A program made the translations under genes and the position numbers. Shown here piece by piece: positions 1 through 64,000 of a stretch of 64,000 nt of DNA (within the stretch, counting starts at the first letter, position 1; each line of letters opens with the position of its first letter). The DNA is taken from positions 22,506,001 through 22,570,000 of the forward strand of contig NC_087246.1 of the NCBI RefSeq assembly GCF_037042905.1, in the 5' to 3' direction. This stretch comes from Lytechinus pictus (taxonomy: Eukaryota). Below the pieces are notes generated by a model. That model worked only from the letters and a program-made list of their open reading frames with translations, was not told the origin of the DNA and did not search any database.

Positions 1-780
1 TTATAAAAGAAAAATTGTTTAGATTTGGATCTGACATTTCTATTAAACCAAATACAATGTGAATAACCCAAATACAAATAATCATAACCAAACTCTTTTC
101 TGGAAGCTTTATCTCTAAACAAGTACCAGGTCCGGATTGAGTCTGCAAGTAGGGAACAATTTAAATTATTCAAAATTTCTTCAGGTGCATGGGCCTTCCA
201 CAAAATGTCCCTCATTGCATTAAATTTGTCTAAAAAGGAAACTTCAATTAATTTCCATCCACTATTGTAATTATCATTTAACAAAAATTTTACCCAAATC
301 ATTTTCTGAGCCAATGAAAATGTATAGGGATCAACCATCTTGAGCCCACAGGCAGAAAAGTCATTACAAAAATATTTCCTCTTTACTCTGTCCTTGCCTC
401 CATTCCAAATAAATCTGTAAAATAAAGTATTTAGATCTTTAAAAAAATTGCTTGGAATTTTAATACACAAAACAGATAGTAAATACAGCAACTGAGGCAT
501 TAATAAAGTTTTAATAACACAGATTTTTCAACAAAAGACAAATTTCTTGAGCGCCAACAATTCAATATATTCTCTATCTGCCTCAGTTTAGGAACATAGT
601 TAAGACTATACAGTGAATTAAAATTCAACGAGAATTGAATACCCAATGTTTTGAAAGAATTATCTCTCCATGTTAGACCTCTTTCAGCAAATGGGAAATC
701 TTGACAACCTTTTTTCCTTCCTATCCAGATAGCTTCTGACTTAGATAAGTTAAGCCTACACCCTGAACTACTGCATAACA
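1..780 (-). mobile_element. 5'-truncated L1/Tx1-clade LINE ORF2 (reverse transcriptase C-terminal part), frameshifted; runs off the window start
   Basis: Minus strand reads SGCRLNLSKSEAIWIG...FKTLGIQF...ILNCWRSRNLSF, then after 1-bp shifts KICVIKTLLMPQLLY/LSVLC...LFYRFIWNGGKDRVKR...GLKMVD...MIWVKFLL. These are the post-RT motifs typical of L1/Tx1 ORF2. Confidence 0.88.
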
Positions 781-785
781 CCTTT

Positions 786-791
786 TTTATT
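786..791 (-). promoter_or_regulatory. Candidate AATAAA poly(A) signal of the TLCD-like gene
   Basis: tttatt on the plus strand, about 160 nt past the stop codon. Confidence 0.45.
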
Positions 792-950
792 ACCGTAGTC
801 CAATATTACAGAAATGACCCTAAAATAGTAGATCATTGAAAAATGAGACCAATTAAATGTGGAAACAGCAAGAAATTGAGAGTTCCTCTACGTATATAGA
901 TTGTTCAATTATACATGAATGTTCACCATACGAAATTATAAATACGATTC

Positions 951-1331
951 CTAGTCAGCCATTATGTCACGCACCTTCGACTTTTGAGCGATAGGTTTCC
1001 TAATGTAATCACTCTCAATCAAACGATAAAATAAACCTATGTTCAATAAGAGCAAAATAAGGCCCATGGGCGGGAAAAGGAAATTAACCTCCGTCCAATT
1101 CGCAAACAACCACCACGTGTCGTAAGCTAAAATACCCAGGCGAAGCACGACGTATGTGATGACATTGAAAACGTTGTTGATCTTGAAGACTAGATCATCT
1201 TTCTTGTAGTCAAACATGAGAAGGATGTGACGGAGATGAAGAGAGATGCCGTTGATTTCTATGCAAGAAGTGATGGCAACTATACCAAACATTTTCTTCT
1301 CCACTATTACCCAGAATATGATAAAAATATC
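951..1331 (-). CDS. TLCD-like terminal coding exon (DIFIIFW...RDIMAD*)
   Basis: ttcgttttgcag| acceptor, phase 0; TAG at 953-951. Confidence 0.9.
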   Translation of the reverse strand, partial: DIFIIFWVIVEKKMFGIVAITSCIEINGISLHLRHILLMFDYKKDDLVFKINNVFNVITYVVLRLGILAYDTWWLFANWTEVNFLFPPMGLILLLLNIGLFYRLIESDYIRKPIAQKSKVRDIMAD

Positions 1332-4300
1332 CTGCAAAACGAAACAAAAAAAATGAAGAGAAGAGTGTCGATCAAGAAGAGAAAGTTGGAGGAACACCAT
1401 GTGGTAGGACAAAAAATAATATGGATTTTTTTTTTCGCTCCACGACACACGACATATTCAAGAACATAGAAAATGTATTGTCAAATCCCTTCATGACAAT
1501 GAACAACCATGGAGTCTTTGTCGTAAATTGGTGAATCAGCAGCTTCACCCAGGATTCTAGACAAACGATATTGCAATATTTCGTCAGCTCCAAAACTTAC
1601 GACGAAATTGCTGTTCCGGTTCACTCATATTTTCGACAAAGACCTCCCAGCTGTTTTTGTCATTTTGACGGGCATTTTCAATACTTTTACTGTGTGTTTG
1701 AATCCGTTGTGCGTTGCGAGTGAAATCTCCCTAATGACGTTTTCTTTGAGAATAACCCTGCTTTTACATTTAGGATAATACACATTGTTTACACTTAACC
1801 ATGCTCCTTATTTATAATGAGAACATTGTTTTGGAGACGGTACATACCAATTCAGGTAATTTCATCTGAATGAAATTTAGATTCAATCTTTATATCTGCT
1901 GAAAATAAATAATGTTCAAAATCCTCTATGACGTTGTATATCAGATTAGATTTGTTTGAGATACTTCATTGTATGAATTATTTTCACCGCTCTACCACTG
2001 AACAATATACTTTTGAGTGAAGTAGACTAAAGATTATTCGGTTTAGGGTTCAGTGACATATTTTATAGAATTAATCTAATAAATCAGTGAATGACAAATT
2101 AGATCGAATTCAATACACATTTGTAAGATTGAAATGGAAGAATGACATCGAAAGTAAAATTTACATCAATTTTTACCAAATCTATAATCTGGCTTGAACA
2201 AATATTTTCAATTTTGATGTGTTACTTAAGTCAGCGCTTCTCAACCTTTTTTACTCGAGGACCACTTTGACTCTCAAATTTGTTTCGAGGCCCACCTACC
2301 AAAATTTTAAGAAAGCGATATGACTACTTGTCTCGACTCAAAGATAGACAATGATTATAATGGGCATATTAGTGCGTATAACTTTCAGTAGCTCGGCCTT
2401 TGAGCCCCTTCTACAAACGTATACAACCATGACAACATAACAACTTAATAACAAGAATGCTGAATAGCTTCAACATTCGACACACGTTGCTTATGATTTT
2501 GCATCACTGCCAGTCATGATGAATCCAAATTTAATGTATTCAGGGTCATAATTTCTCACAGTTATATTCAGAGACTTTTCAATTTGTTTCCTCCCTCGCC
2601 CTTTTTAAATCGCTTTAAAAAAAGGTCAATTTTGATGAAAGTATGTTTTCGTGAAATTTGAACACAAAGCCCTGAAGCACGTTCGAAACAAACAGATCAA
2701 GAACTAACTGCATTCGCAAAGGTCCGGAAAATGGGCGACAATTAACTAAATTCTACACAATATGCATACATGATAAGGTTCACATCAAAGTTAGATAGAA
2801 ACCATCATAATCTGTATGCATATTGCAACATGCATAAAGCATGCTTTACCTTTGTTTGACCCACGTAGACCGATCAAACATAACATATTTGGGCTGTTGG
2901 ACAGGTCCAGGTGTGTGAAACATATTATAGTTTTTTCCCCATTTTTTTTTCTTCCTCCGGAGCTTCTCGCGGCCCACCTGCGTGGAAGAGCTTCGCGGCC
3001 CACCGTTTGAGAAGCGCTGACTTAAGTTTCGTTGCAACGAAAAGGATTATTACTGCTAATAGAACATTATGTTAACAGGACATTGATGAAAAACGGCTTT
3101 GCAGATTCGATTGCTTTTTTAAATCCTGTACAAATATGTTTGATAAATGAATAGATAAATAATTAAATGAATAAATTTATAATAAATGATTTCATACCAG
3201 AATATGATGTATCATCAATGGAAGAAAACTGGCCAGTTTGGTGTTCATCGCAAGATCGATAAAATCATACATGTAGTATCCTGTATGAATATTAAAATGA
3301 GGGGTGGAAGGATTTATATAGGACAGGTAAAGGAGACCAATACTTCGACAGTACATGGTATAAATGACAGCAGAGATTTTTTTTATGTCAAATTACAAGA
3401 GGCAACCAAACAGGTGACACGACGTTTGCTCCAGCGACAACTGCTTCGGGTTTTGTTTCGTCTAAGACATGGGTCAAACAAAGGTAAAGCATGCTTTATG
3501 CATGTTGCAATATGCATACAGATTATGATGGTTTCGATCTAACTTTGATGTGAACCTTATCATGTATGCATATTGTGTAGAATTTAGTTAATTGTCGCCT
3601 ATTTACCGGACCTTTGCGAATTCAGTTAGTTCTTGAACAGTTAATGTTTGTTTCGAACGTGCTTCAGGGCTTTGTGTTCAAATTTCACGAAAACATACTT
3701 TCATCAAAATTGACCTTTTTTAAAGCGATTTAAAAAGGGCGAGAGAGGAAACAAATTGAAAAAAGTCTCTGAATGTAACTGTAAGAAATTATGACCCTGA
3801 ATACATTAAATTTGGATTCATCATGACTGGCAGTGATGCAAAATCATAAGCAATGTTTGTCGAATGTTGAAGGTATTCAGCATTCTTGTTATTAAGTTGT
3901 TATGTTGTCATGGTTGTATACGTTTGGAGAAGGGGCTCAAAAGCCGGGCTACTGAAAGTTATACGCACTAATATGCCCATTATCATTGTCTATCTTTGAG
4001 TCGAGACAAGTAGTCGTATCGCTTTCTTAAAAGTTTGGTAGATGGGCCTCGAAAAAAATTTGAGAGTCAAAGTGGTCCTCGAGTAAAAAAAGGTTGAGAA
4101 GCGCTGGTCTAAGATATATGGTTAAGGTAAGAGTTGCAATAGAGTTTTATGTTACGTATATGATTAGGTTTTTAGGTATAGTGTTATACCCGAAGTTGAA
4201 GTCGGTCGTTCCATTAATGTGTGGAATTTACAGCGGAGCAATTGTCGCCGAAAGCAAATGTCACGGAACCTACAAACTAATGGTACCGAACTAGGAGACG

Positions 4301-5707
4301 AATGTTATCCAGGTCAATTATCAGATAGTTGATTTATGATTACCTTATTTCTCAAATAATTGAAGTAATATCATAAAGTATTACAATCTAAAAAATGAAG
4401 TGCTAAGTTTTCTTAAGGAGCTTATAATGTATTCACTGCACTTGCTGATTTAGTAATTTAATTTTGAACTATAAAAAAAGCACCCGAAGTGCAGTCACTA
4501 TACAAGCTCCTTAAGTCCTAAATTAGCACTTCATTTTTAGAGTGCACATTTTAAGTAAAACTTTCAAAAAACATATTGAACTGAAAAAGGATACTACTTT
4601 GATAACATTTAATCTTTTTTTTTACTTGCGAAGGCAGAAATATAATTGTCAACCGTCGTATAAAGTTGAGTATCATCCTTACCATTGGTAACTGCCATGG
4701 ATATTAGGATTATGGCGGACGTAGCATTCAAATGATCACTAAGCAACTCTGGAGAGAAGTATATACTGTAACCATGGTAAGAGATGGAGGAAGAGAGAGA
4801 GAGAGGGGGAGAGAGAGAGTGGGGGGAGAGGGAGTGGAGAAAGAACGAATTTTAAAACCAGATATTGCTTCAAACATAGACAAAGTGACCCGGGTCACAG
4901 TTCTTTTATGGCGGGTCTAAAACTAGATAACATTTTCATTGCATTTCATTTACACAACATAAATATACAGAGAAATTATGCGAATAATACTTATTTTTAT
5001 CTATTCATATAATATATTAAAATAGGTTAACAAAATAAGAAATATGAATATTGCTTTGCATGTTTCGTCTTGGCACTTAAAAAGAACAGTCAATGGTAAT
5101 TACAATAATAAAGTACACAAATCATTTCAATAAAAAGAAAGCCAAGGTAATACAGAACCCTGGAAACATTCAATTAAAGACCCTGGTTTAACGAATGGTA
5201 ACTATAAACACAGTAAATCTATTGAAAACGCCCGTCAAAATAATCACAATGGACAGCTATATAGAGGGCTGTGCCGAAAACTGGTGAACCAGGATAGCAG
5301 ATCGTCCTGAGATTCTGAGCTGACGAAAAAATGCAAATATTTTGTTTGTCCAGAGTCCAAAACGACACTTCTGTTTTGATTTACCGATTTTCGACTGCTT
5401 TGTCACGAAGAGCTATTGAGAATAGATTCTCTGCGTTCCAGGAAACGTCTGCGTAGTGGTTGCAAAAACTCCCAAATACCACTAAACAGCAACACAGAAT
5501 CATAGTATAGACCTACCTTGCTAATCCTCCTGTTGAAGCAGACACTGCATGTATGGTGGAGATGACCACATTTTTCCACTTGTGTCGACGGGATCTATCC
5601 GCATATTTCGGGGGCACAGGCAGCTTGTCGATGAGAATGTTGAGTAAGAAGCACATGATCATCGATGTCGCCATGATGGCGAAACTGACAGATGAGGAAA
5701 TTTCCAT
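951..5707 (-). CDS. TLCD2: TLC (TRAM/LAG1/CLN8) domain protein, TLCD1/TLCD2-like, about 245 aa; exons 5707-5517, 4765-4683, 3280-3198, 1331-951
   Basis: All introns GT-AG and phase-consistent (2,1,0); CDS 738 nt. Motifs KWKNVVISTIHA, GYYMYDFID, IHHIL, IEINGISLHLR, NVITYVVLRL match the TLC consensus (WxN..S..H, GYF.xD, HH, E.N..FLH.R, F..R). Orthology to TLCD1 versus TLCD2 cannot be resolved by eye. Confidence 0.88.
1420..1700 (-). repeat. Diverged interspersed repeat, inverted partner of 5205-5480
   Basis: The reverse complement has cacagtaaaagtattgaaaatgcccgtcaaaat and gagctgacgaaatattgcaatat, matching cacagtaaatctattgaaaacgcccgtcaaaat and gagctgacgaaaaaatgcaaatat at 5209-5340. Confidence 0.75.
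2232..3019 (+). mobile_element. Non-autonomous hAT (Charlie-like) element, complete
   Basis: TIR CAGCGCTTCTCAA/TTGAGAAGCGCTG; 8-bp TSD ACTTAAGT at 2224-2231 and 3020-3027. Confidence 0.92.
3198..3280 (-). CDS. TLCD-like coding exon 3 (GYYMYDFIDLAMNTKLASFLPLMIHHIL)
   Basis: atacag|...|gtatga, 83 nt, phase 1 to 0; TLC GY..D and HH motifs. Confidence 0.9.
3413..4270. mobile_element. Older MITE hosting the 3468-4106 insertion
   Basis: Imperfect TIRs ggtgacacgacgtttgctccagcgacaactgcttcg / cggagcaattgtcgccgaaagcaaatgtcacggaacc. Confidence 0.6.
3468..4106 (-). mobile_element. Second, inverted copy of the same hAT element; one TIR deleted except its terminal CA
   Basis: Near-identical reverse complement of 2232-2863; 8-bp TSD GTCTAAGA at 3460-3467 and 4107-4114. 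Confidence 0.92.
4384..4544. mobile_element. Short palindromic MITE
   Basis: tctaaaaaatgaagtgctaa...cttaaggagctt pairs with aagctccttaag...ttagcacttcatttttaga. Confidence 0.6.
4683..4765 (-). CDS. TLCD-like coding exon 2 (IYFSPELLSDHLNATSAIILISMAVTNG)
   Basis: ttacag|...|gtaagg, 83 nt, phase 2 to 1. Confidence 0.85.
5205..5480 (+). repeat. Diverged interspersed repeat, inverted partner of 1420-1700
   Basis: Same colinear anchor matches as the partner. Confidence 0.75.
5517..5707 (-). CDS. TLCD-like coding exon 1 (MEISSSVSF...HAVSASTGGLA)
   Basis: ATG at 5707; donor AG|gtaggt, phase 2. A strong upstream acceptor ttttctttctttctcaacag at 5821 implies a 5'UTR intron. Confidence 0.85.
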
Positions 5708-5868
5708 TCTGAAGAGCTTTAAAGATGCTGGGTTTAAAAGTGGTTTGTATAGCGATCGAGTGCATCTACACACCCCTTGTGGGTCGGTTCAATATCACAC
5801 TGGAAATTTACTTTTTAATCCTGTTGAGAAAGAAAGAAAACTTTACATTTGAGCTATCATGGACCTTA

Positions 5869-5987
5869 AAGCCCCTTTCACAATTGGTGGTGCGACTGCT
5901 TACAACCGTTGCGATTGTGTTGAACATAATTTTATATTGTGACCGAATGATCGTAAACGATCGCACTAGCAATTGTGAAAGCCCCTT
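5869..5987. mobile_element. Small hairpin MITE
   Basis: ctttcacaattggtggtgcga ... tcgcactagcaattgtgaaag inverted arms. Confidence 0.5.
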
Positions 5988-6077
5988 TAGGTATGGAGAC
6001 CCAATTAACCTAATATAAATGAATTAAGATAATATAAATACTAGAGAATTTCCGAATGCATTCAGAAACTTGCGAAT

Positions 6078-6210
6078 CAGTGGCGTACCTAGGATTTTCC
6101 ACAGGGGGGGGCAAAATCGGCCGCCAAAAAATTTGACAAGCAAAAAAAAAAAAAAAAAAAAAGGTCTTCAATTAAAAAATGAAGGTTTTCGTACCAGAAA
6201 TAAATTGACA

Positions 6211-6245
<35 letters not shown>

Positions 6246-6418
6246 TCTTCAAGCTCATCCAGGGGGGGGGCAATAAAGGTCTTCAAGCTCGTCAGGGGGG
6301 GCAAAAAAGGTCTTTTAAGCTCGTCAGGGGGGGCTGGTATATGTCTTTTGTATGGGTTGTGGCTCGTCAGGGGGGGCAGAGTGCCCCCCTGCCCCCCCCC
6401 CCCGTAGGTACGCTAGTG
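6078..6418 (+). mobile_element. CAGTGGCG-type poly-G MITE (hAT-like, 8-bp TSD)
   Basis: CAGTGGCGTACCTA...TAGGTACGCTAGTG; TSD TTGCGAAT on both sides. Confidence 0.88.
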
Positions 6419-7180
6419 TTGCGAATGCCTTCTACAGAGTGGATTTCGATACAGCCTGATGAAAGTTTTATTTTGAGTACGAGCAGATGGGACCGCCCCC
6501 GGGAATATATGTCCGAGGATTTCGGAAGATAACCGCTTTTTAGTATTTACCAAAAATTAAATGAATACAATGAATGGAGCAAAGTTAAATTGCAAACTTA
6601 TCAATTTTATCCATATCGTAAGCCGAAATCCATGTAACATTGATTTAAGCGGTGTTAGGCCGTGGCGTTGTGATGTTTAGGGCTAATCATGAAGGGATGG
6701 GAAACGGGTCATATTGCAGGAACTCAGGCATGAGAATGATGAATAGACCTCTGTCGATTTTATCATGGAGCTATTATCATGCATTCAATATTATGTCTAT
6801 TATGATGGTGAAATGGGTGAATGAGATCAGAAGCTAAATAGGCATGCACGATACGTGGTGGCTTTAGCTGAAATGCAAATCTATGGACAATATCCCAGCA
6901 AAAAAATCTGATGATAAATTTAACCATAGAACAGTGTGATCATATCACTTGAAAGCTTACCCAAATAGATTCAAGAATCATTTTCAAAACAAGCATTGAT
7001 AATTAATCAAAAGGTTACTGCTTCTTTAAACAGCAGAAAATAAGTCCTTATCAAAGGAGCTGCGTGTTATTCTGTTATTAGGTGACTGTTCGTGCATAAA
7101 TTATATCGAAACAAATATATACAATACGAATCTACATGACCTATTATAAGACATTGCTGTATTGAATGATTTTCACTTAC

Positions 7181-7300
7181 CTTGAAATAAAAGATTAAAT
7201 CCTCAGTCCCCCATCAACACTTGCACATCACGTAGCTGAAGAATCTGGAAGACATTCGATGTGGTGAATGGTAGTCCTCAGCTATATCAGTCATGTCAGT
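7181..7300 (-). other. Candidate non-coding 5'UTR exon of the TLCD-like gene (5' end unknown)
   Basis: Consensus donor caag|gtaagt at 7181/7180 could splice to the acceptor at 5821. Confidence 0.35.
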
Positions 7301-7760
7301 CAGTCAACATGGTCAATAGCAAAATAATGCAAGTTTGTCTGCCAAGTTGACTGTACAGTTGATTGCCTTTGGAGCGCTACACTATTCAAAGGGTCATCAA
7401 CAAAGAAAGCACTCAGCTGATGCCATGGTCATACACAGATAGTTTTTACAGGGGGGGGGGGTACGTAAAAAATCGAAGAAACTCGAAAACGAGGACTGAA
7501 GCGACCGAGCTTGTCATGGGGCGCTTTTCCATATTTTAAGGTGAAATTGAAAACAAAATTGCAAGTTGAAAAATGGCGAACTTTGTGAAAATTTTCAATT
7601 TAAAATGTAGGTTTTCAAAATTTCTGGGGGACTACCCCCCTCACTGCGTACAGCAATGGCTGTAGCATCACATTTCATGTTTGCAAAGTTATGGGGAACA
7701 AAATCTGTTGCATTTAGCATTACTTTGATGAGTCACGACCTCTGATCGTGGTAACCTTAA

Positions 7761-8344
7761 AGGAGAATGAAACTCTTGAAGCAAGTTAGCTTTTGTGAAA
7801 GCAGAAAAATCTAAGAATAAGATCAACAAAAGTTTGAGTAAAATAGGACTAGCAATAGAAGAGTTAGGAGCATTTGAATGTCGAGATCACTAATGCTATG
7901 GAGATCCTCCCATTGGCAATGCGACCAAGATCTATGATATCACAGATGAACAACTCTCCCCTTTTGGACACTGAAAATATACCCCAAAACATATCTTTTT
8001 GCTCATTCTAATCATATGACAAACGATTCATCAATGATTTAATGTTGTGAAACCTCTGTACTTGTCCTCTTATAAAGAGAACACCTCACCTTGTGATAGA
8101 CTCTATAAAAGTGAGAATATAGGTGAAATAAGTACTAAAGTAATGAGGGAGTTGTACGTGTGTGACATCACAGATCTTGGTCGCATTGCCAATGGGAGGA
8201 ACTACATAGCATTAATGATCTCAATATTCAAATGCTCATAACTTTCTTATTATTCATTAAATCTTCCTCAAACTTTCAACAATATTTTTCTTTGATTTTT
8301 CTCTTTGATATGGATTCAGCTGGTTTCAAGGGTTTCATTCTCCT
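7761..8344 (+). mobile_element. TTAA-AGG (Kolobok/T2-like) MITE with long internal inverted arms
   Basis: ttaa|AGGAGAATGAAAC...GTTTCATTCTCCT|ttaa; internal cccattggcaatgcgaccaagatct / agatcttggtcgcattgccaatggg. Confidence 0.88.
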
Positions 8345-8511
8345 TTAACGTATTAATTCAGGATTTGCATTTTGACACCGCGCAGGTAGGTTTTAATTAT
8401 GAGATTTGATAATCTGTTGATACCAATCTTCTTAAATTATATGACTTACTTTATTTGTCCGGTGTATAGATAAATCTCCAATGAAAAAAAATCACAATAC
8501 AGATATATGAT

Positions 8512-8626
8512 TAGTGGCGGACCGTAACCCGGAGGAGACAAAGCATTGGAGGGGCACAGCATTGTTCACAAACAAATACAGTGCCCCTCCAATGCTCTGT
8601 CTCCTCCGGGTCACGGTCCGCCACTG
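8512..8626. mobile_element. About 115-bp hairpin MITE
   Basis: agtggcggaccgtaacccggaggagacaaagcattggaggggcac pairs with gtgcccctccaatgctctgtctcctccgggtcacggtccgccact. Confidence 0.85.
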
Positions 8627-9759
8627 ATAAGTACTATGATTCATGCGAAAAGGAGTAACCGTGAACAGTGAACATAGAAAGTAACAAAAAACATCCAAAA
8701 ATAACTATGAGTTTCCAGCAAATGTTCATATTTCAGCAAATTTAGAAAATATATTATTATTGCAATAAAAACATATAATTTATAATTAGTTCTTATATTT
8801 GAATGTTATTTTAATTTTATGAATTGCCCTCCCATCCTCTCTCCTTTCTATTTTACTAAAATATAAAATTAAAAATTCAGCTTATCTTATACCTGCTTAT
8901 AAAAACATTTCTATAGTCCCATAGTAAAGCAGATTTCCAAGGATATACAACATACGCAACAACCCCGCTTCCAGGGGCCATGCCTACATCTCATCCAGGT
9001 AAATCCAGTATCGTATTTTTAAGTGACACGGACTCTCATAACATGTGTTTGCTTACAGAAATATGTATTTGAAAAAAAAATTCCAGAATGTAAAGAATCT
9101 AAAAAAATAACCTCATTTTAATCGAATACCATTAAACAGATACACTGCATCACAAGTTGAAACATTTATTTGAAGATAATATACTGACCATGCTGACGAT
9201 TTGGCCCAATTGAATTGTATTGAATTTGAAATGTAAAATCAGTAGGATGTCGTGTAAATTCCAATCAGTAATTCAAAGTGTCGTGGTTTTCGGCAAACAG
9301 TACAACATATATTTTTTTCATTTCATTGACCCAAAAAAAAAGCGATGGAGGATCTTTTATGAAAGTATTTATATTTCCCGAAAGCAGCTGCTAAACTCAC
9401 TGTACGCGTCAAGTCGAGTGATGGCGCGATCCCGAGAACCTGTCCGCCGGGAGAAAAAACTCCGGGCGATCACACTTGGTACAAATTTGGTACTTGGTAC
9501 AAACAATCTCCATGGTACCAAAAAAATCAAGTAAAACCACATGCGTTTTGTTAAAGATGATGAGGTAAAATGTCATCTTGGGATCAAAGGTTCAATCTTT
9601 TTGTTTAACTTGCTCCCTCATTTCTTTATTTTTCCATTAAATTATGATCACACTTGGCAGTTCAAAGGTCATCTATAGGGTTCAAAAGATCATATTGAAT
9701 ATTAAATTGATCTTGAAATCAGGCGGTTCACCAGCCACCTTGTATTATCAGCGTTGGAT

Positions 9760-10162
9760 ATGTTCCTTCATATTAAAAAAAATGTCAACCCAATTAAGGG
9801 GATCTGCATTACATGTATTAATGGGAGAGCTTGTCATTTATTCAAATCCTTTCATTGTGTGCAACAAATGTTGTTTTGAAAGCATTGAAACATATTGACA
9901 AACATAATGAGAACGTTAAGAGGAGTTTCATAATTACCAAGTTTGATAATCATATTTATCATTTTCTGCAATTTTTGCGCAAATATTTTTATGAACCCCC
10001 AACAAAAAAATTCCGTGTTCGCTCAAGCATGAACGAAACTTGAAAGATGAAACTTTAGAGCATCTATGAACACCAAAATATAGACATCATAATTTGAAAC
10101 AAAGACTTTATCAAAGATTTTATAAACTTTTCAAAACTAACCCGTTTTATTGATATGCACTG
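9760..10162. mobile_element. Partial copy (one arm) of the Tc1/mariner-like MITE at 21575-22951
   Basis: Shares ccgtgttcgctcaagcatgaac and ends ...gcactg|ta. Confidence 0.6.
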
Positions 10163-10172
10163 TATACATCAA

Positions 10173-10317
10173 GGGCCCGTTGCAGAAAGAGTTGCGTTTA
10201 AACGCAAGCCAAAAAATCAGTCGCAAGTCCCAAATGCACGCTGTTGATTGGTTGAAAATCAAGTTGCGCATGATTTTTAGAGTTGCAATTGATTGCAACT
10301 CTTTCTGCAACGGGCCC
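10173..10317. mobile_element. PIF/Harbinger-like MITE
   Basis: TIR GGGCCCGTTGCAGAAAGAGTTGC; 3-bp TSD CAA. Confidence 0.8.
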
Positions 10318-10364
10318 CAAGGGACTGGATTCAAGCTAATATCTCCACTCATCAAGGGAATCAA

Positions 10365-10775
10365 AAGACGAGTTCACCCCCCCCCCCCAAAAAAAAAAAA
10401 TGATTTGAATAAAAGGAGAAAAATCCAGAAAGCATCAAAATCGGATGTAAAATAAGAAAGCTGTGATATTTTGAAGTTTCTCTTAATTTAACAAAACAGT
10501 TATATGCACATCCTGGTCGGTATGCAAATGAGGTGAGTGATGACATCATTCACTCACTATTTCTTTTGTATTTTATCATATGAAATATGAAATATTCAAA
10601 TTTTCTCCTCATTGTCCTGTGAAACAAAGTTTTATTCTTCCCTGAACATGTGGAATGCCAATGTTTTAACATTTCATGGTTCAGACAAGTAATGAAAATA
10701 ATGAAAAAAAAAATCGTGTGTGATGGTCATCATCGACTCTCTCATTTGCATATCACTGAGTTGTGCATATAAGTA
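10365..10775 (+). mobile_element. Truncated copy of the Kolobok-like MITE at 48075-48676
   Basis: Shares atgatttgaata, aaaatcggat, cactcactatttcttttgtattt, ctctcatttgcatatcactgag. Confidence 0.7.
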
Positions 10776-13300
10776 TAAAATCAGTATGGCTCCCTAAGTT
10801 TAAAATCAAATTAGCGCACTCATAAGTTTATGATCAAGTTGGTGCCCCTATGCATGACCCTGAGAAGCGGGGGTGCTGATGCACCCCAAGATTTTCCTGG
10901 GAGGTGCTGCGTGTATTATTCTCCATAGGCAGCACCCCCTGCAATTCATTGCTGGTCCTTGATTGAGAAATGAAGCTTGTAATTTTTATTAAGACGCACT
11001 GGCTGAATATATATAATGTATTTGCTTTGTCCCTTTTGTCCCCTATACTGCGGTATAGTTTTGAATGTTTTCATTCTTCGCTCATCCCCCCCCCCCCCCT
11101 CTATTTCACATTTGTCCACTATCCCTTTTATTCTTTACCCCGCGATTATACGCGGCTAATCTTTGGCTTTTCCTTTGTACTCTGATTTTTTTTTAGTGTC
11201 CGATCTCCTTGATTGCTAATTTCATAATTACTTTAAGGAACCTGCAGACATTACAAGCTCTGCTTTTTATGCAGGTTCCTTCATATTTGACTTTATTTAC
11301 TGCCATTATCTTTTGTATTTTATTTCTTGTATTATGTTATTATTTTTCTATCTTGTGAAGTATGAAAATACATTCAATTCAATTCAATTAATGAAATATC
11401 ATTTCAATGACATTTACTTTTCGTGTTACATGGAAATAAATATGAATTTTCCTTGTATAAAATGTCACATAATATTTTATTTAGGGGAACTTTCATTAGC
11501 AATCTATGCTTTCGAGAACGTTCACATTTATGCCAGATGAGCTTCCTGACGATACTCTTTAGGCTACTTTTTAAAAAATATTCCTGCGAGTTGTATTTAT
11601 GAATATTCATGAGGAAATACCTTCATTTTGATTGGTGGGAATGAGAGATGGCAATCCAGTCTTGATTTTAAATCAGTCTCTCGCGAGTGAGAATTGAATT
11701 TATTTTCACGAGTGAAGCTTCACTCACTGGTATGAACGAGTAAAAAGATTTATTTATTTGCCATCCTTGGAAATGATAACAGTTGGTAATGAAAATATTG
11801 AAATGATAATAACGATTAAAAAAAAATGTATTTCATCATGTATTCTTACCTGCCATGCTTTTATTGCAGAATACTTTTTCAGACATGATCACTTGTTCTA
11901 TTTCTTAATAATTATAACCTTTGTGATATTTTTTTTCTATTCTATCCTAGTCTCAACTTTCTCCACAACTGATAGATTTGTTTTTTAACTTTCAATGCTT
12001 GTTTTACCGTTAATCATCACCATATGGTACATTTTCTTCTATAAATTTAATTGTAACCTTTTTTGTACCGTGTTCCCTTATGTATATATAGTATAATACA
12101 ATATATCTAACTTATTCTCGGCGAACAAAATGAAATAACAAAATAATGTGCGATTATGTCGTGGCTTTATTAAACAGAGATGAACGCTTTTCGGATTCTG
12201 GTGTCACAATGACATAACTATAAAACATGAATATGAACAATACCTCTGATTAGAGACTTACATACATGTATGTCTGGAACCAACCGATAGCCTTGTTTTA
12301 GCTCCCCGAAGGGGGGTTAAACCCCCGGCTAGAAGGCCCCCCGTCCCAGTACATTATAAGTTTATTCTGGATTCATGTGATTGCATAACATTTTTGAAGG
12401 ATATTCTTCCTCTTTATTCAATTTCAACTCATGCACTTGAAGAAAAAATAGCTGAACAAATGAACTTTGATAATCACATTAACTTGTTTCAGCTTGCTTG
12501 TTTGTCGAATGTATTAAAATGATCTATTGATATCAAACTTACATGGCCATGCGGAGATTTATTTAGAGAAAGGAGAGAGAGGGGCGAGAATTTGTATTGG
12601 GGGACAAGAGCCAAGCTGATCATAATGGGTGAGGTGTTTATGTGAACAGATGCTCAACAAGTTCAATTGAATTTAATTGAAATTTGAAGATGGTCCGGCG
12701 CCTGTTGAAAATTTGTTGGTATTTTTCAGCTTCATGAGAAGAGTCTTCCCTTGCCCCCCTCCCCTCCTACTCCTGTGTAAGGAAATGCATAGGTATTACA
12801 CGATGATGATGAGATTGGAATGTTTGTTTAACGGTAAAGATTACTCGCTTGATTCCAAAGGTCGCTTTGTAATTGAAGACTTTTGAAGTGTATCCTGTTC
12901 CGAAAGAAATACTCTGAACTTTTATTGTCACTTCAGAATGCAATGTAACTCAGCTGTACCTGTCAGTCACTTATTTGCATAAAAACACATATTTAAACAA
13001 AATAGAAAGACAAAATAAATTCTTACATTAGAATTATGTTTCGGGAAATCCCTGAACATGGGGAAATCTTTCATTTGATTACTCAAATAATTGTTCCCTT
13101 ATAATTATGTACAGTATATATATATATATATATATATGGACTTTAGCTAAGGAGATTGATTTGAAAAATATATTTTACCTTTTTAGCTTGTTTCCTTGCC
13201 CAAAACACTTCATCGAGCGCCGATGCGCCACCCCCCCCCCCCCCGCCACACACACACCGAGGCCATCGTGATGATATCTGCTTTACCCGAAGCATGTGAT

Positions 13301-13859
13301 CCAGGGGGGGCCACTTACATTGACGAGTGGATACCATGCGCGACAAAAAAACACGTAAAAAGGATGTCTTTTTCAAGATAGGGCACGTTACGTACGTAAC
13401 GTGATAAGGGTGTCAAAAACACAAAAATAATGAAAAAAGGGTATCTATTTTGCGAGGAAAGCTACGTGTTTAGGGTCAAATTTGCGGGGATGATAAAACA
13501 AAATTGAAATGTTTTATAAAGGATGTCCTTTTCCCCCCAACACTACGTGTTTAGAGTCCAATTTGCGCGAGGTGTAGAAGGTGGGGCCGTAATAAACCAA
13601 ATGGTGTGTAAAGGTAAAACCGATGACCGACGGACCCGTGAAATAAAATATCGCTGTACTTGTTTAGGGGTTCATTTCAGGGAATACTTGCCAAGAGTAT
13701 CGTTTTATTTCCAATACTTGTTAAGGGTAGGGTTTCAGACGCCAATACTTGTTAAGCCTTTTTCAGAATATGGAAAAATACGTGTTTAGGGTGCTTTTCG
13801 AGACCCCATGGTCGCGCATGGTATCCACTCGTCAATGGAAGTGCCCCCCCCCCCCCGGG
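13301..13859. mobile_element. MITE with CC(A/C)GGGG termini and long TIRs
   Basis: cacttacattgacgagtggataccatgcgcgac / gtcgcgcatggtatccactcgtcaatggaagtg; TSD (G)CATGTGAT, 8-9 bp. Confidence 0.88.
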
Positions 13860-16030
13860 CATGTGATTCACATGACTGAGTGGCTTCGGCTTGATTTTCC
13901 GTTTGTTAATCATTGTCATGCTTGGGAAAAGTGTGGAGAAACTAATATTACATAAAATGTAAAATTTAAACCCACTTTAAATGATAAGAACTTAGTTTTA
14001 AAAATGCTGGAGATGTCTGAAGTAAACATTTGTTTACATTCAGTTCTGTCCTCATATCCAGCAGTCACAAAAACAGGGTAAAGGTTGTGCTTACCTAGCG
14101 TTAAAATGCTAATTTGGGTTGCAAAGTATTTGCAATATGTTAAAATGTATCAGTTTTATTTCAACTGGCTTGAAATGCAAAAGAAAAATTTACCTCACGG
14201 TCATTTTTTCACCGTTTTTCCTTGACAGTTGACACGGCATGAAAATGAGCATTTCTGCTCAAACTGATTTCTGCGAGCTTACAAAAAATGGACAGTGCAC
14301 ACTCAAGTGTAGCATTCTGTCAAACCTTTTACTTTCATTAAAATGGATGAGACATAAACCCTCGAATATTATGTTGAGATTACCCCCATGTTGTATCTTT
14401 TTTTATTGATCTGCACTGATACGTGCGTAGTTGGAATAATGTATGATGTAATACATTCGGAAAGGGGATTTCCCTTTTGATTCCAAATCTTGCTCGGAGA
14501 ATGAACAATCAAAATTATTCAAATACTACCCCGGTCGCTTGTTTGCAGTCATGCTTGACTGATCAGATTGTGTCCTTCGTATTTACCTAATAATAATCAA
14601 TATTATATTTGTATGGATTGTACGAACAGTACCAACAGTGGTGACATCACAGGAGGGGAAAGAGTAGTCCACCCCCTCCTTCAAAATATATATTTTCAGT
14701 TATTTTCTTACACAGTTGTTACTAATGCTAATGCTTCCCTCTCAACGCGTATGATCAGCATGACTACCAAGAAGATGCCAGTATGGGCTAGATTTTGAAG
14801 AAGACGCGATTGTTGCCATATTTGTATGTTGTTGTTTTAAAGTATGTTGCTTGTCTGACTTTGTCCCGCCATCGCCACCCCGCCCCCCTCCATGAGAATG
14901 ATCATGCCGCTGTCGTTGTTCATACTTATGTAAGCAAACACAGGCTAAAACCATAATTGTATTTATCTGGGATCACATGACGATGATAACAGGCACTGAT
15001 TCCTTTAATATTGTAGACAGATAATGCAAACAGAGTTTAACATTCACGCTTTGCAATTGCTATTTGTTTTTGCTTTTGTGTTTTTTTTTCTCGATTTTTT
15101 TTATAAGGGAAATGTCCATCCTGAGGTGAAGTCGGTCATAATATTAGCAGAAAAAAGTGAGAAAATAGCAATGGCATTTTTCTTTTTTAAACATCCAAGA
15201 ATTTATGAATTTGAAAAATATGATTATTATGTGATTATGTGACATGCAGATAGCCCCCTCTAATGTAATACAAGTTCCATAAATTACAATTTTTTTGGTT
15301 CATGGCACCTAGAATAATATAGCTATACATCCCGATTCATACGGTACACGTAAGTACACAGCACTGAAAAAATGAAAAACCATATTTTATTGTTCGATAT
15401 AGAAATCTGAAATATAATTACTCCAAACATTCATTTTGCCCCAAATGAGCCCGGCATCCACTATGCAGCGCCAGAAGTACATATCACAGTATAATGTTTT
15501 TCTTTCTTAATCTATTAAACAGATACCAAAATCAGTAATAGTTGCAAATAGTGGCAAACACGTTTTTTGTCCATCATTTTTTAAATGTACACTCTAATGC
15601 TGACAGTTGTAATACATTGGCATATCTTTATGTATTAGTTTCATTTTATCGTCCTCTCCTACAAATTAAGACTTCTTAATTTTTTGGATTCTGCAGCCCT
15701 AACAAGCTTTGCTTTTTTATGCAGGTTCCCTCATATTTTACCATATTTTAAATTGTCTTTGATTTCAAATTGCTGTATTATTTAATTATTTAATGTTATT
15801 TTTTATACGATGTTATTTCTTCGGATGTTATATTGTTTTTGTATTATGTTCATAATTATGTGAAATAAAGTCAATATCAATGAATGTTTTTTTTTTTTTT
15901 TTTATACTGAAAATATTCATTCAACTACCAATGTTGCTCATAAAAGGCTATTCCATGTACAGTCAGTGATCAGTATTTTTAAAGCCAAAAAGTTGCACAT
16001 AAAACAAAAGTTAAGATTGATGCATTGCTT

Positions 16031-16174
16031 TCACACAAAGTTGTGGTTGGAAAAGTCCCTTATATCGAAACAATGTCATCTTCACTCTTGATATCAAAGA
16101 AATCACACAAAGTTGTGGTTGGAAAAGTCCCTTATATCGAAACAATGTCATCTTCACTCTTGATGTCAAAGAAA
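16031..16174. repeat. 72-bp tandem duplication (2 copies)
   Basis: tcacacaaagttgtggttggaaaagtcccttatatcgaaacaatgtcatcttcactcttgat(a/g)tcaaagaaa x2, one mismatch. Confidence 0.92.
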
Positions 16175-16483
16175 TTCGGGGCTTTTGGGGGAGCGCCAAT
16201 ATGAAGCAAAAACAGGCCTATTGTTTGCTCAACCGCCCACTAGCAGTACAAGGAAATCGCTGTGAGATCAAACTTCGTGCGTTTTTTCCCATCACGATCG
16301 ATATGTGCCCGTTGGATCTCGGCACAGTGTGCACAGTGCAATACCTGATCATTTTTACGAGAGATATATTTTCAATCAGGTGCGTCGGAACTGTTTTTCC
16401 TTCCGATCTTTGACAGGAGTTAGTGTCTGTGGACTATAATATCGGATCAGTCGTTTAACCAGGGAGCTGGAAGGAGATCGGCC

Positions 16484-16546
16484 ATGGCATATCATCTAGA
16501 AACAATTTATTTAGAGAGAGAGCTGATGTTTAAGAACAATGCTGAG
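16484..16546 (+). CDS. Adaptor exon 1 (MAYHLETIYLERELMFKNNAE)
   Basis: Kozak gccATGg; donor GAG|gtaatt, phase 0. Confidence 0.65.
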
Positions 16547-19500
16547 GTAATTCAAAGCTAATATTCATATCAATATCCATATTGCTACCCATACCCCCCC
16601 CCCCCATACCAAAAGTTAGACGTCTGAAAAACAGTTAAATTCATACACATTTTTATAAGATTTTCATTGTGAAATAATTATGTTTCCAGGTCAACAAGAG
16701 TCATTCGTTGTATTTTTTTTCTTTTAAGATAATGCCTTAGGGGGTGGCGCCAAGGTATGTTAATAAATTATAATATTGGGAAAGACAGACTAAATCATGA
16801 CTTGTGATATCATTCCTAGTTCTCCTTAAAATGATAGATATCGTTCTACTGTACAGCCCTTTCAATGCAGTGCTCTTAGATAATATTCTTTCTGGCTTCA
16901 CGCATAAACTATAATTATGTAGGCGTACATTTAACATTTTATGGAGAAATTCCAGCAAGGGTATTCTAAGTCAGTTCCTAGGCAGGCGAAATTGGCTTAC
17001 ACGGTGCACCCTGGTTTGAATCAAAACTGGGACTGCAACATTACATTGACAGTGCATTTTCTTCAACTAATGCAATCTTCATGATCTTGCTTTTAAGTGA
17101 TAAATGGCTTGGTGCAAAATGCAACTTTTTGTCATTGTTTGCACCTGGAATTACCCCCAAAAGGTGCAACGTTAACTTCATAGGGTTTATAGACTCGAGT
17201 GCAGAGATATTGTGCTCTCAAGGTGCAATTACTGGTGGGGATAAATCTGCTCCCTAAACGGTGGCGAAATGTAGGTGCAAAGGGCTTCTTCAATCCTGTC
17301 AATTGCAATATTGCGCCCCAAAAGGAGCTCCGAGTGTTCCATTTGAAGAGTCCTAGATTGCGCTCTTTATCTTAGTGTTTAAACCAATTAATCTAGGAGT
17401 TTATATGGATTTCTCTTTCCTAATATATTTTTAAATAAATTATTGACAAGCAGACATACATTGTTTTGATGCTGGTAAGGCACAGAGAATGATGTGTTGG
17501 AGGGGGGGGGGGAGAAGACAAGATAATCCAAAAGAAAAGGAGACCGTCATCATAGTTAAAATGCATTGAAATCAAACTTTTTCACTTTACAAAATTCGCG
17601 ATCCTCATGGATTTTCATACAGGGCAACGAACAAAGTGAAATTTTAATATGCAGAAAGTAAATTTATCTTAATTATTTACTTAAAAGTAAGTATGTGAGG
17701 TGAGTGAACGAGTGAGTGGGTGCGTGAGTAAGTAAGTAGTACTTAAATAGGAAACTGAATTATTAAAGTAAGTAATACTTGAACTATAAAATAATAAGTA
17801 GTGATCAAATGCGTAAATTACACAAATAGATTGATGATTGCAACCATCGCCAGTGCCGGTCCGTCGAGACTGAGGCCTATAGTTTGCTCTAGTGAATGAG
17901 GTCTAACTATAACTACTCTCTTAAAACAAATCAGTCAAATTGACTAGTAGTCAGCTGGGTGCAACTGATATGACAATCACTGAAAGTCACATTTCTGATA
18001 TATATTCTAGTCAGAAATAGCTCTGTTCTAGTCAAATTCGACTAGAAAATAGTCAAATATGACCAGAATAACAGTTGCACCCGCCTGACCCTCTTAACTA
18101 GTCATTTTTGGCTGATTATTTTGTTTCTAGAGTGTATATACGCTTAAAGTTAAACTTCAATATGGAATAAACTAGTTTGTCTATCTAGCAACATAATGTA
18201 AGGGGAATAAAGAGTGTATATACATGATATAGACGTATACTTTCTCTCAAATAAGTAATCTCTCTCCCCTCTGTTTCTATGTCTGTCTGTCTTCCCCCCC
18301 CCCCCCCCCGTCTTTCTCTTTGCAGCCATCGGTTAAGTATCAACTTGGAAACTGCAAACTCGGTGTCTATTCTGACCATGTCAGAATAGATATCATAGAA
18401 GGCAACAATGCTTATTACCACTACATCTCATCCGTCACAGTTGGCCAATATGAAAGCATATTATGTGTCGAAAGTCAGAATGGCAACACATTCCTCATGT
18501 TCGAACGCAGGTAACAATAACTAATGTCACTGTAAAATACTGTTATAGTCTTAAGGTTAACCAAGGTGAACATGTTACCATAGTAACAGTGTCCAACATC
18601 CATTCAAAATTAAGGTTTGATGGTCAGAATGCAAAGTTATTATAAAAGTATTTGTTGTTTTACGCTTAAGTCACACGGCCATTCACGATAGTTACATATG
18701 CTTACGGATAAAAATCCGTAAGCATCCGCAAGGATCCTTATTATCCGTAAGTATCTGTATCCATCCGTAACTCAATCCGCAGGATCCGCAGACATACGCA
18801 GATCCGCAGCGGGAATTTTGAAAATCTCAATATACGTTATCCATACACAACTCATACGTAAGATGCGTAAACCCATCCGAACAATATGCAAGATACGTAA
18901 CTGACCCTTAAACTTAATTATCATTAAGTAATATTAAAGTTTTGATATATTCAAATGGGCTTATAGGCAAATATTTTTTTTTCTTCAAACATATGGCTTT
19001 TTGAAACTTTTAAGGGGGGTGGAAGTCTTATAATAAGTTAAATCATCTAAAACCAACCTTATTTCTATACAATATTGAAATGAAAATGATTTTTTTTTTA
19101 CCATGATTCACAATTTCCAATCAGGCAATTTAAACGGGAAACATTATTTTTTCATCACCATGACACGTTATCACATATATATCATATTTCTGAACAATAT
19201 TTGTTATCTTTTAACCAAGCACTTAAAATATGTTTCCCATAGCGGCTACTACCGAAACAGAATATTCATTGCAACTTTCTTGGTTAATACTCTGTCATAT
19301 CTGCTATACCTGTCGAATGAAATAAATGTTTGCAAAAATACTCCTAAAATATGTTCTTACCATGCAAGAAGAAACTAGCATGAACAAGGTAACGAAAGGA
19401 TGAAAATTTATATATGTTTTTGTAAAATCTTTAAAGCTCCCATTTTACAAAACAAATGGAGGAACATTGTTTCAAAACCAATTTTTTTTTTTTTGGGGGG

Positions 19501-22500
19501 GGACAAAATTTATGATTCCTTTCTTTATCATAATATCATTGGTGTAAAACAAATACCTATAAAAAGTGTTGGTATATTAAATTCTGATTTGTGTTCCTTT
19601 TGTTAAAAATAGTCTGAAAATATTGCCCATTTATTTTAGGAATGCCCCTTTACTCGTCGATTTTTAGATGATTTTGAAAATTCACTCTAAAAAAATTAAA
19701 TAATGTTGTCTTTTAATGATATTTGCATTTGGCATACCAAATTGAAATTGTTATGCTAAATATTATATATTTTCAACTAGGTGTTTAAATGGTTATTTAT
19801 CGTTTTCATCATGTCAAAATAAATTAAAATATCAGCATGAGATAGAACGCGTTATAAACACGCAACAAAATAAGTTTATTGTTCATCTTGATGGGTCGAG
19901 GCAGATCGAGTTTAATCATTATTTTTTTCTATATTTTGTTTCTATACATGTTTAATATTGTTTGTAATATATCACATGCACTTTGCATTTAATCATATGA
20001 TTTGTCGAGAAATATTGAATAAAGACTTTCTTTGAAAAAAGGGCTGTATTTCTGCAAGCAGTCTGTAAATATAATAATAATAATAACAATATGTCCATTT
20101 ATAAAGCGCATTTACTATGTGCATATTACCCCGGCTGTAGCTGAGCCGCCATATTAATAGGCGCTAAAGCGTTCAAGGAATAAATATATTAAAGCTCATT
20201 ATGGTAAATATCATAAAAACAAAGTATTCTAGCTCTCAGACTTGATGAAATGCGACTGAGACAAATTCCGATCCACATGGGTTGATAAGCGGATAGTGCG
20301 GACGCCAGAGAAGCCGACGAGCGCAGACACGAGCGTAACATATCCGTATCGTCCGTAAGTCATCCGTATGACTTCCAGTCTTCCGTGACATGTGTCAGCG
20401 GGTCAGGGGCAGCGGATGGGCTCATTCGCAGGTTTTACCCGTAACACCCGTAACTACTAGTAATCCATATCGTTCGCAGAATATAGGTAACTTTTGCTCA
20501 ATTTCCGTTATTTTGGGGGGTAAAATTACGCATTATCATTATCCAAATAAAAATATACGCAGAACCGTAACATGGCCTTGCGACTTAAGCAATACGAATC
20601 AAGGTAGCCTGCAGACAGGTAGCCTGTTAAAAGGCTTAATTTTAACCACCATCAAATGCGTTCAATACACAGCTTAATCGATTTTCAGTTTCCAGTAAAG
20701 TGTTCATCGACTTTGTTTATAGGTATGCACAATAATATAGAAACTGTCTTGTATAGTTTCAGAATCTATACATGTAAAAATCCCTAAATAAGAATTTTGC
20801 GGAGAGTTCCATTATATTCATTTTGTGGGTGCAAATCAGCCTAATGGGTTTAGGCTTGCCTCCCAAGCAGGCAATGAGCACAACCATGTATTTATTTGGT
20901 ATAAATTGAATTTCTCGTAATTTTTTCAGCAGGACAGTGAATTTAATACGATTCAAAAAAATAAAGCGAGGGATAATAGAAGATTGTGTCTTGTAATACG
21001 CTTGAAAGTAATAATTATTTACCAATGATTAAGGAAATATTTTGTTTATGCTGTGTGGACATATCATTAAAATACATACAAAGGAGGGGAAGGGGGAGGG
21101 GCTTTGCATATCAGGTAGAGCATTTAATATCAGAAAGAAATGTTAACTTGATATCTGGGCGCCAGGGTTGTAAGGCAGGGATGGAATCTGTGATAACTGA
21201 ATGTACATACTTCTTCTATTTATTGAATTGCTTAATATCAATTATATGTACGTTTTAAATCATTTTTTTCATAAATTGTCATTTACCTTCCAAATGCCTA
21301 ATCACTAAATTATTGCTGGTCAATGTCACTTGATTTTGAAGAAAATAAATAAAGCCATGCATGTAGGCTTAGCCATCACTGAAATAAAAATAGTGTAAAG
21401 TAAACCATCCTTAAAATGACATCAAAGAAGTTATACTTTTGAAGCGAATTGTTTTAAGTGTCACTTTCTAATGATCCGACACAACCCTGTTATAGAACAT
21501 ACAAGTAACAAAAGCGAGCGAGAAAAAAGACACTTTAATGGCGGCTGTAGTGTAACTATAATATGCGACCAATACAGTGCGTATAAAAAAAGGGACACAT
21601 TTGAAGTCTTTAAAATTTTTGTTTCAAATTATGATGTCTATATGATAGGTGCTCTGAAGTCTTATCTTTCAAATGTCATTTTAAAAATTAGTTTCGTTCA
21701 TGCTTGAGCGAACACGGAATGTTTGGGGTTAAAAAGGAGGCTTGCGCCAAAACGGCATAAAATGATAAATATGATGATCGGACTTCTTGCTAATTAGCAG
21801 ACTCCCTCTTAACCTTTTCAATATCTTTGCCATAATTTTCAAATTATGCGGTCAAAATTCATTTTCAAATCTATTTATTTGTTTGAATTGTTCTGTTGCT
21901 TTTTTTCTTTTTGATATGTTCTCTTTTAGCTTTGAATATTCCTTCTTCAAGCAAAAAAAAAAAAAAATGTTCAACCGAAGTATGGGAGAGCATGTATTTT
22001 TTTTTCAAATCCTTTCATTGTGTGCTACAAAGTTTATGGTGACTTTTGAACAGTGCCAGATGGGCGGGGGCTCGGGGATGCTTCCACCCCCCCCCCCTCA
22101 ATAAAAGAAAATCATGACCAAGAAAAAAGTGGAAAGGGAATAAAAGGAAAGATAGAAAGTAAAATATGATATTATTTTCTGAATATTATGTCAAAATCTA
22201 TCACAAAATTTGATATTGTTAATAAAAAAGTGGGAATATTTGCGTGCTCGCTTCGCTCGCTCACAACTTGTTAATACATTTTACCCGATCTGCCATATCT
22301 AGCTCCTTCAAAATTGACTCAATACACCTGTCATTGCCATTGAAAGACATGAATTCCTTCCTGTTTGTCCTGTCAAGCATATAATTAAACTTGGTCAAGG
22401 AATCAATAACCCCTTGAAAAATGGATTCATGTATTTTAAAGGTACCATAACATAATTTGTTTCACATAATAAAAGGATTTGAATAATTGCAAGTTTTCCC

Positions 22501-25500
22501 AATTAATAATGCAAATCTTCTTGCTGGGGTTGACAAAAAGTCTTCTTTTCTTACTTATGAAGGAAAATTAAAAGGTAAAAGAAGTTTAAATGAAAAAATG
22601 TATAATTCAAGTAAATAAATAAATTTGTAAATAAAATTTGACAGCATAATTAATTCGACAATTATGGCACAGATAATGAAAAGGTTAAGAGGAAGTCTGC
22701 TGATAAGGAAGAAGTCTGATCTTCATATTACTCATATCATGCATATTCTGCCATTCTGGCGCAAGCCTCTTTTTGAACCCCCGACAAAAACGTCCCGTGT
22801 TCGCTCAAGCATGAACAAAATTTATTTTTTTAAATTGCATATCAAAGATAAGATTTCAGAGCATCAAAAACATTAACATCAAAATATAGATATCATAATT
22901 TGAAACAATTTTTTATAGACTTTTCAAAACTGTCACTTTTTATACGCACTGTATTTAGAAGTAGTAACCTCTTTAAATTTTGTACGAGAGAGAACGCAGA
23001 GTGAGCTAAAATAAATTTACTAATGTGGCAGAATTTTTTGATAGAATAAAAGATGATAGAAGTGATATGCCTATACATTATTGTATATTGGCTTGTAAGG
23101 TATTTAATTGATATTTTCAATAATACTTTTATGTGCAGAATGTGAATCTATTTAGGCAACTTAAGAAATGATAATCATTCAAATGCAAAATATAAATTAT
23201 GATCATGATAATTAATTGCAGTTTGATTTGTCATTTGATTTCCTAAATTATTTTGATTATTTCATGAATTCGTACCAATCTGCAGTTCATCTGATACATT
23301 ATTATTCAACATCATCAGATTTCATAATGTAGATAAGACTTTAAAGATTTAGAATTGGTTGACTTTTACATTCGATTTTTTATACCATAAATAATGCAAG
23401 TGAACAAAGCAAACGTATTACAAGACATCATCATTGAAGAAACACAAGGCACAAAACATAACCTTGTTTTATCGTTGTTTTGGGGAAGAATTATTATTTG
23501 CCGCTGTATCTCAAAATAGTTTTTATTAATTATCCGAAACATGAAAAGGCAAACTTGGTGCTTTCGATGATTGATAACAGAAACCAAACTTTATGGTGTA
23601 TCTGGACTATAAACCGAAATTAAAACAAACTTTTTCTGAGTGTTTATACAAAAGGATTATTATTTCACCTTATATAGGTTTCAGTCCAGCAAAACGTCAA
23701 ATACCTTACACATTGGCGATGTTTGATGTTTGATATTTCTGGTGCAATCATGCAATAAGCTGATAAGACATTATCATTTATTTTCATGGAAGAACTTCCT
23801 CATTTGGAGCCGGTGAAAAGCAAAGAAGAAGTCGGGGTGCATGCTGGAAGTGGGGCAGATCAAATTATGTGAAATGGGGTTGAGGACGAGGAAGATTTTG
23901 TGCATGGCCTCTAGGCTGGCCTCAAGACCAACAACACTGGATTTCGAACAGTAACTACATTGGAACCAATATCCATGCTGTTCTTAACCTATCCCTTTAA
24001 TATATTAAGAAGTTGAAACCCGATGACCGTTGATGAACACTAGCGTACCTACGGGGGGGGGGCAGAGGGGGCAGACTGCCCCCCTGACGAGTCACAATCC
24101 ATGCAAGGGACATATCCCTGCCCCCCTGACGAGTCTTGAAGACCTTTTTTTTTGCTTGTCAATTTTTTTGTCTCTGGTACGAAATCCTTTATTTGTGGTT
24201 GAAGACCTTTATTTTTGTTTTTGTCAAATTTTTTGGAGAACGAATTTCCCCCCCCCCCCCTGTTGAAAATCCTAGGTACGCCACTGTTGATGAATAATTA
24301 GGACTTGTGTCCTTTTGTCATATCTCATTGAATAGAAGACACGCACATTTTGAAAACACGCGCACATCCACGTGATATATGCCAGAGATTATGTGATATT
24401 GAACTTTGATTTAATGATGGCTTTCTTTTGGTATGAACGAAAAACATAATCACCCACGTCGATAGAAAACACATTTCTCCTACGATACAAATTCATTTCT
24501 TTTGTTAATCGTAATCAATCTAGAAAAAGAAAGAGACATAAATTTGTTTCCCCATATTTATTTCTGCTTGATTTATTTTCAAATCCATCCAACCTTTTCA
24601 ATTGATTCAGATGGCAAACGTCGGCTATGGGTGATTTATCATCGAAAGCGTAAAAACACAAATTACAAAGAAATGTATATCTTTTCAATTTTTTTCATTT
24701 AAAATACGAATATAGGCCTATCTCATACATATTTTTTTTTTCCAAAGCCGTTGAAATCACATTCTTCGTCATTATCGTTTGATTGAAATACGTGCCCTAA
24801 CCACATTTTTGTTTTAACTTGACCGAGATCATATAAATAGACTTGTTCCCCATCCCCGCAGAAGCAAAAGAAGGAAACGTGACAAAGAGTCGTCATTGAT
24901 TTATACGGGATATTTTCTGATTTATTTTAACCGCTGAGATTGAGGAAGTATATCTTGCGTGGAATTTTAGAATGGAAACATTCCACATCAGAGTATAGGA
25001 AGCGAAAAAACAGTTTGCTCGCGTCATGAACTAAACTACATGAATGTTAATTCTTACAATATTTAATACATGGAAAAAGATAGTCAATCATACCTTGCAG
25101 CATTGCTTTGTTGAAGCAGACCGTATGAGATTTTTTTTTCAGTTTAATAAAATAGGAGGAATTTCAATGAAAAGGAAGCAGATAGTGATAGTTTGGAGGA
25201 AAACATCTTTTAGAATTAAAAATGTATCAAATTTGATAGTTTTCGGTATACACCTGCAGGAACGATTTTTTTTTATATGGATGGTTGTCCTCCGTTTATT
25301 TTTAATGATCATATAATAGCTGTCATCCTTTTCAAACTCGGTCTGTATCTATTATATCTTTATGTCATAGAGACACTTGTCACAATTTATATTCCATACT
25401 TGCTATAGTTTGGGATTTGCGTAGTCTTTGTGATATCATTCTTTTAAAAAGTATAGCTTTCTTATTCTTGGATGATCCCTTTTAAACTTTTTACAACTCC

Positions 25501-28500
25501 GTTCATTTAAAAAAAAATCTTCTTTTTCATCTTTTACATGAATTATTTAAGCTGCAGAAAGCTTTAATATTGTGTCATTCGAATAATTCATAATTACGAT
25601 TGCATAACCAATAAAAAAGAAATGGTTTTGGTCAATTATGATCTGTTCTTTGACTTGATTTTGGTTGATTTGATCTGAATAGATAGATTTAGTTAAAATG
25701 AATTGATCTAGGTTGCTCTTAATTCACGATTTACATTTTTATAGCACATCGAATTTTTATCTCATGATATCTTTTTATATCAAGTCTGATTTTATAATTA
25801 TTTTTCTGAGCTGATGGACTCTCTTCCATGAAGGTTAACTAATCCCAAAGTCGTGCTATGTAAACTTAGCCATATGCAAGAATATATTTTTTAAGACACA
25901 AAATTACAGTTGGCCTAATAAATGTTACTAATTCTGTAACTCACATCTTCCAAAACAGAAACAAGTGTTTGATAAAAAAAAAAAACGCTAGTGTACACTG
26001 TTAGAAAGTGTATTATTAAAATAAAAGAAGTTCCTGCAGCAGAGTCTCGAGAACACCTGTAATCTTGCCAGATTGCATAATCTTACATTATATCATGTAA
26101 AATTGGTATTTGGTGTATGGAACCTTCAAATTTCCTTAAATAAAACACCCTTTTCCCCTTTTTAACAGACCTGTTCTGTTAAATTGCAGAAAAATTCATG
26201 TTTTATGAATTTACAGAATGATTCTGTTATTGCTTTCTGCAAAATCTTTTTTTTTCCTGTAAAATCAGGGTTTTTTTAACAGTGTATAATATGATATTGA
26301 ATATGCCTTTTATTGTCATTTCATATTATTTAGAGCTGATCGTGAAGAATGGTATTCTACAATCAAACAGCTTCAGGTTGGTAAGATACCTAGCTTTCCT
26401 ACCAAACGTGAATCTCTGCCGGCTCGTCTTGATGATACCACCACCAGGTCAATAGACAGGTCACAGGCATCAGTATCATCACCATCTACTCTTCAACAAA
26501 TCTTTAAAGAACAGCTCGTAAGATTATCATTCTTTCAATATCCCGATTCAGTCCCAGTAGTTAATCATTAATCGACTCGGTTATTGTTTGTAAGGAAGAC
26601 AATGATGACAATATTTTTCCGCCCCCCCCCCCATCCCCACTGGCGAAAGCTGGATCCGCCGCTGGCAATAGCGAGTAGACCCTGATTTATCTCGAGTGAT
26701 ATGATATTTGTATTGTCTGATATAAATTGAAATGATGGATTATTTGTTAAACCCTATACAGATAGAGATTCCTTTTACCTATTTCACCTTCAAAATGTAT
26801 AGAGTTCTATCGAAAAAATATTTGGAATTGCATCAATGCACCTATTATATATTACGTCATGATAGGAAATGTTGTTATACACTTAGGCTCTTTAAAGCTA
26901 ACAAAAAATCTGCCCCTAAAATTATGACTTTTGATCAAAATACCTGCATTAAGGAACAATAACATACATCGTTCTCATGTAGCGAAAAGAAAAAAAAAGT
27001 TATATGTATATAGTACAGGTATCTTATGTAGTCTAGATGAATGAACTAAAATATTGTAATCATATTGCACTGCATTTATTAGCCCCCATAAACTGGGCCC
27101 TGGAAACGTTTTTTTTTTCAACAGGGTTGCTGATTGAAATATGACAAGCAAAAAAAAATACACAAAAAAGGAATTCACTCCAAGAAGAATGTCATTTTTC
27201 GTTAAATTACTGCCATTTAGCAGACCTATCACATTTCCAGGGGGTGCTGCCTGTGGTGAATAATACACACAGCACCCCCCCCCCCTCCCCGAAAATCATG
27301 GGGGTGCTTCAGCATTATACCCAGCACCCCTGCTGCTTCCCAGAGCCATGCCCATGAAAATAATTACCTGTAGTCGGCAGGGGAATCATCGAGACATTCG
27401 AAATGGTTTAAACATTATTGCTTATCTCCTTGAACTCATTTTAATAGGAAAGGGATATAATGCTGAAGAAACCAGAGCTGAATAAAGGTAAGAAAATATG
27501 AAGCATGCTTTTGATATTTCATTGCAATCAATTTTCTTAGGTTTTAATGTGGTTCTATACAGGTGTCGAATCCCCGCATATTTTGTGAGACGTCATCATC
27601 ATATTCTTCTTTCTCAACGTGATATGCCCGATCAGTGGCGGACCGTGACCCGGAGGAGACAAAGCATTGGGGGGGGGGGGGAGGCACAGCATTGTTCACA
27701 AACAAGCAGTGCCCCTCCAATGCTTTGTCTCCTCCGGGTCACGGTCCGCTACTGTGCCCGATCAACAACAAACAAGTATTTTATCTTCTATCATGATATA
27801 TACATGATCACTGCAACACATTATTCCATTCCTTTAACAGTGGCAATGGAACAAAATAATATAATGGTTTTTTTTCCGTCCAATGTATCAAATTAAGCTG
27901 TAAAAATACATCGCGATTCGCGAGGTGTACGCCTATGAAATTTGTTATAGAATGATCAAATTCATCTGTGTAGGCTTTAATACATGTTTATCTTCCATGT
28001 TCAAATTTGTACTTTTCGTCATGACTTAATATAAAAAGTCTTGTGTTGTAATCATCATTATCACCACCCTGGCGGCCGTTTCATAAAGCTTTTCGTAAGC
28101 TAAGAGCGACTTTATGAACGACTGGTGATCCTTTCTTACGCGCTAAACCATCGCCAATTCAATATACCGCTTATACCGCAAGAAAGGATCACCGGTCGTT
28201 CTTAAAGTCGCTCTTAACTTACGAACAGCTTTATGAAACACCCACCAGTGGTCGTACGCAGAGGGGGCAGTCCCCCTCCCCCCGTAATTTTGCAAACCTA
28301 CATTTTTTTTACTGAAAATATTTACAAAATTTACCAAATGTGTGCACGAAATCCTTCAATTTCACTTTAAAAAATGCAAAAGCACCCCGATGACAAGCCC
28401 GGTCGCGTCGCTCCCTCACATTCGAGTTTCATCGATTTTTTTTAGCGTCTTGCCCCCCCCCCAGAAAAAAAAATCTGCGTACAGCCTTGATTACCACCAT

Positions 28501-31500
28501 CATTCATTATTATCATCATTATAATGGTTATTATTTTTCTCCGTGACAGGATCAGGATCCTATATTAATGTGGACTATAACAGAGCCCTACAGAATTCCA
28601 AGGAATCCTATAACATGTTTAATGCGTTACATGTAAGTTTATATTTTCCCCCTTTATATACATTTTATAACTAACAAAGTCGTAAGGGGTGAATTAGGCT
28701 AAATTATTCATGCTTTTTTTTTTTTAGTTATCCTTACTTTTTAATCAGGATTTTTATGATCTATATGTAAAAGTAATTAGGGCCTCACATATTTTGGGCC
28801 CTGTCGGGTTAATTTGGTCAAGCTGCTTTTGTGAACATCAGTGTCCTGTCCAATAATATACGTCATTTTATACATTCAACCAAGGATTCACTTAATTCAT
28901 TCAAACATTATGCAACTAATTACTCTTGACTTAGGTGATAGCCTTTAAACTGTCCATATTTTTCTATGCAACCACGAATCTGTAAAAATTAAGTGGGCAA
29001 ATTTGCATTGAGAAAATACAACGATATCGAAAGTAAAGTTTATATAGTAACAAGTTCCTCTTTCAGACCTGAACTCGGGCAGCATATTAACACAGTTGAA
29101 CATAAAATGAATCACAAAGCAGAGTTATACTTATGCCCATAGAAGTGCATGCATTCCAACCACATTTAATTGAAAACATCAGTGTTGCATGACTGTCATT
29201 ATATGAACAATTTATGTTTATTTATCGACCCGTATATAGGTAGTCCCAAACTAAACCTTTACTCTCAATCTAAAAATACCTGTAATACTGCATGGCCGAC
29301 ACACGCGAACCGTGTGCTAATTGGAACCGGCAAAGGAGATTTTTAGATATTGTAGAACTTTTATTTCAAACCCACTGAGAATATTTATGATGTTCCCTTG
29401 ATCTCTTATATTATACCCGTTATGATTATCAATTGGTCCTGTAAGTCATAGCTATTTAGAGACCCGAACTAACGTGACCAATGTATATCTGATCTTTCGT
29501 CTTCTTATTCCTTATCCCTCCTTTTTTGGTCTCTTGTTCTTGTTTAAATTTACAACGAAAGGGGCATCAGAATGCAGCAGTAGAGGATGATGTTTACGAG
29601 GATGTACCCGAGGGAGATGATCCTCCTGATGGCCTCATCGAGGAGGATGTATACGAAGACTTGGAGGGCGACTCAAACGCGATAGAGGAAGACATTTATG
29701 ACGATCTAGACAATGGAGATGATTTTTACGAGGACAGTGCTGTACCTGGACAGCCCGGAGCATCGGGATGGAGCTCTGAAGCGGGGCCCCCACCACCACC
29801 CTTACCGCCAAGACCAATGCCACCACGGGTAAATAGACACTATATGAAATAAGAAAGGGGGGGGGGTAAACGTTGCACCTTAAAAATTCTAGCCCTATGC
29901 TACACTGAGAGCATCTTCAAAGGTGAACCTCGCACCTGAAAAGGTGCATCTTGCACCTTTCTGATCGTGGAGCCCCATAAGAGGTGTAACATCGGACCTT
30001 TGATATAACAAAGGTGCTAAATTGTACCTGTAACATGTGTAAGGCGCTCCCTTGCAGGGTGGTATTTCTAAGGGTGTTATTTTGAGCCATTTTTCTTGGA
30101 ATATTCTGTGGTATTGAGAATGACCATTGGACATTGATAACTGAAGTTTAGAACCATTGCATTATTTTCAATTGGCTCGTTTTTAATAGTCATGTTAGTT
30201 ATCTTTGTTTTTATTGCGCAAAATTTCGTTAGTGGTTTTCAAAGTGGTAGGTCCTGTGTCTTTGGTTCAAAACAATTAACATAATTGTTTCATGGTAGTC
30301 CACTGAAATTTTCAAGAAACGACGTGAAATCTGACGAATAATTGAAAATGGTTTTTATCATTTAATAAAATAACCCACCGAGACGAATCTCTAATCTCTT
30401 TACAATCTCTACATTCTTAAAAACATGTTGGTCAAACTTACAAAAGAAATGGAATCACCGCGCTGATGGTGAGTAGTAGAAGCCTCTCCTTTGATATCTA
30501 AACAACCATGCAATCTTAAACATGTAAAAAAAACAGTAATTAATGTCTTATGTATATATTTATGTATTGAACAATATAACTTTTATACCACGATAGCAGA
30601 TGGTTGCTGAGGAGGAGGATCTCTACGAAATGCCAGAATCTGATGTTCCTCCACCGATTCCTGCTCGACCTCCGGCAGCCAGCAATAGCAATCACTCCGA
30701 CCAAAATACAACAGGAAAGCAGTCAGGAAGGATGTTTTCACGTCAGTCAAAGAAAAAACCAAAACAAACGCAGAACAAACCCCCAACCAAGGTATGACAA
30801 AACGATAAAAAGATGACGGCATATATAGAGAAAATCCATGTTCAAACTCTTCCTGATTTTTTTTATTTCAGTTTGATTTTCATCCTGTGAACTGAAGATG
30901 TTTGGGATCTATTGGCTCTGTAGACATGATAGACGGATACAAGCCCAGTTTTATTGAAACGTGATCTATAACCAATAGTGATAATTTAATTGAAAAAGTA
31001 AATTGTTAGACTTATAAAATAAAAAAAAATGAATAGCTGAATTCATAAAGAAATTAGGAATAAAAAATTGATATGAGTTATAACTAAAAAAAATGTGTAG
31101 TATTACATTGTAAAGAGGATTTCCTTCCCTTTTCCTTCTTTTGCTTTTAAACCATGGTGGTGAATTTCAAGAGCACCGCAAGTACCATCATTTTTTTCCT
31201 CTCCTTTCAACTTCCTCTTGAAATTAGTCAAGGGTTTCCCCAAATTCAAGTGTGAAATCGATAGAGTGGGCCCTTATCGGACATAAATGGTAGAGTACTT
31301 AGCGCATTGAGATAAAACAAATTGAGCGGACGTCACATTACGTGTGTGACAAACTTCCTTTCGAAAATGTCCCGATCGAGCGAAGCGAGTGGAAAAAATG
31401 TTTTGAACTATTGAAATAAAAATCTAATATTGTGATAAATTTTTACATATTCATTCAAAAATGGCATGATATTTTGACCCATTTCATTTCTTCTTCTTTT

Positions 31501-31535
31501 CTTCTTTTTCTTTTTCTTCTTCTCCTCCTTCTCTC

Positions 31536-31566
<31 letters not shown>

Positions 31567-34500
31567 TTTTTCTTCTTCTATTTCTTCTTCTTTTCCTGAT
31601 TTCCCTTCTTGATCTTGGAACGTGGCCCCTAATCAAGCACTCCATATCTGTACGCCAGTGTCTGACATCAATATCTTAAAGAATAAATGGTGTTTCTTTC
31701 TGACAGATACCAAGCATACCTACAGATGGTGATGGGAATGTACCGACGGCCCATCCAACTGTTGGTCAAAGTCTAGCAGATGAACTTGCCACGAAGTTAA
31801 GAGCTCGAGCAGCGACTCTACCAAACAGACCACATTCACCAAACCAAATCCCACAAAGCAGTAGCAAGGTAACCAAATCAAAAACAAATTTAGACGTCGG
31901 CAGTGTGTCAAAATATGATTAATGATGTTCTGCTTCAAAATTGGAACGCCTTATTTCCATAAGAATTAGGCAGGCCTACAGTTTGTCTGATGAGTAGGCG
32001 TCAGCATGGTCAGTCAATAGAGCTGAATGGCATTTCCTCTATATTGTCCCCACAAATGAAGTGATTATTCATATTGCAAAGCGTAAAATTATTATTAGAG
32101 ACATTTATCATTTATGTGTTCATGTTGTTCCTAAAAAGTTGTTGATTCTACACGTGCTCGAAGTCAGAAATATGGATTTTATTCTGTAATCATGTTCACA
32201 GGCTTTTCGTTTTTATCCAGTCAGATTTCGTTTTTCATTATTTTTATTTTCCAACTCTTTGGTGTCAACATGGTTAAGGGGTACGCAGTGAACCTATTGT
32301 TCGAGGAGGGTGATCTATTGTTCCATCCCCTATGACGTCACGGATTTACGCCAATGTGCACTGTGTCCTGCTTACATTAATTTATTTATTTATATTATCT
32401 TTCCATCTTTGTTTAACCCTTTAGAAGCCGGTAAATCTACCGAATGATTTTGAAAAGATGCAGCTGAGAAGTCCAACAGACAGACACAGTAATAACCCAA
32501 GGCCAAGCAGCAGTGAGATCTCGGATGAACTAGCAAGAAAGCTTGAGAAGAGGAGCAGTGCCATCTCGTCCGACTCTACAGGTTCGGGTTTGGATGGACA
32601 GACATCGTGCAAACAAACGTGTAATACAAATGACAACCGCAGAGGATCGGTGCCATCTTTCGAACAGCACGTAGGACCTACAAGTCCTCCGTGGAATCAG
32701 CATCAGGATCAAACCAGTCAACCTCCTCAGACTCTACCCAAAAAGGTCGGTTTCGTAGTAATGTTTTTTTTCATGTTCTTTGGCTTTAAATGCTCATCAA
32801 CATGGTCGCTGAAGGCCTTCATAATAAGTTTCCCGACTTGCAGTTAGATCATCAGCTCCTACTCTTCCTTGATATTTCACACAGCTTGAGTTGCTCTTAG
32901 TGTATTTCTATTAGGTGAACGCCAATACTTTATATTCCTGCCTGACTTGTTCAAATCGGATTTATGTTTGTTTGAAGTCAAACTACGCTTTTCTGATCCC
33001 GTCATCTTCATTACTGACATTTACTACTTCTGTGAAGAAAAAAATTATTAAAAAACTTATGATTTTAATTTGAATATTTTTTAAAACTTATGTAGTGATT
33101 GTGGCCAAAGAACATAGATTAAGGTCATTTATCTCGGATAACGCAATTGAACAACGAAAAGGTATAACATAATGCCAAATAAAAACTCAATTTTCTCACA
33201 TCTAAACTTTTATTAAATAATCCACCTTTGGACAAGAACCAACTAGTTTAGCGTAAAGAGCTCTGTTTATGGACAAAAATCGGAAGCATCATAATTATGG
33301 ACATCATCATTAGGTTATTTGCATTTCTTCATTGTTATTTGACAGAAAGCCATCGTTCCCCCGCCGACCCACTCAAGGCCCGATAAACCTCAATCGAAGT
33401 TACCTATTGATGATCAGGTGAAGGCACTCAAAAGCCCGCCACCAACGCCAGCAAAGAAACCCGTTAAGCCACCATCAAGTGATGAAATATGTAAGATTCA
33501 TTCATATTCTATTTTTTGACACTGTTTGATGATCTGCTTCTCTAACCTTGAATTAATTCCCGCCAGTTCAAAGAGCTCTTGGACGATCGTCATTTATTCC
33601 GCTTATCATTGGTAGATATGGACGTAGTAGAAGACAAATTCCAGAATAATGGAGAAATGATGATAAAGAAGGAGGAAGACGGAGATGGGGGGAAGAAGGA
33701 TAAGGTTAAGAAGGAGAAGAAGAAGAAGAAGGGGGTGGAGGAGGAGTAGGGTGAGAAGAAGGGGGAGAAGAAGAAGAAGAAGGAGAAGAAGAAGAAGAAG
33801 AGAATGAAGAACATGAACAAGAAAAACAGAAACACAAAGAACAAGAAGAAAAAGAAGATGGGGAAAAGAGTTGAAGCACACAACATGCATAAGTAAAGAA
33901 GGATTGTACACTACGAAACACTGATTTACATTAATTTGAATTTCCTTTCAATTTTCAGACGAGGATACAGTAGTTGTACAGCCGAAGCCAAAACGGAAAC
34001 CAAGCTTGCCAAGGTATAACTTCCCATTTATTTATCAAAATTCTCCGGTAATCGTGCAACTAGTGTTTGATTTCATCATTCAATTATTAAAAATTTCATT
34101 GTGTTTTCGCTTGATGAAACGTAACTTTGTATCAGATATTCCAGACAATACTTCTATGAATACAATTCTTGCATGTCTCTTGAACTGTGTGAGAAGTAAA
34201 TGTTCTCTGGCGTAAAGCAAAAAAAAAACATCATAAACCAAGGATAAAAGAAGACATAGAACGGAAAGGAAAGGTAAAGACTGAAATATGGTATGATTTG
34301 TTATGTATATAAAATATTTGTTCAAATCTTTCATAAATATAAGATTTCATTTTAAATGGGTCAAAATCTTCTCTCGCTCACGACTCGCCACACTTTTTGC
34401 CCCCTCAAAGTTATTATAGTTTATTACACTACTATAGCTAGTCCTACTAATGATGAATGCTGTCCTTTTTTCTCTCCCTGTATAGTCCGGTTGGTGGCGG

Positions 34501-36148
34501 AGTCGAGTTAGATGTTCGGATTCCTCTTCATGCGATACAGGATCAGATAGCCGGATCGGTTATTTTCAAAGATCAGTCCGATAATGTGGTGTAAGTTAAT
34601 GTACCTCAACAATGAAAATCTAATTCAATGAAAAAGATGGTGATTTTATGATAATATGGATATGACAACAGCGCCATGATCTACAAAAATATTCAAAAAA
34701 TATGTATTTTTATTATTATATTTTCTTTGTTGCTCATGTTCTCACTTTCAGCCGATTACCAAACACCAAAGGAAATTGAAATAAACGTGTATAAATATTG
34801 TAACGTTCAATTTCAATTCAATTCAATTTAAATAATCATTCATTTTCTACCATTTTTCAATATAAATCATAAAAATTCTTTGACATAAAAATATTAATAT
34901 ATTTATATGTTAACAGAAGAAGACGTAGTTATATGAAGGCAAAGCTTGTGACGGGATACACCTGTAATACAAATACGATGTTCTTATATTGCAGGTTTTT
35001 AGTGTCAGTGAAATGCATCAACTTAATGACACTAAATTTACAAAATTATTTGAATCAAAGAACTAAATGGAATCACCCTTGTTCATTCTATTTTTTTTTT
35101 GCAAATTGGAATGGAAGGAGTAAGAAAATATCTTACCAAGACTAAACATTTTCAGTGTTCTTCCCAGTTGTCTATTTATTTGTCTGAAAGTTAGTTTTCA
35201 TATATGTTCCTTATATTTCTTGTGTTCATGCAGTTTCAGCCTTTATCCTAACGCTTATTTTTATTTTTTACCTTTATACTCTGTTTTATAGGATTGAAAG
35301 AAGTAACTTACCAGATTACTTGCATGTTGGAGACCAAGTCTTAAAGATTGGAGACATTGATGTTCGCGACTCCTCTGCCATGTTTGTTACAGAATGCTGG
35401 AAAAGGGTCAGCGAGAGCCAGGTAGGCCCAGTATTCTCTACTCTGGTCCTAGATAAATAAAAGCAGCTAAAATCCATATAAATATTGATTTTATCCATCA
35501 GCGATAAGAATAGTTTTGATTACTATGTATCTTATTGTTCAACATCATTTCTTAAGAAAATCGCAATGTGCCTTTTTTGTTTATTTTATTCGACTTGTAT
35601 GTTTAGTCTTTTCACTCTTTGAATTTTTATCCTGATCGTAAGATAAACTCTGCAGGTCATTTAAAACAAAGTTTATTATCATAATTTCTGTCAGAATTTC
35701 TGTATACCGTATATCATTGTCAAACATTGAAATTGACAATTTACAGTAAGATTTTTAATGTGTGTATATATAGACCTATAAAAAAGGACATATCACTTTC
35801 GGGTGTCGAGTGCCGTACTACAGATCTCATGAATTAAAAAAAATCAATGGAATGCATAATAATGTTATTTTTCTACTTTCACTCGCTCTTTCTATCACTG
35901 CACAATTAATCTTATATTTTATTACAAGGTTTTGTTTTAAGTGTAAAAATGAATGCCAGTGAAAAAAAACATGGTTTTTTTTTTGGGGGGAGGGGGTCAT
36001 GTTTTGCTGAAAACAATAGTGCTGATAGCATTATTTAAAACAGTTATTCTGAAAAAAACATGATTTTAAGAAAGTTGACGTATGTAATTGGTGACATTCT
36101 TATATTATTTTTTTGTCATAATAGGTCCGGGTAAGAATTTTACGATAG
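16484..36148 (+). CDS. PH domain / acidic Tyr-motif / Pro-rich / PDZ-like adaptor, about 651 aa, 14 exons (possibly PLEKHS1-like architecture)
   Basis: gccATGg start. Exons 16484-16546, 18326-18510, 26334-26517, 27448-27487, 28550-28632, 29562-29828, 30600(or 30597)-30791, 31707-31868, 32425-32745, 33346-33490, 33959-34013, 34486-34590, 35292-35421, 36125-36148; all GT-AG, phases join into one 1956-nt ORF. PH C-helix FERRADREEWYSTIKQL; PDZ core LHVGDQVLKIGDIDVRD...VRVRILR*. Confidence 0.8.
18326..18510 (+). CDS. Adaptor exon 2 (PH beta strands)
   Basis: tctttctctttgcag|...CAG|gtaaca, phase 0 to 2. Confidence 0.8.
18664..20590. mobile_element. About 1.9-kb degenerate non-autonomous TIR element with ATCCGTA-like subterminal repeats
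   Basis: Ends gcttaagtcacacggccat / atggccttgcgacttaagc; many atccg(t/c)a units at 18700-18900 and 20340-20390. Confidence 0.6.
21575..22951. mobile_element. Tc1/mariner-like MITE (TA TSD) with a nested poly-G MITE near 22050-22330
   Basis: ta|CAGTGCGTATAAAAA ... TTTTTATACGCACTG|ta; long arms (gttcatgcttgagcgaacacgg / ccgtgttcgctcaagcatgaac). Confidence 0.85.
24038..24286 (-). mobile_element. Same MITE family as 6078-6418, inverted
   Basis: CACTAGCGTACCTA...TAGGTACGCCACTG; TSD TTGATGAA on both sides. Confidence 0.88.
25996..26284. mobile_element. TA-flanked MITE
   Basis: ta|CACTGTTAGAAA ... TTTTAACAGTG|ta. Confidence 0.65.
26334..26517 (+). CDS. Adaptor exon 3 (ADREEWYSTIKQLQ...QQIFKEQL)
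   Basis: atttag|...CTC|gtaaga, phase 2 to 0; conserved PH Trp helix. Confidence 0.8.
27448..27487 (+). CDS. Adaptor exon 4, 40-nt small exon (ERDIMLKKPELNK)
   Basis: ttttaatag|...AAG|gtaaga, phase 0 to 1; needed to keep the frame. Confidence 0.7.
27633..27754. mobile_element. Second copy of the hairpin MITE
   Basis: Same arms; 8-bp TSD TGCCCGAT at 27625-27632 and 27755-27762. Confidence 0.9.
28069..28248. mobile_element. Palindromic MITE (Harbinger-like)
   Basis: ctggcggccgtttcataaagct...taagagcgacttta / taaagtcgctctta...agctttatgaaacacccaccag. Confidence 0.7.
28550..28632 (+). CDS. Adaptor exon 5 (GSGSYINVDYNRALQNSKESYNMFNALH)
   Basis: tttttctccgtgacag|...|gtaagt, phase 1 to 0. Confidence 0.78.
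29562..29828 (+). CDS. Adaptor exon 6 (YEDV, YEDL, YDDL, YEDS motifs; PPPPPLPPRP)
   Basis: Long pyrimidine tract then aag| (alternative cag| at 29570); CGG|gtaaat; phase 0-0. Confidence 0.88.
30600..30791 (+). CDS. Adaptor exon 7 (EEEDLYEMPESDVPPPIPARPP...)
   Basis: tagcag NAGNAG acceptor; AAG|gtatga; phase 0-0. Confidence 0.85.
31489..31610. repeat. (TTC)n-rich pyrimidine tract
   Basis: Visible low-complexity run. Confidence 0.85.
31707..31868 (+). CDS. Adaptor exon 8 (IPSIPTDG...SLADELATKLRAR...SSSK)
   Basis: tttctttctgacag|...AAG|gtaacc; phase 0-0. Confidence 0.85.
32425..32745 (+). CDS. Adaptor exon 9 (KPVNLP...ISDELARKLEKR...TLPKK)
   Basis: ccctttag|...AAG|gtcggt; phase 0-0. Confidence 0.82.
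33346..33490 (+). CDS. Adaptor exon 10 (KAIVPPPTH...PPPTPAKKP...DEI)
   Basis: tttgacag|...|gtaaga; phase 0 to 1. Confidence 0.85.
33660..33870. repeat. (GAA)n-rich purine tract
   Basis: Visible low-complexity run. Confidence 0.9.
33959..34013 (+). CDS. Adaptor exon 11 (YEDTVVVQPKPKRKPSLP)
   Basis: ttttcag|...AAG|gtataa; phase 1 to 2. Confidence 0.8.
34486..34590 (+). CDS. Adaptor exon 12 (PVGGGVELDVRIPL...VIFKDQSDNV), start of PDZ-like domain
   Basis: tctctccctgtatag|...|gtaagt; phase 2 to 2. Confidence 0.85.
35292..35421 (+). CDS. Adaptor exon 13 (PDZ core LHVGDQVLKIGDIDVRD)
   Basis: ttttatag|...CAG|gtaggc; phase 2 to 0. Confidence 0.88.
36125..36148 (+). CDS. Adaptor terminal coding exon (VRVRILR*)
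   Basis: tttttttgtcataatag| acceptor; supplies the final PDZ beta strand, then TAG. Confidence 0.75.
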   Translation, partial: VRVRILR

Positions 36149-36364
36149 TGGTCCGGAATACATATGACCAGCCATCATGCAGCTCTTCACAGGCAGTACT
36201 GAAGAAGTATCTTCAATCACACAAACTTCTATCTACCTTCCCACAACCCCTCTTTCTCCCCTCTATTCTCTCTCTTTCTCTTTCTCTCTCTCTCGTATTC
36301 ATCGATATAATATATCATAAAAAGGATCGATAAATTATATCTGACTCTTTATCCCTCTATCTGG

Positions 36365-36424
36365 CTATCTACCGTCTGCCTTTCCAAACTATCTATCTAC
36401 CGTCTGCCTTTCCAAACTATCTAT
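36365..36424. repeat. 28-bp tandem duplication in the adaptor 3' region
   Basis: ctatctaccgtctgcctttccaaactat x2. Confidence 0.85.
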
Positions 36425-39048
36425 TCTTCTATCCATCTATCTTTTTTTCTGTCTTCCTGTTTCTTCCTTCCTTCCTCTATTTCTCCATATCTTGTCTCTA
36501 TGCACCGTTCGAGTATTTAATAAATGAAGTTGTATTCATTTTACTTGTATATATAGTTGTTCAATTCAAATTTACATTCTGTTAACTTCAAGTTTTTAAA
36601 CAGGCATTAAGGTATTTTGTTTAAATGGTAATAAAATCGTTCAAATCTAATACTGGAGTTCACCATATTCTTGTTTTTGGTTTTCTTCGCCAGTTAACAT
36701 TAAGCCATAAGGATAAAGGTAACATTATGATACGCTCTCCATCGATACAATCTTTTAAACTGTTCCTTTCTAGAAACTGTAAATTTGTGAATTTTTCAAC
36801 AAACGTCATCTCTCATTCATATCTTTGTATCATGTTTTTGTTGCTGGTGTACAAATACAAAATTTATGGCAATGTTATATAAAGGGGTGTATATTATGCT
36901 TTGATTTACTGATAAAACTTTGCACTTGGAAAAGTAATTGCAATGATAAGTTCAATCACCAATGATTATTCAGATATTATCAGTATAATGTGATAAAACC
37001 CTTTTTATCAAAGCATAGTTTTACCTTATTATCCAGATATGTTATGTCTGAATGCTCATATCACGGTACTTTGAAGTTCTTTGTACTTCTCTTTGGAGTC
37101 GGCAAAATGTTTAGGTCCACATTTTTTTTTTTTAGCCAAACCTTGCCATAGCCTATTTTGCTGTACTTCTCGTCAAGATAAATAAGTTCCATAACTAATA
37201 TTGGGCGTAATAATTGCTTTCAGTAAATAAAGTTGGAAAGAAAACGATACAAAGGTCTATGATTCAGATGTACAAAAGTCTACTGTCTTCTAGTAATCGC
37301 TATAATCGTAGTAGATTTTTTTCAGACAGAACATATAAATTCTTATGTATTGAACTTACTGAACCCAGAAATGTCTCTACATTAATAGAGTATATCGCTA
37401 CACAAACTTTTCGGATCTTTTATATGAAAATGTACAGGTGTCACAAATATTCTTAACCATGTGCGCCGTTTCTTGTTTTGTATGCCTATTGATCTATCTG
37501 ATTATGATTTAAGAAACTATCCAAAGTACAAACTAATGTTTTGAGACCTATGATAGATTTATACATAAATTCTATCAATTGAAATAATAATAGTCAGTTC
37601 TTGTATAGCACATAACACTATAAGCGCTTCCAAAGGACTTGGATATTATGGAAATGATGAACAATAACGATTAGATAGAGCCTCGTCGATCTGGCGCTGC
37701 ACAGCGGCTGCCGGGCCCACGATCAATTGGGAAAAACAAATTTCGGTGTATTTCATTTCATGTCTATTTCGAACAATAAAATATTTTTTTCAACTGTTTC
37801 ATTGTATACTCCTTCATAAACTTACACGTATGGTTTCTTTGTCATTCTGCTAACCATCATGAGGGTTAAGGGCTACGTAGCCTAATAGAATCAATATTGA
37901 CGTGCTGTACTACTCTTCTTTATTATTTAGGCCATATTGGTCGTTTCTCAGCTGAGATGATTTCACTAAGTATATATAATTTATGTCACTGTATCATATC
38001 TGATCCATGATGATATAGTGACAATAATCTTGGTTTTACAGACATTTTCATGAAAAACAGTGTTTACTGCAACTACTTTCATTTATCTTTCAGGGAGAGG
38101 CATTTCCTATGCAATTAGTTTCCTATTACGAATGATACTAACATGCACGGACTCTTACATTTGGTAACCATGGGAACATTGGTGAATAAGATGCAAGTTT
38201 CAAAATCAATATGAACATACATAAGATACAGTTTAAATCATTTTTAAAAGTGTATCATAGTAACAAACAGCAAGTGGTTCCCAGCAATATGTTAAAAATG
38301 TATATTATATCATAAACATTTAAATATTTTGCTCTCAAAGGAATGAAAGGTCAAAAGGGTATTGAAGTTTAAAGCTAAACTAATGAAGTATAGTATTATA
38401 TTGTGTGAGAATATTGTATATAAGAGCTTTATATTATTTTGCATATTTTATACCAGAAAACAAACGAAATGTCTTTAATATATTCAATGTGATAGAAGCG
38501 TATTGTGGGCCTATGGACTTGAATGCTTATATTAAACCAGAACGTGATATCAAGAACTCTTCAAATAGAGACTTAAAACATTTATACCTTGTTATGTTAT
38601 CATTTAATAGCATATTTTTTTCATCTTATCTTCTGTATGAGTTTACATTTGGCAGCAATAAACACATGTAATTAAACATGTACAAATAAAAAGAGAATGG
38701 AAGCAATTTTGATTTTTGTTATCAATGTAAGTAGTGTGTAAACGTGATTAAAAAAATATCCAGAACAATGGTGCAGCATTCACACTTTAAAAACACGTAT
38801 TACAAGTTGATTAGATATTGAGTCACCATGGTCACAGCTCGCTGTTCCAAAGATTCAAAAATTCTAAACTTCGTCATGTTCGTAGGCTAAGTTACTCCAA
38901 CAGTCCACTAAAAATATGAAGGTTTATAATTCCGAAGAAAATTAACTAGCGTTCGACATCCCAAAAGTTGGTTCAGCCGAAAACGACATTCAGTTCGTTA
39001 TGAATGTGTCATAGTCCGAAAATGAAGTAAGGCTCGTAGTTCATTAGT

Positions 39049-39238
39049 TTGTTTGTTTGTTTGTTTTGTTTTAAACAACACGTGTACACGTTGGTATCAA
39101 TAATGCAAACAGCTTGATGCAAGATAATACAAAGACCGATGCAGGTCAAATGCCTTTCTCAAGGGCCGTGCCGGCAATCGAACCTCTGACTGCCAGGTAG
39201 TAGTCGGGCACTTTAGACCACTCGTCCACGGCACCTTT
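39049..39238 (-). mobile_element. Short tRNA-derived SINE with (AAAC)n tail
   Basis: Minus strand GCCGTGGACGAGTGGTCTAAAG (A box)...GGTTCGATTGCC (B-box-like)GGCACGGC, then body and aaacaaacaaac tail. Confidence 0.65.
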
Positions 39239-39769
39239 CCATTTATTAGTCTCGTACTAATTAACGAACATTATTTTGCCATATGATCAAAGAACCATTC
39301 GGAATAATGAACCATATATGTTCTTTTTTTATTATTATTATTAATGAACCTTCAGAATATAGAACGCTTTGGAAAAAATGCCACAAATGTTTGTATAACG
39401 GAACCTTCCTCATTTTCGGACTAACGAACATGTTTTTATATGATGTAACTACACAGTGCTCATCAGTCATTTAAATTCAAGGATTCCAATGAAAGTTACC
39501 ATTGGATGGCAAAGTTACCATAATAGTAACTTTTTTGCAAGGGGCCCTCGTCCATGTTGTCTGTCATGTTCACGAACAAAGATTATGATAACCACGCAAG
39601 AAATATAAGTTTTCAGGGTTTCTTTATTAAGTAAACTGGAATTTTCAACCAACATTAAAATACATGTCGGTTGGTTGTAGGGAGGTGAACGTTTGTGGGG
39701 TGTGTGGGATTACAATATGATGTCAGGTGAAAGAAAAGAACATAAGGACTTCTAGCATGTCTAGGAAGA

Positions 39770-40482
39770 AGTGACGGCACCAAGAGGGGACACGGGGGCA
39801 TTTGCAATCCCCAGTCAGGATCGTCCCCCCCCCCCCAATACATTTTGAAAACTGAAGAAAAATGTGTATCAATGCTGTCATAGGCATCCTACTCAAGCTT
39901 CAAGGTGCTCCAAAACAGCATTTTCACTCATCAAATCTTGAAAATTTTCCCACCCAGTCACTGTTAGCACAAATCTTTCAAGTCATCATATAAAATGAAA
40001 AAAAATGGCTCGCGCTTCGCGCTCGTTGTGACTGTTTTATTCTCGTGATTCCAGTTTTCATTCTTTGTTATAGCAAGATAAGCATTCTGTATGTTCATGA
40101 TTACAAAAAAAGTGATGAATATTAACAAATTTAGCTCGCGGTACCCTCTCGCATCAATTTTTTAGTTCGATACCCTTCCATGTTCATGGTTAAAAAAGTG
40201 ATAAAAACGTTCGGTTATCATCTCAGGATATTAGACATTTTAGGCTCGCGCTTCGCGATAGCATTATTCATTTGTATGAGATATCATCTTCACAGGTTAC
40301 TTGCAAAAGTCCTTGACCATGTTTACTGGTCCCTTTTCAAGTCAGTAGGGCCTATATATTCAGAATTTTAGCTCGCGCTGCGAGGTCGATTTTTGGAAAC
40401 GAGCAAAAAATGTCATGTCCGCATTTACCCCCCACCATATATTCTTTTGCTCCCCAATTTTAAAATCCTGGTGCCGCCACTG
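39770..40482. mobile_element. CAGTGGCG-type MITE with internal gctcgcgcttcgc repeats
   Basis: agtgacggcacca ... tggtgccgccactg termini. Confidence 0.65.
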
Positions 40483-40660
40483 AACGGAATAAGCCATTTA
40501 TTCTCATATTAAGTTAAAGCAATGCAAATGGTCTTATAACCCAGCAAGCTACAGCCAAGTATGTGTTAATGCAATTCAGCCTTATACCTCCCCCCCCCCC
40601 GCCCGACAGCAATGATGGCATTGGCGTAATAATTAAACTATTGAAAATAATAAAATGGAA

Positions 40661-40911
40661 TCATTCAAGGTATTCAGCAGGCATAGGTTTGTTTTCAATG
40701 GCAGCTCTTAAATTATTCAGACCAAGTCCATATATTGCATCTAACCCTCCCTCGGTAAACACCCCCGCGTGGGGGCAAACTATCACGTTAGGCATGTTCA
40801 GGAGTGGGTGTTCTTTGGGTAAGATCCCAGGGTCTGTGGCGTCTAATGCAGCTCCAGCGATCAACTTGCTTCTTAAAGCCTCTACTAAGTCATCTGTTTT
40901 AACTATTCCTC
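40661..40911 (-). CDS. GRHPR-like exon 5 (GIVKTDDL...PAEYLE*)
   Basis: ttttttgtag| acceptor; TGA stop. Confidence 0.9.
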
Positions 40912-43900
40912 CTACAAAAAAGAAACAGATATAAGGGGATGGACGAATTCTTACAATCATTTTATTATGAATGTCTTTGATTCCTCTGATTACGTCAGAA
41001 TTTCTAGCAGTATAGTCCAAGAACGGTCTAAGAGGAAGAATAGAACGAATCGTCTTCTTGAAAATTTAATCAGAAATTATTTAATAAAATATACAGATTC
41101 AAAAGAAAATGGTTTTTGTGCGTGTGTCTATGTGTTCGCTATTTGCATTGCGTGGACATGCTTTCCTCGACAGGATTTGATAAACCATTCAAATATAAAA
41201 ACAAGTTTGGTATGGTGCTAAAGCTAGATATGAAAATTGGGCCGTTGTTTCAATATTTAAATTTTTACCAACCCCGAAACTAAGCATATCAAAATGAACA
41301 TTTATTTTAAGATCATCTTTGGGCAAATTAAGACTAATTTTTGTTCATTTGTTTTAAAATCGTTTAAAATTGTTTAAAAACTTTAAACCACAAATGTATT
41401 TTTATGGTCAGTAGCGTACGCAGGGGGGGGTACAGGGGTTCAACCCTCCTAAATTTTTAATCCCTTTTTATACGCAGGGAGGTGGTTGCAGGGGTCCCCC
41501 TAAAATTCAAAATTTGTTTGAAAGGTGAAGACCTTTTTTCGGGGGGGGGGGGCTTCTCAACTTTTCATTCACCTTGACCCCCCCCCCCCCCTCCTTTAAA
41601 AAATCCTGCATACGCTACTGTTTATGGCAGCCATTCTCAATTACTTTTTTTGAAGCGCCATATTTCTTGTTGAGAATCTGTAATGCGCCACTATCCATTA
41701 CGCAAACCAGTATTTTAGAAGGGGTCTAGAGGCCCCTGGTAGGGTCGAGGGGCAGAGCCCCCAGAAGTTTTGGAATAATAGGCCTTTTAAATTGCCCAGA
41801 GAGGCTTTAATTAATATCAACAGAAGAAAATACGAATGCCAACAAACTACACATTATATTTATTAAAAGAAAAATGATTAGTGACTTTTTCACAACATAC
41901 CAATGAAACAACTAGTTCAGATTGTTCTGCACCAGATCTATTGGCTGAAGCAAGTGGCGTAATGAGTAAAAAGAAAATGAGGGGACTAAAATGGCAGCTG
42001 AAGCAAAAATCTTGAACTTTTCAATACAAAAATATATATTTTGACATAATATTCAGAAAAAAATACAATATTCCACTCTTTCCCTTTCCTTTTCTCCTTT
42101 TCCCTCCTTGTCCTTGAAACACTTTGGGGCCCCAATCCCCACCCCAATCTGTACGCCAGTGGCTGAATTTACAGTCCCTGGATTTCCATGGGCTGAAAAT
42201 TAGGCGTTGCACTGCACTAACGCCAAAAACTGCCCCCTCTCTCTCTTTCTACTACTCGTGTTAAACAAGAATGCATGCAGGCAATCGTGGCAGGCAATAC
42301 ATCAAACATATTTCACTTTTAAAACTTCGGATTTTAATCGGCTTCGGAAACAAAGTTTCTGCTTATTATGTCCCTAATTCATTATCTTTTATGATCAGGA
42401 TGTCCTTTGAATATCATATTATTTGATATTTAACTCTTAACAAAAACGTATACTCTGGCAATGCAAAATTACTCGCCGTAGAAATAGAAATCCTACATGC
42501 GGGGCTTTCAAATCACCTGTGTGGCACAAAAACTTTGTACAGCATAGAATAAATAAAAAGAACACAATCGATCCTCCATTATAGGGATTATCGAGTGCTA
42601 AATTTGACAAAAGTTGAGGAAATCAATAAGTACTTAAGTTTCAAGTAAAGATTTTTTGTTTTCTCTTTGTATTAAAATGATCACCAAATCCTCATGTTAC
42701 TGGTAGATACATTTTCTCCCCAATTTTTCCTTATTTTTATTTTTTTAAACCGGCTCCCAAGCGCCACTCCACAAGGCTTGGTGCGCCACAAGTGGCGCGC
42801 GCGCCACCATTTGAGAATCCCTGGTTTATGGTATATTACCTAAATGATTGGCACCTATATTTAAAGAGTAAATTGCATTAAGCATACTATTTAGATTACA
42901 TACCTCTTGCTATATTGATAAGAAATGATGATGACTTCATTAGTTTGAGTTTCTCTATCGTAATCATGTGTCTGCTGTCAGGTGTTAAAGGGGTGCATAA
43001 TATCAAGAAATCAACTTGCGGCAAGATTCCCTCTAAGGTCGGAACGTAGGTGGCGTGAACAGATTCTTCAATTTCTTTTGATCTGCAGACGTAAATCATG
43101 AATGATAAATGACTTAAATTTTAAACATTGCAGGGAGATAGAATAAGAACAAAGTAAAATGACCAACCGACTTCTATCCGAGACTAACTGTCAATGAAAA
43201 AAATACAACAAGCAACAGTAATTTATATTTTAAGTAACTCTACTTAGGGGCTGATCCAAGATTTCCCAAAGGAAAAGGGGGGCACATTTTGCGGATGAAA
43301 ATTTGACCCAAAAAAAAAAGTTTTTCACCTAAAATCAAAGGTCATTTCGTCCGCGGAAAATGTAACAAGCCCCCCCCCCCCCAAAAAAAAAAAAAAAAAT
43401 GAATGAATAAATAAAAAATAAATAAATAATAAATAAATAAAAAAATAGAAATAAAAAAGGTCCTCACTTTCACTTTCAAAAGGGGGTGGGGCACACTTGA
43501 GTAAAAACGGTATATTTACATTACAAATTTTGATTATAGCTCTTAAGGGGGGCATGGGCCGGCTATGCCCCCCCCCCCTGGATCCGCCACTGACTCTACT
43601 ACATCGCATTTTAGTTATCACGAAACATGCTCTGTGCCTGAATTTCGCTTGAGAAACCCATTTGATTTATTGTTAGAAATCGACCTTAGCGAAGACTTAA
43701 TTTATTTCTAAACTTATGGAACTCTATACATGACGTTTTGTTCATTTGACATGTTCATTTGTCATTTCTCGTTTTATTGCAACAGAACTTTTTGGAACGT
43801 TTCAAAATCAAATTAAAATAAATAGGAATTTTATCAGAACAGATTGATGTTGACAACAGGCATTCTAGAAATGTGACGATTCATGAGAAAGCCACCGAAA

Positions 43901-46900
43901 TAGATCTGTGGGTTCAAGACTGTACCTTTGTTTCCTATTATGATAGAGTATTTTCATTCTGAATCCCATCGCTCGTTTAGCAATCTCCAGCCCTATTTTA
44001 CCCAAACCTATGATGCCCAGCGTCGATTCGAATATATCCTGTCCACGACGTCGAAAACTTCGCTCGATTTCGAATTTTTCTCCAACCTCGTAACTTCTAG
44101 CCACTTCCATCACTACAACAGTAGAAAAGAAAAAAGGATACGATAAAAAAAATTCAAACAATAATAGCCACCATATCCTACTCTATTTTCAACCCATGAA
44201 ATAGCCAGCGGTCTTTCATCCTTTGCGAATCTTAGTATTATTTTACGAAAGTTTAGCACAGGGATTTATTCATTTTTTATGTATCTCACCATTGCGAGAA
44301 ATTGTTAAGAAACCCAGGCCTGATTGCTTAGTAATGTTACATTTACGGGATTTTATTATTTTGATATTGGTTTGTTTATCATACCCTGTTCTGAAATGTG
44401 TTGAAAGAAGCAAAGTCCAGTGCTGATAAAATAAAGGTAAAGTTCATGTTTATAAAGCATGGAACAATATCTAGAAAATCCGTTGCTAGCAGCTTATATC
44501 AATATGAACATCTGCATAGTTTCATGATCAAGTATTTATCACTTTTATCACTTTTTAGACATTTACTTCGATCAAAGGCTATATAGTAGTAGTGGTAGTA
44601 GAAGCAGNNNNNNNNNNNNNNNNNNNNNNNNNNNNNNNNNNNNNNNNNNNNNNNNNNNNNNNNNNNNNNNNNNNNNNNNNNNNNNNNNNNNNNNNNNNNN
44701 NNNNNNNNNNNNNNNNNNNNNNNNNNNNNNNNNNNNNNNNNNNNNNNNNNNNNNNNATTACTAATTCTAGTAGTAGTCAGTACGTCGAAGTAGTAGGTAT
44801 TTGTAAGACTTTTTATCACCATCCTTTTTAGTCAGTTTTATGAATATTTCAATGGCAAATTGAAATCGATCTTCTTTTACACTAAAATGATATATTATGT
44901 TCATTATCATATATCTTCTAAATGAAATATGCGAATTAGTAGCAGAATCGGGATATCATCGGGTATAGGGATAGATAATTGTTCAATTTTGTTTGGCAAT
45001 TTGTCTATACAAGCAAGAAAGGTTTCATTTGCAATTACCAAATTGATACCTACCCCCCCCCCCCTTTCCAAAAAAAAATCAAGCCTTATACTCCTCCCTC
45101 AATACCATGACTAACGGCTCTTCCGTACCTCGTATCGAAAGTTATTCTTAACTCAATAACAGAGCTCGAATCGAGCAGTACTAGATATCCAAGTATACTG
45201 ATGCAGAGGTTTGAGGTTCAATTTCTGGCCAAATTTCATCAAAATTTGCAGCACTCACTCACAAATATTCATTTTCTGTCAGTTCATATAGTGGCAGTCA
45301 AAGTCATTCCTGGCATTTGTCGACCGACAAATGCGGATGACCTCCCCCCCCCCCCCCTCGTTACATTTTAATTGTGACGTCAATTGACGGTCCCAGACGT
45401 AATCCTATCTACTTGATACACATCTATAAAATTCAATAACACCATTCACAGAGAAGTTAATGAGCTTATATACTTTCTGGTATTCTTCTCCCTATGGCCA
45501 TTAGTAATGTGAAAGCTAGATCAGCCGTTGGTTGGGTGATTACGTCAGGTGCATAACCGACCTTAATACCATACTTCCTTAAGAGGGGTATATCAAGATG
45601 ATCTACACCGACACCTACGGACGATACTACCTACAATGAAGGAGAAATGTTGAAGAAAATAAAAATCAACCACCACGCAATAATACTCACAAGAAAACGA
45701 TGAAGATGACGACGACGATGATGATAATGATGGCGATGATAGCGATGATGATGATGTTGGTAGTGATGATGATGATAATGATGATGCTGATGAAGATGAT
45801 GACGACGAGGACGATGATGATGACGATAATACTAATGGTGCATTATGATGATGATGAAGACGATGATGGTGACGATGACGACGATGATGGCGGTGGTGAT
45901 GATGACGATGATAAAGACGATGACGATGATATACATGGATGATAAATTTCCATACGCAATAAACAAAATAACAACGACTAAGAAGATAATTATGAAAATA
46001 ATGATGATCATGATGATGATGCCNNNNNNNNNNNNNNNNNNNNNNNNNNNNNNNNNNNNNNNNNNNNNNNNNNNNNNNNNNNNNNNNNNNNNNNNNNNNN
46101 NNNNNNNNNNNNNNNNNNNNNNNNNNNNNNNNNNNNNNNNNNNNNNNNNNNNNNNNNNNNNNNNNNNNNNNNNNNNNNNNNNNNNNNNNNNNNNNNNNNN
46201 NNNNNNNNNNNNNNNNNNNNNNNNNNNNNNNNNNNNNNNNNNNNNNNNNNNNNNNNNNNNNNNNNNNNNNNNNNNNNNNNNNNNNNNNNNNNNNNNNNNN
46301 NNNNNNNNNNNNNNNNNNNNNNNNNNNNNNNNNNNNNNNNNNNNNNNNNNNNNNNNNNNNNNNNNNNNNNNNNNNNNNNNNNNNNNNNNNNNNNNNNNNN
46401 NNNNNNNNNNNNNNNNNNNNNNNNNNNNNNNNNNNNNNNNNNNNNNNNNNNNNAATCATAAAACTGATAAACTGATAAAGATTATTAATGATAAAGGAAA
46501 TGGAGTCTGTACAAAACTAGCCCAGGACTACCCCTCTGTAATGTGCCTGCGATGCTACTGTCTTCTCGGTGAAACGGATCCCAAGTCAACATTACCAATG
46601 ACAATTGGTTGATTTGGACTCGGTTTCAACCGAAACCAACCGATGATGTCACTGAAAAAAAGGGAATAGTTTTGTATCAGTCTGTGGTTGGTTTGATTGG
46701 TGTGATTGCCATATCACTGCAAGTCCAGTCCAAAAACAAACATAAGAAAAAAAAGGCAGGAAACGAAACAGTAACAGGAAAAGTACTAATTGGAAAACGA
46801 GAAAATATCAGAAGATTAATGATAAGAATAACAGTATACTTAGGTACCTTTAGACTCGTCATCTTGGTCAAAAGTTCACCGGTGAGTGTAACATACTCTA

Positions 46901-47072
46901 TTGGAGATACAATCAATCCTTGGACCCTTTCGAGGTATACATCCGGGCTCTTGATCACTTCTGACCACTTGATAAAGTTGTAGTCATCTTTCCTAGTTTT
47001 CTGCTTTTTGATCACATCAAACATGCTAAGTGATACAACTGTCGCGATGCAAACTCTTTCCTCGCCCGCCAT
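40661..47072 (-). CDS. GRHPR: Glyoxylate/hydroxypyruvate reductase-like D-2-hydroxyacid dehydrogenase, about 332 aa; exons 47072-46848, 45630-45474, 44112-43926, 43082-42904, 40911-40661
   Basis: Phases 0,1,2,1 are consistent; CDS 999 nt. Motifs VGVGVDHLDI, TADLAFTLL, TLGIIGLGKIG (Rossmann), YHNR, PLTPDSRHMI, LINIARGGIV, AGAALD, PHAG. Probably a paralog rather than a strict ortholog. Confidence 0.9.
41409..41620. mobile_element. CAGTAGCG poly-G MITE
   Basis: CAGTAGCGTACGCAGG / CCTGCATACGCTACTG; TSD TTTATGGT, right copy split by the next element. Confidence 0.8.
41628..42823. mobile_element. Charlie-like hAT non-autonomous element containing a nested MITE (about 41952-42161)
   Basis: CAGCCATTCTCAA / TTGAGAATCCCTG; TSD GTTTATGG at 41620-41627 and 42824-42831. 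Confidence 0.8.
42904..43082 (-). CDS. GRHPR-like exon 4 (...LINIARG)
   Basis: tctgcag|...G|gtatgt. Confidence 0.9.
43245..43592. mobile_element. Poly-G/C MITE with 8-bp TSD
   Basis: taggggctgatcca...tggatccgccactg; TSD ACTCTACT. Confidence 0.8.
43926..44112 (-). CDS. GRHPR-like exon 3 (Rossmann GIIGLGKIG)
   Basis: tgttgtag|...AG|gtacag. Confidence 0.9.
44608..44756. other. Assembly gap flanked by (TAG)n
   Basis: N run. Confidence 0.99.
45474..45630 (-). CDS. GRHPR-like exon 2 (VVSSVGVGVDHLDI...GRRIPE)
   Basis: cattgtag|...|gtatat; missed by the ORF track. Confidence 0.9.
45698..46023. repeat. (GAT/GAC)n degenerate microsatellite running into a gap
   Basis: Visible trinucleotide repeat in GRHPR-like intron 1. 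Confidence 0.92.
46024..46453. other. Assembly gap
   Basis: N run. Confidence 0.99.
46848..47072 (-). CDS. GRHPR-like exon 1 (MAGEERV...MTSLK)
   Basis: acaATGg start; AAG|gtacct, phase 0. Confidence 0.8.
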
Positions 47073-48074
47073 TGTTACATTACTATCTGATTTAAAAAAA
47101 AAACGTAGACATAACACACAAGACACTTCAAGGCGAACCTCATCCCAACAAATAAAAACAGAAAAATCAAACAGACAAACAGGATAACGCTGAATATATT
47201 TATTTTATTTATTCATTCATTTAGATATTTCTTATATTTATACAGGGTGGCACATATGTCTTCCATGTGGCCCTGTTAACAAAAAGAACAACAAATAATA
47301 TAATTGATAATGAAAAAATATATCATCAACGAAAAGGGAATTTACTAAATCAGTCATCAAACGTGCAATTTGCTAAAAGAAGTTTATATATATATATATA
47401 TTATTATGATGGAAGGGAAATTTACCACTACAAATAAGATTCTAAACAAAGGATCAGACTTTTGCAGCTAAGTACCATGTGAGAAAAAAACGCTGAAATG
47501 TGTTTGTCAAGATACGAATGTGTAACTATGTATTTATTATTACATTCTTAAAAATGTTGGGCAACATAATTTCCACAACACAACAATCGGTTAAAACTTA
47601 ATCCAAGTCTGGGTAGTTTTAAACCAATAATGTGTGTTTGGGTGAAAACTACACCGTACTGGTTGAAAACTACTCAGAGTTGGATAATCATTTTAAGCAA
47701 TTGTTGTGTTGACAGTTTGTTGCCCAACACATGTAATTTCGGTAGATCACTATTCACAGCCGACGTGGAATTATTTCAAATCTTTGAAATTAAGAGTGTA
47801 TGGGATTATCGTATGGGATTTGGGCATATTGTATAAAATGTTATTTCTGCAGATGTACGTTATTACAAATATGGATAAATTACTTAATTTTTAACTGTTT
47901 TTTTTTTCTAGTATCATCTATGTATGTTCTTTGCAGTAACCTAGTAGCAAATTAAAGTTACAATGACTCTAGAAATAGTTGGGCAAACAAATGCACAATT
48001 TGCAACCAACATTGCTTAACAAGCTGTCCGCCCAACTATTGGCTAAATTGTGTCCAGCTAATGTTGGGTATTAA

Positions 48075-48676
48075 AGGACAAGTCCACCCCAACAAAAAGA
48101 TGATTTGAATAGAAAGAGAAAAATCAAACAAGAATAACACTGAAAGTTTCATCAAAATCGGATCTGAAATAAGAAAGTTATGACATTTTTAATTTTTGCT
48201 AAATTTCACCAAACAGTTATATGCATATCCTGGTCAGTATGCAAATGAGGGGACCGATGACATCACCTACTCACTATTTCTTTTGTATTTTATTATATGA
48301 AATATGAAATATTTGAATTTTCTCCTCAATGTCATGTGAGCAAAGTTTCATTCCTCCCTTAACATGTGGGATTTGACTGTTTTAACATTTTGTGGTTCAA
48401 ACAAGATGGTCCTAATGGTCATATCCGTAAAAAATGAAATATTGTATAATTCAAACAATAAAAAACAAAAGAAATAGTGAGTGAGTGACATCATCAACTC
48501 TCTCATTTGCATATCACTGAGGTGAGCATAGAACTTTTTTGGGAAAAATAAGTGACACTTTAAAATGCCATAACTTTCTTATTTTACATCCGATTTTGAT
48601 GAGGTTTTCAGCATGATGCTAGTTTGATTTTTCTCTGTTTATTCTTACCAACATTTTTCTTGGGTGGACTTGACCT
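48075..48676. mobile_element. Kolobok/T2-like MITE, complete
   Basis: ttaa|AGGACAAGTCCACCC ... GGGTGGACTTGACCT|ttaa; long inverted arms. Confidence 0.88.
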
Positions 48677-50128
48677 TTAATCAGTTTGCTATGAGGTTGG
48701 GCAAATCCAATTTCCCATCAGTTGGTAACCCATCAGATTTCATCCAAATCTACAATTGACAAACGGTTGGTTAAATTTCCGCCCCAGACCATTGACCAAT
48801 TAAAAAAACAACAACAAACTATTGGGAAATAGAACATTTAGTTGGAATGCCAACTAGGGAAACAGTCGAAAGTTCCAACTAAATATGGTTATCTCATTTA
48901 ACCTGCTTTAAAAAAAACTGATATGACTGTACGGGTTAGCTAAACTTGAAACCACATTACAATACAAATAAAAAAATTATGGCCACGTCCTGGCCACCAG
49001 CTACCCATTGCCATTTTTTCGTCTCAGATACCAACATTAGAACATGGTACATGTGGTGCTACTTAGTACAGTTAAACTAACCTTTTATTTATGGCCAGAA
49101 AAGCAATGATATCGTGCATTCCGTACAAGCCAATTCTTTAAACTATTGTGATAAAATATGTATGAAAACTTTACAGTTTTACCTTTCTCTAATTATTAAT
49201 ATTTCACCATGCGTCTACGGCGATTTCACAAAAATGCAAATGAAATATAACGAATATAGAAATTGCCTAACTAAACTTCCCCCAACGTAAATTTATATAT
49301 ATATATATATATATACACACACAAAGATGATCAGCCCCAATTAGTAAAATAGTGATGATGATCTTTGCGAATTACTATCAGATGATCAACCCATACGGGC
49401 CAAAATGTTCCCAACTATATGTTTACGTCAAGATATTGGTAAAATATCATCCAAAATTTGAGTAGAAATAATCATCCAATAGTGGTTGAATAACTGGAAT
49501 GCTCAATAGAGTAATGAATTGCCCATCATTGTGATATTTTTGACCAACCAATGATTTACAAGTTAAATTCACCCAACGTTTCAGTGTAAAAAAAATTCCC
49601 ATGAAGGAAGAGGAAAACCTAAGGTGAAAATTTCAAATTAATAACAACAACTTTAAAAATGGGAACGTTAATTTAAACGGACCGAGGCAACAGCTAGTAT
49701 AAATATACACTGACTCTATCTCCCCTGTCTGTGTCGCCCCCTTTCTCTCCCCCCCTCAAAACTTAATTTCTTCCCCTGCCCGACATATCACCAAGTACCC
49801 ATTCACGTTTACGTACCATGCATCCGTTTTCTATACATTTGATATTCCAATATCAACATTATAGAAATCAAATCCATTGTACCAGAATAATGTTACTGCA
49901 GACAAAGGACCAATGGTACGTACCTGAACATTCGTTTCAGCGAATTCAAATTCGATCTTCTGATGCTCTTAAATATCAACGTTCCACTTGACAAGATCTG
50001 TAATGTAATAATCGCATTGCACATGCAGTCTATATTTAGCTGACAGTTGCAGTTACTAGTCAGACTTCGACTGTTAGGCCTGAAGTATTTGTCTCGTACT
50101 TTGATCCGTTGACAGCTGACATGCTTAA

Positions 50129-50507
50129 AGGTATTGTTTAACTTTGTGAGCAGCCGATTTAAAAAAATTATCAAACCAAGATGAAACATGTGTACAAGTG
50201 CATGTATTAGAACTAATAAACCCTGAAAACAACCATTATTGAGAATGAAAAGCTAAAACTACAAGGTAAACCCCGATTTTGTAAATAGGCGTCTTATAGA
50301 CGCCTAAATAGTACACATAAGTGTATGGGATGAAATCAAGATGGTGTTTTCGGTCACTTTATATTTCAATTTTTGAAGCACTAAATAATTATTTTCGAAC
50401 GCAAATTTTTCTGTTCTTCATTTTTGTAACATATCACAGACACAGGTGACAAGTGTGACCTTCTAGCTCAGATTTTTTAAAAGTCAAACCAATGATAACC
50501 AATCACT
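50129..50507. mobile_element. TTAA-flanked Kolobok-like MITE
   Basis: ttaa|AGGTATTGTTTAAC ... GATAACCAATCACT|ttaa (imperfect TIR). Confidence 0.55.
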
Positions 50508-51828
50508 TTAACTTGCGCGCTTACAGGAAATTAAAAAAAAATGGGTAAATGGTCATTGATTCCTATCGTTCATGTGTATCGATAGTTCTTGTCAACTGGT
50601 CTACTGGACCAGAACAGCACTTTGGCGGAAGAATGCATATCCGGTCTGTGGATAGCTATAGTAAACGAAAAAAATATGTATGTCTGAAATAGATGGTAAC
50701 AAATAATATGTAAATTGGATTAAAACAAGAAAATACACTCTAAATTTCAAACTTCATTAATTTTTAGGATTAGAAATGGATCTTATGTTCGGCTGGTCAC
50801 TAAATTCACATGCGACATTAATGCATTTTAAATCTGTGAAATGTAGAGCAATACGAAGCCTATAAAACATACTGTTTATTTAATATATTTGGTATCGTTT
50901 AATCATTCTGATCTGTGTATATTTGGACTAATGTGGTAAAATACTTTCAGCGCTGAGCAAATATCACTATGAGGTTCAAAACTAAGCCTCCTCCTCTTTT
51001 AAAAGAACATCTAGTAAACCTACAAACACCTACTTTCCAATCCTTTATCATCAAAATAAGTCAGATGTCAGTTTGGCACAATGCATCCAAATATTATTAT
51101 TGGAAAAGAGAAATCCACAATAAAGTTAAGCTTATATCCCCTGATTGAAAAATGGGGGGGGGGGGGGGGTCACTCTAATAGTAAACATACAAAGATTATC
51201 ATTTGTCACAAAACTTGTGAGCTAAAAAAACCTTGAGATTTGTATCGAAATAACCTAGGAGCAAATAACAGAGATGTGAGATCATTGAATTCAAGTGTAT
51301 ATAGAACTTTTTGATAGAACATTGAGACGTTTCTAAAACACACCAACGAATTTTGAAATAATTTGAAGTAAAAATGTACGAATTTCAACAATGGTAAATG
51401 TAATAATCTGTGCATGATTATTTCATTTATTTCGTCTGTCAAACTTGCAGTAACAGGTGTGACGTCCTTTAGGGGGCCTATATATTACAAAATTCGAAAG
51501 AAAAAAAGAACTTGTTTGCTTCTATCAACAGATCAATATAGAAATACATAGGGAAATGCTGTAAAAAAACTTCCCGACTAGCACTCAACCGATGATCAAA
51601 ACAAATATTCTGAACATCTACAGGAATAAACATTGAGGGGAATACAACTTGTTGATATTAACACTCGTATCAGTTGGTTCAAGATTACGTTTTACTACTC
51701 TTCTCTTAGAAAAATGAGTCTCAAAGATATCGAAGTTAAATAAATGCCGCAACCAGGCGTGAATAAAAGCTATTACCAACATGTTGCATTAACTTGTAAG
51801 AATGAAAGACATATTTGTAATAATTGTC

Positions 51829-52050
51829 CAGGCGCAGATTTTTTTTTTTTTTGGGGGGGGGGCTGAAGCTAGCACCCCCCCCCCCCCCCCGTAGGATAAA
51901 AAAAAACGAATTGAGCTTAAATTTAGGTGAGAACCTTTTTTTTCTTGCTCGTCAAATTTCCAAAGGGTAAAATTTGCCATCCCTTTTTAAAAATCCTGGA
52001 TCCTGGTAATTGTAGCACCCCGTAAAATTTCAACTCCGGATCCGCGCCTG
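51829..52050. mobile_element. Poly-G/C MITE with 6-bp TSD
   Basis: CAGGCGCAGAT / ATCCGCGCCTG; ATTGTC duplicated on both sides. Confidence 0.7.
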
Positions 52051-52450
52051 ATTGTCGATGACTTAAACCTCAAGAAGGAAGAAATGTTTTATCATCAATG
52101 TCAAACAGATACGCGTGATGTATAAATAGCATAAACACTGCATCATCGACAAGATTCAAACGTTTTCTATTTCGTTATAACATTCATTATGATCTAAGTT
52201 TGATGCATTATGAATGATATTCGGTTGCATTCTGTATAAATACTGCAGGAGCCTAAGGAAGAGCAGCTTTCAGATTAAAACATGTTATTTAATACATGTA
52301 TACAGGATCAGTAAAGGATTGTCTTATTTATCATAAAATGGGAAGCCCTTTAAATAATTTATTTAATTAAATTGAATTAATGAAATAACCGAAGGCCTAT
52401 CTATTATACTTAAAAAAACACCAGTTGCCTGTGAATTACAAAACATGGCT

Positions 52451-52753
52451 TCAGAATGTCGATGTGGTTTCACAATAATCGTTCTTTCCAGAACCCGATA
52501 TAGTTGTCGATTGCGGAGACGACTTGTGGACATTCTTCTTTCTTTTCGAGCGTACAGGGAATCTCGGAGTCGAAGTGAGGCACGGGAACGAGTCGCGCCA
52601 GAGCTTGAAGACACGCTTGTTACACACAAAGGCTATGAAGATGTAGACGCCTTGAAGATAATTAAGGATAATGAAGATGTACCACAGAGCTGTGACGTCA
52701 GTGAAAGCAGCTATAAAACCAAAGATCCAAGTGAAACCAAGGATGGTAGACAT
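52451..52753 (-). CDS. 7TM receptor exon 3 (TM6-7, C-tail)
   Basis: ttttttattccgacgcag|ATG; TGA stop. Confidence 0.92.
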   Translation of the reverse strand: MSTILGFTWIFGFIAAFTDVTALWYIFIILNYLQGVYIFIAFVCNKRVFKLWRDSFPCLTSTPRFPVRSKRKKNVHKSSPQSTTISGSGKNDYCETTSTF

Positions 52754-55700
52754 CTGCGTCGGAATAAAAAAACCACACACACACACAAAAAGGGTAAAAT
52801 ATGTGACTCACTCAATGGATTATAAATTATATACACCTTTAGGTCCAAAGTATGAAGTATTTGTAAATAATTAAGTTTGTTCTGACAAATTGATGTTCAG
52901 GGAAGAATGTTCTATGAAATCTTTGAAATATCGGAAATTCAATTCGAGATATTAATTATTTGAATATGTGATTCGAAGAATTCAATTTAGAGATGTAAGG
53001 AAGTATTAGCAAAACTGCCTGCCACATTTGCATGTATTATTGGGATAATCTTCGTCATTCCATGAGTAATGTGAACATTGCAAATCATTTGCATGTGTAT
53101 ATTAGTTGAAGAATGGTCTAAATTTACCTTCACATAAATCCAAAGGTCACTGAGTTTCCTTTTCGAATGTCCACGTGCCATGGGGACTGTCTTCATGCGA
53201 ATGCCTGCGATGATAGATGTAAAAATTATAAGATTGATCAGAAGAAAGAAGGCTATTGGAATCCCAAACACATACAGATTCGCTAGACCGTCGCCAATCC
53301 AACAATTCCTTTGACCATAGGACAAATTGAAACTAGGGACATTGAAGCCAGTGAAGAATAAACACAGGCAAGGGATCACTACGAGCAGAGGACACGTCCA
53401 ACTGAAGACAAGAAAGTACAAAAGAACTGCAGCGCCCTCATCTACCTGACCAACACTCACGGTTACACCGAAGCGCCTGTGAAGATCAACGGCAAGGGCG
53501 GATGTATGGGAGAAAACGACAAGCCACATGTAATGTCCGAGAATAGCCACTGCAATGCATGTACCAGGGATCAAAACAGATACCCCGCTTAGTAGGAGAA
53601 AGATATGGGCAAATACCAAGGAGATACAAAGGCTTATGATGATGATACTGAAGGTGTTGTTACGCAGGCTCTTGAAGCAACCATACGTAGCTATAGTCAG
53701 CAACATGGTTACGACTGATAAGCAAGAACCAACGGTACTGAGAGTAGCCTGAGCTGCAGAATAGTTTATGAATGGCATGTAATCTTCAAGAAAATTGCAA
53801 ACTTGCACGCTATGATTCCCTATTTTGGTAAATTCCCCAGGTGTGAAACTAATGTTGCTCGTAAGGTACAGCAAGGATCCATCGTGCATTTCTTTAAACA
53901 ACGATGCGTTGAGCGTGAGTAGTGGGCATGGCGTATAACGGGTTAAGTTACAGACGAGGCTGTAATCTTCTTTGGTGTAAGAATTCGTTGAAGGGTTAAG
54001 ACTACGCGTAAAGTAATATGTTGAATTGTCAAGGGAAAACTCAAAATCATCATCGTCACTAACGATTGTCAGGTTATTATGATATTTGGGATTTGAAGCA
54101 ATGATGTGATTCGGGCAGTCGTCGATTTTGATCATACATCCGTAGGTCACTTGAAATCTTGACACCCGACAAAAGAATGATGATAATGAAATATTAGAGG
54201 GATCGGTCGAAGAGAAAAGTGAATCAAGTTCCGAAAAGTAGTAGCCTTGAAGATACCCTGAGATGTTCACTCTGCGACTGCAGTCTGTTTCATTACCACC
54301 GATACTTGGAGCATTGACCTGTATCAGATCTACTCTCAATTCTCGACTAAAATTAAAGATACTTCGTAAGGCAGAATGCAATTCATCTGTAAGCAAGAAA
54401 GGCGAAAGGCATTGCTCGTCCCGGTTGATCGTTTCTTTACATTCCATATTGATGTTAGTAGGGAAAGAAGATGCCTCACTGCAATCTTTTTCAAAGATAT
54501 CATCGGGATTGGCGCTGACGCAAGATAGTTTGCCATCAAGAAGGAAACCATCGGGACAAGTCAGATTCACACACGTGAGAGTTTCTGAGTCAAAGCGTTG
54601 ATCATCTCTACAGGTTACCGGTAAACTGAAATCAAGCAATAGAGATATTGAAGTAGTAGCTCCCACAAATACTGTTTTTATTATTGGAGGTGAATATGGA
54701 CATGTGCGATTTCTGAGAATCGAATCAACTTGACTATACCCATGGAGACTTCCAGTGGAACATTGATAACAGTGCGGATTTCTGTGCTTCACCCTTTTTA
54801 CCACGATTTCAGCTTGGTATAGAGAACAAGCATCGAAAAGCGATCCCAGAGAGGGTGATGGTGAAGCCATTGTGACATTTCCGCATTGGTCAGAAGTAGG
54901 CGTGATGATGCATGATCTTTCATTGCCAGTCCACATCGGAGCCTTCAGGATCCAAGAGATGCAATTCGTAACTACATAGGCAAATGTCGCTTTCTCTTCA
55001 AATGTAGATCTCGAAGTGAAGCTTAATGTTTCGTCGACATGGCACGCCGCTTCTAAGGTCCAAGGGGTGAGGTCATCTTTGTCTCTGCCGTTACAAATGG
55101 CGCAATAAACATTCTTGAAGGTTATTTCACCCTTAAAGTCCACTGGAATGAACTGGTGGGGGTTCTGAATGTCGGCTTCTCTTTCACATTCAAACTTGAC
55201 GTCATCTCGAGTCCAAGAATCCGTACACTTACTGACCACTCGGTAGTACCTAGCTGGTGATCCTGGTATCCTGACGCAAGTTACTTTATCATGATTGATG
55301 CCAACGATAGGTGGAGGGTCGGGGTAATCAGTGGTTCCATTAGAGGTGCAAGACAGCGCGTAATCAAGACAACAATCATTGTAGAAAACACACCGATTAT
55401 CACAGTGGCAGCTAGCTAGAAAGTGTTCTTTATAAGTCTGCCCACAGGAGATTGGATCACCGTCATCTCCGCACAAAGCTGTTACGGGGCAAAGTGGAAC
55501 CGGCCAGCCCAAGACTGTTCGGATCACATTTGGAGTATAAGCTGTAAGAAAAGATGAATTGTAATTATAAGAATTAGAATCCATCCCATGTCATTAAAAA
55601 AAATCACTCATGCCTGTGTATAACCAGTGAATTTTAAATTGAATCTACTTTTTCCTAGCTGTAACAGTTAACCTAGCCCATAATAAAGCAATATTGACTG

Positions 55701-58700
55701 GCCTCGGGGCGATACGACATATATCGCCCAAACTCTATTTATATCGCCCGAGTCGTAGACGAGGGTGATATCAATTTAGTGAGGGCGATATATGTCCTTT
55801 CGCCCCCAGGCCAGTCAATATTGCTATTATTAACCAAATCAGACATCGAGAGCAAAATCGTGAAAATTTAGATATTTATTAGAGTTTAAGAATGGGAATC
55901 TATTTTGTCACGTTGAGCAGACTGGGCCTCTGAACTGTAGCATTGTGACGTAATTGAAATGACGCGTCCCTGGCCTGGGGACGCAGTATCAAACGTTGTC
56001 TCAACTCTATGGTCCGTATTCTGAAGTCAGGTTTAACTTAGACCATGGTCTAACTCTGTGCTAAAATTATGGGAAGCCAAAAGTTTCAAAATTTTTATTA
56101 AGTTGTATGTTTACTGTGCTCTTTTCTGATTCATCGATGGTGAAGACAATCATCTATTTATACTTCCTAGACAATTATGAATGATTTGAGATCTAAATAA
56201 GCTGAAAATGATATATCTACTGTTAGTGATTTATGTAACAATTGGCTGTCCATACTTAAACCACAACTTTAAACCCGAGTTTAAGTTAAACCCGACTTCA
56301 GAATACGGGCCAATGTCTCAACTTGATTAACATTGTGACGTAAACACTGCGCGGTTCAAGGACGCGTACAAAAACGCGTAGAACACCCGGATGTTAGCGC
56401 TGCCTTTTATTGCCCGCTGCATTTCTACGCATTTTCTCATTGACTTTTCTGAGCGGGCAATAAATTGGGCCCGTAAATAAACAATTGGAAATTTGTTGAC
56501 CTGCCATTTGATCCCAGTCTTAAGCAGGCAACAATGTATTAAAGTTGCCCTGCTCAGATGTCTGATACGGTTAATAATAATAATTAAAAAAATGTTTGCT
56601 GATTATGGCGATATGACAATATTTCTAACATTTTTACTACCTGTGATTGATTTCATATAAAAATTGACCGTTTCATGGCCCTGTTACATAAAAGTTACCA
56701 TTATGGTAATTTGGTAACTTGCGTGGAACCCTTGATTCTGATTGGCTGCTGATCAGCATTATCACGGTAGTTATCATTAGATGACGGAGTCACCATAAAA
56801 GTAACCTTTATACAGCGGGGCCCAGGAGTTTCAAGTGTTTATTTTCATATAAAAAATACTAAACATTGCATACTGCAATGTACGACCTCCCACAACATTA
56901 TTAATAGTATAGTTTATGGAGTAAAATTAGCATTAGAAAAACATAAATCAATATACAGGGTGTTTCTAAAAAAAGGTCAAAAATACATAATTAATTCTTG
57001 TGATTATTATTCTATAACCCATCAACTTTAATTTGACACCTTTCTTGCAACACAATTGTCAGGGGTACAGATTTATGGTTCATCGAAGGACTCCGTCCCT
57101 CGGATAAGACATTAAATGGAGGCCCCGTGTAGAGGAGAGTCACCACCTTTGCACGTTAAGAACCCACTGCACTATTCGTATAAGAGTAGGGGGAAACCCT
57201 GGTGTAGTGGTCCACCTGCATTCCCCCCAATCAGTTATATCGGGAGGAGATACCTGCGGGTCATAGTGATTCAGTTCGCTTTTCGCCTCCCAGGCACAGG
57301 TGACGCCAAACAAATAATAATAATAATAAGGGTGCAAAACCCACTTTTTCCACTTTTTAGGGTTTTAATGTACATGCGTGAAAACTACTTTGTTGTAAGG
57401 TTTTTGTTTCGTCAGAGTTTTCCCTTCAAAATTTCAGTAAAATCATATCCCCTCTGTAAACTTTTTGTGAGTTTCTCGCATTTACATATTAACTGACTAG
57501 CTTCAATCTCTGTTGAACTCGTCATTCACCCCTAACTTTTGCACGAACACGTCCAACGTTTTCACAGTATCTCACATTTGATGCTGCATGTCTTGCATTG
57601 GCTCTTGTAACAATTGCGGGGTTGTGTTGAAGAACATTTTTCTTATGCTAAACATAATTATGTGCCTGCAAGTCACCAAGGATATGCGGAGCCATAATTG
57701 CAGCTAGACACCAATTATGTAACATTTACTAAAACAAGTAATGAGAATGGAAACATTTCTTTGAAATTTGCAGGGAAAAAATCTGATGAAACCAAAATTT
57801 TACAACAATTAAAGTTGGTTTCGTGCTTGTACATTAAAACCCCAAAAAGTGTAAAAAGTGGGTTTTGTACCATTCGCCTTCGATGGACCATAACTTCCCG
57901 TGACAATAATTGTGACGCAAGAAAGGTGTCAAATCAAAGTTTATGAGTTACTCAGTTATGCAGAATATAAATCACAAGAATTAGTTATGTATTCTTGATA
58001 TAGCTGACCTTTGAACATCGGTTACCTTTTTTAGAAACACCCGGCCGGTTGAGAAATGATGTTTGTGGATTGTGGGGATTGTGGATCATCATGATTCAGG
58101 AGCCGCGCCACGGGCAGCGGCGTAACAGGGGTCGGTGGCCAGGGGGGGCAAGAGCCAAAAATTTCCCGGTCATATCATGGTATGAACAGGCGTAATGGTG
58201 TTATGGGGCGACTATTTTGAGAAGGCCAGATATTGCGTATCGGGCAGAATTTATCTTTTAAAAAAAGTTGCGAGCGAGCGAGCAAAATTTTTGACCTTTT
58301 TAATACAAAAATCAAATTTTGTGATAAATTTTGACATAATATCCAGAAAATAATATATTTCACTCTTCTCTCTTTAGATTCCTTTTCTGTGGTGTGTACG
58401 CCACTGTGAACAGGATTCTTTGTGGCAGTATCGTGAAGAGTAAAAAAAGAAGAAAAAAAAAACAGGGGCGCAGTATAGCACATGTGCTAAAAAGCTGCTT
58501 TATATAAGTCCCGAGCGAGCGAAGCGAGCGAGAAAAAAATCACCTTTTCATGAGAATCTAACTTTGAGCTATTTTTTTAACATTATATTCAGTAAATAAA
58601 ATCATATCCTATACACTTTTCCTTTGCTTTTCTTTCCTCCTTTTTTGTTCTTGTTTGTAGAACTTTTTGGGGCCATGGCCCAACCCTTCCATACGCGGCA

Positions 58701-59971
58701 GTGCTGTGCGGTTGGGGTCCGGAACTTTTTGATATCAAAGCCATTTAAACCTCGCAGATTGCCGCTATTTTAATCAAATCGCAGGCATATACAGAATATA
58801 GCTTTTACACAACACATTTATTCAACCCAGTTGCGTAATGAACCAAATATTTTGAGGGGGCAAAAACATAGCAATGTGGGAAAAATTTGTAAAAAAGTCG
58901 CCAGCGTGCAAAGCGAGCTGGAAAAAAAAATTGCCTATTGAAATTAAATTCTAATTATGTGATAGATTTTTCCATTATATTAAGCAAATAACACATTTCA
59001 TTGTTTCCATTCATTTCATTATACGTTGTCTCCTATAATTTATTTTATTTTCTCTTGGGTGTGGAACCAAGACCTCCCCCCCCCCCATCTGTATGCCAGT
59101 GATTGAACGTGATTGAAAGGGGGGCGTTATAGAGTCATTTGAAGGTTATAAATGAAGAGCCCCTACTGCGTGGGGTCTGGGGCAAAGCCCCGGTAGCTTA
59201 TTTGCATAAAATTTAGCAAGCTTATAGCACAATGTTGTATGCAGTCCATCTTTCTTCCCGCTCTTTAATTTCAATCATCGGCAGCCAGGTCGTGTTATTA
59301 TTATTTTTTTCTTGTCCCTTTTCTTTGATTTCCAATTTAGCTTTTGACTAATTACTCTCTACCTTCGTTTCCCGCTATTGTTTGCCATTTTGTCATCTTT
59401 TAATTTATTTCCCACTGTGCTATTGCATTACATAGGCCTATTTCGGAATGATTTGTTCTTTCTCAAATGTTCTTCTTTCGTACAATTTCCCGCTTTCCTT
59501 CCTTTTCCATAAAAAAAGAGTTTTTTCTTCGTTTTCTTTTCACTTTCCCTTTCCTTTTCCTCCTTTCCTCCTTTCCTTTCCCCCTTTCCTTCCCCTTTCC
59601 CTTTCTTTCTCCCTCCTTTTTTCCTTTTCCCGTTTTTCTTTTATTTTCCCGGTGAAATCCGCCAGGGGGGGCAACTTGCCCCCCCCCCCCCCCCGCCTGT
59701 TACGCCACTGGCCACGGGGGAGGTAGGGAGGTAGGGGGCAGGGATAAACCAACTCAGTAGTTACAAAATTGCATGTTTCATGATTACAACAAACTCTATT
59801 TGAGTTCTTGTCAAATGTAGATCACAAAGTTTCACATTAAGACATACATTTTGTATTTAACAGTAATAATGAAGTAATCTTACCAATACGGGTTTGATGC
59901 GATCCATTTATGATTATTGAAATACATGTAGTAAAAAATAGGCGAAGCAGAATTCTCTTTTGTCTATACAT
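52451..59971 (-). CDS. Class B/adhesion-like 7TM receptor with somatomedin-B-like Cys-rich ectodomain, about 934 aa; exons 59971-59884, 55541-53128, 52753-52451
   Basis: Signal-peptide-like exon MYRQKRILLRLFFTTCISIIING (phase 1). SMB-like CHCDNRCVFYNDCCLDY. 7TM_2 motifs LRNNTF, CIAVAILGHYMWL, YGQRNCWI, FGIPIAFFLLIN, MSTILGFTWIFG, LNYLQGVYIFIAF. Phases 1,0 are consistent. Confidence 0.9.
53128..55541 (-). CDS. 7TM receptor exon 2 (2414 nt: ectodomain plus TM1-5)
   Basis: tcttttcttacag| ... AAG|gtaaat; long open frame. Confidence 0.93.
55681..56579. mobile_element. Composite foldback element: 150-bp terminal palindrome plus an inverted-repeat-bounded body; class uncertain
   Basis: gcaatattgactggcct...gggcga...atatatcgccc / gggcgatatat...tcgccc...aggccagtcaatattgc; tattattaaccaaatcagacatc (55825) versus gatgtctgatacggttaataata (56557). 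Confidence 0.6.
56011..56311. mobile_element. Harbinger-like MITE nested in the foldback element
   Basis: GGTCCGTATTCTGAAGTCAGGTTTAACTTA / TAAGTTAAACCCGACTTCAGAATACGGGCC. Confidence 0.8.
56677..56823. mobile_element. Small GGCCC-ended MITE (related fragment near 39490-39546)
   Basis: ggccctgttacataaaagttac / gtaacctttatacagcggggccc. Confidence 0.55.
56956..58044. mobile_element. Tc1/mariner-like MITE
   Basis: ta|CAGGGTGTTTCTAAAAAAAGGT ... ACCTTTTTTAGAAACACCCGG; long arms (atttgacacctttcttgc / gcaagaaaggtgtcaaat). Confidence 0.8.
57091..57329 (+). mobile_element. 5'-truncated Deu-domain SINE inserted in the MITE arm
   Basis: cgtccctcggataagacattaaatggaggccccgtgt...gcactattcg...aagagtagggg...ccctggtgt resembles the DeuSINE core as I recall it; (AAT)n tail; interrupts the host arm symmetry. 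Confidence 0.7.
58115..59710. mobile_element. 1.6-kb CAGTGGCG-type element carrying several nested related MITEs
   Basis: CAGCGGCGTAACAGG / CCTGTTACGCCACTG; TSD GCCACGGG at 58107-58114 and 59711-59718. Confidence 0.85.
59884..59971 (-). CDS. 7TM receptor exon 1 (signal peptide)
   Basis: ATG at 59971; ATTG|gtaaga, phase 1, matches the next exon. Confidence 0.65.
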
Positions 59972-60504
59972 CCTCCCGAATTTTGTTACAGCAAATCCGA
60001 CGAATTAAGTAGCTCAACATGAATTCGATTTGATAAAGTGACTTTTCCTCGACAATGTTTATGGACTAAAAATCATGATATGTTTTACCAGAACGTGTCA
60101 TAGTTTTTTAGTGACAATTTGTGCTATCTAATAATGGAACTCAATATATAGTTTTATTTTACAAGGTCATTTTAAGAACAACAATACACGTTTACCTTGC
60201 TGAAATATGTATGGTTGTATTGAGTAAATAAGCTCATTCATAGTTGCGTGTTTGTTTGATGACCTAAAAGTACAAAATTAACATTATTTATATTAAAATG
60301 AAGCTGCGCACAAATAAGGGGAAATCCTTATTGCAGTATCGTTTCCTGTTCCAATGACCGGTTGACAAAATTATAGATATCATTACGTCACATCCGATGT
60401 AACTTGGAGTTACACTTTTTTATTTGAATAGGTAGAGCAAATAGTACGTCGCATGCACAATACTGTATACAAATAGGACAAGGTCGAATGCACAGCACAC
60501 AAAT

Positions 60505-61228
60505 ACTAGGCCGGGCTTTTTTGGCTGTTCTGTGGCCGGGGGGGGGGGGGTGGGTTTATATTCAACCCCCCCCCCCTGAGATCTCGGCCGCCGTTCGCGC
60601 GAGCGCCGCAAAAATTTGCACGCTGGTAGTGTGCGATGTAATCTACAAGGCTGTATGGTAAAATTTTCCAAAATAATGAGATTTTATTTTTTATGAATTA
60701 ATTATGCTAATTTATGCATAAATCATACTTTTTGCTCTAATTCACTAAATAAAGCTCCTAGAATGCTAATTTTTGGCAAAAATATTTTTTGTAGCATTCT
60801 TAACAATCGCAAATTGAAAAAAACTTCGGTTTGGAAATCAATTTCTTATGTATTTTATTGTTTCATGAATTTCTTTGTATTTTTTTGTTTTTCAACCTTT
60901 TGTTTTTCTTTGGTTTTTTTCACCAGATTTATTGCACAACCTTTTTGAAGCATAATTATGCTAAAATCAATTGATTTCAGCTGTGTAAAGTAAAAATAAT
61001 AATATCTTTATGAATAAGATGAGAAAACTCAATTTGCATTGACTTTGTACACAAAATCACGTTTTGGAACAATTTTTGGTCTCACATGCACTTACAAAAT
61101 GTTGCGTAATTTTGGAATTTAAAAGTATAAACTCTGCGAGTGGCGCGGTCAAACAACTTCGCGCGGCGGAATGATCGCAGAAAATGTTGAGGGGGGGGGG
61201 GTTGATTCAACCCCCGGCCTGTTTAGGG
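60505..61228. mobile_element. piggyBac-like non-autonomous element (right end intact, left end degenerate)
   Basis: Right end ggcctgtttaGGG|ttaa; left aggccggg; gggg..tcaacccc motifs at both ends. Confidence 0.6.
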
Positions 61229-62059
61229 TTAAACATCATTCCAATTCCAATGTTTCGTCATCACTGGTCATCAACCATGAAATTACAAAGCAAACGACGA
61301 AAGGACTAACTAACCGAATATAACATAAAACCACAAATAATTTGGGTATTGGCAGATCTTTGACCAGTGTTGGCAGAGATTGTTTCGTTGTGCTGCTTTT
61401 ATTTTCATCATCGAAGGCATATGGATATATAAATAGAAGTACAACACAAGCAATGCCAAATCCATCTCTTAGCTAAATTGCCTAAATTTTGAAAACGGTT
61501 ACTTATGCACGAATGCATCTTGTGAGTCATTCCCTTTAAAATATTCTTAAATGATTGAAAGACTGAACAATATGCTCACTGGACAAAAAATTGATTTTTT
61601 TTATTTACTCGAAATGAACGATCATTGACTTGGATCCATTCTTATTTTCATAATTATGTTAATATATATTAGTGTATATGCCGATACAATTTCTTGCATT
61701 TAGATTTAAAGAAACCGCTCATATTGCCGATTGTGATCATGTTGATACGATCACTGTTAGTAGGCCTATATTGTCTAAATCCTTAAGTCAATTCAATTAC
61801 TGTGTATTCATTTACTTTAAATCTTTTAAAAAGAGGCCTACAGACAATCATGCAAAATATATTTTCAATAAATTTCATTATTTGATACTACTCAAATAAT
61901 TTATCATCTCTAATCTGTTCATTTAGATCTTTTATTCATTTGATTAACGAGCTAATTATTCCGTCTAAGCAACATCTATTCTTGTCTTATTTTTGTTAGT
62001 TTTTTAATTCACTTATTCTCGGGTAGGTTGGGGCTGGGCTGTATAAACCTTAATAATTG

Positions 62060-62272
62060 TACTTGCTTAATGCAGTATAATTACCCTGACATTAGCATAG
62101 CACTTGTTACTCGCTCTGCGTTTCAAGGAATAAATTCCTACCAGATTCCCATTCACCTCGCCTGGGTTGAGGGCAGGACAATTTCATATTGAAGGAAAAC
62201 ACGCCATGGCTTGGAATCGAACCAACGTCCCTCAGATTGAAAGGCGAGAGTCAGAACCACTAGACCACGACG
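62060..62272 (-). mobile_element. tRNA-derived SINE
   Basis: Minus strand A box TGGTCTAGTGG, B box GGTTCGATTCC, followed by a non-tRNA body ctcaacccaggcgaggtgaatggg. Confidence 0.8.
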
Positions 62273-63097
62273 ATGATATATTCTTATAGGGAACAGATGC
62301 CAACTCATTTGCATTTTACAGGAAAGTTTTCTATACAGACGTACAAGCAACCTCATTATTATAATTTCATTGGTAGAACGGAGTCAGATAAGAGGAGATG
62401 GAGGGCGGACTGAAGCTATTTAGGCGAGTGCCTTGTTTAGAGCTGCTTTGCTCACCCAGGCCAGTAAACATGTGTACTTACAGTGGTCTTATCTGCAGGT
62501 GTCACGATGCTCCGACTCTAAAAAGCTTCCCCCATTCTCTCTCTTTCTTTCCCCTGCCTTACCCCCTGGCTCTCTCTCTTTTCTCTGTCTTCCCCTTTCT
62601 ATCTTCTCTCTTTGTTTTCTCTTTATCCCTCTCTCTCTCCCCCCCTCTCTCTCTATGCTATATGTACCAAGATGATACAAAAGAAACCAGGCTAAAATAT
62701 GTTCCTTTCTTTTAAAAACATTGTTCAACAAAATAAAAAGATCATTTAACAATGACCACATAACTTATCAGCGCAATCATATAAATTTGAGTACAAACAC
62801 CATTTCGATAGATCATGGACCATCTACAGATTCATTAAACAAAATAAGTACAGAAATTGAACTTTTCTGAATTAATTTAAAGATAGAATAGCTTTTTTCC
62901 ACTTTTGTAATGTTTATTATTAATCATTTTTTAATGTTTATTATTGTTTTTGTGACCAATGTTATCAGAAGATTCCTGTTAAAAAAGTTAAGAATGCTTT
63001 ATAGCAGTGTGCTATTACTTCAGCATTGCAAATGGAAACAATTTCATTCTATTCATTAATCAGTTGTTGCTATTTCAGATATGTATGATCCTACTTC

Positions 63098-63675
63098 ATG
63101 AAACCCTTGAAACCAGCTGAATCCATATCAAAGAGAAAAATCAAAGAAACATATTGTTGAAAGTTTGAGGAAGATTGAATGAATAATAAGAAAGTTATGA
63201 GCATTTGAATATTGAGATCACTAATGCCATGTAGATCTTCCCATTGGCAATGCGACCAAGATCTGTGATGTCACACACGTACAACTCCCTCATTACTTTA
63301 GTACTTATTTCACTTATATTCTCACTTTTATAGAGTCTATCACAAGGTGAGGTGTTCTCTTCATGAGAGGACAAGTACAGAGGTTTTACAACATTATATC
63401 ATTGATGAATCGTTTGTCATATGATTAGAATGAGCAAAAAGAGATGTTTTGGGGTATATTTTCAGTGTCCAAAAGGGGAGAGTTGTTCATCTGTGACATC
63501 ATAGATCTTGGTCGCATTGCCAATGGGAGGATCTCCATAGCATTAGTGATCTCGACATTCAAATGCTCATAACTCTTCTATTGCTAGTCCTATTTTACTC
63601 AAACTTTTGTTGATCTTATTCTTTGATTTTTCTGCTTTCACAAAAGCTAACTTGCTCCAAGAGTTTCATTCTCCT
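63098..63675 (-). mobile_element. Inverted near-identical copy of 7761-8344, missing a few terminal bases at the left end
   Basis: Reverse-complement identity throughout; right end GTTTCATTCTCCT|ttaa. Confidence 0.88.
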
Positions 63676-64000
63676 TTAAGTAACGTTTTACAAATGAAAT
63701 AATACTGGAGTCTGTTTTTTTTTTTTAATTGTAAAATTGCTCATGTCAAGACATACTATAAACAATTATTATGTGATTGAATTAGCTGATTTCATCCGAA
63801 AGGCTCACAGAGACCAAACCCTATCCTGAATGTTTGAAAAGCATGTGTGTTTATTTTCAACTCTCAAGAAAACCTGCCCCACATTTTTACACATTAAAAA
63901 AACTTGGAGGAAAAATACTTACATAGCAAAAATACACACACAAAAATACATATAATTAAATCCTATAAGCTAGGATGTTAAATTTCAATTTTGATACAAT

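Follow-up and report, generated by a model that had tools for sequence, protein, structure and literature searches.

The locus examined here raises two questions: whether 14 small exons scattered over nearly 20 kb of sea urchin DNA belong to a single gene, and what kind of protein such a gene would encode. Docking adaptors determine which effectors are engaged by a tyrosine kinase. The exons lie on the + strand at positions 16484-36148 of the window, the whole 64,000-nucleotide stretch that was analyzed, from Lytechinus pictus, an urchin used in the laboratory; all coordinates below are window positions on that strand. The gene is genuine and transcribed. Its product is probably a tyrosine-kinase docking adaptor that begins with a PH-like domain and ends with a divergent PDZ domain.

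Results

The gene model was rebuilt from the sequence. Splicing of the 14 exons yields a 651-aa open reading frame that ends in a TAG stop codon at 36146-36148; each of the 13 introns has GT-AG ends and the phases are compatible throughout. The translation is 100% identical to RefSeq protein XP_063969486.1 ("atrophin-1-like isoform X2", Lytechinus pictus), which was retrieved with exon 9 as the query. The 14-exon, in-phase, 651-residue model of the original prediction is therefore correct, with zero mismatches. The same identity contradicts its description of the gene as hidden. The gene is already a public model, its L. variegatus and S. purpuratus orthologs are annotated as well, and it is merely misnamed, with its domains unrecognized. 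The RefSeq names differ across the three species: atrophin-1-like, proteoglycan 4-like and WW domain-binding protein 11-like.

The first three exons cover the predicted PH-like domain. Exon 1 (16484-16546) runs from the start codon onward and encodes aa 1-21, the N-terminal portion of the domain; its placement is based on the identity of its translation to XP_063969486.1, an ortholog mRNA contig that shares the N-terminus, and a colinear tblastn alignment. Exon 2 (18326-18510, aa 22-83) encodes the putative beta-sandwich core, based on AF2 strands at residues 30-80 with pLDDT 70-80; the exon gives an E-value of 1.8e-33 in a genome search. Exon 3 (26334-26517, aa 83-144) encodes the predicted C-terminal helix (83-97) with the invariant W89, followed downstream of the helix by the conserved motifs PSFPTKRESLPA and SSPSTLQQIFK. 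Exon 4 (27448-27487, aa 145-158) is a 40-nt micro-exon that matches XP_063969486.1 exactly and whose sequence is kept in S. purpuratus.

The linker continues through exon 5 (28550-28632, aa 158-185), which encodes a conserved GSGSY(I/V)N block with the sole YxN (Grb2-type) site, Y162. Exon 6 (29562-29828, aa 186-274) encodes the acidic tyrosine cluster Y197, Y216, Y231 and Y241 and a PPPPPLPPRP SH3-ligand stretch. Exon 7 (30600-30791, aa 275-338) encodes Y283 (YEMP) and PPIPAR. In isoform X1, one Gln is added through a second acceptor, at 30597, which is the one used by the RNA contigs. A further isoform, X3, lacks the PH part. Exons 8 (31707-31868, aa 339-392) and 9 (32425-32745, aa 393-499) encode disordered sequence with the first DEL(A)xKL helical motif and a second, DELARKL, respectively; both junctions of exon 8 are found in contigs. 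Exon 10 (33346-33490, aa 500-548) contains KSPPPTPAKKPVKPP and ends within the codon for Y548, which is divided by the intron. Exon 11 (33959-34013, aa 548-566) encodes YEDT and a basic stretch; contigs reveal an allele with a 12-nt insertion after 33974, which is also present in an older public protein model.

The last three exons encode the putative PDZ domain. Exon 12 (34486-34590, aa 566-601; E 3.1e-15) would supply its first half. Exon 13 (35292-35421, aa 601-644) encodes the PDZ core, with LHVGDQVLKIGDIDV and the second helix, and the coding part of exon 14 (36125-36148) provides aa 645-651, the predicted final strand, and the TAG codon. The 3' UTR runs on to at least 36225.

The stretch 24611-24630, considered as a further exon, was discarded because it is only 20 nt long and in the wrong phase. 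A two-exon bridge between the members of the initial exon set was also tried and nothing fitted; in the true model, exon 3 is longer, exon 6 begins at an earlier acceptor and the 40-nt micro-exon is included. A Pfam scan of the intronic open reading frames matched no family.

Evidence for transcription comes from spliced contigs of 2134-2141 nt, derived from three runs of one study; the RNA label of the runs is a guess, and the contigs themselves are spliced. One further run gave no contig. Seven of the 13 predicted junctions, those joining exons 7 to 14, are exact GT-AG junctions in these contigs. An eighth (exon 6/7) has indirect support: the contig bases immediately upstream of exon 7, left unaligned, correspond to the 3' end of exon 6. 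One contig carries approximately 914 nt upstream of exon 7, a length that fits exons 1-6 (822 nt) together with a 5' UTR. In a Strongylocentrotus-type urchin the whole open reading frame, from the PH end to the PDZ end, lies on a single 2.2-kb mRNA contig that has the same N-terminus as exon 1 and an in-frame stop codon upstream.

The N-terminus (aa 1-98) is predicted, with moderate confidence, to adopt a PH-like fold. The AF2 model contains six strands followed by a C-terminal helix, with strands at residues 30-80 and the helix at 83-97; mean pLDDT is 63, rising to about 70-80 for residues 30-100. PH-like folds account for all of the best 50 Foldseek matches in the PDB, the best 30 in Swiss-Prot and the best 50 VIA matches. 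The best VIA match has a Z-score of 8.7 and an rmsd of 2.8 A over 89 residues. W89, within an (E/D)EWY motif, is invariant across all orthologs and corresponds to EAW in the paralog described below. For the divergent N-terminal PH domain that had been claimed, the model and the structural matches support a PH-like fold, but its sequence support is marginal. Pfam PF00169 does not match the L. pictus N-terminus and scores two orthologs at 13.5 and 13.9 bits (E about 0.1) against a cut-off of 25.1. Alignment with PH exons of the same genome by hhalign is marginal (P 0.016), and the two best matches of the PH profile in the PDB, both to the ARHGAP21 PH domain, are non-significant (E 0.26-0.39). 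The K-Xn-(K/R)-X-R phosphoinositide-binding motif is absent from the beta1-beta2 region (pLDDT < 50), where basic residues are few and unconserved across species and in the paralog. Since this basic motif of lipid-binding PH domains is missing and the basic residues present are unconserved, the description of the protein as membrane-recruited is not supported.

The C-terminus (about aa 566-651) is best interpreted as a divergent PDZ domain whose homology is established over its second half. Pfam PDZ and PDZ_2 gave E-values of 0.006-0.05 in three of three orthologs, with scores for PF00595 and PF13180 of 14-17 bits, under the gathering cut-offs of 23.2 and 27. Single exons produced sub-threshold PDZ matches only, and the full-length protein had no Pfam match. 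A search of the PDB with a C-terminal profile (hmmsearch) reached an E-value of 4.1e-7, and 40 of the 43 matches were PDZ domains; a full-length profile gained nothing further in the PDB. Comparison by hhalign with 11 canonical PDZ exons from the same genome gave 95% probability (P 2.4e-8), with only the second half aligning, compared to P 0.44 for the control alignment of the PDZ region with PH. The last exon of the paralog alone matches Pfam PDZ (E 9e-4, 20.0 bits), and in a language-model comparison the last 90 residues have PDZ clusters as neighbors. The match extends to the last residue, in agreement with the prediction of a PDZ-like domain ending exactly at the C-terminus. The AF2 model of this region, built from a three-sequence alignment, is not usable (mean pLDDT 39.9).

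It is the part of the urchin domain between the fourth and the last strand, second helix included and with the pattern LxxGDQ(I/V)LxIxxxDV, that aligns with canonical PDZ domains such as those of InaD-like, PSD-95 (PDZ3) and PALS1. Unlike them, the urchin domain falls under the Pfam cut-off and has a divergent first half, whose register is tentative; the candidate carboxylate-binding loop, in place of GLGF, is the non-canonical IAGS, its counterpart being LAGS in S. purpuratus and MLGD in the paralog. Class I PDZ domains have His at position 1 of the second helix, where the urchin domain aligns Ala.

The linker between the two predicted domains comprises about 465 disordered residues, with 18 PxxP motifs and a proline content of 14%. 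All seven tyrosine motifs of the original prediction are present (YINV 162, YEDV 197, YEDL 216, YDDL 231, YEDS 241, YEMP 283 and YEDT 548), as are four PxxPx[R/K] sites, at 102, 264, 292 and 531. The six acidic tyrosine motifs, which conform to (D/E)(D/E)x(V/I/L/F)-Y-(D/E)(D/E/M)x, the single YxN and the four PxxPx[R/K] sites are all kept between Lytechinus and Strongylocentrotus. Of the nine tyrosines in the disordered region, L. pictus and S. purpuratus share eight, at a regional identity of 49%, which is only modestly above chance (P about 0.02). YxxM, the PI3K p85 site, does not occur in XP_063969486.1. The c-Src kinase domain and SH2 domain prefer an aliphatic residue at -1, an acidic residue at +1 and V/L at +3, and Grb2 prefers Asn at +2 (PMC10065799). 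By motif comparison with these preferences, the six acidic tyrosine motifs match c-Src, and the YxN at Y162 matches Grb2 (PMC10065799).

A paralog with the same architecture is located on the same chromosome, at a distance of approximately 30 Mb. It retains both ends and the intron phase, including an intron at exon 12 of identical position and phase; its linker is unrelated. Word-based homolog searches, which could miss distant relatives, found echinoid proteins only. An exhaustive search with exon 9 as the query likewise found only echinoid homologs, and it was unable to reach distant relatives because exon 9 is disordered. The literature searched held nothing on LOC100893831 or XP_003724180, no paper found names the gene, and none describes a protein in which a PH domain at the N-terminus is combined with a PDZ domain at the C-terminus.

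Discussion

On balance, we lean toward the view that this gene encodes a modular, cytoplasmic docking protein, expressed and conserved in sea urchins, with a PH-like head, a phosphotyrosine/SH3 linker and a PDZ tail. A function as a tyrosine-kinase scaffold is suggested by its motifs, and phosphorylation, all binding partners and subcellular location are likewise predictions from sequence. In the proposed mechanism, the PDZ domain, and perhaps also the PH-like domain, would anchor the protein, either at the tail of a membrane receptor or at a cortical scaffold. A Src-family-type kinase would then phosphorylate the six acidic tyrosine motifs and the single YxN. The resulting phosphotyrosines may draw SH2 proteins of the Src-family, Nck or Crk type and Grb2, and in parallel the four PxxPx[R/K] sites may bind SH3 proteins.

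The same layout could instead operate independently of phosphotyrosine, with the protein serving as a scaffold in the cortex, the cytoskeleton or trafficking, its prolines binding SH3, WW, EVH1 or profilin partners and its acidic Yxx-hydrophobic motifs providing unphosphorylated sorting or acidic-aromatic contacts. Such a scaffold would be in keeping with the N-terminal domain being structurally nearest to protein-binding, non-lipid PH-like domains (SHARPIN, CARMIL and Exo84), with the abundance of proline and PxxP motifs in the linker, and with the fit of YEDV, YEDL and YDDL to the Yxx-hydrophobic pattern. However, it is in membrane-protein tails that Yxx-hydrophobic sorting signals work, and inspection by eye finds no obvious hydrophobic segment in the 651 residues. 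Moreover, an aliphatic residue at -1 with acidic flanks at six sites, together with a conserved YxN, is a classic kinase/SH2 signature. We consider a phosphotyrosine-independent scaffold unlikely, and a docking adaptor remains the preferred reading.

Comparison with known adaptors bears on whether the docking architecture is new. SLP-76/BLNK and ADAP characteristically have an acidic tyrosine cluster of the YEDL, YDDL or YDDV kind, then proline-rich SH3 ligands, then a folded C-terminal domain. The urchin protein shares all three features. However, SLP-76 and BLNK end in an SH2 domain and ADAP in an SH3-like domain, whereas the C-terminal domain of the urchin protein matches PDZ and not SH2. 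The N-termini of those proteins are SAM or unstructured, in contrast to the predicted PH-like domain here, and no homology to them was detected. With Gab, IRS, Dok and PLEKHS1 the urchin protein has in common an N-terminal PH-type module, a long disordered region, several SH2 tyrosine motifs and proline-rich SH3 ligands. Unlike them, it is devoid of YxxM, a PTB domain and any evident PIP3-binding motif, and its C-terminus is a putative PDZ domain, which those families lack. No sequence homology to these families was found by searches that either were word-limited or had a disordered exon as the query. The published account of PLEKHS1 presents it as a Gab-related adaptor that Src-family kinases phosphorylate and that has a PH domain and YxxM, but no PDZ domain (bioRxiv 10.1101/2023.05.18.541123). 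The kinship with PLEKHS1 raised by the original prediction is therefore unsupported: compared by description, the urchin protein is the reverse with respect to PDZ and YxxM, and PLEKHS1 is not among the best 30 Swiss-Prot structural matches.

PH and PDZ domains also occur in one chain in ARHGAP21/23, the syntrophins and CNK, and syntrophin PH domains are among the structural matches of the urchin PH-like domain. These proteins differ in order and context (PDZ-PH-RhoGAP, a PDZ inserted in a split PH, and SAM-CRIC-PDZ-PH, respectively), and none has a 465-residue tyrosine/proline docking linker or a PDZ domain at the extreme C-terminus. The urchin protein could nonetheless be a very divergent ortholog of a characterized family, for example a Gab/PLEKHS1-type PH adaptor or a PH and PDZ protein of the ARHGAP21/syntrophin kind, in which case the architecture is not new. 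The ARHGAP21 matches of the PH profile point in this direction, as do whole-protein language-model neighbors (0.79-0.86) that include arthropod "PH domain-containing" and mollusc, chordate and fly PH and PDZ clusters, and the word-limited searches may have missed distant relatives. Yet all such scores are under the reliability lines of the tools themselves, ARHGAP21 and syntrophin carry other domains in a different order, YxxM is absent, the homologs found are echinoid only, and no paper found names the gene. Divergent orthology thus seems improbable, somewhat more so than the phosphotyrosine-independent scaffold.

It is very improbable that the terminal domains are over-read and that the protein is essentially low-complexity and disordered, as the RefSeq names suggest: the full-length protein has no Pfam match, the AF2 model of the PDZ region is poor and the PH sequence signal is marginal, but the two ends are the best conserved parts (76% identity for the PDZ region versus 49% for the linker between genera), the paralog keeps both ends and the intron phase despite its unrelated linker, the PDZ profile signal is specific relative to controls, and the structural matches are uniformly PH-like.

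Finally, standard annotation appears to have overlooked both predicted folded domains, and three species received three names drawn from low-complexity sequence. The arrangement from PH-like to PDZ is not known from classical docking proteins. Since the entire function is read from motifs, the gain is modest. We tentatively suggest, as a possibility still open to considerable doubt, that this gene and its paralog constitute an echinoderm-restricted docking family with a new architecture, consisting of a PH-like domain, a Src-type phosphotyrosine cluster, SH3 ligands and a C-terminal PDZ domain that fixes the multi-site tyrosine-kinase platform to a specific receptor C-terminal tail or cortical scaffold. 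If so, a PH-like head, a Src-type phosphotyrosine/SH3 linker and a PDZ tail would represent a new mode of anchoring such a platform, and a kinase platform fixed by PDZ would be wiring undescribed for the Gab, IRS, Dok and SLP-76 adaptors. The family may then have a role in Src-family signaling at fertilization or in coelomocytes.

Results

The gene at 16484-36148 on the + strand is real, expressed and already annotated, although misnamed. It lies in AT-rich animal DNA (35.5% G+C in the window). Two N runs (149 and 430 bases, at 44608-44756 and 46024-46453) are both downstream of it. Stop-free segments combined with splice-site scans recovered most exons and left 26.3-29.6 kb ambiguous. When exon 9 (32425-32745) was used as the query in an exhaustive protein search, the RefSeq protein XP_063969486.1 (P0001) was retrieved, identical across the entire exon. 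The exon model was then fixed by placing P0001 on the window sequence: fourteen exons, 13 of 13 introns GT-AG, every phase fitting, and a 651-aa translation with zero mismatches. The original prediction had the coordinates, the 14 exons and the 651 aa exactly right. The gene is not hidden, as had been claimed, since P0001 is already public as Lytechinus pictus "atrophin-1-like isoform X2". An older RefSeq model (P0007) is called "WW domain-binding protein 11-like", the L. variegatus ortholog (88% identical) "proteoglycan 4-like", and the S. purpuratus ortholog (about 51-56% identical) "uncharacterized protein LOC100893831". Precomputed Pfam domains are absent for the L. pictus isoforms, the older model and both orthologs, and a literature search on the locus and the accession returned no paper naming either.

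Isoform X1 has 652 aa; its acceptor at 30597, three bases upstream, adds one Gln. The two acceptors form a tandem of the CAG-CAG type (30597-30600), and the 651-aa model takes 30600. A predicted isoform X3 (P0006, 572 aa) lacks the PH-like core; its first two residues come from a different first exon, and the shared sequence starts in exon 3. At 16031-16175, some 300 bp before the start codon, a 72-bp unit is repeated twice with 98% identity. Introns 7 and 10 contain long (TTC)n and (AAG)n tracts (31488-31592 and 33708-33858), which give rise to long Lys/Glu/Arg-rich and Phe/Leu/Ser-rich pseudo-ORFs on both strands.

Four runs of one study contain 12-15% of sampled words from 26300-36200, approximately the exon fraction there. 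Reads of these runs were mapped to 30250-36240, skipping the (TTC)n/(AAG)n tracts. Three of the four runs yielded spliced contigs of 2134-2141 nt whose joints, all GT..AG, fall exactly at the seven predicted junctions of exons 7-14. The acceptor used is 30597, and the contigs therefore represent isoform X1. An unaligned stretch just upstream of exon 7 matches the 3'-terminal 30 bases of exon 6, so that exons 6-14 are observed directly on one L. pictus mRNA. One contig carries ~914 nt upstream of exon 7, a length consistent with a short 5' UTR and exons 1-6 (822 nt); the placement of exons 1-6 on that mRNA rests on this length and on the RefSeq model. A 2211-nt Logan contig (L001, SRR31798690) from another urchin, of Strongylocentrotus type, contains a complete orthologous ORF, from MAY to RILR, preceded by an in-frame stop and colinear in translation with the window exons. 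In this relative, therefore, a single mRNA spans both the PH and the PDZ ends. The RNA contigs also differ from the assembly at seven single bases in exons 7-9 (30686, 31743, 31746, 31809, 32593-32594 and 32675), which are probably allelic. A 12-nt in-frame insertion allele at 33974 in exon 11, adding four residues, is carried by P0007 and by contigs from two of the runs, and is absent from the assembly.

The case for an N-terminal PH domain is weak by sequence and better by fold. Pfam PH matched two orthologs at E about 0.1 and the L. pictus N-terminus not at all, hhalign against PH gave P 0.016, and the best PDB sequence matches of the N-terminal profile were to the ARHGAP21 PH domain (E 0.26-0.39). 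The AF2 model has six strands and a C-terminal helix, which contains the invariant Trp (W89), with pLDDT about 70-80 across residues 30-100. A PH-like fold is found in all of the top 50 PDB rows from Foldseek, the top 30 Swiss-Prot rows and the top 50 VIA rows, the best structural match being the SHARPIN PH domain (Z 8.7, rmsd 2.8 A, 89 residues). The domain thus likely adopts a PH-like fold, and the divergent PH domain proposed originally stands to that extent. Lipid binding, and with it the description "membrane-recruited", is not accepted because prediction is poor in the beta1-beta2 region, whose basic residues show no conservation.

The C-terminal domain is PDZ-like, and the match extends to the final residue, as had been predicted. 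With Pfam PDZ and PDZ_2, each of the three orthologs scored under the cut-off, at E 0.006-0.05. A three-sequence profile searched against solved structures gave PDZ chains as 27 of 28 hits. In a search of the genome, this profile identified a paralogous exon on the same chromosome, about 30 Mb away; with this exon added, the best E fell to 4.1e-7 and PDZ accounted for 40 of 43 hits. The paralog's last exon on its own matches Pfam PDZ at E 9e-4. Local hhalign against 11 canonical PDZ domains of this genome, each contained in one exon, gave 95% probability (P 2.4e-8), compared with P 0.44 for control PH exons. Confident alignment covers only residues ~610-650, from the fourth strand through the last; the first half diverges and has an uncertain register, and the AF2 model is unusable (pLDDT 40). 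IAGS in the gene and MLGD in the paralog are taken as a putative remnant of the GLGF loop.

The paralog occupies 52291839-52325980 (about 52.292-52.326 Mb) on the minus strand of chromosome G000:C2 (loci L008, L011, L009 and L012). Its single PDZ end is preceded by two PH-core-like exons (52311281-52311096 and 52325980-52325789, minus strand), which could represent alternative exons, a tandem PH or the decayed remains of a duplicate. Also present are an exon encoding the matching helix (RSDMEAW), a short exon with proline and tyrosine (PYEEV) and a complete PDZ-like end (37% identity over 85 residues). In the PDZ-like end, intron position and phase equal those of the exon 12/13 junction, and the last intron of the gene is missing. 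The paralog linker is shorter and unrelated in sequence, while both end domains are retained. This pattern favours the ends being real modules and an architecture older than the duplication.

Discussion

The disordered linker (aa 101-565; Pro 14%, Ser 11%) is 49% identical between L. pictus and S. purpuratus; eight of its nine tyrosines keep their position and the ninth is one residue off. Six are preceded by acidic residues and V/I/L/F at -1, with an acidic +1 and frequently V or L at +3. One tyrosine is in a YxN motif, YxxM is absent from the protein's tyrosine motifs, and four PxxPx[R/K] sites are conserved. Peptide-display data (PMC10065799) show c-Src kinase favouring Ile/Leu/Val at -1 with Asp/Glu/Ser at +1, the SH2 domain of c-Src favouring Asp/Glu at +1 with Ile/Val/Leu/Met at +3, and a requirement of Grb2 for Asn at +2. 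Given this match, the linker tyrosines read as candidate Src-type substrate and SH2-docking sites.

A docking-adaptor role is suggested by these sequence features. In working principle the gene product would resemble the Gab, IRS, Dok and PLEKHS1 docking proteins and the SLP-76 and BLNK adaptors; limited searches for distant relatives found no homology to any of the six. The proposed relationship to PLEKHS1, compared by description only, is unsupported, since the published description of that protein gives a PH domain and YxxM but no PDZ (bioRxiv 10.1101/2023.05.18.541123). Language-model neighbours (0.79-0.86), which serve as leads only, include PH and PH+PDZ clusters from arthropods, molluscs and chordates, and a remote ortholog may exist in other phyla. 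Unlike the compared families, the gene product lacks their YxxM, PTB or SH2 and adds a terminal PDZ. Among these docking adaptors, a PH-like head, a putative docking linker and a terminal PDZ would be a new arrangement.
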